DNA of 64,000 nt from Bacteroidia bacterium (GCA_965279035.1 OZ257142.1:1632001-1696000); one strand, 5' to 3'; shown: positions 1 through 64,000, counted from the first letter of the stretch. The notes: generated by a model not told the origin, from the sequence alone. Program-made: numbers and translations.

Positions 1-90
1 TACTCATACACAGCTGCTTCAAACACGGATGCAATTAAAGCAGATATGCGTAAAATGGCGATGACTTTGAAAGAAGTTAAATGTCCTTGA
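1..90 (+). CDS. 3' end of a CDS entering from the left edge, unknown product
   Basis: Frame 1 is open from base 1 (YSYTAASNTDAIKADMRKMAMTLKEVKCP) to TGA at 88-90, just upstream of the next + gene. Confidence 0.55.
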   Translation, partial: YSYTAASNTDAIKADMRKMAMTLKEVKCP

Positions 91-124
91 TCGTTGAACC
101 TCTCTTAAAAACTCCAATGATCAT

Positions 125-559
125 ATGTACAAATTTCTCCTCATTTCATGTGTATTCATTCCATTTTTTGGGTGTCAAAATGCTGCTAAAAAAGCATCTG
201 AACCAGCCAATGGAAAATCGTGTTACCTCGCCAAAATGAATCGTGATTCGGTGCTTTTAGACTTGAACATGCAAGGCGATTCGGCTTCAGGAACACTCGA
301 ATACCGCATGTTTGGAGAAGATCACAGCATTGGTAAATTCACTGGTTCGAAACATGGAGATACCTTGATGCTGATTTATACATTTCAATCGGAAGGAATA
401 ACAAGTGAAACTGAGATCGCCTTTTTAAGAAAGGGTGATGATTATATTGAAGGTCATGCACCTATGAAACAAGATGGAAGCCGCTCTGTTTTTTCGGATA
501 AGAAAATGCTTCAATTCGATAGCAATATCATTCTAAAAAATACACCTTGTAAAAATTGA
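125..559 (+). CDS. Hypothetical lipoprotein
   Basis: Hydrophobic leader with lipobox-like FFGC; 144 aa beta-rich body. Confidence 0.7.
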   Translation: MYKFLLISCVFIPFFGCQNAAKKASEPANGKSCYLAKMNRDSVLLDLNMQGDSASGTLEYRMFGEDHSIGKFTGSKHGDTLMLIYTFQSEGITSETEIAFLRKGDDYIEGHAPMKQDGSRSVFSDKKMLQFDSNIILKNTPCKN

Positions 560-619
560 ATTTATTCTGCTGAATGTTGATTCACGTTAGAATTAAAATG
601 CTTTGTAATTTGAAATAGC

Positions 620-3600
620 ATGTTGAACAAACGATTTATTTTATTCATCCTACTTTTTGTTTCTGCGCTTAGTTCAACTGCTCAAACATTCGATCCTCAA
701 ATCAATGCACACGATACCAGCATCCCCGAATGGGCAAAAAAAATGTATGCTGAAAATCCCAATGTGCTTGAGGTAGATCGTTTATTTCGATTGTATTATA
801 AATCACATCCATTCAAGCAAAACAATTATACGCGCTATTACAAACGTTGGAGGCGTTACGTTACACCGTATTTGAATGATGATGGTACAATTAACTATCC
901 CGACGCAACGCAACGACAAACTATGGCCGCTGAATCGCGCGCTTTACAAACAGAACGTAGCACCTCTTGGAGTTTCTTAGGTCCTATTGTTCATCGTAGA
1001 GGAAAATATGCTGTAACTGATCCCAATGTGCAAATGTCGTATCATGCCAATGTGTATTGTATCGACCGCTCTATAAGCAATCCACAGGTTTTGTATTGCG
1101 GAACCGAATGTGGTGGTGTGTATAAATCAACCAATCAGGGAATCAATTGGGAATACGTTACGGAGAATAATATCATCGAAGATGTTTCAGCTATTTCGGT
1201 AGATCCAACTAACGAAAACACGGTTATTTTTTCTGCAGCAAATGAATTCTGGCGTTCGACCGATGGTGGTGCAACTTGGAATATTGTTGGAAATACTGCT
1301 TTTCAAGCATTAAATATCAAAGCCTATCAATTCAATTTTCATCCAACAAATTCGCAAATCGTTTTTGCTGCAACCACTTTGGGTCTCTACAAAAGCAGCG
1401 ACAATGGAGTTAACTGGACGCAAGTATTTAGCGGAGAATCCATGTCGGTAGAATTTAAACCTGGAAATCCGCAAGTAGTGTATGCACTTCAATTCAACGT
1501 CAATACTGGTGTTGCAGATTTTTATAAATCGACTGATGGAGGAACTGTATTTACACCCAAACCCAATGGTTGGTTTTCTGTGCCAACGGCTGATGCAGGA
1601 TTAATTGAAAATAGAGGAGGACGAATCGCTGTAACGCAAGCAAATCCAAATCGTGTGTATGTATTATTAGTTGGAGAAAGCGATGCAGCTGCAGCACTTC
1701 AACTGCGAGGAACAATTGGAATTTATTCAAGTGCTGATGCAGGAGAAAATTGGACTTTCCCACACGGTATTCAAGGAATGCCTTACGATGTTGCAACACA
1801 TCCTAACCTCATGGATTTTGATGGTCATAGCAGCGATTATGATCAGATTTATTACAATACCGCTTTAGCTTGTTCGCAATTAGATGAAACGAAATTGTTG
1901 ATTGGTGGATTGAATTTATGGCGCAGCAACGATGGTGGCGCAAGCTATGAAACCGTTGGTGGCTACATTGGAAACTTGCCCAATATGCACGTCGATTTGC
2001 AAGAATTTAAAGTATATAAAACATCTGCTACAAGCGAAGAATTTTGGTTTAGTAGTGATGGAGGAATTAATTATTCTACCGATTGGTGCACTACACACGA
2101 ATCGCGTACACGTGGAATTTATGGCTCCAATTTTTGGGGAATGGATCAAGGTTGGAACGAAGATATTATTGTGGGAGGACGCTACCATAACGGAAATGCA
2201 GCCTATGCACCAACCTTCGACACCGGATTATTTTTACGTTTAGGCGGTGGAGAAAGTGCAACCGGATATGTGAATTATAGCCCAGAACGGAAAACCTATT
2301 TTTCAGATATCGGTGGACGAAAAATTCCTCTCTTTCAAGATGAAGTGATTGGAACATTTAGCACGAATTTATATCCGAATGAAAGCTATTACGACAATGC
2401 GAGTTCACGCATGTTGTTCGATTGGAATTACTGGAATATTTCCTACATGGGACGTGACAATGTTTTATACAAAAGCACTGATGGTGGTTCTTCGTATGGT
2501 CCATTATATACCTTCGGCTCAGAACCAACCGATCAAGTATATTGGATTGAACAAAGTCATGCCGATCCGCTTGTATTTTATGTGCAACAGGTGGTTTCGA
2601 ATATTTCTAAATTGTGGAAAACAAACGATGGTGGAATAACATTTACAGCCATCACCTTACCACAAAATAGACGAGAACTTTATTTTACCTTGAGTCATAC
2701 CAATGCCTCTGAATTGTGGATTACATATACTTCCGGAACCAATGGAAATAAGGTATACACTTCCCAAAATGCTGGACAAACTTGGACAAACTTAACAAGC
2801 TCAACACTCAATGGAATATCGATTAAATCCATAGCACATCAAGCTGGGACGAATGGAGGAGTTTACATTGCGACTCGGAATAATCTTGTATTTTATCGAT
2901 CTAATACAATCAGCAATTGGCAAGTTGTAGGAACGGGTTTGCCAGCATCGATGTATCCATTGCGTTTGATGCCTTTCTATAAGAAGAATAAATTGCGTCT
3001 TGGTACTTGGCAGCTTGGAATTTGGGAAACCGATTTTGTCGAGACTTCATCTGTGATCCCTGATTTTTCTGCCGATTATCATTCGTTCAGTTGTCCGGGT
3101 GATACCTTGTGGTTTGTGAATCATTCTGTTTGCGATAGTTCGGCAAGCTTGCTTTGGTCATTTCCGGGAGCAAGTCCGTCGAGCTCAACACTCATTGCTC
3201 CCAAAGTAGTATATGGAGCTGCAGGAACATACCCAGTTACGCTCACTGTAACACAAAATGGTCAATCATTCAGTATTACCAAAAATACATTTATCACCTC
3301 TCAAACGGCTGGTTCTATTCCATTAGCCGAAGATTTTGAAAGTGGAACTTTGCCTCCCAATTGGAAATATACCGATGATGGAAATAATGGGGATAATTGG
3401 ATTGTAACAGATATAGCAAGTAGTTTCGGACAAGGTACATACAGCATGTTTTTCGATAATTATTATATCGATGTTGCTGGAAAACGAGATCGATTTAATA
3501 CCGAAAAACTCAACTTTAGTTCGGCCGCTGCGGTGCGATTATCTTTTGATGTGGCTTATTCTCAATACGATAATTCCTATTCGGATTCACTCGCCGTATT

Positions 3601-4102
3601 ATTTTCGACCGATTGTGGAATCACGTTTAATCAAGCATATTTAAAAGGAGGCGATCAATTGGCTACGGCTCCTGATTTAACGTCATCTCGTTTTGCACCA
3701 ACAGCAAGCCAATGGAGAAGAGATACAGTTTTAATTTGGGATGCAGCCGGAGCTAATGAAGTGATTATCGCATTCGAAAATCGTGGTCATTATGGACAAC
3801 CTATTTTCGTTGATAAAATAAATCTGAACACTCTAACAAGCGTTGAAATTCCAACGGTGAAAGGTGCTCAGATTAGCGTATTTCCAAATCCTGCAACAAA
3901 CAGTTTAAACATTCGCATCAAAGGAACTTTTCAAACCAATGCGAAATCCGAAATCCTTGATATGACAGGAAAAAGCTGTTTGAATTTTACCCTGAATTCT
4001 GATCAACAAGAAATACCCATTAATCAATTAAGTGCAGGTATTTATTTCCTTCGGATATATGGTGAAAAAGGATGGATTCAACAGCGCTTTGTGAAGCAAT
4101 AA
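620..4102 (+). CDS. T9SS-secreted BNR/Asp-box (VPS10/GH74-like) beta-propeller protein with PKD domain and type A CTD
   Basis: Signal peptide; about nine S/T-x-D/N-x-G-x-x-W/F/Y Asp-boxes; PKD-like WSFPGASP...GTYPVTLTV; CTD VFPNPA...LSAGIYFLRI...RFVKQ. Confidence 0.85.
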   Translation: MLNKRFILFILLFVSALSSTAQTFDPQINAHDTSIPEWAKKMYAENPNVLEVDRLFRLYYKSHPFKQNNYTRYYKRWRRYVTPYLNDDGTINYPDATQRQTMAAESRALQTERSTSWSFLGPIVHRRGKYAVTDPNVQMSYHANVYCIDRSISNPQVLYCGTECGGVYKSTNQGINWEYVTENNIIEDVSAISVDPTNENTVIFSAANEFWRSTDGGATWNIVGNTAFQALNIKAYQFNFHPTNSQIVFAATTLGLYKSSDNGVNWTQVFSGESMSVEFKPGNPQVVYALQFNVNTGVADFYKSTDGGTVFTPKPNGWFSVPTADAGLIENRGGRIAVTQANPNRVYVLLVGESDAAAALQLRGTIGIYSSADAGENWTFPHGIQGMPYDVATHPNLMDFDGHSSDYDQIYYNTALACSQLDETKLLIGGLNLWRSNDGGASYETVGGYIGNLPNMHVDLQEFKVYKTSATSEEFWFSSDGGINYSTDWCTTHESRTRGIYGSNFWGMDQGWNEDIIVGGRYHNGNAAYAPTFDTGLFLRLGGGESATGYVNYSPERKTYFSDIGGRKIPLFQDEVIGTFSTNLYPNESYYDNASSRMLFDWNYWNISYMGRDNVLYKSTDGGSSYGPLYTFGSEPTDQVYWIEQSHADPLVFYVQQVVSNISKLWKTNDGGITFTAITLPQNRRELYFTLSHTNASELWITYTSGTNGNKVYTSQNAGQTWTNLTSSTLNGISIKSIAHQAGTNGGVYIATRNNLVFYRSNTISNWQVVGTGLPASMYPLRLMPFYKKNKLRLGTWQLGIWETDFVETSSVIPDFSADYHSFSCPGDTLWFVNHSVCDSSASLLWSFPGASPSSSTLIAPKVVYGAAGTYPVTLTVTQNGQSFSITKNTFITSQTAGSIPLAEDFESGTLPPNWKYTDDGNNGDNWIVTDIASSFGQGTYSMFFDNYYIDVAGKRDRFNTEKLNFSSAAAVRLSFDVAYSQYDNSYSDSLAVLFSTDCGITFNQAYLKGGDQLATAPDLTSSRFAPTASQWRRDTVLIWDAAGANEVIIAFENRGHYGQPIFVDKINLNTLTSVEIPTVKGAQISVFPNPATNSLNIRIKGTFQTNAKSEILDMTGKSCLNFTLNSDQQEIPINQLSAGIYFLRIYGEKGWIQQRFVKQ

Positions 4103-4849
4103 TTAATTCACATGATTTAATTTTCCAGAACCTGAAATTGAAGAATTCACACTCGGTTGTCCTTTGTATTTCACGTCTCCGCTTCCGCTGATGGTCACAT
4201 CCAATTGATTGCTCACCGAAAGTTCTGCATCGCCCGAACCGCTGATATTGATGTTTGCTTGTTGTGCAGCTAATCCAAATGCGAATACACCACCAGAACC
4301 CGAAATGGTGAATTTTTCATAGGGTGTTGTTCCTGCTAAATAAAGTTCTCCCGAACCGCTAATATTGCCTTCAATAGCATTTTGTACATTGAGAGTCGCA
4401 CTGATATTTGCTGAGCCGGAAATGTCGAAATTAATGTTAGACACGTTCAATGTATTTGTTGCTTCTACACTTCCAGATCCACTAATGGCAATTGATTTTA
4501 CATCAGGCATTGTAATGTATACCTGCAATTCATCGTAGTTTAAACTACCGCAATGATTGTTAAAACCAATAGATAACACATTGTTTTTAGATTCAACATC
4601 TAAGATGTCTAATATATTTTGCTGTCCTTTAATCTCCACAGAATACGAGGTTCCTTGAGTTAAAAAGACATGTGCGCTAACGGAAGTATGAATGGAATTA
4701 AATGTAGAAAGTGAATACGATTTGTTCACAAGCGGACCTTTACCATTCACTGTAAAACATTCTTTGTTACAAGAAGAGCAAGCAGTAATAAAAGTTATTG
4801 CAAGAAAAAAACTTAGCAGCTTAGTAGAATGGATAAAGAGGGTTTTCAT
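4103..4849 (-). CDS. Head GIN domain (DUF2807-type, putative auto-transporter adhesin) lipoprotein
   Basis: Repeated ISGSG beta-helix motif; likely start ATG 4849 (MKTLFIH) gives a lipoprotein-like leader ending ACSSC. Confidence 0.85.
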   Translation of the reverse strand: MKTLFIHSTKLLSFFLAITFITACSSCNKECFTVNGKGPLVNKSYSLSTFNSIHTSVSAHVFLTQGTSYSVEIKGQQNILDILDVESKNNVLSIGFNNHCGSLNYDELQVYITMPDVKSIAISGSGSVEATNTLNVSNINFDISGSANISATLNVQNAIEGNISGSGELYLAGTTPYEKFTISGSGGVFAFGLAAQQANINISGSGDAELSVSNQLDVTISGSGDVKYKGQPSVNSSISGSGKLNHVN

Positions 4850-4962
4850 ACGATTGAGTTTTTGTGTTTTAATACAAAGACTCTCGTTCGAAGAAATACC
4901 CCTATCAATCCGAAAACTTAAATTGAAATAAAAAGCCAAAACAGCAAATTCAACGAATGAAA

Positions 4963-7335
4963 TCAGAATTTTTTCTTGATAAAAAAGAAGCTTCCATCCT
5001 CATCATCTAAGCCTTTGATTTTACCAAACTTAGGTGTTTGACGTTGATTTTGTTTTACAATTCCCATCACTTTCAAAGCAATGGTTTCTACCGAAATACA
5101 ATCATTTGGATTGTTATTAAGAGAATTTACAAATGCTGTAGTAAACAAACTAATATCACTTGAAAGTTCTTTATTGGCCGAAGTAATTACTTGTGCTGAA
5201 CGGAATTTAGTTACTTCCCAATCACTACATAAACGTGGTTTCATATCATCACGCATAGCCATATAAAACGCAGGTCCTGATTCACATGCATCCGAAATAA
5301 CCAAAACGTGTTTAAGCATAGTATACGCCTGCATCGAAGCACGTAATTGATTAACACTATAGTAGGTGTATTCATCATAATTATCGCCATCAACCGGAAT
5401 CCAATAACCAGTTTCGTTCAGGAATTTTCCATGTCCTGCATACCAAATGATGAGCGATTTTACTCTGTTTTTTTGAATCTGATCGCGAAGTTCTATGGAG
5501 AAGAATTTATCAAGCTCTGCTTTAGATAAATCTTTTTTATGAACGATTTTATCGATTTTATAATTCGATAATGCCGACTTCATATCGTTAACATCTCTTC
5601 CAGGTCCTTCGAGTTTTTGGAGATTTTTATAATTGCTGTTTTCAATAAATACAACCCAAGTTGTTCCCATTGGGTTTGCATTACTTGTGTCATCACGAAT
5701 CAGTTTGTAATTCGAAACCAGTTCATTTCCATACACATCCACTACTTGAATGCTTAAACTGTCTTTGGTTCCAATATTAACCAATGCTTGAAAAGTAGGA
5801 TTTTTCATTTCCAATGGAAAGCTGGCAGAAGTTCCATTAATGATGATGGATTTTATTAAGCTTTCATCACTCACCTTTCCCTCCAACATGATGCTCGGCT
5901 GGTTTTCTATGAATAACTCACGTTCTAAGGTTTGATAAGGTTTCGTGAATGAAACATTAGGAATTCCTACTTCGGTGCGAACGATAGAAAATTCTGCATT
6001 ACTCGAATTCAAATAGCAATCAGTAACTTGAATCTTGATGATGTTTTTATCTTTTAAATCGATCGTTGAAGTGAATTCAGGATTCATTGCTTCTTCGGCA
6101 AGACTCAAACTTTGACCATCTATAATGATTGATCGGATATAGCTCGCGTCGGTAACCATGCCTTTGATAGTTATAGATTTAGCATCTGCACGAACGGTAA
6201 TTTCTTTTGATGCGCCTTTGGGTTCTAAAATCGTAATAACAGGAGCTACACTTTCTTTATTTGCATCGAAATGTTTTTGTTTGGCTTCAGATAATGATTT
6301 ACCCAGTTCTTTATTGGTTGGATTTAGCTGAATTGCTTGTTTAAAATCACGAATAGCATCTGCATACGAACCACTACGAAGATTACTTTCGGCTCTCGAT
6401 GCAAATGCAGATGCGTTTTTAGCATCTAATAGAATTGCTTGATTGAAATCGTTTATCGACGCTGCAAACTGCCCTAATTGTTGATTCACCAAACCACGTT
6501 GATAAAAGGCTTCAGAGCTTTTTGCATTAATAGCAATGGCCTGATTAAAGTCCATTGTTGCATTTTGAAATTCTTTTTTACGTGTATAAACAATACCTCG
6601 CTTGATTAATACTTGCTCATCATTCGCATTTAACTTGATTGCATTGCTGAAATTAGTAATCGCTTGATCATCTTTCGATAATTTGAATTGAACATCAGCT
6701 ATCGCAGAATAATACGGATGAAGAACTTGTGGATTATCTCTTTTGCCTTTCGTATCTAATGCAATTTCTAAGGCTTTGGTGAAATAGGTTTCAGCTAATC
6801 CTGTATTGCCAACCCGATCAACAGCTTGTCCCATTAAATAATACGAATAATCATCTTCCTTATTTACTGATAAGGCAGCAGTTCCTGTTTGAATTACCCC
6901 TTCATAATTCTTCGATTTAAGCTGAGTCTCTTCTTTTAGGTGATAAAAGCGAGAAGTTTTTGGACTCAAACCAATAATTCTATCTAAGGTATTTATAGCA
7001 TCTATGTTTTCATTGGTTTTCAGTTGACTTAATGCCAATTCCTCCAATATCGCTGCATTTTTGGGATTTTTATTGGAGGCTGCAGTTAAATCTCTAACAG
7101 CCGCCTGGAAGTTTTCTTGCTTATAAAAAACACTACCACGCAAGAAAAAAGCATCTCCGTTTTCAGGCTCAAGCTGTAAAGCCTGATTCAATTTATCAAT
7201 GGCTCCAGTATAATCCTTGGCTTCAGATAATGAACGAGCTTCTTTAATTAATTTCTTGACCGATTGTGCCTGTGTGTTTTGGGGAGCAGCCAAAAGAAAA
7301 AGCACACAAATTAGGGGTATGTATAATGAACGCAT
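4963..7335 (-). CDS. Exported TPR-repeat protein with Ig-like repeats and C-terminal peptidase C14 (caspase-like) domain
   Basis: Signal peptide; many TPRs (AFFLRG, AFYQRG, DFNQAI); two similar beta modules; caspase-fold dyad motifs YAGHG and SDACESG. Confidence 0.85.
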   Translation of the reverse strand: MRSLYIPLICVLFLLAAPQNTQAQSVKKLIKEARSLSEAKDYTGAIDKLNQALQLEPENGDAFFLRGSVFYKQENFQAAVRDLTAASNKNPKNAAILEELALSQLKTNENIDAINTLDRIIGLSPKTSRFYHLKEETQLKSKNYEGVIQTGTAALSVNKEDDYSYYLMGQAVDRVGNTGLAETYFTKALEIALDTKGKRDNPQVLHPYYSAIADVQFKLSKDDQAITNFSNAIKLNANDEQVLIKRGIVYTRKKEFQNATMDFNQAIAINAKSSEAFYQRGLVNQQLGQFAASINDFNQAILLDAKNASAFASRAESNLRSGSYADAIRDFKQAIQLNPTNKELGKSLSEAKQKHFDANKESVAPVITILEPKGASKEITVRADAKSITIKGMVTDASYIRSIIIDGQSLSLAEEAMNPEFTSTIDLKDKNIIKIQVTDCYLNSSNAEFSIVRTEVGIPNVSFTKPYQTLERELFIENQPSIMLEGKVSDESLIKSIIINGTSASFPLEMKNPTFQALVNIGTKDSLSIQVVDVYGNELVSNYKLIRDDTSNANPMGTTWVVFIENSNYKNLQKLEGPGRDVNDMKSALSNYKIDKIVHKKDLSKAELDKFFSIELRDQIQKNRVKSLIIWYAGHGKFLNETGYWIPVDGDNYDEYTYYSVNQLRASMQAYTMLKHVLVISDACESGPAFYMAMRDDMKPRLCSDWEVTKFRSAQVITSANKELSSDISLFTTAFVNSLNNNPNDCISVETIALKVMGIVKQNQRQTPKFGKIKGLDDEDGSFFFIKKKF

Positions 7336-7431
7336 AGGACTTAGTATTAGGTTGTAGCAATTTCAAATGTAAGAAAATTTACATTTTTTAATCTGTTTTT
7401 TATTTTATTAGAAAGTCAGTTACGATAAGGC

Positions 7432-8265
7432 TTACACGATTTTGAAAACAAGACATCTCCAGGTATCTTCGGCTTTTTCTTCTTTAAAAACTAGTCCTTT
7501 AGAGGTACACTCAGCCTTTAATGCAGGAACATCTGGTTCAAGAAAACCACTTAAAAGTAGAAATGCACCCGGATTCATCGTTTTTATATAAGATTCCATA
7601 TCACGCATCAAAATATTCCGATTGATGTTGGCTAGGAAAATATCGTAAGTTTTTTCTGTCGGAAGTTTTTCGGCTCCACCTAATTCGATGTGCATTTCAA
7701 CACCATTTCGACCTGCATTTTCGATGGAGTTTTCTACTGCCCATTCTTCAATGTCGATTCCTTCTACTTGGACAGCACCCAATTTAGCAGCAAGAATTCC
7801 TAAAACGCCCGTTCCACAGCCCATATCCATCACCCGTTTGCCTTTCACTTCTAATTCCATCAAACCCAAACACATTAAGCGTGTGGTGGCGTGATGTCCG
7901 GTTCCAAACGACATTTTAGGTTCAATGACCAGTTCGATGCTACCATCGTTGGTGGCAGGATGAAACGGAGCACGAATCACACAGCGTTCATTCACCCGAA
8001 TGGGATCAAATTGCGCTTCCCAGACAGCATTCCAATTTTGTGGCTCAATTCGGTTGAAGGAATAGGCTGGTTTTGCAGGGAAACTAGCAATCAATTCCAG
8101 AAAATCATCGTTCTTGAAATCGGGTTCTTGCACATAGCCTAAGAAGCCGGTTTCATCATCCATAAAACTTTCAAAACCAATATCTGCTAATCCAGAGATT
8201 AGGATGTCTTTCAACTGACGGTCTTTGCCCGTTTGAAATTGAAATTCGAGGTATACGGCGCTCAA
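7432..8265 (-). CDS. prmA: 50S ribosomal protein L11 methyltransferase
   Basis: IEPKMSFGTGHHATT, DMGCGTGVL, LANINRNIL; TTG start overlaps the tpiA stop. Confidence 0.95.
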   Translation of the reverse strand: MSAVYLEFQFQTGKDRQLKDILISGLADIGFESFMDDETGFLGYVQEPDFKNDDFLELIASFPAKPAYSFNRIEPQNWNAVWEAQFDPIRVNERCVIRAPFHPATNDGSIELVIEPKMSFGTGHHATTRLMCLGLMELEVKGKRVMDMGCGTGVLGILAAKLGAVQVEGIDIEEWAVENSIENAGRNGVEMHIELGGAEKLPTEKTYDIFLANINRNILMRDMESYIKTMNPGAFLLLSGFLEPDVPALKAECTSKGLVFKEEKAEDTWRCLVFKIV

Positions 8266-9014
8266 AACGATCGGGCTATAGTTAGAAAATCGGCTGCTTT
8301 TAGGGATGCTCCACCAATCAAACCGCCATCAATATCGGCTTGTGAGAAAAGACTCGCTGCATTTTGGGCATTGCAACTTCCGCCATATAAAATGGACATG
8401 TTTTGGGCTACCTGATCGGAGAAAATTTCGCTCAAATAATTGCGTAAAAACGCATGAACTTCTTGGGCTTGTTCGGGACTAGCTGTTACGCCTGTTCCTA
8501 TTGCCCATACTGGTTCGTATGCGATAATGACGTGTTTGAGTTGCTCTTCATTTAGGCCATTTAATCCACCCGAAAGGTGATTTCTCAGCACTTCTTCGAG
8601 CTTTCCAGCCTCGCGTTCGGCTAAAGTTTCTCCACAGCAAAAAATGACGTGTAATCCATTTTCGAGGGCAGCTTTTACTTTTTTCCCAATGAGTTCATCG
8701 GTTTCGTGGTAAAGTGCGCGACGTTCACTGTGACCTAAAATCACATAATCGGCACCTGCTGATACTAGCATGTTAGCTGATACTTCTCCTGTAAATGCAC
8801 CTTTCGCTTGCTCTGAACAATTTTGCGCACCTACCGAAATTCCTGAATCAGCCAGTGTAGCACGAACCGGGACAATCCAAGTAAAAGGTGGACACACGAT
8901 TAATTGAGCATTCTCCGAATCGTTGAGTTGATCTCGTATTTCACGCGCCAAACCTAGCGCTTCGGTGAGCGAGGTATTCATTTTCCAGTTTCCGGCGACT
9001 ATCTTTTTACGCAT
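8262..9014 (-). CDS. tpiA: Triosephosphate isomerase
   Basis: AGNWKMN, ILGHSERR, AYEPVWAIGTG, GGLIGGASL; ATG 9014 preferred because a promoter box overlaps the longer start. Confidence 0.97.
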   Translation of the reverse strand: MRKKIVAGNWKMNTSLTEALGLAREIRDQLNDSENAQLIVCPPFTWIVPVRATLADSGISVGAQNCSEQAKGAFTGEVSANMLVSAGADYVILGHSERRALYHETDELIGKKVKAALENGLHVIFCCGETLAEREAGKLEEVLRNHLSGGLNGLNEEQLKHVIIAYEPVWAIGTGVTASPEQAQEVHAFLRNYLSEIFSDQVAQNMSILYGGSCNAQNAASLFSQADIDGGLIGGASLKAADFLTIARSF

Positions 9015-9029
9015 AGGTGGGTGTTTGGG

Positions 9030-9037
9030 CAAATATA
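9030..9037 (-). promoter_or_regulatory. Bacteroidota sigmaA -7 element (TATATTTG) for tpiA-prmA
   Basis: Matches TAnnTTTG, 16 nt upstream of ATG 9014. Confidence 0.6.
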
Positions 9038-9107
9038 GAGATAGTAAACAGAGTGCAATCGGGTGAATAAACGGAATCTATACACGTGTTTTGAGCAGAA
9101 ATGAACC

Positions 9108-10061
9108 ATGAAGCCTTATTTTTACCTCATGAATATTCTCTTTGCTGACACCGCCCATCCATTTCTCGAAGAAGCCTTAACAAAAGCAGGACATACCTGT
9201 TTTTATGATCCTGAACTGAATCGTAGCAAGGCTATGGAGATTTTGAATCAATACGATGGAGTGGTAATTCGGAGTCGTTTTAAGTTTGATAGGGAACTTT
9301 TGGATGCCGGGAAAAATCTTCGCTTTATCGCACGGGTAGGGGCGGGCATGGAAAATATAGATCAAGCCTATGCAGAATCCTTGGGAATTGTGTGTTTGAA
9401 TGCACCCGAAGGCAACCGAAATGCCGTGGCAGAGCAGGCTTTAGGTATGTTACTGATGTTATTCAATAACCTGTTACGCGCAGATGCCGAAGTGCGAAAA
9501 GGTATTTGGATTCGGGAAGAAAATCGGGGCGTTGAATTATGCGGGAAAACGCTTGCTATTATCGGCTATGGCAATACCGGAAGCACCTTTGCCAAGCGTT
9601 TGCGTGGTTTTGATGTGAAGGTCTTAGCGGTTGATCCTTACAAAAACGGATTTGGTGATGAATTCGTTCAAGAATCTACCATGGACGAAGTTTTTCGCGA
9701 AGCCGATGTGGTTAGCCTGCACATTCCTTTAACGGATGAAACACGGTATTTAGTAAATGAAAACTGGCTGAATCGTTTCGAAAAGAACATCTATCTCATC
9801 AACACCGCCCGTGGAAAATGTCTCAACACCGCCGATATAGTCAAGGCGTTAAATTCGGGAAAAGTCTTAGGTGCAGCGCTCGATGTGCTCGAATATGAAA
9901 CTGTTTCGTTCGAACAATTAGATCAGATTCCTGCTCCTTTGCAAGCATTAATTGATAGTGATAAGACCGTTCTTAGTCCGCACATTGCCGGCTGGACGCA
10001 TGAATCGAATCGGAAAATGGCGGAGATACTGGTTGGGAAGATTGGGGAGTTGGGGGTTTGA
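9108..10061 (+). CDS. D-isomer-specific 2-hydroxyacid dehydrogenase (phosphoglycerate dehydrogenase-like)
   Basis: IIGYGNTG Rossmann motif, INTARG, AALDVLEYE, LSPHIAGWT; start may be 9129. Confidence 0.9.
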   Translation: MKPYFYLMNILFADTAHPFLEEALTKAGHTCFYDPELNRSKAMEILNQYDGVVIRSRFKFDRELLDAGKNLRFIARVGAGMENIDQAYAESLGIVCLNAPEGNRNAVAEQALGMLLMLFNNLLRADAEVRKGIWIREENRGVELCGKTLAIIGYGNTGSTFAKRLRGFDVKVLAVDPYKNGFGDEFVQESTMDEVFREADVVSLHIPLTDETRYLVNENWLNRFEKNIYLINTARGKCLNTADIVKALNSGKVLGAALDVLEYETVSFEQLDQIPAPLQALIDSDKTVLSPHIAGWTHESNRKMAEILVGKIGELGV

Positions 10062-10063
10062 TA

Positions 10064-10343
10064 TACGATGTACGATATACGTATTACGAAAATTTCGGGA
10101 GGACGGGCATTCGTTGACCTCACCCCCGACCCCTCTCCTCGGGAGAGGGGAGTTTTAATTCGTGAAATTTGAAGCTTTGCAGTTTTTCTCGTACATCGTA
10201 AATCGTACAGCGAAGCGATCGTAAATCTTAATCCGATGTACGATGTACGATATACGTATTACGATTTTTTCGGGAGGACGGGCATTCGTTGACCTCACCC
10301 CCAGCCCCTCTCCTCGGGAGAGGGGAGTTTTAATTCGTGAAAT
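10064..10343. repeat. Two ~105 bp direct repeats (10064-10168, 10239-10343), each a TACGAT-heptamer run plus a REP-like hairpin
   Basis: Near-identical copies 175 bp apart; hairpin CCCCTCTCC-TCG-GGAGAGGGG; inverted ATCGTA heptamers between the copies. Confidence 0.9.
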
Positions 10344-10360
10344 ATTGAACTTTTAATTCC

Positions 10361-11419
10361 TTATTCGTGCATAACGATAAATCGTTCTTGCTGCTGTTTG
10401 CCATCTGAACCTTGGATGCTTAGCCAATACGTGCCATTTGCTAAATGCTGGGTGTTTAATTGGAAATTTTCAAACTCATGCAGGGCTATTTTCTGGATTA
10501 ATCTACCCGATAGATCATTCAGAAATAATAGGGCTCCAGGTTTAATAGCTGAACTTTGAATGGTGAGTGAGGTGTTGGATGGATTTGGGTAAATGTGAAT
10601 TAAACTCTGTTTTTCAATTTCATTAATCACTACCGCACTATCACAATTGATACTATCCAAACACACCAATGAAATATTATCTAAAAGACCATATGAATCT
10701 GATGATTCTCCTCCTCCATTAGATCTAATCCATCCAAATTCATAGGTAGTTTCATTGTGATTCTTGAAATTACCGATTGTCAGATAGTTTCCGACTACTT
10801 TGGCAATAAATTCTTTGGAATAATGCATCCAGTTTGTCGAGTCAGATTGAAGTAATTCATCAAAGTAAACTATCGCAGAATCAAGTAAATTCGGGAAATA
10901 GTGTTCATTTACATAGGAAGCTGAATCTGGAATATTGATACTATCTCCAGAAAATCCCAAACCTAGATAATTACACTTATAAGAATTATATTCACCAAAG
11001 ACGAAATCAAACGATAACCTGTATTTCTTTCCTGTAAAAACTGGTTTTGATAACACTGTTTGAATAAATTCTCTATCGAACCCTTGTTCGGTAAATCCAC
11101 CAAGCCCTATACCTGCGTAACCATTTCCTGAATCAGGTTGCTGATAACCTTGAAAACTCCAAGGAACACTTAATGGCATTTGAGCACAGATTTGAAACAA
11201 ATCTGGAGAGCAGAATCGACTTGTATCACCTTCCCATACAGGATTTCTCCAACCAACTGCAAATTGCACTGAAGAAGCCCTTACACCGGATGAAGTAGGA
11301 AGTATATAGGGGCATTCGTGCAATACTTCAAACGATCCATTCTGAATCAAATTCACCTGTGCTATTCCACCTCGGCAGTTAATCAATAAAAAACAGGCTA
11401 AGCAGAATTTCAACTTCAT
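10361..11419 (-). CDS. T9SS type A sorting domain protein (carbohydrate-binding-like beta sandwich)
   Basis: Signal peptide; NLIQNGSFE...SPDLF...YLTIGNF; CTD IYPNPS...LANGTYWLSI...RFIVMHE. Confidence 0.8.
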   Translation of the reverse strand: MKLKFCLACFLLINCRGGIAQVNLIQNGSFEVLHECPYILPTSSGVRASSVQFAVGWRNPVWEGDTSRFCSPDLFQICAQMPLSVPWSFQGYQQPDSGNGYAGIGLGGFTEQGFDREFIQTVLSKPVFTGKKYRLSFDFVFGEYNSYKCNYLGLGFSGDSINIPDSASYVNEHYFPNLLDSAIVYFDELLQSDSTNWMHYSKEFIAKVVGNYLTIGNFKNHNETTYEFGWIRSNGGGESSDSYGLLDNISLVCLDSINCDSAVVINEIEKQSLIHIYPNPSNTSLTIQSSAIKPGALLFLNDLSGRLIQKIALHEFENFQLNTQHLANGTYWLSIQGSDGKQQQERFIVMHE

Positions 11420-11495
11420 TGGTGTAGTTTGAATATTATGGATTTGAATTTCATGCTGTTTCAGGTGTATAACAATAATACAAAATAGTACTCAT

Positions 11496-11600
11496 CCCGC
11501 GACAGGGATTGCAGCCATTACCGCTTTTGAACCGAAGGTGAAAATTAGTAGAGGCGGAAAGCCCGGTGCTTTTGGAGTGAAGCAGAAAAAGGAGGCGCCC
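11496..11600 (+). ncRNA. Flavo-1-like structured repeat/RNA motif
   Basis: GGG-ATTGCA-GCC ... GGC-GGAAAG-CCC internal-loop stem followed by GGCGCCC; similarity to Flavo-1 is from memory, not a covariance search. Confidence 0.5.
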
Positions 11601-11641
11601 TAGGTTAGTACTAAGATTTATGTATTAAGTATTAAGAAAGG

Positions 11642-11732
<91 letters not shown>

Positions 11733-11836
11733 TGTCCTTGCCTAAAATAGGTTGACTTTTTATTATCACTTTCTACTTTGTTAAAGTAGTTTATTGTTTG
11801 TTGTTTTAAGTTTCTTTTTTGGTTCTTTTTTCTTTG

Positions 11837-12703
11837 TTAAGAAGTTGTATTTCTGTTGATATTTCCTGAATTCCAGTTATATATGGTCATAGAAGGATTT
11901 TGATTTCTTTGGTTATTCACTTTTTCATATTCAGTAGGTGTTAGCATGCCTAATTCACTGTGTGGTCGTTCATTATTGTAAAGATCCATTGCCTTTTTTG
12001 CCATCTCATTGAGATTGCTTTTGGTTAGATTCCATTGAAGTAAGTACTCGTTTTTTATGATGCCATTTATTCGTTCAACATAAGCATTTTCTTGTGCTAT
12101 TGACGCCATACTGATTCGTATTCCTTTGCTTTTTAGCATCTCTTTATGCATCGTGCTGATGTATTGTGAACCTCGATCAGAATGAAAAATGCAATTATCT
12201 AAATCGTGCCCTTTCCTTATTTTAAAGGCTTTTCTAAGTGCTTTGATATTTTCCTCCGCTCTTAAGCTTGGAGACAGATGTAGAGCTAATAAGCGCCTTG
12301 AATAGACATCTTCAATACAGATTCCATAATGATGTGCATGCTCTACATCGAGATAAAATATGTCAGATTGCCAAAGCATATTCACATCATTAATCGTTAT
12401 TCCATTTATCAGATTGTCATATATCTCAACGCGTTGAGACCAAGTCGTTCGTATTGGATTTCTCTTCTTCTTAACCTTATATCCGTACCTAAAACCAATC
12501 CGCTCAAAAGCATCCCTACCTATTGGATGGCGTTGTGGATCCATAAAATAGATCTTTCTACAACCCATTTGGCGATGATTATGACGCACTTTTGATATGT
12601 AACGAACGATACTTTCTTCCACCTTTAATTGGTCGCGACTTCGTCTTTCACTCTTCCAAAGTGCTTGCTTACTAAGGCCTGCCACTTCTAACAGACTCTT
12701 CAT
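11837..12703 (-). CDS. IS3-family transposase OrfB (rve integrase core, DDE)
   Basis: WQSDIFY, IFHSDRGSQY, ENAYVERINGIIKNEY, YNNERPHSEL. Confidence 0.95.
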   Translation of the reverse strand: MKSLLEVAGLSKQALWKSERRSRDQLKVEESIVRYISKVRHNHRQMGCRKIYFMDPQRHPIGRDAFERIGFRYGYKVKKKRNPIRTTWSQRVEIYDNLINGITINDVNMLWQSDIFYLDVEHAHHYGICIEDVYSRRLLALHLSPSLRAEENIKALRKAFKIRKGHDLDNCIFHSDRGSQYISTMHKEMLKSKGIRISMASIAQENAYVERINGIIKNEYLLQWNLTKSNLNEMAKKAMDLYNNERPHSELGMLTPTEYEKVNNQRNQNPSMTIYNWNSGNINRNTTS

Positions 12704-13122
12704 TTTGTACCCGTGCTTTTGTCCTTTTGTGGATCGGAACCAGAGTAAGGCTGGTTTAATAAATTTTTTTTTAAATCAGTTTGGAACTCCTCATTTGCTA
12801 ACTCAATGACCTTGCTCAATAAATCAAGTTCCATCTGTTTTCGGCCCAATGCGGCTTCCAATTCACGGATGCGCTGCTCAAGCTCTTTGCTTTTGTATGA
12901 TTCGCTTTGCACTTCCACTACTAAGATTTTTCCTCTCTTCAAATATCGACTATATTGATAAATCCATCGATAAACTGAAGTTATTGTTACTCCTAGTTCC
13001 TGGGCTACTTTAGATACTGAAGCCACTCCGGATTCAATATCCTTAACTGTTTGACGCTTTAATTCTTCACTAAAAACTCTTCGTGGCCGAATTACTTCTT
13101 TGCGATTTAAATGCTTTTTCAT
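12700..13122 (-). CDS. IS3-family transposase OrfA (HTH)
   Basis: FSEELKRQTV...VAQELGV..TSVYRW HTH and coiled coil; ATGA overlap with orfB. Confidence 0.92.
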   Translation of the reverse strand: MKKHLNRKEVIRPRRVFSEELKRQTVKDIESGVASVSKVAQELGVTITSVYRWIYQYSRYLKRGKILVVEVQSESYKSKELEQRIRELEAALGRKQMELDLLSKVIELANEEFQTDLKKNLLNQPYSGSDPQKDKSTGTK

Positions 13123-13263
13123 GTCCCGTTTTTTAAGTTGATTTTGGTCAACCTATTTCAGTCACGGACAAGTAAAAAGTAGAAAGGAGAAAGTGTTGCT
13201 AGGTGTTATAAATCAGCAGTTCAGTAAAATCTTAATACTCTATACTCTTTACTTATTACTCTG

Positions 13264-14523
13264 CTAGCATCTTTCTGCTATGGCATTTCCGGCGACGAAG
13301 CCGCTCGACCAGGCGTGTTGGAAATTGAAGCCTCCGGTGATGCCATCGACGTCGAGGATTTCGCCGGCGAAGAAGATTCCAGGGAGTTTGCGCGACATGC
13401 AGGTTTGTGAATCGATTTCTTTAAGGGAAATGCCGCCACAGGTGACAAATTCGTCTTTAAAGGTGGTTTTGCCGTTTATTGGATAGGCGTCGGCGCATAA
13501 GGTGGTGATGAGTGCGTTGAAGGATTTGGAAGAAATATCGGCCCATTTCATATCGGTTGCAATGCCGGCACGGTCGCAGAGTGCGTCCCATAAACGTTGA
13601 GGTAAAGCGTCGAAAATGCGTGAATGAACCTGTTTCTTTGCAGAGGAGATGCGCAGTTTTCTTAGCCATTCACGTACTTCTTCTTCGGTTAATTCGGGAA
13701 GCCAATGGATGCGAATGGTTGTTTGATAGTTTTTTTGCTCCAATTCGCGCGCTCCCCAAGCAGAACAGCGCAAAACAGCTGGTCCGCTAAAGCCCCAATG
13801 GGTAATGAGCATGGGACCGGTTTCTTGCAATTTGCTGCCATCGACCCGAATGCGAACGGTTGCTGCCAAGCCCATCAAGTCCTTGAGCGGATGATTGGGA
13901 ATGTTAAACGTGAATAAACTTGGAACGGGATCGACCACCTCAAAACCTAAATCCATGAGCCATTGAAATCCTTCTTTTTTAGGATGTCCGCCACTGGCGA
14001 TGAGGATATTTTTGCACGTCAACGTTTGTTTATCGGTGACCAAAGTAAACCCAGTTTCGAGCGGTGTTATTTGCTCCACACTTTCTTGCAGACTGATTTT
14101 AAGTCCCAATGAATCGGCTTCGTTCATCAAGCAATCGATGATGCTTTGTGAAGAATCCGAAACTGGAAACATACGTCCATCTTCTTCGGCTTTTATAGCC
14201 ACGCCGCGTTCTTCGAACCAACGAACGGTGTCGTCTTGTCCAAATTGATGCAACAAACGAAACACATGTTTCTCGCCTCGCGGATAGCGTTTGGAAAACT
14301 CTTTTTTGTCGGACAAACTATTGGTCACATTGCATCTTCCGCCACCCGAAACCTTGACTTTCGCCAGCAATTTAGCCGATTTCTCAATTAACAATACACG
14401 TACTTTGGGTTTTCGACTCAAGGTTTGAAGTGCCCCGAAAAATCCAGCAGCTCCTCCACCAATCACCACTAAGTCGAAAGTATATTCAGCTGTTTTTTTG
14501 CTCATTACATTATTCATTAACAT
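13264..14523 (-). CDS. HI0933/BaiN-family FAD-dependent oxidoreductase
   Basis: IGGGAAG, KVKVSGGGRCNVTN, EFVTCGGI, GITGGFNFQHAWSSG; start may be 14505. Confidence 0.92.
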   Translation of the reverse strand: MLMNNVMSKKTAEYTFDLVVIGGGAAGFFGALQTLSRKPKVRVLLIEKSAKLLAKVKVSGGGRCNVTNSLSDKKEFSKRYPRGEKHVFRLLHQFGQDDTVRWFEERGVAIKAEEDGRMFPVSDSSQSIIDCLMNEADSLGLKISLQESVEQITPLETGFTLVTDKQTLTCKNILIASGGHPKKEGFQWLMDLGFEVVDPVPSLFTFNIPNHPLKDLMGLAATVRIRVDGSKLQETGPMLITHWGFSGPAVLRCSAWGARELEQKNYQTTIRIHWLPELTEEEVREWLRKLRISSAKKQVHSRIFDALPQRLWDALCDRAGIATDMKWADISSKSFNALITTLCADAYPINGKTTFKDEFVTCGGISLKEIDSQTCMSRKLPGIFFAGEILDVDGITGGFNFQHAWSSGFVAGNAIAERC

Positions 14524-14613
14524 CTATTAACATTTCACATGTTCAGCGAACGGCGAAGTTCTGTATTTTTAAATGTTTTCATTGTTTTTCATTTTTGTTT
14601 CTGATTATCAGTT

Positions 14614-14650
14614 AAACTCTCGGTCTTCCCGCCGGGAGTTTTTTATTTTC
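14614..14650 (+). terminator. Intrinsic terminator-like hairpin in a divergent intergenic region
   Basis: AAACTCTCGG-loop-CCGGGAGTTT followed by a T tract. Confidence 0.6.
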
Positions 14651-14797
14651 TGTGGATGAAGGCAATTTTCGAATCCCAATCAGAGCTTGAATCTAAGTCA
14701 AGAGCATCCATTAACATACGAATTGTTCCTGTTTTCAAGTGATTGAAAAAAAGCAGAACTCAAAATCATTCCTCATCCGAACAAGTCTTTTTTTCCG

Positions 14798-14805
14798 TAC
14801 GTTTG
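14798..14805 (+). promoter_or_regulatory. sigmaA -7 element (TACGTTTG) for sucD
   Basis: TAnnTTTG match about 24 nt upstream of ATG 14829. Confidence 0.6.
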
Positions 14806-14828
14806 CCCCCGAAATTTCGAACATACTC

Positions 14829-15701
14829 ATGAGCGTTTTAGTCAACAAAAACAGTAAAATCATAGTACAAGGATTTACCGGTAGCGAAGGAACATTTCAC
14901 GCCGGACAAATGATCGATTACGGTACACAGGTAGTTGGTGGAGTAACTCCAGGAAAAGGAGGAAGTTCTCATCTTGACCGTCCCGTTTTCAATACAGTAG
15001 CCGAAGCGGTTTCTAAAACAGGCGCTGATGTGTCTATCATTTTCGTTCCACCAGCATTTGCTGCCGATGCGATTATGGAAGCTGCCGATGCTGGAATTAA
15101 AGTGATTATCTGCATCACCGAAGGAATTCCGGTGAAAGATATGATCATGGCGAAGGAATATTTGAATGGGAAAGAGTGTCGCTTGATTGGACCAAATTGT
15201 CCGGGAGTGATTACTCCAGAAGAAGCGAAAGTGGGCATTATGCCAGGATTTGTGTTTAAGAAAGGGAAAGTGGGAATTGTTTCTAAATCGGGAACATTGA
15301 CTTACGAAGCTGCCGATCAAGTGGTGAAAGCCGGAATGGGAATTTCTACAGCGATTGGAATTGGTGGAGATCCGATTATTGGAACGACTACTTTAGAAGC
15401 TGTTCAACTATTGATGGCTGATCCAGAAACTGCCGGTATTGTTATGATTGGCGAGATTGGTGGAAATTTAGAAGCTGATGCTGCTCGTTGGATTAAAGCT
15501 AACGGAACTAAACCCGTTGTAGGATTTATTGCTGGTAAAACGGCTCCTGCTGGTCGTCGTATGGGTCACGCCGGTGCTATTGTTGGCGGTGCAGATGATA
15601 CAGCCGAAGCAAAAATGCGCATCATGCGTGAATGTGGAATTACGGTAGTTGATTCGCCTGCAGTCATTGGTATTACTATGGCTCAAGTGCTTAATAATTA
15701 A
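14829..15701 (+). CDS. sucD: Succinyl-CoA synthetase alpha subunit
   Basis: QGFTG, GGVTPGKGG, IGPNCPG, RMGHAGAI phospho-His motif; true start MSVLVNK. Confidence 0.97.
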   Translation: MSVLVNKNSKIIVQGFTGSEGTFHAGQMIDYGTQVVGGVTPGKGGSSHLDRPVFNTVAEAVSKTGADVSIIFVPPAFAADAIMEAADAGIKVIICITEGIPVKDMIMAKEYLNGKECRLIGPNCPGVITPEEAKVGIMPGFVFKKGKVGIVSKSGTLTYEAADQVVKAGMGISTAIGIGGDPIIGTTTLEAVQLLMADPETAGIVMIGEIGGNLEADAARWIKANGTKPVVGFIAGKTAPAGRRMGHAGAIVGGADDTAEAKMRIMRECGITVVDSPAVIGITMAQVLNN

Positions 15702-15724
15702 TTGATTCTAACTAACCTTCTTTT

Positions 15725-16110
15725 CGGTTGAATTAACAGTTTATTATTTCATATCAATCTATGAAATAAGGCTGTTAAAGCATCTTATCATTCAATCATT
15801 CATGATTGTCTACGACGTGTTACTTTCTTGTCTTGAAACAAGAATTAACCAACGGCGAAGCCCTCATGAGTACCTTTGAAAAATAAACACTTGCGAATAA
15901 AGAAGTTCAAGTCTGGACGATGCTGCTTGCGCGCAGTTATATTCACTAAACGACCTCACCCCCAACCCCTCTCCTCGAGGAGAGGGGAGCTTGATTGTCC
16001 TAAATGGAAAGTCCCTCTCCCGTGGAGAGGGATTTAGGGAGAGGTCAACGCTGGGAAACACACCCTCGCCGCCCAGACATAGCCTTCGAACTGATCCGTT
16101 TCTAAACCTA
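15725..16110 (+). repeat. Dispersed modular structured element, copy A
   Basis: Colinear blocks shared with the reverse complement of 60346-60631, including an identical 31-mer GAAACACACCCTCGCCGCCCAGACATAGCCT. Confidence 0.9.
15952..16050. repeat. Inverted pair of CCCTCTCC/GGAGAGGG REP-like hairpins nested in copy A
   Basis: GACCTCACCCCCAACCCCTCTCCTCGAGGAGAGGGG and an inverted partner ending GAGAGGTCAACG; same family as the 10.1-10.3 kb hairpins. Confidence 0.85.
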
Positions 16111-16326
16111 AAAATAGGTTAATATAATTTTATATAATAGTCATCTACTTACCTTGAGAATTGGACTTGTTATAAGAATCAATGAAGAATAATATTAAAT
16201 TTTAAACTGCTCAACAGGTTATAACTTTTATAATTAATGCCTGTTCTTATCCATCGTGTTTTTCTATTTCTATAAGTCACCAAGTAAACGCGTTTTTTGA
16301 CGTTACTTTGCACCTTACATACTACC

Positions 16327-17679
16327 ATGACAACATCTTTGGAAGCGCTTTCACCCATCGACGGTCGATATTTACGCTATACCACTTCATTACGCGCTTA
16401 TTTTTCTGAACTCGCTTTGTTTAAATATCGGGTTCAGGTTGAAGTAGAATACCTCATTGCTTTATCGGAAATTGGATTGAAGGGATTTGAACCGTTTTCG
16501 GATTCGGAGAAGCAGCAGCTTCGATTGATTTATCAAGGATTTGGAAAGGATCATGGTGCCGCGATTAAGGAAATTGAGAAGCGTACCAATCACGATATTA
16601 AGGCGGTTGAATATTTCATCAAGGAACAGCTGGAACAACTTGGATTAGGGGCGAAAATGGAATGGGTACATTTCGGATTAACCTCGCAGGATATCAATAA
16701 CACCGCAATTCCACTTTCGATGAAAGAAGCGGCTGAGCAAGTTATTTTCCCCGCTTTAGAAGAATTATGTGCTGAGTTGAAAAAGCTTGCAAACACTTGG
16801 AAAGACTTGCCGATGCTCGCTCGTACACACGGACAGGCGGCTTCACCCACTACTTTAGGAAAAGAGATTTACGTTTTTGCCGAGCGAATTGAGATTCAAA
16901 TTCATCAATTAAAGCAAACTGTTTGGGCGGCAAAATTTGGCGGTGCAACTGGGAATTTCAATGCGCATCATGTGGCTTTTCCTACGACCGATTGGTTGAA
17001 TTTTGCCCATGGATTTGTGAGTTCGCTTGGATTGTCGCGAAGCCGCACCACGACTCAGATTGAGCATTATGATCATCTGGCTGCATATTGCCAGAATATG
17101 ATGCGTGTGCACACCATACTCATCGATTTTTGTCGGGATATTTGGATGTATATCTCGATGGAATATTTCAGTCAGCGAGTAAATCCGGGTGAGACGGGTT
17201 CTTCGGCCATGCCACATAAAGTGAATCCGATTGATTTCGAAAATGCCGAAGGAAATTTGGGAATTGCGAATGCCTTGTTAGATCATTTTGCTCAAAAGCT
17301 TCCTATTTCTCGACTTCAGCGCGATTTAACGGATTCAACCGTGTTGCGAAATATCGGAGTTCCATTTGCGCATAGTTTAATTTCGATTCATTCGATTCAG
17401 CGTGGATTAGGGAAACTTTTATTGAATGAATCAGCCATTGCAGCCGATTTGAATCATCATACAGCGGTGATTGCCGAAGCCATCCAAACCATTTTGCGTC
17501 GCGAAGGATATCCTCAACCATACGAAGCGCTGAAAGGTTTAACACGAGGGAATAACACGATTGATTTACCACTCATTCACGAATTCATCCGAAACTTAAA
17601 TGTGAGTGATTCCGTGAAAGCGGAATTGTTTCAAATTACTCCAGCCAATTACACCGGAATTATTCGATTCGAGGCATGA
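16327..17679 (+). CDS. purB: Adenylosuccinate lyase
   Basis: ALSPIDGRY, TNHDIKAVEY, GSSAMPHKVNPIDFENAEGN. Confidence 0.96.
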   Translation: MTTSLEALSPIDGRYLRYTTSLRAYFSELALFKYRVQVEVEYLIALSEIGLKGFEPFSDSEKQQLRLIYQGFGKDHGAAIKEIEKRTNHDIKAVEYFIKEQLEQLGLGAKMEWVHFGLTSQDINNTAIPLSMKEAAEQVIFPALEELCAELKKLANTWKDLPMLARTHGQAASPTTLGKEIYVFAERIEIQIHQLKQTVWAAKFGGATGNFNAHHVAFPTTDWLNFAHGFVSSLGLSRSRTTTQIEHYDHLAAYCQNMMRVHTILIDFCRDIWMYISMEYFSQRVNPGETGSSAMPHKVNPIDFENAEGNLGIANALLDHFAQKLPISRLQRDLTDSTVLRNIGVPFAHSLISIHSIQRGLGKLLLNESAIAADLNHHTAVIAEAIQTILRREGYPQPYEALKGLTRGNNTIDLPLIHEFIRNLNVSDSVKAELFQITPANYTGIIRFEA

Positions 17680-18548
17680 AAGTAAGCGGTTTCACCTTTA
17701 TCCGGAACGCTGTAAAATTCGATTATCCGGTTGTTGAAGCGATTACTTCTGTCTTGCCGATGGTGGATGAATTTATCGTCATGGCGGGCAATTCGGAAGA
17801 TTGTACTAATGAATTAATTGCCTCTATTCCTTCCGATAAGATTAAGATTTTCCACTCGGTTTGGGATGATCGTTTACGCAGCGGTGGCCGAGTACTAGCA
17901 TTAGAAACCGATAAAGCCATGGAGCACATTTCGGTTGATAATGATTGGGCTTTTTACATTCAAGCCGATGAGGTGGTGCATGAAAAATACCATGCTCAAG
18001 CTCTTGAAAGTATGCGACATTGGAAGGATGATAAACGTGTTGAAGGCTTGCTTTTTAACTACACCCATTTTTATGGATCGTACGATTTCATTGGCGATTC
18101 GAGACGTTGGTACCGGAAAGAAGTACGCATTATTCGACCGCATATTGGTGTTCAATCTTGGAAAGATGCGCAAGGCTTTCGGATTGATGGCAAACCATTG
18201 AAGGTAAAGGAAAGCGGAGCTAGTATATATCATTACGGTTGGGTGAAGCCACCGGAACAACAACAAGCCAAGCAAGAATATTTTCATAAACTCTGGCACG
18301 ACGACCAGTGGATGAAAGAGAACATTCCCGACGTAGCTGAATTTGATTATTCGAGTATTGATTCGGTGGCTCGATTTGAGGGCACTCATCCATCGGTGAT
18401 GCAAGCCCGAGTTGACCGCCAGAACTGGAAAGTAAACATCGATCCAGCTAAGAAGAAGCTATCATTTCGTTATCAATTCTTGTTGTTTATCGAGCGACTT
18501 ACAGGATGGCGCGCGGGTGAATACAAGAACTACCGAATCCTGAAATAG
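17676..18548 (+). CDS. Glycosyltransferase family 2-like protein
   Basis: GFTFIRNA, WAFYIQADE, IYHYGWV; ATGA overlap with purB. Confidence 0.8.
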   Translation: MKVSGFTFIRNAVKFDYPVVEAITSVLPMVDEFIVMAGNSEDCTNELIASIPSDKIKIFHSVWDDRLRSGGRVLALETDKAMEHISVDNDWAFYIQADEVVHEKYHAQALESMRHWKDDKRVEGLLFNYTHFYGSYDFIGDSRRWYRKEVRIIRPHIGVQSWKDAQGFRIDGKPLKVKESGASIYHYGWVKPPEQQQAKQEYFHKLWHDDQWMKENIPDVAEFDYSSIDSVARFEGTHPSVMQARVDRQNWKVNIDPAKKKLSFRYQFLLFIERLTGWRAGEYKNYRILK

Positions 18549-18635
18549 CGATTTTTTCCAGTTATCGACTAAGTTTCAAACAGCACTGTTCATATTCATT
18601 TGCTGTTTCGACTATGTTCCGCTTGGTGCTTTTCG

Positions 18636-18643
18636 TAGGTTTG
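18636..18643 (+). promoter_or_regulatory. sigmaA -7 element (TAGGTTTG) for purL-radC-meaB
   Basis: TAnnTTTG match about 17 nt upstream of ATG 18660. Confidence 0.6.
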
Positions 18644-18659
18644 CAAACCGATCTTCGTC

Positions 18660-20909
18660 ATGCAAACAACCAACGCCAATACCGCCCTTACAACTGTTGA
18701 TACCGCTAAAAAACTTGGATTACTTCCAGAGGAGTTTGAGCGCATCTGTACCATTCTCGGACGAACACCCAATTTTACAGAGCTGAGTATTTTCTCGGTG
18801 ATGTGGAGTGAACACTGTTCTTATAAAAATTCGATCACTTGGTTAAAGACTTTACCGCGCGATGGGGAAGCCTTATTAGCCAAGGCAGGTGAGGAGAATG
18901 CCGGATTGATCGACATTGGAGATGGCTGGGCGTGTTGTTTTAAGATTGAATCACACAATCACCCATCTGCGTTGGAACCTTATCAAGGAGCAGCTACCGG
19001 AGTTGGAGGAATTAACCGTGACATTTTTACCATGGGCGCTCGTCCAGTAGCGCAATTGAACTCGCTACGATTTGGCGATCCAGCTTTGGCTAAGACTCAG
19101 TGGCTCGTTCGTGGTGTGGTGAAAGGAATCGGAAATTATGGAAATGCCTTTGGGATTCCAGTAGTTGGTGGCGAAGTTTTCTTTGACGAATGTTATAATG
19201 TGAATCCATTGGTGAATGCGATGTCGGTGGGATTGGTTCGTCATAGAGAAACCGCATCTGCCACATCCGAAGGTGTTGGAAATCCAGTTTACATTGTTGG
19301 TTCATCCACAGGAAAAGACGGGATTCATGGAGCAACATTCGCTTCAGGAGATTTAACAGAAGAATCAGCTAAGGATTTACCAGCTGTTCAGGTAGGTGAT
19401 CCATTCCAAGAGAAACTGTTGTTGGAAGCTACATTAGAAGTTATACAAACAGGCGCTATTATCGGAATGCAAGATATGGGAGCTGCAGGTATTACGTGTT
19501 CTACTTCGGAAATGTCGGCTAAAGGAGAGCATGGAATGGATATTTGGTTGGATAAAGTTCCAACGCGTCAGGATGGAATGCATGGCTGGGAGATTTTACT
19601 TTCCGAATCTCAGGAGCGTATGCTGATGGTGGTTAAAAAGGGTAGAGAAGAGGAAGTAGAAGCGGTATTTGCCAAATGGGATTTGCATTATGCAGTAATT
19701 GGAATTGTGACAGAAGGCAATCGTTTACGTTACTACATGAAAGGTGAATTAGAGGCTGATGTTCCTGCATTTGATTTAGTATTAGGAGGTGGCGCACCTG
19801 TTTACAAACGTGAATACACTGAACCTGCATATTTTGCCGAAGCACAGAAGTTTTCGATTGATCAAATTACCGAACCAAGCGATCTGAATCAAGTAGCTAA
19901 GCATTTGTTATCGAATCCAAACATTGCTAGCAAGCGTTGGGTGTATGAGCAATACGATTCGATGGTAGGAACTGCGAATATGAGCACAAATCGTCCTGCT
20001 GATGCGGCTTTGGTGAATGTAAAAGGAACGAACCGCGCATTAGCTTTAACGGTTGATTGTAATTCTCGTTATGTGAATGCAGATCCAGAAAAAGGAGCTT
20101 CCATTGCTGTTGCAGAAGCCGCACGTAATATTGTTTGTTCAGGCGGAAAGCCAATGGCCATAACCAATTGCTTGAATTTTGGAAATCCGTATGTGCCCGA
20201 AGTTTACTGGCAGTTTGTAAAAGCAATCCAAGGAATGGGTGCTGCGTGTAAAGCATTTGGAACACCCGTTACAGGCGGAAATGTGAGTTTCTACAATCAA
20301 ACTCAGGTTGGTAAAGAAACGATCCCTGTTTTCCCTACACCAACCATTGGAATGTTGGGATTGTTGGAAGATAAAACCAAAGGAATGGGACTCGCGTTTC
20401 AGAATGAAGGTGATTTGATTTACCTCATTGGTGCGAGTCGCAACGATATCAATGCTTCGGAGTACTTAGCTTCTTGGCATCATGTGCGCCAAAGTCCGGC
20501 CCCATACTTTAACATGGAGGAAGAACTTGACATGCAGCAAACGGTTTCTCAATTAATTGCTGCCGACTTGGTGATTTCTGCACACGATGTTTCTGATGGA
20601 GGTTTGTTTACCACCTTGGCAGAATCGGGATTTGTCAATAATCTAGGATTTACCATTAGTACTGACGAGGATTTCCGTAAGGATGCATTCTTATTCGGTG
20701 AGGCACAAGGACGTGTTGTATTGAGCATTGCTCCCGGAAAGCAGGAAGAATTTGTTGAGTTTATGGCCTTGAATGAAGTGCCATTTAGCTTACTAGGAAC
20801 AGTGAATCATGGTGAAGTTTGGGTTGATGAAGATTTCTGGGGAAGCTTGTCGGAATTTGCCGAAGGATATGATTCTGCATTAGGCAAGATCATGGATCAA
20901 CATGTCTGA
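18660..20909 (+). CDS. purL: Phosphoribosylformylglycinamidine synthase subunit PurL (small type)
   Basis: [42 protein letters not shown]. Confidence 0.97.
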
Positions 20910-21600
20910 AAACGATAGCTACCGGCCTATTCGTGAGTGGAACGAAGATGATCGTCCGCGCGAAAAGCTGCAATTGAAAGGAAAAAGCAACCTCAGCGAT
21001 GCAGAATTGGTTGCCATCTTATTAGGAAGTGGAACACGTCGTGAAAGTGCAGTGGAATTGGCTCGTCGTATTTTGCAATTAGCCGACAATAATTTGTTGG
21101 AGTTAGGAAAACTAAGCTTGACAGACCTGCAAAAACTGCCAGGAATCGGTCCCGTGAAGGCAATAACATTAACGGCTGCATTCGAACTTGGTCGTAGAAG
21201 ACAAGAATCTGCACCAATTCGACGGCAACAGATTTTGAACAGTCGCGATATCTATTCTGTTTTCGGACCACGATTAGGAGACTTGAGGCATGAAGAATTT
21301 TGGATTATGTGCTTGAATCGAAATAACCGAATTCTAGGAACCAGTCGCATTGGTGTTGGAGGAATTTCAGGAACTGTGGCAGATACACGCTTAATCCTTC
21401 ATTATGCCATTGAGCGACATGCCAGTTGTTTAATCCTGTGTCATAATCACCCTTCAGGAAATATCAATCCAAGCGAAGCGGATATCAAATTAACTCACTC
21501 GATAAAGCAAGCTGCTAAATGGATGGATATCGTTCTTCTGGATCACTTGATTGTAACTGATTCGGCGTACTTTAGTTTCGCTGACGAATGCAAACTCTAA
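20902..21600 (+). CDS. radC: RadC/JAB domain protein
   Basis: [18 protein letters not shown], HhH GIGPVKA, HNHPSG..PSEAD, LLDHLIV. Confidence 0.95.
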
Positions 21601-21601
21601 C

Positions 21602-22648
21602 ATGGCCAAAGCACATCAAAATATCCACAGCAACAAGGTCGTTGAGAAAATTAAATCAAGTCGTGCTGTTCGAGAAACGGTTGATCAGCTTAGTAATAAA
21701 GTCCTACAAGGAGATACCAATGCTTTATCCAGAGCCATCACACTCATCGAAAGTGCGCATGAAACGGATATCTTAAAAGCAGAAGAACTTCTTCGAATGC
21801 TATTGCCTCATGCAGGAAATTCAATCCGAATAGGCATTAGCGGCGTTCCGGGAGCAGGGAAAAGCACCTTCATAGAATCCTATGGAATGCACCTGATTCA
21901 GCAAGGGAAAAAAGTAGCTGTATTGGCTGTTGATCCAAGTTCAGAAGCAGGCAAGGGTAGTATTTTAGGTGATAAAACCCGTATGAATTCCTTGGCTTCT
22001 CAAGCAAAGGCCTTCATTCGTCCAAGTCCAAGTTCTGGAGCCTTAGGTGGCGTTGCACGTAAAACGAGAGAAGCTATTTTTTTATGTGAAGCCGCTGGTT
22101 TTGATCATATTTTAGTGGAAACTGTTGGTGTTGGTCAAAGTGAAACGGCAGTTCATTCGATGGTTGATTTCTTTTTGTTGATTGCTATTGCTGGAGCTGG
22201 CGATGAATTACAAGGCATCAAACGTGGCATCATGGAAATGGCCGATCTGGTGGTGGTGAATAAAGCCGATGGAGATAATTTACCAAAAGCCAAAGCGGCT
22301 CGCCAGGACATTCAACGTGCATTGCATTTCTTTCCTCAACTCCCTTCTGGATGGACGCCCGAAGCTATTTTAGCTTCCTCCATTGAAGCAACAGGAATGC
22401 TCGAAATTAATGAGGTGATAGATCGATTTACGAAACATGTTAACCAAAATGGGTATTTCCAAAATCACCGCAAAGAGCAAAGTAAATGGTGGTTAAAAGA
22501 AACGATACAGCATGAATTGAACGAACTCTTTTTCAACCAGCAGGACGTAAAAAACGTGTTAGCCCAAACTGAAAAGGAAGTCATTCAACAGCATTTGTCG
22601 GTAACGGAAGCAGCACGACAACTTATACAGCTATTTCGAAATAAATAA
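21602..22648 (+). CDS. meaB: Methylmalonyl-CoA mutase-associated GTPase
   Basis: GVPGAGKST, GSILGDKTRM, VETVGVGQSE, GDELQGIKRG, NKAD. Confidence 0.94.
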   Translation: MAKAHQNIHSNKVVEKIKSSRAVRETVDQLSNKVLQGDTNALSRAITLIESAHETDILKAEELLRMLLPHAGNSIRIGISGVPGAGKSTFIESYGMHLIQQGKKVAVLAVDPSSEAGKGSILGDKTRMNSLASQAKAFIRPSPSSGALGGVARKTREAIFLCEAAGFDHILVETVGVGQSETAVHSMVDFFLLIAIAGAGDELQGIKRGIMEMADLVVVNKADGDNLPKAKAARQDIQRALHFFPQLPSGWTPEAILASSIEATGMLEINEVIDRFTKHVNQNGYFQNHRKEQSKWWLKETIQHELNELFFNQQDVKNVLAQTEKEVIQQHLSVTEAARQLIQLFRNK

Positions 22649-22650
22649 GC

Positions 22651-23916
22651 TTATCCGAGAATAATTCCGGCGAGAGTTGCTGAAAGGTAAGAAGCCAATG
22701 TTCCTGCTAAGAGAGCTCTCATTCCTAAACGAGCCAAATCGGAACGACGCGTTGGAGCAAGTTCTCCAATACCACCGATTTGCATTCCTACGCTTGAAAA
22801 ATTCGCAAAGCCACATATCGCAATGGAAACGATGAGTAATCCTTTTTCGGTAACAATCGGAACGGAATGACTCGCCAAGCTTTTGAAAGCAACGAATTCA
22901 TTGATCGTTAGTTTTTGTCCCAACAAGGTTGCAACACTGCTAACATCTTCCGAAGGAACGCCCATGGCCCAAGCCAAAGGATAAAAAATCCAGCTAAAAA
23001 TTCGATTTAAAGACAGATCGAGATTCGGATCGAAAAGGTGAGCTATGTGAATGAGAATCCAATCGACCATTGTTACTAATGCAATGAAACCAATCAACAT
23101 CGCAATCACATTCATCGCGATCTTAAATCCATCACTTGCACCATGTGAAATGGCATCGATAATATTGACATACGGACTTTTTACATCCAATGTCACTTTG
23201 CCCATTGTTTGACTTTTCTCCGTTTCAGGAAACAAAATTTTGGAAATTACTAAAGCACCTGGAGCAGCCATCAAACTGGCAGCAATTAGTTTAGGGGCAA
23301 GATCTAGTCCTGCTGCGGCGCCCATGTTAACATACACTACCAAAATTCCTCCGGCGATACAGGCTAAACTTCCGCTCATGCTGGCAAGTAATTCACTTTT
23401 GGTCATGGTGGCGAGGTAAGGACGAATCATCACTTGCGCTTCAACCTGTCCAACAAAAGCACTAGCAACATTACTCAAGGCTTCGGCTCCGCTTACACGC
23501 ATGATGAAATTCATTCCTTTTGCAATCACCGAAACAACGCGTTGCATAATCTTCACATGATATAAAATGGCAACAAGCACGCACACTAAAATAATGGTTG
23601 CAGTAACGTTGAATGCGAATACAAAACCACCACCGATATAGTTTCCGATTGTGCCATCGAATTGTTGTACGGCAATTCCGCCATAAGCGAAAGAAGCTCC
23701 TTGACGAGCAAATTGTTCTATTTTCTCCATGCCATGTCCAAGCTGTTGGAAGAATGCCGTCACTGGAGGAATTCGTAAAACAAGAATGGCAATAACGCTT
23801 TGAAGTGCAATACCACTAAAAACCAATCGGTAATTGATGGCTTTGCGGTTATTTGAAAAAAGGAAGGCAATACCTAATATGGCAATCGCCCCGATTAGTC
23901 CGTGAAATTTATCCAT
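22651..23916 (-). CDS. NupC/NupG-family (CNT) nucleoside transporter
   Basis: Multiple TMs; AFVGQVEA, KLTINEFVAF, CGFANFSSVGMQIGG. Confidence 0.93.
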   Translation of the reverse strand: MDKFHGLIGAIAILGIAFLFSNNRKAINYRLVFSGIALQSVIAILVLRIPPVTAFFQQLGHGMEKIEQFARQGASFAYGGIAVQQFDGTIGNYIGGGFVFAFNVTATIILVCVLVAILYHVKIMQRVVSVIAKGMNFIMRVSGAEALSNVASAFVGQVEAQVMIRPYLATMTKSELLASMSGSLACIAGGILVVYVNMGAAAGLDLAPKLIAASLMAAPGALVISKILFPETEKSQTMGKVTLDVKSPYVNIIDAISHGASDGFKIAMNVIAMLIGFIALVTMVDWILIHIAHLFDPNLDLSLNRIFSWIFYPLAWAMGVPSEDVSSVATLLGQKLTINEFVAFKSLASHSVPIVTEKGLLIVSIAICGFANFSSVGMQIGGIGELAPTRRSDLARLGMRALLAGTLASYLSATLAGIILG

Positions 23917-23946
23917 AAAGACAAAGAAAAGAAAATCTGCATTGCA

Positions 23947-26900
23947 TCATGCATCTGCTTGATTTTTCGATTCAAATCCTACTTCAACAATTTCAATCTC
24001 TTGACCTATGTATACTAAATAAGCTTTGTAATCTGTGTAATTAAATGATTTAAGATGCTTCAAATAATTTAAAACCTGATCTTTATGTTCCTCTTGTTTC
24101 ATTCCGGTTTTATAATCAATTAAGGTAATTGCCCCATTGATTTCGGTAACACGATCAGGAATTAGGACATTACCATCAGGCAGCAATAATTCTCGTTCAC
24201 AGAAAATCTGATTTCCTGGTTTAAATAAATAATTCAATTGAGCATGCTGAATAACCGAGTTGAGTATGGTTTTCATTTCGGGAACTTTTTCTAGATCTAA
24301 AGTTCCTTCTTGTAATAATCGATTGAGAGCATGATCTAGTTGATCTTCCGTATCGATAAAAGCCAAAGCACGGTGGACAACCTTGCCTAAACTAATTGCT
24401 GAAACTTCCTGATTAATATCCCAATTTTTAGATGCTTGTCGGCTGATAGAAATTCGGTTTTGCCATTTCCCCGTTTTATATTCATGAACCACACTGCTCG
24501 TTCTTTGAAATTCTTCAACTTCTCTTTCATTTTTAAAATCTGAATTTCCCCAAGTACAAAGTCCCAGTGAAAATTCATTTGGTTTTTCGAATGTTGAAAA
24601 TTCCTCTAAACACTTTTCCCAACCTTTCAGCAAACTTCCATTTCGACCACTTCTCCCACTAAGAATAAATAAAGCATCTTCGGGACGCGTGGTAGCTACA
24701 TACAATAAATTAATTGCATCTAAATCGCGTTTATCTTCTTCGTTGGTAACATAGCTAGAAAGCTTTGTAGATTTCAAATTTTGAGTGAGTGAAACGCGTG
24801 CAGCTAATAAATTTAATGGTAATAATTCTTCATCATCAATCCATTCATTGGTTGTTTTAGGCCAATCTCCATAAGCAAAAGGAAGAATCACAACTGGAAA
24901 TTGAAGTCCTTTTGATTTATGAACAGTCATTACTCTTACTGCATTTGAATCTTGCGGAAGAGAAATGCTCAGTTTTTCTTTTTTATCTTCCCAATATTCG
25001 AGAAATCGAGGAATGTCAATCGCTAATGACCTGCCTGAATTCCAAACTGCTTCGAGAAAAAATTGCAGGTAGGTATTTGTTTGAATGTTAATTCCGAAAA
25101 TGGAACAAATCTCAAAACAGACTTCAAGAAGTGACATCTTTCTTAAATCTGCAATGTCGATTTCAAATTGATTGTTTTTAAAAAGCAGGAGCATGCTTTC
25201 TTCCTGCATTTGCTCATTGCTTAATAAAGAATCAATTGTTTTATAGTTGAGTTTATTATTTTGAATTAAATAATTACAAACAGCAAGAATATTTAACTGA
25301 CTATTTGAACGAATTAAAATTTGCATCCAAGCGATGAGAAATCCAACTTCAGGAGCGTGTTGAACTAATAGTGATTCGCTTGAGATGACGGGAATTTTAG
25401 CCTTTAACAAATGACTTGCGATGGCAATTCCTTGCTTATTATTTCTCGTTAAAATGGCGATATCGCGTAATCGGTATTTTTTATTATCAATTAAATCGCG
25501 GATAATTTCTTCACAGCGTTTAAGATGATAGGCATCGCGTTCGTCTTTTTCTTGATCAGCATTTACAAATTCAATGTGCACAAATCCACCTGTTTTTCCT
25601 TCAGGAGATAGTTGAGCATGATCGGTATAAACATTTCTAAAAGCAGTTGGTAATTGATTTTCTTCAATAAAAGAAAATAGACGATTATTGAAACTGATTA
25701 TTTCAGGATTGCTTCGAAAATTTGTATCCAATGTTCTGGGAGTATACATGTGTTGAAGCAATGCATACCGTTCTTGTTGAACAACATTTAAATTTTCGGG
25801 ATACGGATTGGGCAATTGAGCAAATTGTTCAACATCACCGCCACGGAAGCGATATATGGCTTGTTTGCCATCACCTACAATAAGTGAAGGATAATTTTCG
25901 GACAATCCATTTTGAATTAAAGGCAAGAGATTTTGCCATTGCATGATCGAAGTATCTTGAAATTCATCGATGAGATAATGATGATACTTTTCTCCTAAGC
26001 GTTCAAAAATAAATGGTGCTGATTCATTCAACACAATTTCTGAAACTCGGCGATTAAATTCCGAAATGTGCATGATGAATTGATCATTTCGAATTTGATC
26101 AATCATTTGACTGATTTCATTCAGTAATGCAATGGAATAAATGGAATCTTTAATTAAAGTATTGAGAATATAATCTGGACCCTTTTGTTGCCATAAATTC
26201 AATATCTCCAATCCAATTTTCTCAAGTTGATCTTTCACATGTTGAATGCTACTCAATACTTCATCACTCACTTTTTTAGCAGTCCAAGTATTTTCTGTTA
26301 GCGTTTTTAAAACATATGAATTCGGGCTGAGATCATCACCAAATCTAATTTCGGCTGCTTTTTGAAACCATGAACCAATGCCTGATTTTCCTTGATAAAA
26401 ATCGTTTAATTGAATGTGTTCTTTGCTTATTATTTCTAAAGCTTTCTTGCCCAATGAATGAAATTGATTCTCTATTATTTCACATTCTTTTATTAAGGCA
26501 GTTCTGATATTTAGAAAGTCTAAAACACTTAAATGACTGAGTTTTCGAATTATTTGAGATGAATTTTCTTTTAATAGATCAGTGCTTGATTGATACAAAT
26601 CTTCTTGGATGTTCATGTTTTTTTCTTCATCCGTTTTCGATTCTGTAAATCCAATCAGTGCTTGTGTTATTGCATCATCTTCTCCTACTTTGTCTATTAC
26701 GTTTTCGATGGCTTGCCGCAGAATAACTTCTTGATCCATTTCAACTGAAAAGTTGATTGGTAAATGAAGATCGTGTGCAAACGTTCGAACTACACGATGC
26801 ATAAAGCTATCAATAGTTCCAATGGCAAAGTCTGAATATTGATGTAGGATTGCAGATAAGGTTTTTGCTGCTCTATTTTTAATTTGAATTATTGGAATAT

Positions 26901-27153
26901 TTAGCTCCTCTGCTAATGATTTAAGTAAGGTTTGATTTGCAGGTTTTAAAGGGCCATTTTGATCCGAAATATCATCCAATACTTGAATGACACGTTCTTT
27001 CATTTCGGCGGCTGCCTTATTGGTAAAAGTTAAAGCAAGAATCCGTTTAAAACGATATGGATCTTCTTCTTGAAGAGCTAATTTCAGGTATTCTTTAACG
27101 AGTGTATACGTTTTGCCAGATCCTGCAGAAGCTTTATAAGTATAGAAATGCAT
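23947..27153 (-). CDS. UvrD-family helicase with C-terminal PD-(D/E)XK nuclease (AddA-like)
   Basis: ASAGSGKT, TFTNKAAAEMKER, IDEFQDTS, VGDGKQAIYRFRGG, TVHKSKGLQF, LYVATTR, PDRV...IDYKTG. Confidence 0.92.
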   Translation of the reverse strand: MHFYTYKASAGSGKTYTLVKEYLKLALQEEDPYRFKRILALTFTNKAAAEMKERVIQVLDDISDQNGPLKPANQTLLKSLAEELNIPIIQIKNRAAKTLSAILHQYSDFAIGTIDSFMHRVVRTFAHDLHLPINFSVEMDQEVILRQAIENVIDKVGEDDAITQALIGFTESKTDEEKNMNIQEDLYQSSTDLLKENSSQIIRKLSHLSVLDFLNIRTALIKECEIIENQFHSLGKKALEIISKEHIQLNDFYQGKSGIGSWFQKAAEIRFGDDLSPNSYVLKTLTENTWTAKKVSDEVLSSIQHVKDQLEKIGLEILNLWQQKGPDYILNTLIKDSIYSIALLNEISQMIDQIRNDQFIMHISEFNRRVSEIVLNESAPFIFERLGEKYHHYLIDEFQDTSIMQWQNLLPLIQNGLSENYPSLIVGDGKQAIYRFRGGDVEQFAQLPNPYPENLNVVQQERYALLQHMYTPRTLDTNFRSNPEIISFNNRLFSFIEENQLPTAFRNVYTDHAQLSPEGKTGGFVHIEFVNADQEKDERDAYHLKRCEEIIRDLIDNKKYRLRDIAILTRNNKQGIAIASHLLKAKIPVISSESLLVQHAPEVGFLIAWMQILIRSNSQLNILAVCNYLIQNNKLNYKTIDSLLSNEQMQEESMLLLFKNNQFEIDIADLRKMSLLEVCFEICSIFGINIQTNTYLQFFLEAVWNSGRSLAIDIPRFLEYWEDKKEKLSISLPQDSNAVRVMTVHKSKGLQFPVVILPFAYGDWPKTTNEWIDDEELLPLNLLAARVSLTQNLKSTKLSSYVTNEEDKRDLDAINLLYVATTRPEDALFILSGRSGRNGSLLKGWEKCLEEFSTFEKPNEFSLGLCTWGNSDFKNEREVEEFQRTSSVVHEYKTGKWQNRISISRQASKNWDINQEVSAISLGKVVHRALAFIDTEDQLDHALNRLLQEGTLDLEKVPEMKTILNSVIQHAQLNYLFKPGNQIFCERELLLPDGNVLIPDRVTEINGAITLIDYKTGMKQEEHKDQVLNYLKHLKSFNYTDYKAYLVYIGQEIEIVEVGFESKNQADA

Positions 27154-27203
27154 AAAGGGAAGATCGGAGAATTAACTCATACAATAACGTAAATAGTTAG
27201 AAT

Positions 27204-27237
27204 AAAAAAGAAGCCTGATTTAGGAATCAAGCTTCTT
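27204..27237 (-). terminator. Intrinsic terminator after the Fic gene
   Basis: Minus strand AAGAAGCTTGATT-CCTA-AATCAGGCTTCTT-TTTT immediately after the stop. Confidence 0.75.
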
Positions 27238-27242
27238 CGATT

Positions 27243-28295
27243 TTAGGGTTGTATTATTTTTAAATAGCGTTTTAATGCTTCTAATTCGTAGCGAACAACG
27301 AGCTCAAGAAAATGCGTTTTTCCTTTACCTGTTTGTGCATCTTCAAGGCAATTATAGTAGGACATTCGGCTACTGCTATCACCTTTAATGTTTGCAATCA
27401 CATAGCCATGACGCATCAAAATCAGATTCATTATTAATCGGGATGTGCGACCGTTTCCGTCTATAAAAGGATGAATCGTGACAAGGCGTTCATGCATTTC
27501 TGCTGCAAGCAAAACAGGATGCATTCGTTTACTTTCAATGGAATACCAATGAAAATAATCTTCCATTTGTTTTGATATTAAATATGGAGCAGGAGGAATG
27601 TGCTCGCTTCCTTTAATCATGACTTGAACTTGACGATATTTTCCTGCATTGGCGGGATCAATTCCTCTCAAGATGAGATTGTGAATGCATAATAATTCAC
27701 GCTCATTTAATTGGATTTCTTTGTCAATTAAATAACGGATGTAGGCGATTGCTTCTTTGTGATTAACCGCTTCCAAATGTTCACGCATACTTTTTCCAGA
27801 AATGGTAAGGCCTTCGTTAATAACCAAATCTGTTTCCTTTAATGTAAGCGTATTGCCTTCAATCCGATTGCTTTCAAAGGTATACTCAAGCTCTAATGCT
27901 TGTGCAATTCGGTAACTATCAAATTGACGAAAGGAATCTAATTCAGCTTTGAGCTTGTCAATTTCCGAAAGCAGCTCTTGCAATGATTCTGGAACAGTTG
28001 TATAGGTTGAAATAGCTCCATCATTTAATTCTGATTCGAGCTCTTTGATCACGCGAAGCGCTAATTGATTATCATCACCCAACTCATACAGTACACGTGT
28101 TTTAATCCAAGAAACAAGTAGTTCTTCGGGATTTAAATCTAAATGATGAGCTAGTTGAATGAGCTGTTTACGTGAAGGCTTACGATTTCCACTCTCAAAT
28201 TTACTGATGAGCGATTGATCTATACCAAGCATCTGAGCCAACTCTCTTGTTAAGATGCCCTTCTTCTCTCTTGCTTGTTTTAACTGAGTAAACAT
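27243..28295 (-). CDS. XRE-HTH + Fic-domain protein (putative AMPylase)
   Basis: N-terminal HTH (LAQMLGIDQSLISKFESG); Fic motif HPFIDGNGRTSR; inhibitory motif SNRIEGN. Confidence 0.93.
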   Translation of the reverse strand: MFTQLKQAREKKGILTRELAQMLGIDQSLISKFESGNRKPSRKQLIQLAHHLDLNPEELLVSWIKTRVLYELGDDNQLALRVIKELESELNDGAISTYTTVPESLQELLSEIDKLKAELDSFRQFDSYRIAQALELEYTFESNRIEGNTLTLKETDLVINEGLTISGKSMREHLEAVNHKEAIAYIRYLIDKEIQLNERELLCIHNLILRGIDPANAGKYRQVQVMIKGSEHIPPAPYLISKQMEDYFHWYSIESKRMHPVLLAAEMHERLVTIHPFIDGNGRTSRLIMNLILMRHGYVIANIKGDSSSRMSYYNCLEDAQTGKGKTHFLELVVRYELEALKRYLKIIQP

Positions 28296-28300
28296 TGCCT

Positions 28301-28331
28301 ATGACAATTTAGTCATGACAAATGTAGTCAT
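28301..28331 (-). promoter_or_regulatory. Overlapping ATGAC-N6/7-GTCAT operators over the Fic gene promoter
   Basis: Inverted repeats 28301-28316 and 28315-28331; TACATTTG -7 box at 28326-28319. Confidence 0.65.
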
Positions 28332-28334
28332 ATT

Positions 28335-29228
28335 TCAATCTAATAAAAAACCCAATCGATACATATCAAACGTTTTCAAATCGGGTGATTTACCGAGCAA
28401 GTGCATTTTCCAATAGGGTAAATTTCTACTAAACCAGCGTGAAACGAATGGGCGTACGAGTGGGAAATTCAACACACGATAGGCTTTCATGAGTTTGCTC
28501 TTTACTGGAAAGGGAATATTTTTTTCCTCACAACGGTCTTTCAATCGACTTAAATTATCGAGTGATTCTTCAATCTTCTTTAAGAATTCTTTAGCGCTTT
28601 CCAAGCCTGCATGCAAGACTGGATTTTTTATGTGTTTGATTTTATATCCTGCATTCACCAACTCTGCAGCAAAAAATGTATCCTCATAACCATATCCATG
28701 AAAATACGAATCAAATGGAACTCGTTCTAATATACTTTTATGCAAGAAGAAATTATTACTCAGAAAGGCCATAACAGGATCTTTCATTCGGACTTCCGGC
28801 TCTAATAATTCACGCTGATATCCCCAAAGCCAATGCAGATATAAGGTTGGATTTTCGGGTGGATGGGATTGATAAATTCTCCCTCCACTAACCAAAGTAT
28901 TGACATCTTTCTCTTTCCAAAATGTGCAAGCTAAGGTTGGATTTACACGTGCATCTCCATCACAGTCTAAAAACCAAAGCCATTCATATTGAGCCGATTT
29001 TGCCAAGGAATTTCGAACTGCTGATCGACCTGAGTTTTTAGCTAATTCGGTCCATACAACATTCGATAGCTTTTCTACTTCTTTATTAGTCTGACAATAT
29101 TTCTCACCCGATCCATCATCTAACAATCGAATTTCAAACGGAATAAAAAGTTCCGTGCATTGACGATGGAGCTCATTCACCAAATCACGCACATCGTAAC
29201 GGTAAACAGGAATGAGAACCGAAAGCAT
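28335..29228 (-). CDS. Glycosyltransferase family 2
   Basis: MLSVLIPVY, LLDDGS, WFLDCD, GYGYED. Confidence 0.88.
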   Translation of the reverse strand: MLSVLIPVYRYDVRDLVNELHRQCTELFIPFEIRLLDDGSGEKYCQTNKEVEKLSNVVWTELAKNSGRSAVRNSLAKSAQYEWLWFLDCDGDARVNPTLACTFWKEKDVNTLVSGGRIYQSHPPENPTLYLHWLWGYQRELLEPEVRMKDPVMAFLSNNFFLHKSILERVPFDSYFHGYGYEDTFFAAELVNAGYKIKHIKNPVLHAGLESAKEFLKKIEESLDNLSRLKDRCEEKNIPFPVKSKLMKAYRVLNFPLVRPFVSRWFSRNLPYWKMHLLGKSPDLKTFDMYRLGFLLD

Positions 29229-29229
29229 C

Positions 29230-29916
29230 TTACAATAAGTTGGAATCGAGAATTTGTCCACCGTCGCATTTTAAAGTGCGTGCGCGGTGCAGCTCGAACA
29301 AGGTAAGGTCGTGCGTTGCCACTAAAACTGAACGACCGTTAGCGGCAATATCTAAAAGTAACTGTAAAATTTCGGCTGTGGTTTCAGGATCGAGATTCCC
29401 TGTTGGTTCATCAGCCAAGATGAGTTCTGGATCATTCAAAAGCGCACGGGCAATCCCAACGCGTTGCTGCTCTCCACCCGATAATTGATGTGGCAGTTTG
29501 TGTTTTTTAGTAGGTAAGCCCACTTTCTTCAACACATCATCCACACGCTCATCCATCTCTGCTTTATTCTTCCATCCCGTTGCTTGTAATACAAAACGTA
29601 AATTGTCTTCAACAGTTCGGTCCGACAACAATTGAAAATCCTGAAATATCGTCCCCAATTTGCGACGTAGAAAAGGAATGTCTTTCGTTTTAATGGATTT
29701 CAAGTCATAACCAACCACTTCACCTTCGCCTTCTTTCAATTGTAAATCAGCATAAAGCGTTTTTAACAAACTACTTTTTCCGCTACCCGTTTTACCTATC
29801 AGATAAACGAATTCACCTTTTTCAATCTCGAGATTTACTTCGTGAAGAACCAGGTTTTCGTGCTGATAAATATTTACGTTCTTAAGCGAAATGGTGGTAT
29901 CCAATCCCATGTTCAA
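29230..29916 (-). CDS. ftsE: Cell division ATP-binding protein FtsE-like
   Basis: GKTGSGKS, IPFLRRKLG.IFQDFQLL, LSGGEQQRV, ADEPTGNLDP. Confidence 0.85.
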   Translation of the reverse strand: MNMGLDTTISLKNVNIYQHENLVLHEVNLEIEKGEFVYLIGKTGSGKSSLLKTLYADLQLKEGEGEVVGYDLKSIKTKDIPFLRRKLGTIFQDFQLLSDRTVEDNLRFVLQATGWKNKAEMDERVDDVLKKVGLPTKKHKLPHQLSGGEQQRVGIARALLNDPELILADEPTGNLDPETTAEILQLLLDIAANGRSVLVATHDLTLFELHRARTLKCDGGQILDSNLL

Positions 29917-30113
29917 TCAATTTTTATCACTTTGCCAAAAGGCATTTCTTGGATCATTTTTAACAGTTCTTCCATACGATGACCAAGTCCCATTTTCTCT
30001 AAGGATTTATCGGGACGATCTACTCGAAAATAGGCTTTGAGCGTAAAATCATCATCGCGGATTTGAATGTAATCCGGAATTTTTGCTTTTCCTTTTATCT
30101 TGAGAATATGCAT
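29913..30113 (-). CDS. Small conserved-looking hypothetical protein
   Basis: 66 aa, KIKGKAKIPDYIQIRD; stop overlaps the ftsE start. Confidence 0.75.
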   Translation of the reverse strand: MHILKIKGKAKIPDYIQIRDDDFTLKAYFRVDRPDKSLEKMGLGHRMEELLKMIQEMPFGKVIKID

Positions 30114-30266
30114 ATAGATGGCTGCTGCGGCGAATATAGGGAATTGAATTGAGGGCTTTATTCCTGTCTATAAAAATTAGGAACAGGTTCAGTCTAATAA
30201 CATCCAATTGCCCACTATGTTTTAATTGAATTCGTTTATGATTCCTCAAATTCTTAGCTTGCGCCC

Positions 30267-30383
30267 ATGAATGCTTTCAAAGATTTCTGGAAAAAATACT
30301 TTCCCTATTTTCAGGTTGATATGCTCTATTATGCTTTAGTGATTTTACTCGTGCCTATCATTCTGTTGATTTCACGCTGTTAA
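30267..30383 (+). CDS. Putative 38-aa small membrane protein (not in the ORF track)
   Basis: MNAFKDFWKKYFPYFQVDMLYYALVILLVPIILLISRC; one TM; stop overlaps the convergent yigZ stop. Confidence 0.5.
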   Translation: MNAFKDFWKKYFPYFQVDMLYYALVILLVPIILLISRC

Positions 30384-30979
30384 TTTTCCACTAGCCACTT
30401 ATTTTCTACAAAGAGGTTCTTGACTTCATCTGCGCTACGAGCCGGAACATGAATGCAGATACTAAATTGATCTTCCATGATTGGATTATCGTATTCGTAT
30501 CGACTGTCTTTCACCCACTTCATCACATCGCCCATTTTCTCATACCCAACGTGTGCAGTAATTGCAACCGTTACAATTTTTTCTATGATTGATGCGGCAT
30601 TCAAGGCTTCAATTGCTGCTTCACGATAGGCATTTATTAATCCCGGAACACCCAATAAAGTTCCACCGAAATACCTTACTACAGCCACTAAAATATTTTG
30701 CAATTCCATCGAACGTAATTGTCCGAGAATGGGTTTTCCTGCCGATGAAGAAGGTTCACCATCATCGTTTGCGCGCCAATATTCGTTGAGTGGATTGATG
30801 CGAAAGGCATAACAAACATGTCGTGCTGATGGATGCAATTTTCTCAAATTGTTTAAGTGCTCCTTGATTTGTTCCTCGTTCACAACGGGAAAAGCATAAC
30901 CCCAAAACTTACTTCCACGATCGCGAAAATTCCCTTCACTTGGAGCGGCTATCGTTCGGTAATGATCATCGCTTTTCAT
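30380..30979 (-). CDS. yigZ: YigZ/IMPACT family protein
   Basis: RGSKF, ARHVCYA, NDDGEPSSSAG, VVRYFGGTLLGVPGLINAY. Confidence 0.93.
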   Translation of the reverse strand: MKSDDHYRTIAAPSEGNFRDRGSKFWGYAFPVVNEEQIKEHLNNLRKLHPSARHVCYAFRINPLNEYWRANDDGEPSSSAGKPILGQLRSMELQNILVAVVRYFGGTLLGVPGLINAYREAAIEALNAASIIEKIVTVAITAHVGYEKMGDVMKWVKDSRYEYDNPIMEDQFSICIHVPARSADEVKNLFVENKWLVEN

Positions 30980-31869
30980 TCAATGCCAAACATCGGAAGG
31001 ATTTCCTCCGAAAATGCAATGCAACCAATAGCTATCAGGCATAACACAATGCCTATAATATTCACTTTGGATACTTTCTCACGGAAAAAGAAAATTCCAG
31101 CTAAAGCAGAAACTGCTACAATACTCATGTTATTGACTGGAAATACCACTGAACTTTCTATACTCGGAATGCTCAGGGATTTCACAAGAAAAAACACAGA
31201 GAAATAATTGGGAATACCTAAAAATAATCCACCGATATAAGCATTCATTGCTGGTACTTTTTTATGCCGAATATAATTGACAATCAAAACTCCTATTCCT
31301 AAAACAGAAGCCGTTAAAAATATCCATGCAAGAAATGGTTCTAGTCCTTTTTCTCCTAAAGTGAATTCCTCATTGTACTTGAAAAATGTATCAATAAAGC
31401 CACTTCCAATAAATACGATTAAAGGAAATAAAGCGTAACGTTTGTCAATATCGGTTCGCTCTTCACTTCGTGTAGTTAAATAAACGGCGATCAAAGCAAG
31501 AAGAATTCCTGTAATTTTAATAGCATTAATACTGTCTTTTAGAAAAAATACAGCAAATAAAACGGGCATAATCAACGACATTTTATTTGCAACCGAAGTC
31601 ACCGAAACACCAATTTTCTGTGTACTAATTCCAATCACATTAAACAAGGTAATAAATAATATTCCCATGATAAGGGCATTGTAAAACCAAGGCTGCGATG
31701 AAGCTCCATGTTTTGCTAAGCCTGTTGGATCGAGAATAAAACTCAATGCAGCAGCTACCAAATAATTAATCACAATGGCATCAGAGGTATTCACCTTGAA
31801 GCGATCGTAAAGCTTAAACACAACCATGATGGCCGATGAACTAAGTATGCTAAGTAAAAGGTAAATCAT
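30976..31869 (-). CDS. DMT/EamA-family transporter
   Basis: About ten TMs in two halves; likely start MIYLLLSILSS. Confidence 0.85.
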   Translation of the reverse strand: MIYLLLSILSSSAIMVVFKLYDRFKVNTSDAIVINYLVAAALSFILDPTGLAKHGASSQPWFYNALIMGILFITLFNVIGISTQKIGVSVTSVANKMSLIMPVLFAVFFLKDSINAIKITGILLALIAVYLTTRSEERTDIDKRYALFPLIVFIGSGFIDTFFKYNEEFTLGEKGLEPFLAWIFLTASVLGIGVLIVNYIRHKKVPAMNAYIGGLFLGIPNYFSVFFLVKSLSIPSIESSVVFPVNNMSIVAVSALAGIFFFREKVSKVNIIGIVLCLIAIGCIAFSEEILPMFGIE

Positions 31870-32221
31870 GGTCTGAATTGAATCGCGAAAATAGACATTC
31901 AACTCTGTTTTCCGATGATGTTGTTTTACAATTGAAAATCGTAAGAGTTTAACTAACAATTTTCAAAATCAACTTTTCCGAAAAAAGGATGAATAAAAAC
32001 ATCCCGAATTGAATTTAACATTCATTCCAAATAGTTTTCAAAATCCCAATCTCTTACATCTCATTCTTTATGAATTGAATTTCCCCAACTCCTAAATCTA
32101 GGCTGTTTGATATTCATTCTCTCAGAATACAAATACATTCTTACATACGTTAGATATAACGTATTCGGTCGTTTGCTAACTGCTTTCTTCATTCACCTTT
32201 GGATCAGCTAAATGCAAACAA

Positions 32222-32731
32222 ATGACAAAACTCCTACTTTCTCTCACTGTATTTCTACCACTAGTCGGCTTTTCTCAATCCATAGAACGAAGCGTAATTG
32301 CTGCTTCTGGATCTGTGATTTCGGAGAATACTTCGGGCATTTCTTTCAGTCAAACAATCGGCGAGCCTGTCGTATTAACGCAGCAAGTTCCTTCGGTGAT
32401 TTTCACTCAAGGCTTTCAACAACCCGATGCCGATATGATAACGTCGGTTATATCACCATCAACAGGTCAATTCGAAACGGCTGTTTGGCCAAATCCATTC
32501 GAAGACCAATTGGCTCTTTCCATCAAAAGCTCACGAAATGCCAATCTGAACGTGTCGTTTTGTGATTTAGCCGGAAGGAAAATTAGCGCTGATCAACTCA
32601 TTCAAGTTTCATCCACTTCTTCTACGTGGAATATTGCTGTAGAAAATCTGGCTGCAGGTATTTACCTCATCCAAATCCGGAACACTCAAGGCGAATTAAT
32701 CGCTACTCACCGGGTAAGTAAATCTCATTAA
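32222..32731 (+). CDS. Small T9SS type A CTD protein (QGFQQP-type)
   Basis: Signal peptide; short domain SVIAASGS...SQTIGEP...TQGFQQP; CTD VWPNPF...LAAGIYLIQI...RVSK. Confidence 0.85.
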   Translation: MTKLLLSLTVFLPLVGFSQSIERSVIAASGSVISENTSGISFSQTIGEPVVLTQQVPSVIFTQGFQQPDADMITSVISPSTGQFETAVWPNPFEDQLALSIKSSRNANLNVSFCDLAGRKISADQLIQVSSTSSTWNIAVENLAAGIYLIQIRNTQGELIATHRVSKSH

Positions 32732-32758
32732 TCTTTTCTAAACCAACCCTAAAAGAAG

Positions 32759-35700
32759 ATGAAAAAATTCTCCTTTAACGCATTTGTATTTGGCATGCTC
32801 ATGTTTGCCGCATCTGCAAACAAAGCCATCGCACAAGATGTTCCGCGTGGTATAAACTATCAAGCAGTTGCTCGTAATGCATCTGGACAATTGCTCAGCA
32901 ATCAAAATTTGAGCGTTCGAATTTCTCTTTTGAGTCCCAATGCTTCTAATCCTTTAGTTTATCAGGAAATTCAAGCGAATGTTCAAACCAATCAATTTGG
33001 ATTGTTTAATCTAGTAATCGGGCATGGTGCTCAATCTGGTGGAGACGCAGAAAACTTTGCTGCAGTTGATTGGTCTTTACCCGATATGATGATTAAAATC
33101 GAAGCTGATCTCGGCTCTGGTTATGTGGATATGGGAACAAGCGCTCTTTGGTCTGTACCATACGCTTTGTATTCGGCCAATGGAACTCCTGGTCCCCAAG
33201 GTGAACAAGGGATTCAAGGTGAACAAGGTACTCCTGGTACTGATGGAGCAACCGGTCCGCAAGGTCCTCAAGGTCCAATCGGTTTAACAGGTCCACAAGG
33301 TCCCGCTGGCGCTGATGGAGCTACCGGTCCGCAAGGTCCTCAAGGAATTGCTGGTGCCGATGGCGCTCAAGGTCCTATCGGTTTAACTGGTCCACAAGGT
33401 GAACAAGGTCCCGCTGGCGCTGATGGATTAACTGGTCCGCAAGGTCCTCAAGGAATTGCAGGTGCTGATGGTGCTCAAGGTCCAATCGGATTAACTGGTC
33501 CACAAGGTCTTCAAGGTCCCGCTGGCGCTTATGGAGCAACCGGTCCGCAAGGTCCTCAAGGAATTGCAGGTGCTGATGGTGCTCAAGGTCCAATTGGTTT
33601 AACAGGTCCACAAGGAGATCAAGGTCCTGCTGGTCTCGCTGGCGCTGATGGAGCAACTGGTCCGCAAGGTCCTCAAGGAATTGCTGGTGTCGATGGTGCT
33701 CAAGGCCCAATCGGTTTAACTGGTCCTCAAGGGGAACAAGGTCCTGCTGGCTCTGACGGTGCTACTGGTCCGCAAGGTCCTCAAGGAATTGCTGGTGCAG
33801 ATGGTGCTCAAGGTCTAATCGGTTTAACTGGTCCACAAGGTGAAGTTGGTCCGCAAGGACCTGCTGGCGCTGATGGTGCAACTGGACCTCAAGGACCTCA
33901 AGGAATCCAAGGTATTCAAGGATTAACTGGTGCAACAGGTTTAACTGGTCATGCTGGTGCCGATGGTGCTACTGGTCCTCAAGGACCTCAGGGAATTGCA
34001 GGTCCACAGGGTGACGTTGGTCCTCAAGGTGAAGTTGGCCCACAAGGTCCACAAGGTATTTCGGGTGGTTTAGCATGGACAAGCGATCGTCCATATGTAG
34101 CTGGTGAAGTAGTCGTTTACCAAGGCGAAACGTATATCTGTCAATTGAATAATGATGGAGAACCCGGTGGAATTTTTCCTACGAATGAAACTTATTTTGC
34201 ACCGTACTCTCTCGTTGGCCCTCAAGGTCCACAAGGTGAAATGGGTCCACAAGGTCCGACTGGTTCTTCTAGCGCCAATGTGCTTACAGGTGTTGTCGCT
34301 GTTGTGAATGGTGGTACAGGAATGGATCATTTAGGTGAAGCATATCAACAAATCCGCGTGAACAGTACAGGTTCAGAACTAGAATATTTCACACCAACAC
34401 TTACTGGTGTTCAAAGTATCAATGGTTCAACAGAAGGAAATCAAACAATTGTTTCTGGTAATGCCGGAAACGATTTAAATATTAGTACCGATGCAGGTGT
34501 TCATACGATCAATATTCCCGATGCTGGAATTGATAGTCGTGGTTTAATTACAAATGGCTCTCAAACAATTGCTGGAAATAAAACCATCGTCAATCCATTG
34601 CAAATCAATAACAATGTATTCATTGCTACTACCGATGGAAGTCCTGGATACCACTTTGCAACTGATGGTGAGAACTTAGCAATTAGTCATACGGGTGTTA
34701 TGGATAATCAATTATATCTTCAGTCAAACGGAGATGTACAAGTTCGAAATAATCTAGTGGTTTCAGGTGCTGGACAAACAGGTGGCGGAATTATCCTTGC
34801 CGATGATGGAGATATGGTTGACATGAATAACGGTTATGCAACCATGCGATTTTCTGCTGGTGTTCAAGTAACGAATGGAAATCGTAGTGGTGATCCAGTA
34901 ATTACGCTTAGTTCAAACGGGAATGTTTCGGGTAATGCATTCATCAAAACTAATGGTACTGGAAATCAATTCTTAAAAGCTGATGGTAGTGTTGATGCAA
35001 CCGCTTATGCAACTGCTAACGATCTTACAAATCTCGGTTCTAATTTCCTACCATTAAGTGGTGGGACTTTAACCGGTAACTTAACAGGAACCGACGCTTC
35101 CTTAAACGGAATTAGCCTAAGTCGCGTTGGAAATACACCTTTTTTGAATTTCCCAAATGGAACAACTTTGAGTACCGTTGGTGATGAAAATAATAAGGAT
35201 ATCTTATTCCGAAACCTTGGTCAATTGCGCTTCTCCGATGCCAATGAATGGGATTGGAATGCTTGGGCTGGATTAAGTTATAAACGTGCTACCAATCAGG
35301 TTGTTTTTGGATTCCCCGATGGAGTGAATTTATCTGGTAATAATTCAGGAACCATGTTGTTTTCGAATGTTAACGAAGCATACATGGGCAATACAAACAA
35401 TATTGTTCTTCATACGGGAAATGTGCCAAACATGGCATTAACAACGGGAGCTTTAACATCGCCTTCAATTAATTTCTCTCAATCTGGGGCTACACCATTT
35501 ATCAATACAACAAATGGTGTTTCTTTAAGTACTGTGGGTGATCAAACAAACAAAGACTTAATCATCCGAAATCTCGGTCAATTGCGTTTTTCCGATAACA
35601 ACAATTGGGATTGGAATGCTTGGGCTGGTTTAGCTTACAAAAGTGCCAACAATCAAGTGGTTTTAGGATTTCCCGATAATGATAATTTTTCAGGAAATGC

Positions 35701-36781
35701 AACTGGAACCTTATTATTCAGCAATGTAAATGATGTATATGTGAGAAATTCTAACAACGTTGTCCTTCACACAGGCAATATCATGAATCGGAATTTAACA
35801 CTCGGTTCAGTTCTCGAAACAGATTTAACGCTTTCACAAACTGGTGCAACTCCATTTCTAAATCTACCAAGCGAAGTGTCAATGAGTACAACCGATGCTG
35901 GTGATTTAGTTCTCCGTAACCTCGATCAACTCCGCTTCACCGATGCCAACGATTGGGATTATAGCTCTTGGGCAGGATTGTCCTATAAACGAGCTAATAA
36001 TCAAGTTGTTTTAGGTTTTCCTGATGGCAATAATTTCCTAGGCGCTAATTCAGGTACTCTTTTGTTCAGCAACGTGAATGAAGCTTATATGGGAAATACC
36101 AATAATGTAGTTATTCACTCCGGTAATTATCAATCTAAAATCTCCAGTTTATCCAATCTGTCGCTTACACAAACTGGTGCAACACCATTCTTGAGTTTAC
36201 CAAGTGAAGTGTCAATGAGTACAACAGATGCCGGCGACTTAGTATTCCGTAACCTCGATCAACTTCGCTTTACCGATGCCAACGATTGGGATTATAGCTC
36301 TTGGGCAGGATTGGCATACAAACGTGCAACAAACCAAATTGTACTCGGATTCCCCGATGGCAATAACTTCCTTGGAAGCACAACAGGAACACTCTTCTTT
36401 TCGAATGTGAATAACGCCTACATTGGAAATACCAATCAAGAAATAATTCACACCGGAAATTTATCTCAGTTTGCATTACCTAAACCTGCTGATGCTGGAA
36501 CTCAAGGACAAATTCTATCGCTTTCAAACAATGGAACTACTGCTTGGGTAAATACGCGAACTGAAGTAGCCGATGAAGTTCTTGCTGGATCTGGTCAAGT
36601 CGATTTTACTTTATCCCAAGCTCCTTCTTCTGCTAGCAAAGTGAAAATGTATGTCAATGGAATTCGAATTAGCAATGCTGCTTATTCTATTTCTGGAACT
36701 ACTCTTACTTACGATGCTAATAACAACGGAGCTTATGTGTTATCAGCTGGTGATCGTATCCAATTCGATTATTCATATTAA
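32759..36781 (+). CDS. Exported collagen-like/phage-fibre-like protein without T9SS CTD
   Basis: Signal peptide; GINYQAVARN...SVPYALY N-domain; long Gly-X-Y tract; CBM5/12-like module; four ~100-aa repeats ending HTGN/HSGN; C-domain ending LSAGDRIQFDYSY. Confidence 0.88.
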   Translation: MKKFSFNAFVFGMLMFAASANKAIAQDVPRGINYQAVARNASGQLLSNQNLSVRISLLSPNASNPLVYQEIQANVQTNQFGLFNLVIGHGAQSGGDAENFAAVDWSLPDMMIKIEADLGSGYVDMGTSALWSVPYALYSANGTPGPQGEQGIQGEQGTPGTDGATGPQGPQGPIGLTGPQGPAGADGATGPQGPQGIAGADGAQGPIGLTGPQGEQGPAGADGLTGPQGPQGIAGADGAQGPIGLTGPQGLQGPAGAYGATGPQGPQGIAGADGAQGPIGLTGPQGDQGPAGLAGADGATGPQGPQGIAGVDGAQGPIGLTGPQGEQGPAGSDGATGPQGPQGIAGADGAQGLIGLTGPQGEVGPQGPAGADGATGPQGPQGIQGIQGLTGATGLTGHAGADGATGPQGPQGIAGPQGDVGPQGEVGPQGPQGISGGLAWTSDRPYVAGEVVVYQGETYICQLNNDGEPGGIFPTNETYFAPYSLVGPQGPQGEMGPQGPTGSSSANVLTGVVAVVNGGTGMDHLGEAYQQIRVNSTGSELEYFTPTLTGVQSINGSTEGNQTIVSGNAGNDLNISTDAGVHTINIPDAGIDSRGLITNGSQTIAGNKTIVNPLQINNNVFIATTDGSPGYHFATDGENLAISHTGVMDNQLYLQSNGDVQVRNNLVVSGAGQTGGGIILADDGDMVDMNNGYATMRFSAGVQVTNGNRSGDPVITLSSNGNVSGNAFIKTNGTGNQFLKADGSVDATAYATANDLTNLGSNFLPLSGGTLTGNLTGTDASLNGISLSRVGNTPFLNFPNGTTLSTVGDENNKDILFRNLGQLRFSDANEWDWNAWAGLSYKRATNQVVFGFPDGVNLSGNNSGTMLFSNVNEAYMGNTNNIVLHTGNVPNMALTTGALTSPSINFSQSGATPFINTTNGVSLSTVGDQTNKDLIIRNLGQLRFSDNNNWDWNAWAGLAYKSANNQVVLGFPDNDNFSGNATGTLLFSNVNDVYVRNSNNVVLHTGNIMNRNLTLGSVLETDLTLSQTGATPFLNLPSEVSMSTTDAGDLVLRNLDQLRFTDANDWDYSSWAGLSYKRANNQVVLGFPDGNNFLGANSGTLLFSNVNEAYMGNTNNVVIHSGNYQSKISSLSNLSLTQTGATPFLSLPSEVSMSTTDAGDLVFRNLDQLRFTDANDWDYSSWAGLAYKRATNQIVLGFPDGNNFLGSTTGTLFFSNVNNAYIGNTNQEIIHTGNLSQFALPKPADAGTQGQILSLSNNGTTAWVNTRTEVADEVLAGSGQVDFTLSQAPSSASKVKMYVNGIRISNAAYSISGTTLTYDANNNGAYVLSAGDRIQFDYSY
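33182..34068 (+). repeat. Collagen Gly-X-Y coding repeat with 108/117-bp higher-order units
   Basis: GADG-type units begin at 33308, 33416, 33524, 33641, 33749 and 33866. Confidence 0.9.
35116..36460 (+). repeat. Four tandem intragenic ~100-aa repeats
   Basis: TPFL...RNLxQLRFxDxNxWDxxxWAGLxYK...GFPD...FSNVN...HxGN four times. Confidence 0.92.
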
Positions 36782-36799
36782 TTAATTCCTTCGCGAATT

Positions 36800-38302
36800 A
36801 TGAGATATTTCCTTCACCTGTTGATTTGCATCCTGTTTACGCTAGATGCATCAGCGCAAGGAATAAATAAGCACGGACAAATAAATGTTTCGTCCGGAAT
36901 GGTAAATCAATACGGAGCAATTGGACAAAGTGGTTTAACAACTAATGGACGATTATTCACACCTGCTAATAATGGTAATTTAAACGCACTCGATTTCGAT
37001 GGAGGAGCTAATTATGTTGAGGTTCAGCCGGGTGTTTATTTTAACAGCGATTTTACGATCGAATGTTGGGTATATCCCCGCAGTTTTGGTAATTGGTCAC
37101 GTGTTATTGATTTTGGAAATGGAGCAGGAGCCAACAATGTTTTACTCGCTTACACTTGGGGAACAACGGGTAATCCAGCAGTTCACATCGACGGACAACA
37201 ATTCTATGCCGACAATGTGTTAGAGCTCAATACTTGGTCGCATTTGGCTGTTACGTTATCGGGTAATACATGTACTTTTTACATTAATGGAATTCCATCC
37301 GGCAGTAGCAATATGCCAACACCTAGCGATGTAATGCGTAACCAATGTTACATAGGAAAAAGCAACTGGAATGGCGATCCCAATGCGGATGCGCGTTTCG
37401 ATGAACTTCGAATTTTTAATTATGGAAAATCCGAAGCCGAAATTCTTGCAGGAATGCATCTCGAAGCATTTGGAAATGAAGCCGGTTTAGTAGCCTATTA
37501 CAATTTCAATCAAGGAAATGCAAATTCAAATAATGCAGGTATTTCTACGCTGACCGATAATTCTGGAAATGGTCATGCCGGTACTTTAAATGGGTTTGTA
37601 CTCGATGGTAATACCAGTAATTTTGTCCAAGGAGCTCCTTTAGGTGACGGTCTTTCTCCTGAAACGGCTGGTAGTAGCGCATTCTCTATCAAACAGAGTT
37701 TTCCGGCTTCAACGGATGGTTTGTATTGGATTCGAAATTTGAATATCAATGGTGGAACTCCTGTTCAGATTTATGCCGATATGACTACCGACGGTGGCGG
37801 TTGGACCTTAATTACATGTAATGCAGATAACGGTGGTTGGGATTATGCTAATGCAATCGAATTAAATACTGCAACACCAAGTATTAATTCCAATTATTCC
37901 ATCATTACATGGGCCGATTATTTGAAGAAAAGTGCTAGCGGTTTTCAATACATGATTGAATCAAATCAACGCCGTAGTTATGGTGGTATTTGGACTGCAA
38001 ATGGCGCTTATAGCTTTGTCAATAATACCAATTCACAAACCGATGTGACCATAAATACCAAATTCGGTATCGATGGAAGTCTAGGAACTTGGACCTATAG
38101 CGATGGCGGTATTGAGCAGCGAATGCCTTGGTATTCCGACTGTAGCGGCTACATAACAACTAGTTCCGATTGCGGCGGCGGCAGTTGGTGGGGAACATTA
38201 ATTTCAACAGGAGGTTGGAGTCCCGCACCTTGGATTGCCGGTGGCTGTGGCGACGAAGGTTGCATGCCGCATCCTGGTATACTTTGGTATTGGGTACGAT
38301 AA
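36800..38302 (+). CDS. Exported LamG (concanavalin-like) + fibrinogen-like domain protein, no CTD
   Basis: Signal peptide; ALDFDG...FTIECWV...WSHLAVT...DELRIFN...LVAYYNFN; DGLYWI...IYADMTTDGGGWTLI; ends LWYWVR. Confidence 0.85.
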   Translation: MRYFLHLLICILFTLDASAQGINKHGQINVSSGMVNQYGAIGQSGLTTNGRLFTPANNGNLNALDFDGGANYVEVQPGVYFNSDFTIECWVYPRSFGNWSRVIDFGNGAGANNVLLAYTWGTTGNPAVHIDGQQFYADNVLELNTWSHLAVTLSGNTCTFYINGIPSGSSNMPTPSDVMRNQCYIGKSNWNGDPNADARFDELRIFNYGKSEAEILAGMHLEAFGNEAGLVAYYNFNQGNANSNNAGISTLTDNSGNGHAGTLNGFVLDGNTSNFVQGAPLGDGLSPETAGSSAFSIKQSFPASTDGLYWIRNLNINGGTPVQIYADMTTDGGGWTLITCNADNGGWDYANAIELNTATPSINSNYSIITWADYLKKSASGFQYMIESNQRRSYGGIWTANGAYSFVNNTNSQTDVTINTKFGIDGSLGTWTYSDGGIEQRMPWYSDCSGYITTSSDCGGGSWWGTLISTGGWSPAPWIAGGCGDEGCMPHPGILWYWVR

Positions 38303-38317
38303 AAAATAAATCATTAT

Positions 38318-38348
38318 AAAAAGGTCAGAATTCGTTCTGGCCTTTTTT
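38318..38348 (+). terminator. Intrinsic terminator closing the 32222-38302 operon
   Basis: AAAAAGGTCAGAA-TTCG-TTCTGGCCTTTTTT. Confidence 0.85.
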
Positions 38349-38377
38349 ATTTTCAAAATCTGGATTTATTTTCATTT

Positions 38378-38471
38378 GGGCGGCGGGCACGCTATCCGCT
38401 TGTAGTCCTTATTGTATGCCTTCGCTAAAGCTTCGGCATACAAAGCGGGCTAACGCTTCTATCGTTGCCGC
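38378..38471 (-). ncRNA. Second Flavo-1-like structured repeat with a nested hairpin
   Basis: Minus strand CG-ATAGAA-GC ... GC-GGATAG-CG then GCCGCCC; internal hairpin TTGTATGCC-TTCGCTAAAGCTTC-GGCATACAA (38412-38443). Confidence 0.5.
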
Positions 38472-38739
38472 TTAATTTTACCCAATCACATTTAAATAAA
38501 ATCCAGCATCCCCGGATTTCAATCCGGGGTGCGTGCTGCTGTGTTTCCCCTTAACCCCGGATTGAAATCCGGGGCTACCTGTTTTATCGTTGCTGCTAAC
38601 GTATAATTTATATTTCATGGGTTTCATCAATCATCTATTCATCATCCATCAACGCCGGAATTTTTATTCTATCGTTGCCGCTTAATTTTACCCAATCACA
38701 TTTAAATAAAATCCAGCATCCCCGGATTGAAATCCGGGG
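38457..38739. repeat. 62-bp exact direct repeat plus three CCCCGGATT-NN-AATCCGGGG REP palindromes
   Basis: 38457-38518 equals 38667-38728; palindromes at about 38510, 38555 and 38720, the first two inverted relative to each other. Confidence 0.9.
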
Positions 38740-38845
38740 CAAATACCTAAAAAATAGGTACAAATAAAAGATAGAAAACAAACATCTCTAATATCACCAT
38801 AAGCCGTTTATACGCCTATATTTGAATACAATCTAACCTATCACC

Positions 38846-41050
38846 ATGTTACGTTTAAAACCAATTTATTTTTTCATTCAATTTATTCTACTGATTTTAT
38901 TTTCAATTCCCAGTAATGCTCAAATCAACATCGTTTCCTATGCAGGAAATTCAAGTCGAGAAACATTTTACGATGTTGCCCAATTGAGCGATGGAACATT
39001 TATTATAGGAGGATATTGTGAAAATTTAGATTGGATTTCGGCTTCCGTTCCGCGCACGCAACTGAGCTGGACTGGCTCTATTCCCAATGCTCAAGGAACA
39101 AATCGCTATGGATTCTTAATTCAACTTTCTCCCGATTTCCAAACCATGTTGAATGTTGTGCATTTCCCACAAGGTGCAGTTGAAGACATTCGATTTATCA
39201 AAACCAATGCGCTTCCCTATGCAACAACGGGCGATCTTTATATAAGCTGCAATACGTCCGACAGCGATAATAACAACGGTGGATACATCATTGCTAAACT
39301 CAACAATAATTTCGTCAACGGAATTCCTACTGCATTGAGTTGGATCAATGTTGTTTGGGCGAAATCAGGGCCGAAAGAGTATCATCCTTGGGATGTGACG
39401 AACGATGGAAAGGTGTTTTACATTTCTGGTGAAGCTTATGGTTACGATTGGAGCGCGGTGTATTGTCTCGATCAAACTGGACGTCGAACAGTTGTAAATA
39501 ATTGGCGAACGCATTGGCTCAAAGATGGAACAGAATGGCACGGCTTTCCAGCATCAGCAAACCCAACAGGAGATCTCGATTGGGTTAACTTTAGTGGTAT
39601 AGTTTTGAAAAGTTGGGGCCGTTGCGATTTACGATCGTGGACATTGAACGATTACAACAGCATTTTACCCGATGGAAATGGCGGAACTAAAAAAGGAAAA
39701 TGGCCGGTTGATGTATTGTTTAACGGTCCATGCGATCCTCAAAATCCAAGCACAAATGGACCCGGTTATTCGGGTTATTCGCAAGAATCCTGTTGTCCGG
39801 TTTATGGTGGAAGCAACATTGTAATTGATAAACGGAATAACAATCTGTATATCGGGATGAATATGAAGAGCTATTACAATCCCAGCAACACACCCGATTT
39901 TGAACCAGCTATCATCGCTATGGACAGTGAAGGAACGCTTCGTTGGTGGAGTCGTTTATACCATGAAATAACTCCTGCTGGCGATACGGTTGCTTCCATT
40001 CCGGATCAATATATCGATGCCTTGGCGATTGATTACAATCATAATCAATTAGTAGTAAATGCTCGCACACATGGAAATAACACGGAGAATTTTTGGGAAG
40101 GAAATACACTCGCTGCCAATCCACAAGCTCTTGGTTTTCAAAATCAATTTACCGGAACCTCGGGCAATATTCATGTTTCATGGTTAGGGAAATTGCAACT
40201 CTTAGATGGAACAATTTTACATTCCACCTATGTGGCTGAACTCAGCGATGCAACGGGTTCTCTTGGCACACTACATTCCGATCCAAACTTGGATGGATGG
40301 CCCGATCCCAATACAGGATGGCCTAATGTGAATACAACGCGTTTAGCTAAAAATAATCTCAAAGTAAGTAGCAACGGCGATGTATGTATTTTGGGTCTTG
40401 GTCGAAGAACCATTACAACAGCCAATGCATACCAAAAAATGGTAAAACCTCAGTTTGGTGGACATAGTGCATGGAATAGTTTTGTTCGTGTGTATGATTC
40501 CAATTTAAGTGTCCCAAAATATTCTTCTTTAGTTGTTGGTGTTTGGGATACGGTAAGTCAAGTAGGAGGTAGCAATACCGAAATCTTCGGACTATATAAA
40601 ACAGCAAATGGTATTGTTGCAGTAGGTCGACAAACCGCCGATACGAGTAATGTTGCTCAAGGAAACAATCTTCCAATTTCTCAAGTTCCATCCTGGGGAA
40701 ATACCACAGCACAGGGTGAAAGCGCTATATTGGTTTATTACACTGCAAGTAATTTATACAATCCGAATGATTCAATTCAAGGCGGAATAATTACGAATAT
40801 AGCACCTGCCAAGTCAAACGATATTACACTATTTCCCAATCCAGCAAGCGATCGAGTTTGGTTGAATTTCAAAGGTTCACTTTCAAATCAAAACTGGACA
40901 TATCAATTAATCGATATGAGTGGGCGTTGCATTCAAAAAGGAAATCTACTTGGGAACTACATTCCATTAAATTCAATTAGCAGCGGTATTTATCAGATTC
41001 AATTGAATAATGAAAAATCAACTTATTCTAATAAACTGATCGTATTATAA
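38846..41050 (+). CDS. T9SS type A CTD protein, catalytic or binding domain unrecognised
   Basis: Signal peptide; beta/Trp/Gly-rich body; CTD LFPNPA...ISSGIYQIQL...KLIVL. Confidence 0.8.
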   Translation: MLRLKPIYFFIQFILLILFSIPSNAQINIVSYAGNSSRETFYDVAQLSDGTFIIGGYCENLDWISASVPRTQLSWTGSIPNAQGTNRYGFLIQLSPDFQTMLNVVHFPQGAVEDIRFIKTNALPYATTGDLYISCNTSDSDNNNGGYIIAKLNNNFVNGIPTALSWINVVWAKSGPKEYHPWDVTNDGKVFYISGEAYGYDWSAVYCLDQTGRRTVVNNWRTHWLKDGTEWHGFPASANPTGDLDWVNFSGIVLKSWGRCDLRSWTLNDYNSILPDGNGGTKKGKWPVDVLFNGPCDPQNPSTNGPGYSGYSQESCCPVYGGSNIVIDKRNNNLYIGMNMKSYYNPSNTPDFEPAIIAMDSEGTLRWWSRLYHEITPAGDTVASIPDQYIDALAIDYNHNQLVVNARTHGNNTENFWEGNTLAANPQALGFQNQFTGTSGNIHVSWLGKLQLLDGTILHSTYVAELSDATGSLGTLHSDPNLDGWPDPNTGWPNVNTTRLAKNNLKVSSNGDVCILGLGRRTITTANAYQKMVKPQFGGHSAWNSFVRVYDSNLSVPKYSSLVVGVWDTVSQVGGSNTEIFGLYKTANGIVAVGRQTADTSNVAQGNNLPISQVPSWGNTTAQGESAILVYYTASNLYNPNDSIQGGIITNIAPAKSNDITLFPNPASDRVWLNFKGSLSNQNWTYQLIDMSGRCIQKGNLLGNYIPLNSISSGIYQIQLNNEKSTYSNKLIVL

Positions 41051-41054
41051 CCCG

Positions 41055-41288
41055 CAGCCTCAGACTACAGTCCGAGGTTACAAATGGTTAACGTATCTGG
41101 CATTTTTGAATTGTACCCTCGGACTTAAGTCCGAGGGTATTTGAGATTGGCAATATGCTAAATTGTTGGTTTAATTAATCTCACATTTGGATTAGTATCC
41201 TAGCTGCCTCAGACTTCGGTCCGAGGGTGAAAATGTTTAACAGATCTGGCTTTTTGAATTGTAGCCTCGGACTTAAGTCCGAGGGTGC
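41055..41288. repeat. Four CCTC(A/G)GACT-NN-(A/G)GTCCGAGG REP palindromes arranged as two doublets
   Basis: Copies at 41058, 41117, 41207 and 41265; 41114-41139 is a perfect 26-bp palindrome; the spacers of the two doublets are homologous. Confidence 0.9.
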
Positions 41289-41344
41289 TGATATTAGCGA
41301 TTGGCATTTGTAGTATCGAACTGCGAAGCGGTCGTAATTAAAAA

Positions 41345-41983
41345 CTATTTCCCCTTTATTTTTTTGTAGGTATGCCGAGTGAGCATAATCAATACAGCGC
41401 CCGAAAATGCTAGGAACATATCCTTTTGAGCATCCCAATTATCGCCTTGTGAACCTAAAAAAGCAATGCCTTCTTCTGGATATAAAATATCTGCAACAGC
41501 CCATTCAATTAATTCATACAATGCCGAAAACGACATGGTAATTTCAATTGGTAATACATTACACACCCATCTTGGCCATTTAAACCAATTGCGGAAATAA
41601 TCACGCATCGGATAGGCGAGTAAAAAACCAAAACTAAAATGGACAATTCGATCGTAATGATTGCGCTCCAAATTTAATTGATCTTTTAACCAAAACCCAA
41701 ACGGATTTTCAGCATACGTATAAATGGCACCATACACATGTCCGAGAATGTAGACAAACATGAGCGTGTAGCTTAAATCCGAAAACTTAAACTTTTTATG
41801 TGTTGTAGTGAGTAATATAATAAAACCAGCAGTTAAGGTATTTTCTGTAAACCAGTTTGTTCGGTTAGGAGTAATGATAAACGTGAAAATCCAATAGACA
41901 AAAAAAGCAATAAGATAAAATTGAAGTATTCGGTTTTTATTGAATGGAATTCGTTCTTTACTACTAGCTGTTGTAAATGTCAT
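41345..41983 (-). CDS. DUF2238/YjdF-like inner membrane protein
   Basis: YTYAENPFG, RNHYDRIVHFSFG, YELIEW, FLGSQGDNWDAQKDM. Confidence 0.88.
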   Translation of the reverse strand: MTFTTASSKERIPFNKNRILQFYLIAFFVYWIFTFIITPNRTNWFTENTLTAGFIILLTTTHKKFKFSDLSYTLMFVYILGHVYGAIYTYAENPFGFWLKDQLNLERNHYDRIVHFSFGFLLAYPMRDYFRNWFKWPRWVCNVLPIEITMSFSALYELIEWAVADILYPEEGIAFLGSQGDNWDAQKDMFLAFSGAVLIMLTRHTYKKIKGK

Positions 41984-42091
41984 GGTTGGGTTTTTTGGCT
42001 AAATAAAGAAAAATCTAAAACAAACATTTAATTATGTGTGGATTGATTCAAAATACTGTGATAAATTCGCCCTGAATAGATACACAATTCG

Positions 42092-43438
42092 GTGAGAAAA
42101 ATCTTGGTAATTGATGATGAAGAAAAGCTAAGATCCTTGCTTTCGCGGATAATTAACCTCGAAGGTTTTGAAGTAATTCAAGCTGGAGATGTTAAAACAG
42201 CATTTCTTAAATTAGAACAGAACGACATTGATATCGTGCTTTGTGATGTTAAATTACCAGATGGAAATGGTGTTGAGATATCAAAAAAAATAAAGGACAA
42301 CTATCCCTTCATTGAACTTATTTTACTCACAGCTTACGGCAATATTCCTGATGGTGTACAAGCAATAAAAAATGGTGCTTTCGACTACATTACCAAAGGC
42401 GACGATAACAATAAAATAATCCCCTTAATTCATCGAGCGCTCGAAAAAGTTGATTTATCAAAACGGGTAAATCAATTAGAAAAGCAATTAAAAACAAAGC
42501 ATTCGTTTGATGTAATTATTGGAAAATCAAAACTGATTGAAAAAGCAATTGACTTAGCAAAAAAAGTTGCCAATACCGATACAACCGTTTTACTTACAGG
42601 GGAAACTGGAACTGGTAAAGAAGTTTTTGCACAAGCCATTCATCAGGAAAGCAAAAGAAGTAAGCAAAATTTTGTTGCTATAAATTGTTCTGCTTTTAGT
42701 AAAGATTTATTGGAAAGTGAAATGTTTGGTCATAAAGCAGGGGCATTTACTAGTGCTTTGAAAGATCAAAAAGGATTATTTGAAGAAGCCAATCATGGTA
42801 CGCTGTTCTTAGATGAAATTGGTGAAATGGCGCTCGAAATTCAAGCAAAGCTATTGCGTGTTATAGAAACGGGAGAGTTTATTAAAGTGGGTGATAATAA
42901 ACCCACAAAAGTCGATATCCGTTTTATAGCTGCAACCAACCGCGATTTAATCAAAGAAATTGAACAAGGTACTTTCAGGCAAGATTTGTTTTATCGTATC
43001 TCGGTTTTTCAAATTCAATTGCCTGCTTTACGCGATCGTATCATGGACATTGAACCATTAGCCACACATTTTCTATCTATTTATGCATCCAAAACAAATA
43101 AACTAATTAAAAGTATTTCTCCTCTTTTTATTGAAGCACTTAAGCAACATACTTGGAATGGCAATATTCGTGAATTGAAAAATATCATGGAACGAAGTGT
43201 TATTTTGTCAGGGGAATCTGAATTAACAGTCGATACATTACCAATTGAAATTCAATGCCCTCCAGCTCAAATGGAAAAAGGCAAACAATTATCTGCTTTC
43301 GATTTAGCAAGCGCCGAAAAAATTCATATTCAAAAAGTGTTGAATTATACCAATGGCAACAAAACAAAAACAGCCGAATTACTCCATATTGCTTTAACAA
43401 CTTTGTATCGAAAATTAGAAGAATACAAACTGAATTAA
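42092..43438 (+). CDS. Sigma54-dependent (NtrC/ZraR-type) response regulator
   Basis: REC (IDDE, CDVKLPDG); AAA+ GETGTGKE, ESEMFGH, GAFTSA, FLDEIGE; Fis HTH TTLYRKL. Confidence 0.95.
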   Translation: MRKILVIDDEEKLRSLLSRIINLEGFEVIQAGDVKTAFLKLEQNDIDIVLCDVKLPDGNGVEISKKIKDNYPFIELILLTAYGNIPDGVQAIKNGAFDYITKGDDNNKIIPLIHRALEKVDLSKRVNQLEKQLKTKHSFDVIIGKSKLIEKAIDLAKKVANTDTTVLLTGETGTGKEVFAQAIHQESKRSKQNFVAINCSAFSKDLLESEMFGHKAGAFTSALKDQKGLFEEANHGTLFLDEIGEMALEIQAKLLRVIETGEFIKVGDNKPTKVDIRFIAATNRDLIKEIEQGTFRQDLFYRISVFQIQLPALRDRIMDIEPLATHFLSIYASKTNKLIKSISPLFIEALKQHTWNGNIRELKNIMERSVILSGESELTVDTLPIEIQCPPAQMEKGKQLSAFDLASAEKIHIQKVLNYTNGNKTKTAELLHIALTTLYRKLEEYKLN

Positions 43439-43439
43439 A

Positions 43440-43571
43440 ACCCTAGCATATTGGTAGGGTAAAGCCTATCAAAACGAAAGGGTTTGTTTATTCTATTTTA
43501 AATAATAAATTCATAAATATATGATAATCAAAATTCTATATCTATTAATTCGAATTTGGATTGCCAATTGA
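43440..43571 (+). promoter_or_regulatory. Putative enhancer palindromes and sigma54-like promoter of the kdp operon
   Basis: ACCCTA-N9-TAGGGT (43440-43460) and CCTATC-N5-GAAAGG; TTGG-N10-GA at 43556-43571 (imperfect -24/-12). Confidence 0.5.
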
Positions 43572-43601
43572 AAAGCGCGGCACATTCAAATCTTATTTAA
43601 T

Positions 43602-43880
43602 ATGAAAGCTCATAAGAACATTTACAAACAAGCACAACGATTTGCTGAGATCACGAAACAATTAATCATTTCTGGTCATATTCTAAAAGCCAAACAGAAC
43701 ATCAAAAAGGCGGAAGATATTTTTATGAATGGTTCTTCCGAAATCAGAAATGCGATTTCAAATGTCTATGTATATTCTGTAACGAGTTTTATGGAATTAC
43801 ATCATTGCAACATAAAAGATTTCTTGCCAAGTACTCTGCAAAAGGAATATTACAAGCAAGTGTATTCTTTGGGTGTTTAA
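43602..43880 (+). CDS. Small helical hypothetical protein leading the kdp operon
   Basis: 92 aa, IYKQAQRFAEITK...NAISNVYVYS; first gene after the putative promoter. Confidence 0.75.
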   Translation: MKAHKNIYKQAQRFAEITKQLIISGHILKAKQNIKKAEDIFMNGSSEIRNAISNVYVYSVTSFMELHHCNIKDFLPSTLQKEYYKQVYSLGV

Positions 43881-43951
43881 TTCAAAAAACTGAATTCTAC
43901 AGTACTTTTTATTGCATTTCATTTTTGCAATTCACCTCAAAAAATTACCTC

Positions 43952-44029
43952 ATGCTTACATTGTTTATCATCGTAATTGCTGTTTTTGGCTACATGTGCT
44001 ATGTTTTGCTGAAACCCGAAGAATTCTAG
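43952..44029 (+). CDS. kdpF: K+-transporting ATPase subunit F
   Basis: 25-aa hydrophobic peptide MLTLF...YMCYVLLKPEEF upstream of kdpA. Confidence 0.85.
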   Translation: MLTLFIIVIAVFGYMCYVLLKPEEF

Positions 44030-44143
44030 TGTTCTTTTCAACATACGCTTGATTGCGTGAACTATTTTCCAAGAGAATATAACATTCTATTCAGGTTGAA
44101 TGAATCATGAATGCTCCTATTTTAAATTAAAAACGCTCACCAA

Positions 44144-45847
44144 ATGAATTCGGAAATTATTGGAGTAATCCTTATGTTTTTATTGCTTGTTATATTGGCT
44201 ATTCCATTTGGAAAGTATATCGGCAAAGTGATTAATTATGAACACACATGGCTCGATAAAATCATCAATCCAATTGATCAGCTATTTTTTAAAATTAGTG
44301 GTATAGATGCTACCAAAGAAATGAATTGGAAGCAACATTTGCTTGCCTTGCTCAGTTTGAATTTGGTGTGGTTTATTCTATCCGTGTTCGTTCTGATGAA
44401 TATGAGTTGGCTGCCACTTAATCCAGATGGAAATCCCTCAATGAGTGGCGATTTAGCCTTTAACACCTCCGTTAGTTTTGTTACCAACACAAATCTTCAA
44501 CATTATTCTGGAGAAAATGGAATTTCCTATTTAGGTCAACTCTTCTTAATGCTTTGGCAATTTATAAGCGCTGGAACTGGAATCGCCATATGTGCAGTCG
44601 TTTTCATTGCAATGAAAGAACGGACAACTAAAACATTAGGTAATTTTTATTCACTTTTTATTAGAAGTTGCACGCGCATTTTATTTCCATTAGCTGTTGT
44701 TGTTGCAATCATTTTAGCGTTCAATGGAACTCCCATGACTTTCGAAGGAAAAGATTCGATGGTTTCGTTGCAAGGAGATACCGTTCAAGTAAGTCGTGGA
44801 CCTGTTGCTTCCTTTGTTGCTATCAAACATTTAGGAACAAACGGAGGAGGTTTTTTTGGTGCGAATTCGGCTCATCCTTTCGAAAACCCAAACTATATAA
44901 CCAACATCACCGAAATCATAACTCAAATGCTTATCCCACTCGCTATGGTGTTTGCTTTGGGCTATGTGCTTAAGCGGAAACGGTTTGCCTTTATGGTTTT
45001 TGGTGTTATGACCTTGGGATTTATATTATTAACTGTTCCTACTATTATTTCTGAAATAAATGGGAATCCTGCCATTGAGAATTTAGGAATTGCGCAACAA
45101 AATGGTAATATGGAAGGCAAAGAAATGCGATTCGGCTCTGCAGCCTCTGCTTATTGGAGTATTGCAACTACCGTTATTTCTACCGGAAGCGTCAATAGCA
45201 TGCATGATAGTTATACTCCGCTTGCTGGAATGTACCAACTCATCGCTATGATGGTAAATTGTTTTTACGGAGGTGTTGGTGTAGGATTTTTGAATTTCTA
45301 TATTTTTATCATTCTCGCTGTTTTTATTAGTGGTTTAATGGTTGGTCGAACTCCCGAATTTCTAGGGAAAAAAATCGAAGCCAAAGAGATGAAAATAGCC
45401 ATGATGATTGCTCTTCTACATCCTTTGCTTATCCTTTCTGGAACTGCACTCTCCAGCTTTATTTATGCAAATAATTCTGCAGCATATGCTGGTTGGTTAG
45501 CAAATCCAGGCTATCATGGATTTAGCGAAATGCTCTATGAATTTACATCTTCAAGTGCTAACAATGGTAGTGGTTTCGAAGGACTTGGTGATAATACGGC
45601 ATTTTGGAATATTGCCTGTGGAATAGTAATGTTACTGGCTCGCTTTTTACCAATCATTGGTCCTGTTGCTATTGCTGGGATTTTGGCAAGTAAAAAATAC
45701 ATTCCCGAAAGCAACGGAACGCTCAAAACTGATACATCAACATTTGGATTTATGGTATTTGCTATCATCGCACTTGTTGCAGCATTAGCCTTCTTTCCTG
45801 CGCTAACTCTTGGTCCTATTGCTGAATATTTTAATATGATTAAATAA
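44144..45847 (+). CDS. kdpA: K+-transporting ATPase subunit A
   Basis: [45 protein letters not shown]. Confidence 0.97.
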
Positions 45848-45855
45848 TTAGGAAA

Positions 45856-47892
45856 ATGGCAACAAATCCATCATTATTTCAAAAAGAATTAATGCTTGAA
45901 GCTTTCAAACATTCTTTTCTAAAACTCAATCCAGTATTGATGTTTCGCAATCCAGTGATGTTTACTGTCGAGATTGGAACATTGGTCATGCTTGGTGTTT
46001 GTCTTTGGATTATCTCTGGAGAAAATTCTCAAGGAAGTTTACTTTATAATTGTACAATTTTCTTCGTGTTATTTCTCACCTTATTATTTGCCAATTTTGC
46101 AGAAGCAATAGCCGAAGCACGTGGAAAAGCACAAGCAAATAGTCTACGTAAAACACGGAAAGAAACTCCTGCTAAAAAAGTTTTTCCTTTAGGTGATTTA
46201 ACAACGGATGAAATTCGAATTGTTTCCTCATCCAAACTAGTAAAAGAAGATATTTTCATTTGTGAAGCAGGTGATATCATTCCAACCGATGGTGAAATCA
46301 TTAAGGGATTAGCAACTATCGACGAATCAGCTATAACTGGAGAATCAGCTCCTGTTATTCGTGAAGCTGGTGGTGACAAAAGCTCTGTAACAGGCGGCAC
46401 GAAAGTGCTTAGTGATAAAATTACTGTACGTGTTACTACCGAACCAGGAGAGAGTTTTTTAGATAAAATGATCGCTTTGGTTGAGGGTGCTAGTCGACAA
46501 AAACCCCCCAATGAAATTGCATTAACTATTTTATTGGCAGGATTTACACTGGTTTTTATCATTGTAACTGTTACTCTTAAACCATTTGCTGATTTTGCAA
46601 ATACACCTATCACTATAGCTGCATTTATTTCATTATTTGTTTGCTTAATTCCAACAACGATTGGGGGTTTATTATCTGCCATTGGTATCGCTGGAATGGA
46701 TCGTGCATTACGTGCGAATGTTATAACAAAAAGTGGTAAAGCGGTAGAAACTGCTGGTGACATCGATGTTTTATTATTAGATAAAACAGGGACCATTACC
46801 ATTGGAAATAGAAAAGCAACACATTTTTATCCATCGAACAGTATTGATCCAACCCATTTCACACAATGTGTTGTTTTAAGTTCTATGAGCGATGAAACTC
46901 CCGAAGGAAAATCCATCATTGAATTAGCTGGATTGAACCCTTTGAGTTTTCCTATTCAATCACCTCGATTTATAAAATTCACTGCCGAAACTCGAAGTAG
47001 TGGAATTGATTTCGAAAATACGCGTATCCGAAAAGGAGCAACCGATTCAATCAAATCAATGTGTCAGGAAGCTGGAAATGGCTTTCCTGTCGAGACTGCC
47101 GAACGTGTGAAAATAATTTCTCAAAACGGTGGAACGCCTTTGGTTGTTTCCGAAAATGAACAAGTAATTGGTGTTATTGAGTTGCAAGATATTATTAAGC
47201 CAGGCATTCAAGAACGTTTTGAGCGTCTTCGAAAAATGGGAATTAAAACGGTTATGGTTACTGGAGATAATCCATTAACTGCAAAATTCATTGCAGAAAA
47301 AGCAGGTGTGGACGATTTTATTGCAGAAGCAAAGCCGGAAGATAAAATGAACTACATCAAAAAAGAACAATCCGAAGGACGATTAGTTGCCATGATGGGA
47401 GATGGAACAAACGATGCTCCTGCTTTAGCTCAAGCTGATGTTGGTGTTGCGATGAATAGTGGAACTCAAGCAGCCAAAGAAGCTGGTAATATGGTTGATT
47501 TAGATAATGATCCAACCAAATTAATTGAGATTGTTGAAATTGGTAAACAATTATTAATGACGCGTGGAACATTAACTACTTTCAGTATTGCCAATGATGT
47601 TGCTAAATATTTTGCCATCATTCCTGCATTATTTATTGTCGCAATTCCTGCACTTCAAGGACTCAATATTATGCATTTACACAGTCCTGAAAGTGCCATT
47701 CTTTCAGCTGTTATTTTTAATGCATTGATTATTCCTATCCTTATTCCATTAGCTTTAAAAGGAGTTGCATATAAACCCATTGGGGCAAGTGCTTTACTAC
47801 GAAGAAATCTCTTTATATATGGCTTAGGAGGAGTGTTAATCCCCTTTATTGGAATAAAAGTTATTGATCTACTTGTTTCAGTTTTTATTTAA
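45856..47892 (+). CDS. kdpB: K+-transporting ATPase subunit B
   Basis: [35 protein letters not shown]. Confidence 0.97.
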
Positions 47893-47902
47893 TTTTCTTA
47901 CG

Positions 47903-48478
47903 ATGAAATCAACTTTTTTAATTGCTATAAAATTAACGTTTGTTTGTCTGATTTTCTTTGTTGGATTGTATTCACTGGTTTTATTAGGAATAGCTCAATT
48001 AGCCCCCAATCAAGGCAAAGGAGAAATTCTAATCGATAACGGAAAGACATATTATGCCAATATAGGTCAACTTTTTAATCAAGATAAATACTTCTGTTCA
48101 CGCCCTTCGGCAGTTACATATAATGCAGCAGGTAGTGCTGGAAGTAATAAAGGACCAAGTAACCCGGAATATTTAGCTGAAGTAAAAAGCAGAATTGATA
48201 CATTTCTTGTTCATAATCCTGGAATTAAGATATCCGAAATTCCTTCCGATATTGTTACAGCAAGTGGTAGCGGACTCGATCCCCATATTTCAGTTCAAGC
48301 TGCAAAAATTCAAGTAAAACGGATTGCTATCATTCGGAATTTACGAGAAAATGATGTATATCAACTCATTGATAAAAACATCGAAAAGCCCCTCCTTGGT
48401 TTTCTAGGAACCGAAAAAGTTCATGTACTAAAACTGAATCTTGCCTTGGATCAACTTAACAACATTTCAAAACAATAA
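47903..48478 (+). CDS. kdpC: K+-transporting ATPase subunit C
   Basis: IGQ, SRPSA, VTASGSGLDPHIS; start MKSTFL. Confidence 0.95.
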   Translation: MKSTFLIAIKLTFVCLIFFVGLYSLVLLGIAQLAPNQGKGEILIDNGKTYYANIGQLFNQDKYFCSRPSAVTYNAAGSAGSNKGPSNPEYLAEVKSRIDTFLVHNPGIKISEIPSDIVTASGSGLDPHISVQAAKIQVKRIAIIRNLRENDVYQLIDKNIEKPLLGFLGTEKVHVLKLNLALDQLNNISKQ

Positions 48479-48496
48479 TTTTCACACTAAAAAACT

Positions 48497-49873
48497 ATGA
48501 AAAATTTTACTCAAATCATTTTCAATACTGCTTTTATTTGTATTGGTCTTGTTAGCTTTAATTCGTTGCAAGCACAGCAAAAGGGTCAACCCTTCGAAGG
48601 CATTGATCAAACTTGGCAAAATGGAAGTGATCGACGAGATTCCTCCGTTTTTAATAAAATGAAATATTTTACTCCAAGTATTTTAATGGATGTGAATTAC
48701 ACCAATTCATTTAATAATCCAAACGATAATACAGTAGTTGGTTCAACTGCACTGGCTAGAAATAATGAGGTGCAATTATCTGCACTGCATTTTGGCGGTG
48801 AAGTAAATTACAATAATGCTCGAGCTAAATTCATGACTCAATTTGGAACACGTTCGATTGTTGTTCCTCGTAACGATATAAGTCCTTACAAAGGGCAATA
48901 TCAACTTGCAAATGTGTATCGCTATTTAGCCGAAGCTAATGCTGGTTATCATTTCAATGTATGGAATGGAATTAATATCGATGCTGGTATGTTTATGTCT
49001 TACATCGGATTAAATTCCTACTATCAACCCGAAAACTGGGAATATCAAGCTTCTTTTACATCTGATAATACTCCTTGGTTTTTTAATGGTCTTCGGATTC
49101 AAATTCATCCAAATAAAAACTGGAAAATTGAACCTTGGATTATCAATGGATGGCAGAGTTATGGTAAATTTAATAAAATGCCTGGTGTTGGAGGTAATAT
49201 CACCTATATGAGCTCCAATAGCAATTTAAAAGCACTCACAAATAACTATTATGGAACCGATGCAGGTGGTTTGCCAGGTCGTAAACGTTTCCATTCCGAC
49301 AACAGTGTTTTATTGCGTTACTTCAATAGACCCGAATCTTCTGGAATTAGTAAAATGGCATTTTCTCTTACTGGTGATTTTGGTTTCGAAAAAGGCGGTG
49401 GAGTTAATGGATTGAAAAACGGTGATTCTTTACAAGGGCCAGCACAGTATTTTGCAAGTGCCATGTTTTATAATCGAATCTGGTTTGCTAAGAATAAATG
49501 TGCATGGACTATTGGTGGTGGTGTGATGACCAATCCAGGTCGTTATCTAGTACTTTATCCAACAGGTCAAGCAAGTCCATTGCCGAATCCTAACAACCCA
49601 ACAACAACAGAAGGGGCTTTTCCATTCAGTGCCAATATAGGAGATCAATTTAAGGGCTGGGATATTTCTACTAATTTTGATTGGATGCCAAATCAAAGTA
49701 TCACATTTCGAATTGAGTTAGTTCATCGTGGATCAAGTGTGCCCTATTTTGCAGGTGCTGGTGGTGTAACATCTCAAACTGGATATACAACCACACCGTT
49801 AGATCCGAATTGGAGACCTGATCTCGTGAAATCCGAAACTCGAATTATTGGAGCTATTTTATTTCGCTTGTAA
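48497..49873 (+). CDS. Outer membrane beta-barrel (putative porin) of the kdp locus
   Basis: Signal peptide; IDAGMFMSYIG, TPWFFNG, WIINGW; terminal LFRL. Confidence 0.8.
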   Translation: MKNFTQIIFNTAFICIGLVSFNSLQAQQKGQPFEGIDQTWQNGSDRRDSSVFNKMKYFTPSILMDVNYTNSFNNPNDNTVVGSTALARNNEVQLSALHFGGEVNYNNARAKFMTQFGTRSIVVPRNDISPYKGQYQLANVYRYLAEANAGYHFNVWNGINIDAGMFMSYIGLNSYYQPENWEYQASFTSDNTPWFFNGLRIQIHPNKNWKIEPWIINGWQSYGKFNKMPGVGGNITYMSSNSNLKALTNNYYGTDAGGLPGRKRFHSDNSVLLRYFNRPESSGISKMAFSLTGDFGFEKGGGVNGLKNGDSLQGPAQYFASAMFYNRIWFAKNKCAWTIGGGVMTNPGRYLVLYPTGQASPLPNPNNPTTTEGAFPFSANIGDQFKGWDISTNFDWMPNQSITFRIELVHRGSSVPYFAGAGGVTSQTGYTTTPLDPNWRPDLVKSETRIIGAILFRL

Positions 49874-49892
49874 TTGGTTTTATTTTTAAATC

Positions 49893-49933
49893 GCAAATTC
49901 CATTATTCAAGAAGGATGGTGGAATTTGCTTTT
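49893..49933 (+). terminator. Intrinsic terminator between the porin and kdpD
   Basis: GCAAATTCCATTATT...GATGGTGGAATTTGC-TTTT. Confidence 0.65.
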
Positions 49934-49949
49934 AAGATTAGCATGTGCA

Positions 49950-51074
49950 ATGACTGAGAAAGATAAAAATGTTCAACATTTTCTCGATTTAATTAAAAAG
50001 TCGAGAAAAGGAAAATTTAAGATTTATATCGGAATGAGCGCCGGAGTAGGTAAATCGTATCGAATGCTTCAAGAAGCGCATGCATTACTCAAAAGTGGTA
50101 TCGATGTAAAAATAGGATACATTGAAACACATAATCGATTAGAAACACACGAATTGCTGAATGGATTGCCTGTAATTCCTCGTAGGAAATTGTTTTATAA
50201 AGGCAAAGAATTGGAAGAAATGGATGTACAAGCTGTCATCAATCTTCGTCCAGAAGTGGTGATTGTAGATGAATTAGCGCATACCAATATTGAAGGAAGT
50301 AAAAATGAAAAACGCTGTCAAGATGTTCTTGAAATTTTAGATGCTGGTATTAATGTAATTTCTGCAGTTAATATTCAGCACATTGAAAGTTTAAATGAAG
50401 AAATAAAAACCATTACTGGAATCGATGTAAAAGAACGAATTCCGGATAGTGTTTTAGCGCAAGCGGATGAAGTGGTGAATATTGATTTGACTGCCGATGA
50501 ATTGATTGCTCGATTAAAAGAGGGAAAAATCTATCAAGCGGATAAAATTGAAACGGCATTAACTAATTTCTTCAAAAGCGATCATATTTTACAATTACGA
50601 GAACTTGCTTTAAAGGAAGTTGCGTCTCAGGTTGAACGGAAGGTTGAATCGGAAATTACAAAGCCAAATTCGATTAAGCACGAACGTTTTATGGCCTGTA
50701 TAAGTAGTAACGACAAAACGGCAAAAAATGTCATTCGTAAAACTGCTCGATTAGCCAATTACTACCATAGTAAATGGTTTGTATTTTATGTTCAAACTCC
50801 TGATGAAAATCCCAATAAAATTGCCTTAGACAAACAACGTCATTTGATTAATAATTTCAAACTTGCCACTGAATTGGGTGCTGAAATTAAACGGGTTGAA
50901 AATAGAAGCATTGCTAATGCTATCATGGAAATGGCGATTGATCGGAATATAACTACAATTTGTATTGGAAAACCCCACTTGAATCTTTTTAAAATCATCA
51001 GATCGACAGCGATTTTCAATCAACTCTTGAAAAAGTTATCTTCTAATCATATTGATCTTGTAATTCTATCCTAG
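49950..51074 (+). CDS. kdpD: KdpD N-terminal sensor + Usp domain (no TM or kinase)
   Basis: GMSAGVGKSYRML, VDELAHTN, NIQHIESLN, LRELAL; C-terminal Usp-like domain. Confidence 0.9.
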   Translation: MTEKDKNVQHFLDLIKKSRKGKFKIYIGMSAGVGKSYRMLQEAHALLKSGIDVKIGYIETHNRLETHELLNGLPVIPRRKLFYKGKELEEMDVQAVINLRPEVVIVDELAHTNIEGSKNEKRCQDVLEILDAGINVISAVNIQHIESLNEEIKTITGIDVKERIPDSVLAQADEVVNIDLTADELIARLKEGKIYQADKIETALTNFFKSDHILQLRELALKEVASQVERKVESEITKPNSIKHERFMACISSNDKTAKNVIRKTARLANYYHSKWFVFYVQTPDENPNKIALDKQRHLINNFKLATELGAEIKRVENRSIANAIMEMAIDRNITTICIGKPHLNLFKIIRSTAIFNQLLKKLSSNHIDLVILS

Positions 51075-52802
51075 ATGAAAATCAAAACCAAATTAACTTT
51101 AGGAGTTGGACTCCTTTTCATATTAATTATTTTATTGAGTATCGTTGCTGCTAAATATATTCATGATTTAAAAGACGATACCGATAATATTTTGGTAGCC
51201 AATTATAGTTCATTGCAGTATTGTAATAGCATGATGAATAACATAGATGATGCTGATTCAATGAATGTATCTGAGTTTGAAAAGAATCTACATAATCAAG
51301 AAAATAACATTTCTGAAATTGGTGAAAAGGAAGCTACCCAAGAATTAAGAACATCATTCAATGAATTTATACAAAACAGAAACGATAAGAGCAAAATAAA
51401 ACATATTCAGAATAATCTATTCAACATTATGGAAATGAATATGCAGGCTATTCAACGTAAAAGTGAAACAGCAAAAGCCACAGCCGATGATGCTGTTTTT
51501 TGGATTGTATTAACCGGAACCATGTGCTTTTTAATCGCCTTTATCTTATTAATTAATCTACCATCTAATATTGCAAATCCTATCAAAGAATTGACCGAAA
51601 GCATTAAGAAAATTGCAAATAGGCAATATAGCGAACGTGTTCATTTTGAAGGGCACAACGAATTTGGTGAATTGGCAACATCTTTCAATGTCATGGCTAA
51701 AAAATTGGAAGAATTCAACAATAGCAATTTGGCAAAGCTGATGATGGAGAAAAAACGCATTGATGCTCTAATCAATAATATGCATGATCCTGTTATTGGT
51801 TTGGATGAGCAGATGAAAGTCATATTTGCAAATCAAGAAGCTATTAAAATTTGTGGTATACAAGAAGATGAATTCATTGGTAAATCCTCTAAGGAACTAG
51901 CATTGAGAAACGATTTAATTCGATCGCTTATTCAAGATTTATCGTATACAGATTCGAAATTGAATCAGAAATCATCACCCATTAAAATATTTGCCGATAA
52001 TAAAGAAGGATATTTTGAAAAAGTCATCCTTCATATTGAAATCACTCCAACCGGAGAACAAGCCAAACAATTGATTGGACATGTTATTATATTAAGAAAC
52101 ATCACGGAATATAAAGAATTGGATTTTGCTAAAACCAATTTTATTGCTACAGTTTCCCATGAATTTAAAACTCCCATTTCATCTATAAAGATGAGTTTGC
52201 AGTTATTGGAAAATGATCAAATTGGAAAATTAAATGAGGAACAAGCAAACTTGCTTAAAAGCATTAAAGAAGATGCTAATCGTTTGTTGAAAATTACGGC
52301 TGAACTTTTAAACATGACGCAAGTGGAGAGTGGAAATATTCAGCTAACTATTCAAACAGCTAATCCATTGGAAATCGTTCAATATGCTTTGAATGCAACT
52401 CAAACTCAAGCAGATCAAAAGCACATTGTATTTAAGATAGATTGTCCCGATAACTCGATTAGAATGCAAGCAGATCCGGAGAAAACTGCCTGGGTTATTA
52501 CCAATTTAATCTCAAATGCCATTCGTTATTCAGCTGATAATTCTACTATTGATATTCAAATTTTGAAAGTTGATTCGAAAATTCAAATAGCTGTTCGTGA
52601 TTTTGGACAAGGTATTTCTGATCAATATAAAGACAAAATATTTGATAGGTATTTTAAAGTACCTGGGACTAAAATGGAAGGAACAGGGCTTGGCTTAGCA
52701 ATCAGTAAAGAATTCATTGAAGCTCAAGAAGGACAAATACATGTAGAAAGTGAAATTGGAATCGGAAGTACTTTTTCTATTTTATTAAATAGCAGTTCGT
52801 AA
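51075..52802 (+). CDS. Membrane histidine kinase (2 TM, HAMP, PAS, HisKA, HATPase)
   Basis: EFGELATSFN, SHEFKTP, NLISNAIRY, DFGQGI, GTGLGL. Confidence 0.93.
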   Translation: MKIKTKLTLGVGLLFILIILLSIVAAKYIHDLKDDTDNILVANYSSLQYCNSMMNNIDDADSMNVSEFEKNLHNQENNISEIGEKEATQELRTSFNEFIQNRNDKSKIKHIQNNLFNIMEMNMQAIQRKSETAKATADDAVFWIVLTGTMCFLIAFILLINLPSNIANPIKELTESIKKIANRQYSERVHFEGHNEFGELATSFNVMAKKLEEFNNSNLAKLMMEKKRIDALINNMHDPVIGLDEQMKVIFANQEAIKICGIQEDEFIGKSSKELALRNDLIRSLIQDLSYTDSKLNQKSSPIKIFADNKEGYFEKVILHIEITPTGEQAKQLIGHVIILRNITEYKELDFAKTNFIATVSHEFKTPISSIKMSLQLLENDQIGKLNEEQANLLKSIKEDANRLLKITAELLNMTQVESGNIQLTIQTANPLEIVQYALNATQTQADQKHIVFKIDCPDNSIRMQADPEKTAWVITNLISNAIRYSADNSTIDIQILKVDSKIQIAVRDFGQGISDQYKDKIFDRYFKVPGTKMEGTGLGLAISKEFIEAQEGQIHVESEIGIGSTFSILLNSSS

Positions 52803-52916
52803 GTCTAGAATTTTATTTATGATACAGTTTTCAACATATCCATGCTTATCTAATGTTGATTCATAATCATTTTAATTCCATTTTCTTTCTTCTATTTGTT
52901 TCTTCTAACATTGATT

Positions 52917-54041
52917 ATGAAATCAATTTCTACTCATTTAATTTCTTCCATCCTCCTAGTATTTTCATCTTATACAGGCTATTCTCAAGTAGCCAATACG
53001 GGAATGGTTGAGCAAATGGATAGTTCGGAAATTGGAAAAATTGTATTGAGTGGATATGTCGATACGTATTATGGATTTGATTTTAATCAACCTGCTCAAT
53101 CCGATCGACCTTATACTGTTTCATCTCCTCGTCATAATGAAGTCAATATAAACTTGGCGTATTTAGGAGTGAATTATACCAATGAAAAAGTGCGTGGTCG
53201 ATTTATTCCTGGATTTGGGAATTATATGAATTCGAATTATGCCACTGAAATAGGTTCTTTGAAAAACATTGTTGAAGCAAATGCTGGTGTACGACTATCA
53301 AAGAAATATGACATTTGGGTTGATGCAGGTGTAATGGGGTCTCCTTATACAAATGAATCAGCCATTTCGCGCGACCATTTAATGTACACGCGTTCTTTTG
53401 CACCCGAATTTGTCCCTTATTATTTGACTGGTGTTAAATTATCCGGGAAAATATCTTCAAAATTAACAGGCTATCTCTATATTTTAAATGGGTGGCAGCA
53501 CATTACGGATACCAATAATCCACTTTCCATCGGAACACAAATCGAATATCGTCCTACGAGTAAACTGCTCATTAATTGGAATACCTATGTGGGAGATGAA
53601 TATTCTACACAAACTCCCACATTCGGAATACGTTATTTCAGTGATATCTATGCTATCTATAATCCAGATGGGAAGTTCACTTTCACGAGTTGTTTCTATG
53701 CTGGCTATCAACAAATTCGTCAACCGGGTATATCCGATTCTTACGCACAATGGTGGCAAGCCAATTTTATAGCACGTTATTCATTCAATAAAACATCCTC
53801 TCTTTCTGGTAGAATTGAATATTTTGACGATCCTAATAAAGTTCAAATTACTCCTATAACTACTTCTCCTCAATTTAGTACCGCAAGTGCTGGACTTTGT
53901 TACAATTATAAAATCACCAAGAATGCTCTTTTTAGATTGGAATACCGTAATTACTTTTCTGATAAACCGGTTTATGTGAGAGAAAATAGGAGTGTAAATA
54001 ATGATAATTTGATAATAGGAAATTTAACAGTTTGGTTTTAA
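52917..54041 (+). CDS. Second outer membrane beta-barrel (putative porin)
   Basis: Signal peptide; SGYVDTYY, VDAGVMGS, PYYLTG, ILNGW; terminal TVWF. Confidence 0.8.
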   Translation: MKSISTHLISSILLVFSSYTGYSQVANTGMVEQMDSSEIGKIVLSGYVDTYYGFDFNQPAQSDRPYTVSSPRHNEVNINLAYLGVNYTNEKVRGRFIPGFGNYMNSNYATEIGSLKNIVEANAGVRLSKKYDIWVDAGVMGSPYTNESAISRDHLMYTRSFAPEFVPYYLTGVKLSGKISSKLTGYLYILNGWQHITDTNNPLSIGTQIEYRPTSKLLINWNTYVGDEYSTQTPTFGIRYFSDIYAIYNPDGKFTFTSCFYAGYQQIRQPGISDSYAQWWQANFIARYSFNKTSSLSGRIEYFDDPNKVQITPITTSPQFSTASAGLCYNYKITKNALFRLEYRNYFSDKPVYVRENRSVNNDNLIIGNLTVWF

Positions 54042-54104
54042 TATCTGCTTATCATCCTGTTTCGATTTATTAATTATTTTGCGGATAATTTACTTATCTG
54101 CTCT

Positions 54105-54944
54105 ATGTCTAAACATTCCTTGTATCCTTGTCTTTGGTTTAATCAAGAAGCGCAAGAAGCTGCAGCCTTTTACTGTTCTGTGTTTTCAGATTCGAAAATC
54201 ATAGCTCAAAATCCATTGGTTGCCAATTTCGAATTGCATGGAATGAGGTTTATGGCATTGAATGGTGACCCTATGTTTACCATGAATCCTTCAATTTCTG
54301 TTTTTGTGAACTGTCAAAATTCCGACGAAGTTCATCGTTTATGGAATGCATTGATAGAAAACGGAAAGGCCTTAATTTCCATAGGAAACTATCCTTGGAG
54401 TAGTTTATATGGTTGGTTGCAAGATCAATACGGTTTTACTTGGCAGATTTCGCATGTTGCTGATTTACCTGTCGATATTCAATTAACTCCTAGTTTACTA
54501 TTTACTCGTGATGTATTCGGACGGGGAGAAGAAGCTGTTCGATTCTATACCAATCTTTTTCCCGAGTCATCTATAACTCGTTTAGAGCATTATCCTGCTC
54601 AGGATGCAAATTCAGGTAAATTGCTTTATTCCGAATTCTTATTAAATCATTACAAGCTCATTGCCATGGATGGTCCCGGCGATCATGCTTATCGTTTTGA
54701 TGAAGGTATTTCACTCGTTATAACCTGTGAAAATCAGGAGGAAATTGATTACTATTGGAATCATCTAACCGAAGGTGGAGAAGAAAGTAGATGTGGTTGG
54801 TTAAAAGATAAATTTGGAATAAGCTGGCAAGTTGTTCCCGAAATACTCGGAAAACTCATGTCGGATCCAGAACGTTCGCAGCGAGTAATCAATGCATTTA
54901 TGAAAATGCGTAAATTCGATATTCAGGCATTAATCGATGCTTAA
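54105..54944 (+). CDS. Tandem VOC (PhnB/3-demethylubiquinone-9 methyltransferase-like) protein
   Basis: PCLWF..EAAAFY, GWLQDQYGFTWQ, CGWLKDKFGISWQ. Confidence 0.9.
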   Translation: MSKHSLYPCLWFNQEAQEAAAFYCSVFSDSKIIAQNPLVANFELHGMRFMALNGDPMFTMNPSISVFVNCQNSDEVHRLWNALIENGKALISIGNYPWSSLYGWLQDQYGFTWQISHVADLPVDIQLTPSLLFTRDVFGRGEEAVRFYTNLFPESSITRLEHYPAQDANSGKLLYSEFLLNHYKLIAMDGPGDHAYRFDEGISLVITCENQEEIDYYWNHLTEGGEESRCGWLKDKFGISWQVVPEILGKLMSDPERSQRVINAFMKMRKFDIQALIDA

Positions 54945-55019
54945 TTTTTAAATGTATATTTAACATTCATTCCAATCAAATCGTTTGGAGTATCATTTAT
55001 TTTTCTTTAAACTAATTGA

Positions 55020-55748
55020 ATGCAATTAAGTAATAATAAAATTCTCATTACAGGCGGTGCAACAGGCATTGGGCTCGGGCTTAGCGAACGTTTCCTTGCT
55101 GAGAATAATACAATTATTGTTTGTGGAAGAAGAAAAGACGTATTAGATGATTTAAAGTACAAGCATCCTCAAATCATTACCCGAGTGTGTGATTTAGAAT
55201 TATCGGATGATCGAATTAATTTATATCATTGGATTCAACAAGAGCATGCAGATTTATCAGTATTAATTAATAATGCGGGAATTCAAAACTGGATGAATTT
55301 AGATGATGAGGATTTTGTTTCAAAAGCAAAGCAAGAAATTTCTATCAATATTGAAGCACCTGTTCATTTGTGTAATTTGTTTCAGCAGCTTCCTTCTTTA
55401 AAAACAATCATGAATGTTACTTCTGGACTTGCTTTTATTCCACTTACCAAAGTTCCTGTTTACTCTGCTACTAAAGCCTTTTTTCATTCTTTTACACTTT
55501 CACTTCGTCACCTGCTAAAATCAAAAAATATTGAGGTCATTGAAATAATTCCACCTGCTTTAAATACTGATTTAGGCGGTCATGGTTTGCATACTTTTGC
55601 TCCTCCAGTGGCAGAGTTTATTGATTCAATATTTAAGCAATTAGAAGCCGGGAAAATAGAATTAACTTTTGGCTTTAGTGATATGATGATACAAGCGGAT
55701 GGAAATCAGTTAAAACAAGCTTTTGATCGAATGAATTCTTCAAATTAA
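55020..55748 (+). CDS. Short-chain dehydrogenase (DltE-like)
   Basis: TGGATGIG, NNAG, YSATK. Confidence 0.9.
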   Translation: MQLSNNKILITGGATGIGLGLSERFLAENNTIIVCGRRKDVLDDLKYKHPQIITRVCDLELSDDRINLYHWIQQEHADLSVLINNAGIQNWMNLDDEDFVSKAKQEISINIEAPVHLCNLFQQLPSLKTIMNVTSGLAFIPLTKVPVYSATKAFFHSFTLSLRHLLKSKNIEVIEIIPPALNTDLGGHGLHTFAPPVAEFIDSIFKQLEAGKIELTFGFSDMMIQADGNQLKQAFDRMNSSN

Positions 55749-55749
55749 A

Positions 55750-56187
55750 ATGTATATGATTTACAGCAAAGATTTACTCATTAAGAAATCACGTAATTTA
55801 CTTTTCTGGTCCTTCTGTGCCTGTATTCCGATTTTATTTTTTTTACAGAAAATGGAAATTGCCGGTGGTGGAGAGAATGAATTGGATATACTCATTTTTC
55901 CAGCGCTCATTTTTATTTTGTGTGGAATGTATGTTTTATATAAACGTAAAATTGATTTTGTAAATAAACAAACGAGTAAGCCAATTTATTTGATCTCCGA
56001 AATAATGATCTCTATCATAACGCTATTAACCGCTTTATCGATAGGGTTTGAACTACTTTTCGTGAAATTTGAATGGAGGATTTTAACATTCGCTTTGATT
56101 TATAGTTTTTTTAGTGCACTCATTTTCTATGCTGATATGAAGGAATTGAAAATGATTGAAAAAAATAAATCAACCCATGTTCATTAA
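55750..56187 (+). CDS. Hypothetical 4-TM membrane protein
   Basis: Four hydrophobic segments; directly follows the SDR gene. Confidence 0.6.
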   Translation: MYMIYSKDLLIKKSRNLLFWSFCACIPILFFLQKMEIAGGGENELDILIFPALIFILCGMYVLYKRKIDFVNKQTSKPIYLISEIMISIITLLTALSIGFELLFVKFEWRILTFALIYSFFSALIFYADMKELKMIEKNKSTHVH

Positions 56188-56204
56188 TCAATTTTATATT
56201 TTAT

Positions 56205-59200
56205 TTATTCCCTTATCCAACGTACTGTTTTTATTGAATTTCCTCCCACCAGTTGAATAAAATACACTCCCGATTTTAACTTTTGTAAGTTGATTTCATG
56301 TTCTCCCAATTGGAGTCTATTTTCCCCGCATATTTGTCCCAATGCATTGAAAATACGTATCGTTTGAATAGAATTGGAAGGCTTAATTTGAACAATTCCT
56401 TCACCCGGATTCGGATAAATTAAAAATGTATCTTCTTGAATATTATTTAAATCAAGTGGACACACTTTCACATCAATGCTATCAAGTGAAATACATCCTT
56501 GAGCATTTGTCACCTGAACACTATACAGACCTTCAGATAGAATTACTCGACTTGAATCACTTGATTCATCTTCCCATAAATAGTGATTGCTTGAATCACC
56601 TGCATTTAATATAAATGGATTAAACGGACAAAGAACTGTATCATTTCCAAGATTTATTATTGGATTTTCACCTAATAAAACATGTACAGAATCTTTCCAA
56701 ACATCACCACAATCACTGATTATTTTAGCCCAATATATTCCTGGTTGAAATATTGTATAAGATTGTTGATTAGTGAAATCTTGCCAAATATGTTCAAGAT
56801 TTGGATGCCCAGTTTCTAACACCAATACAGTTCCTGGACATAAATAGGATGGATCTTGAAATACAAAATAGGGATATTCATTTTTGATTTGAATTTGAAT
56901 CGTATCGCGAGCAATACATCCTGCAGAATTGCTTACAGCTAGAGATATTAATGTTGGGTAACCAATTGTTGAACTACTTAACACCGAACCATTCGACCAA
57001 TTATAACTAATGAAATCGCCCAATGGTGCTTGGATCGTTATATCCGTTCCCATACAGAATGATTGATCCGGACCTAATGAAATACTAAATGCTTGAGTAA
57101 ATCCTGTAACATGTATCGTATCACTTGCAAAACAACCACCAGCACTTGTTGTCTTTACCCAATATATGCCTGGTCCATTTGCATTTTGATAGCTCATGGT
57201 ACTACCATTTTGCCATAAATACGAAGTATAACCCATTCCCGGACTTAAATGAATACTACCTGTCTCACAAATCAAAGTATCATTTCCTAAATCAGGTGTA
57301 TTATTTCCTAATTGTACGAATAAAGTATCATACAGCATTCCTTCGCATCCAGCATCGCGCGAAACTGTTAATATCCCCATTCCAGAAAATTCACCACTTT
57401 GAATGCTAACATGTTCGGCATCTTGAATTTGTACTGTCCCAGCTCCAGAATACGTCCAATTGGTATTGCCGGGATGTCCACATCGAATGGAATACTGTGC
57501 GGAGGAATTTGCACAAATAAATGTTGGGCCTTCAATAGTAGGTGTTAAATCAGCAGCAAAGCTTGAAACAAGATTAGGCAATCCATAATTATTAAAATCA
57601 ATTGCTAAAGCTTTATCTACAAAATGGCAGTCAGTTCCATTGAGATTAGGATATGTGATTTCATCCAAATAATAACTCGCGGATCGAGCACTATATATCT
57701 TTCCATTTTTTGCTAATTGTAATGAACCTAATCCATTTCCATTTGCACTTGAACTCCCAATTAATTGTCGAGATGCCAGAATTTCCTCGGGATTACCAGA
57801 ACTTAGATCTAATTGATAAATTTCGGCTTGATGATAGGAAGGCATTGAATTGCTGATATACAATTTAGACCCATCGGGAGAGAATTCTATACCATAAGGC
57901 ATCGTATAAATATCTGCAGGAATGGTGAGTGCATTACTTACTATTCCTGTTGTATTATCGAAATCAAAAAGCTGTGATTGAGTAGGTGTATCTGATGGAA
58001 AATGAATATTTAATGCAAGTTTATCACCCTGTGGAGATATTTTCATGCAACCTAAGGATGCCATGCCACCATCATTTATAGCTCCATGAGTAATTCCTGC
58101 ATGTGAAATTACTGGCGTTGAATCTATTCCTGAATCTGTAATTAAATAAGCATAAAATTCATCCGTTCCATATGCATGTGAGACATGCCAAATATCATGT
58201 CCATTACAATGTTTTACTGCCGATTGTTTTTCGCATGTAGGTGTATATAAATTCACATTTTTATCAACAACTACGCCTTGTCCACTATTCACCGTTACAT
58301 CAACAGAAGTATAAGAAAGTCCTCCTCCAGTTGGAACCAATTGTCCTCCAAAATGATCTGTTGTAAATACGTAATAAATTGAATTGTAAGAAGGATTAGG
58401 AATAATAAGAGCCGATTGTGTAGAAGAACTTCCTCCTAACAATCCCATACCATTTCCAACCAATTGACCTTGGCCATTATTTACTTGAGTTCCATCCGTA
58501 ATAAGTAATAAATTCCCATTTAAATCGCAAATGCTTGATACACCTTCGTTAGGAAATAAATACTGACTTGCATATAAATTAGTAATTACTGGATTTGCAC
58601 CAAAAAAACTTAATTCTGTACCACTTCCAAACCACCATCTTAACGATTCTCCACTATTACATGAGCCAACAGGCACATAAATATAGTTTGATGTATCAGC
58701 GCAGATCCCATTAGAAGCGATTAATTGTACTTGATATTCTCCAGCACTAGGAAAATAATAATCGAGTGTATTTCCACCTCCAATATAATTATCATTGACA
58801 TACCAAGACGCACTTACTTGATATAAGTCTGCATTAAAATGAACAGGTTCTCCTGGTTGTGGACTAGCGGGACTATATGTTGGTTGAATTGGAATGAGTC
58901 CACATATCACGTGAAAATTTGTTTCTTGTTGACTATAACAATTTAAATCTGAATTATATATTCGAAATAAAACTTGATAATAGCCTACAGCATTTGTTTG
59001 AAATGTAAATAGGCTGTCTGTACCCTGAACTTGACCATTGACAAGCCATTCGAAATGATGAGGGACTGTTGCTTGACTATATCCTTCAAGTAAAATAGAT
59101 GAATTTACATAAAGTGTGTAAGGGGGATTATAATTGGGCACATTCGTTCCAGAGGCATAAACACCACACGAATTTTCGCAACCTGTTGATTCGTTTAAAC

Positions 59201-60194
59201 TTTCTCTCGGATCATCCAACATGGCATTCATTCTGTCGGATTGACCTTGTGTAAATAAATGCTGACAAAGCTGGTAACCATAATCCATGTAATTCACAAA
59301 TAAATCAGGTTGCTCTCCTTGTCCACCAAGTGATATAGCGCGAAATGGATTTTGTAGCGAGGCATCATCACTATCGGTATGACACGTATTAGCTGATAAT
59401 GAGCAAGCAACTGGATCAGATGAATTATCTGGTGGAGTATCGCACACATGATCACCATCGAGCGCACAATTGTTATTTATGCAACCTTCGTTAAATGTGT
59501 GATATAGACCAAGATAATGTCCCGCCTCATGAATATGTACCTTGGAATTATCCACACTGCTACCAAAAAAACTCGCTTCATTTACAATTCCGTCAATTGA
59601 ATTTCCATGATTATTAGGAAAAGTTGCATATCCAGCAATACCATTTCCCATGGATGTTGAAGTTATTTCATTTACTAACCAAATGTTTAAGTAGCGCGTT
59701 GGGTCCCATTGGATAATACTTTTAAGTGACTCATCTTGAGAATCTACATTCATGTTAGTTAGCTCCGAAACATGCCGTGTAATGCCTGTTGTAGGCAATC
59801 CAGTTTCATCTTGTTGAGCCAAACAAAACTGGATATGCGTATTCACTCCATTGGTTTGACTATATGCACCAGAATTTGAAAATGCTTGATTTAAATGTGC
59901 AATACCTTGTATTACTTGAGCATCTGAAATATTTTCTACTCCATTTTGATGAATAATGTGAATGACAATGGGAATAGTTCGATCTACTTCACGTTGACTT
60001 GCATTAACTTGACGTGTTGCTTGATAAATATGCAGGTTGATTGCCTTCTCCATTCCTGCTTTTTCGGGATGAAGCAATCGTGTTTTTTCAAGTAAAAAGT
60101 CACTTGCACATGATTGAGACGTCTGAGCAACAAGACATTGGTTAATAAAAATAGCAATGAAAAATAGGAGTGATCGAACGGTAGAATTGATCAT
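56205..60194 (-). CDS. T9SS-secreted M43 (pappalysin/ulilysin-like) zinc metalloprotease with PKD, propeller and repeat domains
   Basis: HEAGHYLGLYH, DHVCDTPP, Met-turn NYMDY; LGNDT repeats; CTD IYPNPG...LKSGVYFIQL. Confidence 0.9.
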   Translation of the reverse strand: MINSTVRSLLFFIAIFINQCLVAQTSQSCASDFLLEKTRLLHPEKAGMEKAINLHIYQATRQVNASQREVDRTIPIVIHIIHQNGVENISDAQVIQGIAHLNQAFSNSGAYSQTNGVNTHIQFCLAQQDETGLPTTGITRHVSELTNMNVDSQDESLKSIIQWDPTRYLNIWLVNEITSTSMGNGIAGYATFPNNHGNSIDGIVNEASFFGSSVDNSKVHIHEAGHYLGLYHTFNEGCINNNCALDGDHVCDTPPDNSSDPVACSLSANTCHTDSDDASLQNPFRAISLGGQGEQPDLFVNYMDYGYQLCQHLFTQGQSDRMNAMLDDPRESLNESTGCENSCGVYASGTNVPNYNPPYTLYVNSSILLEGYSQATVPHHFEWLVNGQVQGTDSLFTFQTNAVGYYQVLFRIYNSDLNCYSQQETNFHVICGLIPIQPTYSPASPQPGEPVHFNADLYQVSASWYVNDNYIGGGNTLDYYFPSAGEYQVQLIASNGICADTSNYIYVPVGSCNSGESLRWWFGSGTELSFFGANPVITNLYASQYLFPNEGVSSICDLNGNLLLITDGTQVNNGQGQLVGNGMGLLGGSSSTQSALIIPNPSYNSIYYVFTTDHFGGQLVPTGGGLSYTSVDVTVNSGQGVVVDKNVNLYTPTCEKQSAVKHCNGHDIWHVSHAYGTDEFYAYLITDSGIDSTPVISHAGITHGAINDGGMASLGCMKISPQGDKLALNIHFPSDTPTQSQLFDFDNTTGIVSNALTIPADIYTMPYGIEFSPDGSKLYISNSMPSYHQAEIYQLDLSSGNPEEILASRQLIGSSSANGNGLGSLQLAKNGKIYSARSASYYLDEITYPNLNGTDCHFVDKALAIDFNNYGLPNLVSSFAADLTPTIEGPTFICANSSAQYSIRCGHPGNTNWTYSGAGTVQIQDAEHVSIQSGEFSGMGILTVSRDAGCEGMLYDTLFVQLGNNTPDLGNDTLICETGSIHLSPGMGYTSYLWQNGSTMSYQNANGPGIYWVKTTSAGGCFASDTIHVTGFTQAFSISLGPDQSFCMGTDITIQAPLGDFISYNWSNGSVLSSSTIGYPTLISLAVSNSAGCIARDTIQIQIKNEYPYFVFQDPSYLCPGTVLVLETGHPNLEHIWQDFTNQQSYTIFQPGIYWAKIISDCGDVWKDSVHVLLGENPIINLGNDTVLCPFNPFILNAGDSSNHYLWEDESSDSSRVILSEGLYSVQVTNAQGCISLDSIDVKVCPLDLNNIQEDTFLIYPNPGEGIVQIKPSNSIQTIRIFNALGQICGENRLQLGEHEINLQKLKSGVYFIQLVGGNSIKTVRWIRE

Positions 60195-60345
60195 GTCTCG
60201 GGATTGGATTTCTAAAGATAAATTTTATTTAGATGATACCCGTTGTGCTGTTAAAAATTAGAATTATTCTTCAACACTATTTATCGCTTACCCCAATAAT
60301 CAATACTTATGTAATGCCTTTAGATTAAATTATTTAAATTAAAAA

Positions 60346-60631
60346 TAGGTTTAGAAACGGATCAGTGTGGAGGCTATGTCTGGGCGGCGAGGGTGTGTTT
60401 CGACATAGATGAGAAAAAAGCTTATCCGAGCAAAATGGTCGAAAAAAGGCCTTGAGCGTATTCAGCATCGTCCAGACTTGACCTTATTTGCATGCACGCT
60501 GAGCTTGTCGAAGCGTGTGTCAAGACAAGAAAGTAATACGTCGTAGACAAACATGAATGATATTTGACAAGAAGCATTAACAGTCTTATTTCATTGATTG
60601 ATATAAAAAAAATAAATTGATAATTCAACCG
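60346..60631 (-). repeat. Dispersed modular structured element, copy B
   Basis: Reverse-complement homolog of 15725-16110; carries a CACGCT-TCGACAAGCTC-AGCGTG hairpin instead of copy A's inserts. Confidence 0.9.
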
Positions 60632-60873
60632 CACAACGGGTTTAGATGATTTCTGATCAAAATGAAAAATTGATACTATTCGTTTATTCTTAAGAATTGT
60701 GAAATATCTGAAAATACATCTCAGTCATAGGATGAATTAGAAGAGTTTGTTTAACCAATTCTTCAAAATTGTATGTGAGCATTATGTAATTTATTTTGAT
60801 TAAATGATAAGAATATTTACTCATTTGATATGAACTTTGCGGAATCATTCCTTACTAAATAATTGACTATATA

Positions 60874-61386
60874 ATGCGGTATTTCATTTTGGTATTTATA
60901 TCTTTTTTTTCGTCGATACACGCTCAACCATTACAAACAGTGAAGCAAGTTGATTTAGAACGCTATGCTGGAAAATGGTATGAAATAGCATCTTATCCTC
61001 ATTCATTTCAACGTGGTTGTCATTGTACTACAGCCGAATATACATTTACTGGGAAGCGTTATTTATCTGTTGTGAATACTTGTAGAAGGGATAGTTCAAC
61101 TGGGAAAATATCGACTATTAAAGGACGAATATTTGTGAAGAAAAATTCCGGAAACGCAAAATTACGCGTTCGTTTTTTTTGGCCCTTTTGTGCAAAATAT
61201 TGGATTATTGAATTAGCTTCAGATTATAGTTATGCTGTGGTTGGACACCCGAATCGAAAATCACTGTGGATATTATCACGGAAACCTCAAATGGATGAGA
61301 AAGTGTATAAAACCATTGTTGCTGGCTTAAAAGACAAAGGCTATGATTACGGTGGATTGGTTGTTACTCAACAAGATTGCAAATAG
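60874..61386 (+). CDS. blc: Bacterial lipocalin
   Basis: VDLERYAGKWYEIA, KYWII...DYSYAVVG, LWILSR. Confidence 0.9.
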   Translation: MRYFILVFISFFSSIHAQPLQTVKQVDLERYAGKWYEIASYPHSFQRGCHCTTAEYTFTGKRYLSVVNTCRRDSSTGKISTIKGRIFVKKNSGNAKLRVRFFWPFCAKYWIIELASDYSYAVVGHPNRKSLWILSRKPQMDEKVYKTIVAGLKDKGYDYGGLVVTQQDCK

Positions 61387-61417
61387 TAATTCAAATCAAA
61401 TAATATAAAAATACAGC

Positions 61418-61888
61418 ATGAAAACGGATCTTGGAATTTCACCTAAAAAATTAAAGAAAAGTATTGATCATTTAAGCATCATATTGGCTGATGAAACATT
61501 ACTATATATGAAAACTCGGAAGTTTCATTGGAATGTTTCTGGTGAGAGCTTTATGGAATTGCATCATTTATTTCAAGATCAATATTCCGAATTAGAATCA
61601 GTTATTGATTCTGTTGCTGAACGAATTGGAAAACTAGGTGGGAAAACAATAGGCACCATGAAAGAATTTCTTGATAAAGCAACATTAGAAGAATCACCAG
61701 ATATCTATCCCGATCAAAAGGAAATGCTAACTGAATTATTGAACGACCATGAAAAAATGGTTCGTCACATTCGCAAAGATATTGAAGGTAATGAGGAACT
61801 TTCGGATGCTGGAACGGTTGATTATTTAACAGGTTTGATGGAACAACACGAAACAACAGCATGGATTTTAAGAAGGTACTTAAATTAA
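61418..61888 (+). CDS. dps: DNA starvation/stationary phase protection protein
   Basis: KTRKFHWNVSG..F.ELH, DSVAERI. Confidence 0.93.
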   Translation: MKTDLGISPKKLKKSIDHLSIILADETLLYMKTRKFHWNVSGESFMELHHLFQDQYSELESVIDSVAERIGKLGGKTIGTMKEFLDKATLEESPDIYPDQKEMLTELLNDHEKMVRHIRKDIEGNEELSDAGTVDYLTGLMEQHETTAWILRRYLN

Positions 61889-61908
61889 TTTTTAATTCAT
61901 TCTGCATT

Positions 61909-61951
61909 TAATTCAATTCATGATTTTGATCAGGAATTGAATTATTTTTTT
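61909..61951 (+). terminator. Possible terminator after dps
   Basis: TAATTCAATTC...GAATTGAATTA then a T tract; AT-rich stem. Confidence 0.5.
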
Positions 61952-61967
61952 AATATAAGTTTACTAA

Positions 61968-62726
61968 ATGAAAAAGCTACAAAATAAAACTGCTATCATT
62001 ACCGGTGCTGCATCGGGAATGGGAAGAGCAACAGCAATCTTGTTTGCAAAAGAAGGTGCACATGTGATTGTAAGCGACATTCATTTGTCTGATATTGAAC
62101 TTGTTTTAACTGAGATTCGTAAATTTGGTGGAGTTGCGTTTGGATTCGTTTGCGATGTATCACATGAAGAAGAAGTTAAACACCTTATTAAGTTTACAAT
62201 TGGTCATTTTAAAACCATCGATATCCTAATTAATAATGCAGGAATAATGGACGATTTTATGCCAATAGATCAAGTTAGTAATGAACTATGGACGAAAGTA
62301 TTGAATGTGAATTTAAATGGTCCATTTTTTACCTGTCGTGAAGTAATTCCCATCATGTTAAATCAAGGTACTGGATCAATCGTGAACATTTCATCAATTG
62401 GTGGATTAAATGGTGCACGTGCTGGAGCTGCATATACTGCATCAAAACATGCATTAATTGGTTTAACTAAAAATGTAGGGTTTATGTATGCAAGCAAAGG
62501 CATTCGTTGCAATGCTATTGCACCAGGTGGTGTAAATACAAACATTGGAAAGGATATGAATCCAAATCCATTCGGTTATGAGCGTTGTACTTCAGGTGCA
62601 GCAAACATGACTCGTATGGGAGAAGCCGATGAAATTGCACAAACAGCTTTGTTTTTAGCTAGCAATGATTCGAGTTTTATTAATGGAGCAGTTGTCACTG
62701 CTGATGGTGGTTGGACTGCGTATTAA
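61968..62726 (+). CDS. SDR family oxidoreductase
   Basis: TGAASGMG, NNAG, YTASK, NAIAPG, DGGWTAY. Confidence 0.92.
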   Translation: MKKLQNKTAIITGAASGMGRATAILFAKEGAHVIVSDIHLSDIELVLTEIRKFGGVAFGFVCDVSHEEEVKHLIKFTIGHFKTIDILINNAGIMDDFMPIDQVSNELWTKVLNVNLNGPFFTCREVIPIMLNQGTGSIVNISSIGGLNGARAGAAYTASKHALIGLTKNVGFMYASKGIRCNAIAPGGVNTNIGKDMNPNPFGYERCTSGAANMTRMGEADEIAQTALFLASNDSSFINGAVVTADGGWTAY

Positions 62727-62751
62727 GTTATTCTTGAATTAAGAATTCCTA

Positions 62752-63432
62752 TTACATTTTTAGTATTCTCCCGTCTTCCATCTCAATAATGCGATTTGTA
62801 CGTTTCGCAAATTCAATGTCATGCGTTACAATTAATAATGTTTGATGAAATTTATCAGCTAATTCTTTAAAAATATCAAATACAATCTCACTATTCTTTT
62901 TATCTAAATTTCCAGTAGGTTCATCTCCAATGATGAGTATTGGATCATTGATTAATGCTCGTGCTATTGCTACACGTTGCTTTTGCCCACCCGATAACAT
63001 ATTCGGACTTTTCTTTGCTTCAGATTCTATTCCTAATATTTTCAATTTTTCGAATGCACGTTCTTCCACTTCTTTTTCTGAATATTTCTCTAGTTTCAAA
63101 CCAGGTAACATCACGTTTCTTAAAACGGAAAATTCATTGAGTAAATAGTGAAACTGAAATACAAATCCTATTTTTTCATTTCTAACTTTTGCTAACTCAA
63201 TTTCCTTTTTCCCATTCATACTGATTCCTTCAATTTTAATTTCACCTTCGTATTCCGTATCCATGGTGGATAAAATATACAATAGTGTAGATTTACCACA
63301 TCCTGATTTTCCTGTTATCGATACAAATTCACCTTTGTTTATGGAGAAATTAATATCCTTCAATATATCAACTGTAATTGGGTCATGAAACTGTTTTGAA
63401 ACATGAATGGCTTCGAGTATTTTATTCTCCAT
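62752..63432 (-). CDS. ABC transporter ATP-binding protein (LolD/MacB-like)
   Basis: GKSGCGKST, IGFVFQFHYL, LSGGQKQRV, DEPTGNLD. Confidence 0.92.
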   Translation of the reverse strand: MENKILEAIHVSKQFHDPITVDILKDINFSINKGEFVSITGKSGCGKSTLLYILSTMDTEYEGEIKIEGISMNGKKEIELAKVRNEKIGFVFQFHYLLNEFSVLRNVMLPGLKLEKYSEKEVEERAFEKLKILGIESEAKKSPNMLSGGQKQRVAIARALINDPILIIGDEPTGNLDKKNSEIVFDIFKELADKFHQTLLIVTHDIEFAKRTNRIIEMEDGRILKM

Positions 63433-63433
63433 T

Positions 63434-64000
63434 TTATTTACCTCTAATAATAATGACTGGGTCAATTTTACTCGCTTTTCTTGCTGGGAAATAACCTGCG
63501 AAGTAGGTAGTAATTAAGGAAAAGACACCACCAATAAAATAAAATTGTGGATTATAATTAATGGGGTAAGTCGTTACTTTAGGAAGAGCACTGGTATTAA
63601 AAGGAATTTGATCGATTAATGCCGACATTCCTAAGCCAAACAATAATCCAATCGATCCACCTACAATTCCAATACTTAAAGCAATTCCAACAAAAATTCT
63701 TTTTACATCAATACCCGAAAATCCGGCAGCTTTTAAAATAGCGATGGAATCCATTTTTTCATAAATCATCATGTTTAAAATGTTATAAATCCCAAAACCA
63801 GCTACAATTAATAAGGTAATTCCAACGGCATATGAAATAATAGTTCTTACCGAGCTACCTGTTTCAAATTGTGCATTGGCCGAATTAATATCAATTGCAT
63901 TCACATCATAAATCAATTGGAATTCTTTAGCTAATGCAGGTGCCAATTTGATGTCCTTTAATTTTACTTGAATATCCGTAATATAACTTGCTGGTTTTCC
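63434..64000 (-). CDS. ABC transporter permease (LolC/E, FtsX-type), 5' truncated by the window edge
   Basis: Frame stays open to base 64000; IAILKAAGF, PARKASKIDP. Confidence 0.9.
   Translation of the reverse strand, partial: GKPASYITDIQVKLKDIKLAPALAKEFQLIYDVNAIDINSANAQFETGSSVRTIISYAVGITLLIVAGFGIYNILNMMIYEKMDSIAILKAAGFSGIDVKRIFVGIALSIGIVGGSIGLLFGLGMSALIDQIPFNTSALPKVTTYPINYNPQFYFIGGVFSLITTYFAGYFPARKASKIDPVIIIRGK

Follow-up and report, generated by a model that had tools for sequence, protein, structure and literature searches.

A small T9SS-tagged protein encoded beside a MAT-like surface fibre: a possible dock for the fibre base in Bacteroidota

Introduction

How is a surface fibre fixed to the cell when it carries no T9SS sorting domain of its own? 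The question is raised by a three-gene locus in a Bacteroidia bacterium (GCA_965279035.1, OZ257142.1:1632001-1696000), which lies within the 64,000-nucleotide stretch of DNA analysed here (the window). An earlier note on this DNA had proposed that a small protein with a T9SS C-terminal sorting domain (CTD) exports or anchors a trimer containing collagen, and that a third, lectin-like protein caps the tip. Our analyses indicate that the locus most likely encodes a T9SS-tagged adaptor beside a MAT-like surface fibre, together with a two-lectin protein, in one operon.

Organisation of the locus

The open reading frames encode proteins of 169, 1340 and 500 residues, in this order and all on the plus strand, with intergenic gaps of 27 and 18 bp and a shared terminator, as originally described (Table 1). 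The terminator-like hairpin is the sole strong one on the plus strand, and it was recognised only by matching a consensus (8 sites, compared with 6.4 +/- 2.8 in shuffled sequences). Candidate signal peptides were read by eye from the translations of all three proteins; they have a basic n-region, a hydrophobic core and an end of the form ...SQ or ...AQ. The predicted Sec signal peptide of the small protein is MTKLLLSLTVFLPLVGFSQ. The claim that only the smallest protein has a CTD held up: no CTD match was found in the fibre (where the last 130 residues were also searched) or in the third protein. A second CTD protein is encoded elsewhere in the window, at 38846-41050.

Table 1. Positions of the genes and domains of the locus, counted from the first nucleotide of the window
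Feature	Position	Strand	Residues	Evidence
Small T9SS cargo gene: signal peptide, 48-aa passenger, linker, type-A CTD	32222-32731	+	169 aa	ORF, Pfam/NCBIfam matches, 29-member alignment A2
Passenger domain, Q.LS..V...G....S.TVGE..V.....LTQGFQQP	32276-32428	+	19-69	HMM match
Type-A T9SS C-terminal sorting domain	32483-32698	+	88-159 (Pfam); strands 84-167 in model	Pfam, TIGR04183, AF2
MAT-like fibre gene, putatively trimeric, no CTD	32759-36781	+	1340 aa	ORF, family scans
Conserved N-terminal beta-sandwich (predicted), homologous to Bdellovibrio MAT N-domain	32834-33178	+	26-140	NF053851, AF2
Collagen triple-helix region, 99 uninterrupted G-X-Y triplets	33182-34072	+	142-438	Pfam Collagen, 155.6 bits (cut-off 27.2)
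48-aa interruption, then 6 G-X-Y triplets	34073-34270	+	487-504 (triplets)	Weak CBM_5_12-like match, 18.8 bits, below cut-off
Non-collagen shaft with four ~115-aa repeats	34271-36478	+		Motif LRF[ST]D.N.WD at aa 823, 942, 1058, 1169
C-terminal tip domain, ...KVKMYVNGIRISN...GDRIQFDYSY	36479-36778	+	1241-1340	End of fibre ORF
Two-lectin protein, predicted to be secreted, no CTD	36800-38302	+	500 aa; LamG 67-215, fibrinogen/intelectin-like GGGWT ~290-500	Pfam, NCBIfam, PDB
Terminator-like hairpin, end of three-gene unit	38318-38347	+		13-pair stem, then T run

The fibre and its family

All the parts previously ascribed to the 1340-residue protein could be located: the N-terminal GINYQAVARN domain, the collagen, the repeats and the compact C-terminal domain, which is 100 residues long. 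The 99 G-X-Y triplets suggest that the protein trimerises. Its close relatives have one or two shaft repeats and 61-88 triplets, and the shaft gives a weak match to a GLAA-B beta-barrel (31.5 bits). The named collagen adhesins Lcl, Scl1 and Scl2 were considered and rejected as identities: their matches score 182, 164 and 125 bits where the cut-offs are 500, 325 and 400, and are limited to the collagen part, and LPXTG, the Scl anchor, is absent.

The N-domain identifies the family. Residues 22-101 match NF053851 (Bdello_MAT_N) with 38 bits for the whole protein and 44 bits for the domain alone, and all 13 N-domains of alignment A1 match the same model (best E 8.3e-17). By these matches the homology to Bdello_MAT_N appears clear, at scores below the curated-subfamily cut-off of 60. 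AlphaFold2 (AF2) predicts the N-domain to be a beta-sandwich of seven strands (mean pLDDT 88.9), for which no PDB fold matched at E<=1e-3. Caulton et al. (2024, PMC10769870) likewise report no PDB homologue of the MAT N-domain, and describe the MAT fibres of Bdellovibrio bacteriovorus, such as Bd2133 and Bd3182, as mosaic adhesive trimers. On sequence grounds, the 1340-residue protein is a Bacteroidota relative of these fibres.

Relatives join the same N-domain base to collagen, YadA-head or S74 shafts. The tips of 75 fibres built on this base include C1q (16), Peptidase_S74 (13), Lcl_C (2) and Gp53-like (Gp53-like_C, 2), the others being unnamed. A constant base bearing mosaic, exchangeable tips, of which some have an S74 chaperone-protease, is a MAT trait; further traits of the family are a beta-rich N-domain of about 130 residues immediately behind the signal peptide, and a place on the cell surface with a part in binding to other cells. 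The likeness to the Bdellovibrio fibres also includes the signal peptide followed by a conserved beta-rich N-domain (44 bits here, against the cut-off of 60), the apparently trimeric shaft, C-terminal tips that can be swapped with or without an S74 chaperone, and the N-domain without structural homologue in the PDB. The differences are that the host here belongs to the Bacteroidota and is not known as a predator, that the shaft consists of collagen plus repeats of its own, and that a gene for a T9SS-tagged partner adjoins and is conserved, whereas the fibres of Bdellovibrio have no known surface partner. The earlier note knew of no characterised system with this layout; the fibre itself turns out to be of a described kind, but we found no published description of its pairing with the small protein.

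The tip domain has no sequence match in Pfam or the PDB. It is present in 4 of 401 sampled genomes and is kept at 52-70% identity on the ends of otherwise different fibres and shafts. Its protein-language-model look-alikes are phage clusters, which we treat as a lead only.

We also considered whether the cluster is what remains of a tail-fibre module from a prophage or tailocin, given that PHROG tail-fibre families match the fibre and that the tip resembles phage clusters in a protein atlas. However, the PHROG matches all lie within residues 119-512, that is, in the collagen, the interruption and the second triplet run, and so reflect composition. All three proteins have signal peptides (by eye), and the neighbouring genes inspected are not obviously phage, as judged by eye from translations. 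Among 2.9 million viral contigs the N-domain turned up in 2 loci, compared with at least 604 stretches in genome contigs. We therefore rejected a phage module, an origin that we regard as extremely improbable.

The small T9SS-tagged protein

The CTD of the small protein matches Pfam Por_Secre_tail over residues 88-159 with 47.4 bits (cut-off 27) and TIGR04183 with 34.7 bits (cut-off 23). Without signal peptide and CTD, about 65 residues remain, including TQGFQQP, close to the figure of about 60 given before for a protein with almost no other cargo. The passenger matches no Pfam family. The small proteins that contain it form a large family without a name, and the G, F and second Q of the motif QGFQQ are invariant across the 33 rows of alignment A3. 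AF2 gives pLDDT values of 43-57 for the passenger and of 87-94 for the CTD (10-residue blocks, from residue 81 on), so that, modelled alone, the passenger is predicted to have no confident fold of its own. Por_Secre_tail is present in 28 of the 29 family members in A2. It is also found in the small gene of locus L053, while those of L015, L034 and L171 have CHU_C at 76-86 bits. Wherever this could be tested, the passenger is fused to a type-A or type-B T9SS CTD.

Linkage of passenger and fibre genes

We collected 78 loci by means of the N-domain and searched them for the passenger with a profile. All 46 passenger matches were on the strand of the fibre and beside MAT-like fibre genes: 40 immediately upstream, at 295-429 nt from the N-domain, two about 1.9 kb upstream, and four just downstream of fibres. 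The stop of the small gene and the start of the fibre gene are mostly 1-36 nt apart. Across five whole genomes, a fibre gene adjoins 11 of the 13 strong passenger matches. In 400 genomes sampled evenly from the phylum, the passenger was present in 21, and every one of these (21/21) has the N-domain, against a base rate of 98/400; 30 of the 35 passenger matches in this sample lie beside a listed fibre gene. The genome lists for passenger, N-domain and SprA were compared by hand. SprA is found in 98/98 N-domain genomes and in 311/400 overall, a comparison confounded by phylogeny. A further 12 single-fibre genomes were missed by the QGFQQ profile, and in all 12 a small CTD gene touches the fibre gene (11 with a divergent passenger and Por_Secre_tail, one with a passenger and CHU_C). 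Neither Por_Secre_tail nor CHU_C was found in any of 75 fibre C-termini scanned.

The small gene does not accompany every fibre. A small CTD gene is directly upstream of only 39 of the 88 fibre genes that have at least 700 nt of upstream sequence. The five genomes contain 18, 12, 24, 1 and 5 N-domain match rows (about 16, 11, 24, 1 and 5 distinct fibre genes), compared with 5, 3, 3, 1 and 2 passenger matches. Since fibres outnumber small genes, either the small protein acts in trans or many fibres manage without it. A mirror-tree test gave no passenger-specific signal (partial r with the N-domain 0.55 for the CTD and 0.43 for the passenger). The proposal of a small CTD protein acting for the CTD-less fibre by way of the fibre's N-domain nevertheless appears to be strongly supported by gene context.

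The third gene

The third protein matches Laminin_G_3 at residues 67-215 (98.5 bits) and GGGWT_bact (NF040941, the fibrinogen-like YCDxxxxGGGW domain) at residues 293-338 (60.1 bits, cut-off 30), whereas Pfam Fibrinogen_C reaches 19.6 bits and falls under its cut-off of 22. Its description as LamG plus fibrinogen-like is thus borne out by the first two families and not by the third. Sequence matches in the PDB are 4qvs (1.1e-9, LamG part) and intelectin-1 (1.3e-5, residues 292-343). The part conserved across homologues is the C-terminal intelectin-like half, and the N-terminal halves vary (LamG, Ig_7 or Big_2).

Each of the 12 full-length homologues for which there is upstream sequence (55-97% identity) is immediately preceded by the tip domain, and the tip also lies upstream in 8 of 9 loci that share only the intelectin-like half (>=60% identity). 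In four genomes sampled by means of the tip domain, however, a LamG/GGGWT gene is downstream in none, and unrelated genes are found there instead. The gene neighbourhood expected by the earlier note is seen for passenger and N-domain, and only half so for the third gene. The same result divides the claim that the third protein caps the tip: its close homologues follow this tip in every case, but the tip also occurs without them. No form fused to a fibre was seen among the 120 longer homologues listed. From its domains and gene order, the third protein may be a glycan-binding accessory linked to this tip type; that it actually sits on the fibre tip is a tentative suggestion that we consider somewhat doubtful.

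An alternative is that the third protein is an assembly factor for this tip type, comparable to phage tail-fibre assembly proteins, or a lectin for glycans on the cell's own surface, rather than a permanent tip adhesin. The conserved synteny with the tip and the intelectin-like sequence match agree with this, and the constant intelectin-like half with its variable N-terminal partners would fit a common docking or glycan-binding module. However, the known small cytoplasmic fibre chaperones are unlike a protein with a signal peptide and two lectin-type domains, and the tip does without the gene in the four genomes above; we consider such a role very unlikely.

It is also conceivable that the three proteins are independent secreted adhesins or lectins, co-transcribed and co-regulated without physical assembly. 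Each has its own signal peptide (by eye), the third gene is missing beside most fibres as well as beside the same tip in all four sampled genomes, and GGGWT-ending proteins are common among Bacteroidota in numerous other architectures (213 longer matches, E<=1e-10). Against this, the gaps are very short, the third gene family goes with the tip domain (12/12), and the adjacency of small gene and fibre is kept across orders despite swaps of shaft and tip. Independence of all three is in our judgement quite unlikely.

Proposed docking of the fibre base

Our preferred reading, to which we assign a probability of roughly 0.55, is that the locus encodes a surface fibre of the MAT kind and a Bacteroidota-specific docking partner, with the small protein as a T9SS-delivered dock for the fibre base. 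Judging from the signal peptides read by eye, Sec would export all three proteins to the periplasm. The fibre would trimerise, with the N-domain as the cell-proximal base and the C-terminal domain as the distal tip. The rise of a collagen triple helix is about 0.29 nm per residue, and the 99 triplets would give a helix of about 85 nm. T9SS fixes its cargo by the C-terminus, and the C-terminus of the fibre is its working tip, so the sorting domain could not be on the fibre; the small protein would provide it in trans. The passenger would bind the N-domain: its position beside N-domain genes, whatever the shaft and tip, points to the part common to all those fibres. A type-A CTD would carry the small protein through T9SS, and the fibre might pass the outer membrane attached to it. 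PorU-type processing can link the new C-terminus of T9SS cargo to surface lipopolysaccharide. Where relatives have a type-B CTD, the small protein would instead remain on a PorP/SprF-type carrier. In this way the passenger would form a surface-tethered socket that grips the fibre base.

The two proteins could also cooperate in another manner, the fibre taking a T9SS-independent route like that in Bdellovibrio and the small cargo being an assembly primer, spacer, regulator or co-adhesin peptide, displayed or released separately, that has only to be produced along with the fibre. Bdellovibrio carries surface MAT fibres in a phylum that is not known to have T9SS, so the export of such fibres needs no CTD partner in principle. 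Caulton et al. (2024, PMC10769870) state that the surface partner of the MAT N-domain is unknown. In our loci, about half of the fibre genes have no adjoining small gene, and the excess of fibres per genome and the mirror-tree result point the same way. On the other side, the small protein stripped of its CTD is a peptide of about 65 residues that does not confidently fold alone, for which a role other than binding something is hard to see. Its gene is placed almost exclusively by N-domain genes, whatever their shaft and tip, and the CTD is always on the small protein and never on the fibres. We regard cooperation of this other kind as unlikely.

Comparison with other systems

Gingipains exemplify the usual type-A cargo of T9SS, which the PorU/PorV attachment machinery processes. 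The small protein resembles such cargo in its predicted signal peptide and in a Por_Secre_tail above both curated cut-offs, but its cargo is a 48-residue peptide with no enzyme or adhesin domain, and it apparently serves another, CTD-less protein.

BclA of the Bacillus exosporium is a collagen-like fibre whose N-terminal domain is attached to basal-layer proteins, and BclA_C and C1q Pfam matches occur among the fibre relatives. The two systems would share a collagen-like trimer, a globular distal tip (C1q/TNF-like in BclA, or other) and N-terminal attachment to a separate anchoring protein, the trimer and the attachment being proposals in the present case. They differ in that the host here is Gram-negative and presumably uses T9SS, the N-domain is unrelated, and the proposed anchor is a secreted peptide tethered via its CTD.

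Phage long tail fibres can have a separate tip adhesin or assembly protein, as in T4 gp37/gp38 and lambda Stf/Tfa. As in these, a tip-specific partner gene directly follows the fibre gene here, and goes with the type of tip rather than the base. Unlike these, the locus is cellular, signal peptides are predicted, the partner is a 500-residue two-lectin protein, and its linkage to this tip is not universal.

In hitchhiker or piggyback export, known from Tat hitchhiking and peroxisomal piggyback import (described in PMC9251779), one subunit bears the targeting signal for a folded complex, as we suggest purely by analogy for the small protein. In the portion of the literature covered, no description of such export was found for T9SS. 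In many Bacteroidota the small gene adjoins that of the fibre base, a pairing that points to the way in which these fibres are held at the cell surface.

Organization of the three-gene unit

The three open reading frames were found, all on the forward strand, at the positions that an earlier note on this DNA had assigned to them, and its intergenic gaps of 27 and 18 bp were confirmed. The note had also restricted the T9SS C-terminal sorting domain (CTD) to the smallest protein, and this too held: the small protein scores 47.4 bits against Por_Secre_tail and 34.7 bits against TIGR04183 (type-A CTD), while Pfam and NCBIfam find no CTD in the two larger proteins. Signal peptides of all three proteins were judged by eye.

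Features of the three-gene unit and its surroundings (window coordinates)
Feature	Position	Strand	Basis
Small gene, 169 aa	32222-32731	+	ORF
Fibre gene, 1340 aa	32759-36781	+	ORF
Shaft region of the fibre	33182-36478		
48-aa insert in the collagen helix (aa 439-486)	34073-34216		
Third gene, 500 aa	36800-38302	+	ORF
Terminator-like hairpin, 13-pair stem then T run	38318-38347	+	Consensus match
Spacer 3' of the operon, ~540 bp	38350-38845		
Gene for a 734-aa protein	38846-41050		

The hairpin behind the third gene is to be read as a consensus match only, because terminator-like sites in this region are not above shuffled sequence. In the spacer that follows, a direct repeat some 60 bp long starts near 38460 and again near 38668, and a GC-rich hairpin (ccccggatt..aatccgggg) occurs three times; the spacer thus resembles a small intergenic element of REP/MITE type. 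Behind the terminator comes the gene for a separate T9SS cargo, which carries a Por_Secre_tail domain of its own (44.9 bits) and matches no further Pfam family.

The fibre and its MAT-like base

The large protein matches Pfam Collagen with 155.6 bits. Behind its N-terminal domain (N-domain) run 99 uninterrupted G-X-Y triplets and, after an interruption of 48 aa, another six; then come a non-collagen shaft that includes four repeats of about 115 aa each, and an end domain of 100 aa. The interruption has a weak CBM_5_12-like match (18.8 bits, below cut-off). It is evidently kept in close relatives, because the six-triplet run that follows it recurs there. PHROG fibre matches were uninformative, as every one listed lies between aa 119 and 512, which is in essence the collagen region. 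In the close relatives (locus L079 and proteins P0002-P0004) base and tip are constant and the shaft is variable, with 88, 80, 73 or 61 triplets and one or two repeats, and the length of the fibre seems, on this comparison, to vary between strains.

The N-domain (GINYQAVARN ... SVPYALYS) forms the start of many Bacteroidota proteins with differing downstream parts, among them collagen, YadA-head repeats and the S74 chaperone. Matches numbered 54 among 361 candidates, and species-representative genomes contain at least 604 N-domain stretches. In an even sample of the phylum, searched with at most 10 candidates scored per genome, the domain was found in 98 of 400 genomes (99 of 401 with genome G001), making a MAT-like fibre base widespread in Bacteroidota. 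The viral contig collection yielded it in two loci only (L178 and L179), and from this distribution we regard the base as cellular, not viral. The tips are mosaic: the last 130 residues of 75 complete relatives match C1q in 16 cases, Peptidase_S74 in 13, Lcl_C in two and Gp53-like_C in two, many others being unnamed, and a T9SS CTD of either type (A, or B, which is CHU_C) was found there in none of the 75.

A compact class of fibres, 312-584 aa long and with C1q-like tips, was noted on contigs mostly labelled Bacteroidales or Rikenellaceae (L017, L020, L026, L037, L040, L046, L049, L055, L059, L060, L062, L064, L070, L072-L074); the small gene lies directly upstream in every member.

Against the NCBIfam model NF053851 (Bdello_MAT_N), which describes the base of the mosaic adhesive trimer (MAT) fibres of Bdellovibrio, the N-terminus of the window fibre scores 38 bits, under the cut-off of 60; of the aligned N-domains, 13 of 13 match the Bdellovibrio MAT model (best E 8.3e-17). 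The domain is modelled as a seven-strand β-sandwich with good confidence (pLDDT 88.9). An alternative view of it as an outer-membrane barrel was dropped, the predicted structure being a compact soluble sandwich. A Foldseek search of the PDB gave nothing at E<=1e-3, and a sequence search of the PDB gave no significant match.

Caulton et al. (2024; PMC10769870) describe MAT fibres as the prey-recognition fibres of Bdellovibrio, with a trimeric shaft, variable tips, and an N-domain that has no structural homologue in the PDB. The window fibre resembles them in having a homologous N-domain without a PDB fold match, though one that scores below the curated cut-off, and, together with its relatives, in the variable tips on a constant base. 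It is probably a new member of the MAT kind.

The small protein and its passenger

In order, the small protein comprises signal peptide, passenger (48 aa), short linker and CTD. The passenger has the consensus Q.LS..V...G....S.TVGE..V.....LTQGFQQP, in which G, F and the second Q of QGFQQ are invariant, and is covered by no Pfam, NCBIfam or PHROG family; the protein atlas returned only unnamed Bacteroidota clusters for it, all below 0.9. Por_Secre_tail was found in 28 of 29 members of the small-protein family. A passenger profile run against 1.84 billion representatives matched 6763 clusters at E<=1e-3, including 1076 at E<=1e-10; the best 150 of the 6763 are mostly 158-175 aa long and carry the passenger at about residues 20-68. 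The AlphaFold2 model, averaged by 10-residue block, has a pLDDT of 87-94 in the CTD region and 43-57 in the passenger, for which it thus gives no confident fold in isolation. Formally, and judged by its domains, the small protein is an ordinary type-A T9SS cargo.

Linkage of the passenger gene to the fibre base

The association of the small CTD gene with the fibre, as proposed in the note, was borne out by a neighbourhood survey. All 46 passenger matches in the 78 N-domain loci are on the strand of the fibre gene. Forty lie directly upstream, ending 295-429 nt before the N-domain, with mostly 1-36 nt from the stop of the small gene to the start of the fibre gene; two lie about 1.9 kb upstream (Chitinophaga), and four just downstream of fibres. 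Tandem arrays of fibre genes (L014, L030) have a single small gene in front. Culturable, non-pathogenic carriers of the cassette include Chitinophaga qingshengii JCM 30026 (L075) and Polaribacter glomeratus ATCC 43844 (L007). Among the downstream cases, L015 and L034 encode the passenger with a SprB repeat and a type-B CTD (CHU_C, 84 and 77 bits), and L053 encodes it with about 300 aa and a type-A CTD. At L007 (Polaribacter glomeratus, 11336-19477) a protein of about 2700 aa begins with the passenger and goes on with LamG, SUEL-lectin and Ig-like domains; its end is masked, and it directly follows a 386-aa fibre with an Lcl_C tip. This arrangement suggests that the passenger may also hang large proteins onto the fibre base.

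Whole genomes gave the same picture. In five of them, 11 of 13 strong passenger matches adjoin a fibre gene. In the even sample of the phylum the passenger (E<=1e-6) occurs in 21 genomes, and all 21 are among the 98 that have the N-domain. By hand comparison, 30 of 35 passenger matches lie beside a fibre gene among the N-domain matches listed; the five not seen adjacent among these are G172:2250127, G196:C8, G054, G254 and G334. We also inspected twelve single-fibre genomes that were negative by the QGFQQ profile. In eleven, the fibre is directly preceded by a gene of 153-182 aa for a divergent passenger (Q..I.P.SGF...N.SL.FS.GE..VG.F) and a Por_Secre_tail of 42-51 bits, and the twelfth has a passenger with CHU_C directly downstream, so that the pairing extends beyond the QGFQQ subfamily. 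These divergent passengers were found through the adjacent CTD, as an iterated passenger HMM failed to reach them.

Two individual loci should be mentioned. In the complete genome G001, the small-gene/fibre pair at C1:1721288-1722200 has one in-frame TAG in each gene, perhaps as a decaying copy, perhaps for another reason. On the minus strand of L162 (G152:C14, 10118-12930) a 176-aa passenger (IQGFQQS) plus CTD protein, a 207-aa OMP_b-brl protein, a 550-aa fibre with the same tip as in the window, and a 1046-aa β-helix protein are encoded; the OMP_b-brl gene sits between the small gene and the fibre. Such systems may thus include, as an optional extra, a small outer-membrane barrel.

The pairing has limits. 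Of 88 fibre genes whose upstream sequence is long enough, only 39 are directly preceded by a small CTD gene, and fibres outnumber small genes within genomes: the five genomes have 18, 12, 24, 1 and 5 N-domain match rows (about 16, 11, 24, 1 and 5 distinct fibre genes) and 5, 3, 3, 1 and 2 passenger matches. Around unpaired fibres in six long loci we found no other recurrent neighbour. The SprA translocon is present in 98 of 98 N-domain genomes, against 311 of 400 overall (hand comparison), a distribution that agrees with T9SS dependence without proving it, since the SprA-negative genomes may belong to a few clades.

The main rival to a reading in which the passenger docks the fibre base is that small protein and fibre are functionally linked, yet not as dock and base. 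We consider this rival improbable. A 1:1 complex prediction of N-domain residues 26-141 with the passenger, run without controls, gave a score of 0.03 (mark 0.32), which weighs in neither direction on binding. In a mirror-tree analysis with partial Mantel tests (33 non-redundant pairs of 40), the passenger correlates with the N-domain at r 0.68 (partial r 0.43 given the CTD), and the correlation of the CTD with the N-domain is no weaker (partial r 0.55); the analysis therefore shows shared cassette history only.

The tip and the third protein

The third protein scores 98.5 bits against Laminin_G_3 and 60.1 bits against a bacterial fibrinogen-like GGGWT domain. Its C-terminal half has a PDB sequence match to intelectin-1 (E 1.3e-5) and its LamG half to an S-layer-domain protein (1.1e-9). 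LamG and intelectin folds bind glycans. In the 78 N-domain loci a LamG match was seen at L007 only, and the third gene is no general companion of these fibres.

It is associated instead with one type of tip. The last 100 aa of the fibre are found again, at 52-70% identity, as the end of fibres that differ in their other parts, with the conserved stretch REVADEF..T..QTSFTL.Q.P...SKVKMY.NGIRISN.AY...G.TLTY...NG.Y.L...DR.QFDY.Y. A sequence search of the PDB with the tip gave nothing significant; the protein atlas returned phage clusters for it at 0.88-0.93, which is a lead only. From the third protein, 79 metagenome loci were fetched. All 12 full-length homologues (55-97% identity) for which the preceding sequence is available have the tip immediately in front of them, and it also lies upstream in eight of nine loci that match only the intelectin-like half (>=60% identity); the downstream proteins in the latter are 468-1182 aa long and differ in their N-terminal parts (LamG, Ig_7, Big_2). 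The tip is missing upstream of three homologues at about 50% identity (L106, L109, L116). At L095 the N-domain end is visible on the tip-bearing fibre, and L079, from the same species, has the complete three-gene unit. Within this one subfamily the neighbourhood of the window tip with GGGWT proteins is conserved.

The survey thus supported the note's pairing of tip and third gene in one direction only. The tip domain occurs in four of 401 sampled genomes, and in all four the genes downstream are unrelated to the third protein: their products are a β-helix protein, proteins with Big_13/Big_3_3, and others that match no family, and have no similarity to one another except for two paralogues in L163.

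Many Bacteroidota proteins of about 1000 aa (P0209-P0328) end in GGGWT behind varied enzyme or Ig-like parts. Of the 120 listed GGGWT-ending proteins only two have a CTD, and by precomputed Pfam none of the 120 longer homologues of the third protein listed is a fused fibre and lectin with collagen, S74 or the N-domain. We favour the view that the third protein is a putative glycan-binding accessory specific to this tip type. That it physically caps the tip, as the note had supposed, is rather doubtful. As a possible second layer of the hitchhiker reading given below, its intelectin-like C-terminal domain could be a plug-in by which this tip type is fitted with different heads.

A proposed role for the small protein

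Collagen repeats form trimers. The T9SS moves folded CTD-bearing proteins; cargo with a type-A CTD loses this domain by cleavage and can be attached to lipopolysaccharide, and type-B CTD cargo remains on PorP/SprF-type carriers. We infer that these fibres work through the tip at their C-terminus, where a self-cleaving chaperone is often present, and that they are thereby barred from using a T9SS signal of their own at that end.

We propose that the small protein would supply the T9SS signal in trans, and that its passenger would bind the fibre base domain and be kept at the surface by a tether on its own C-terminal side, so that the fibre is held tip outwards. Gene context makes this somewhat better than an even bet (about 0.55). 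A tentative extension, which we rate as unlikely though less so than the rival without docking, is that the T9SS exports and displays a fibre without its own sorting domain as a hitchhiker on the small protein. In the periplasm the fibre trimer would fold and have its N-domains gripped by the passenger, and the partner's CTD would pull the entire complex through the SprA translocon, to end tethered to the surface by the partner's C-terminus.

The earlier note knew of no characterised system with this layout. The fibre itself has a precedent in the MAT fibres of Bdellovibrio (PMC10769870), but no paper was found on a small CTD-bearing partner of CTD-less fibres. The literature searched, with subscription-only papers outside its scope, contained no description of a minimal CTD peptide partnering such fibres; the motif QGFQQ was absent from it, and nothing relevant was found on piggyback or hitchhiker export by the T9SS, or linking the T9SS to collagen, fibre, C1q or tail fiber. 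A T9SS effector review, in its accessible part, mentions no CTD-less cargo under the terms checked. What is unusual is the combination, a minimal CTD-bearing peptide recurrently beside CTD-less fibres; what appears new in the window is the collagen shaft with strain-level length variation and the linkage of a tip type to GGGWT proteins.

Caulton et al. (PMC10769870) regard the surface element that binds the conserved MAT N-domain as still to be identified, and the part of a 2026 review available to us names no anchor for MAT fibres. The small T9SS cargo is a concrete candidate docking partner for the fibre base. The hitchhiker reading, if true, would explain what holds MAT-type fibres on a cell, and if the fibre does travel with the small protein, the T9SS would for the first time be seen to use a signal in trans. 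Annotation would gain as well, with a role for the "hypothetical T9SS sorting domain proteins" of about 165 aa, which number in the thousands, and for many proteins annotated as "collagen-like" or "tail fiber domain".
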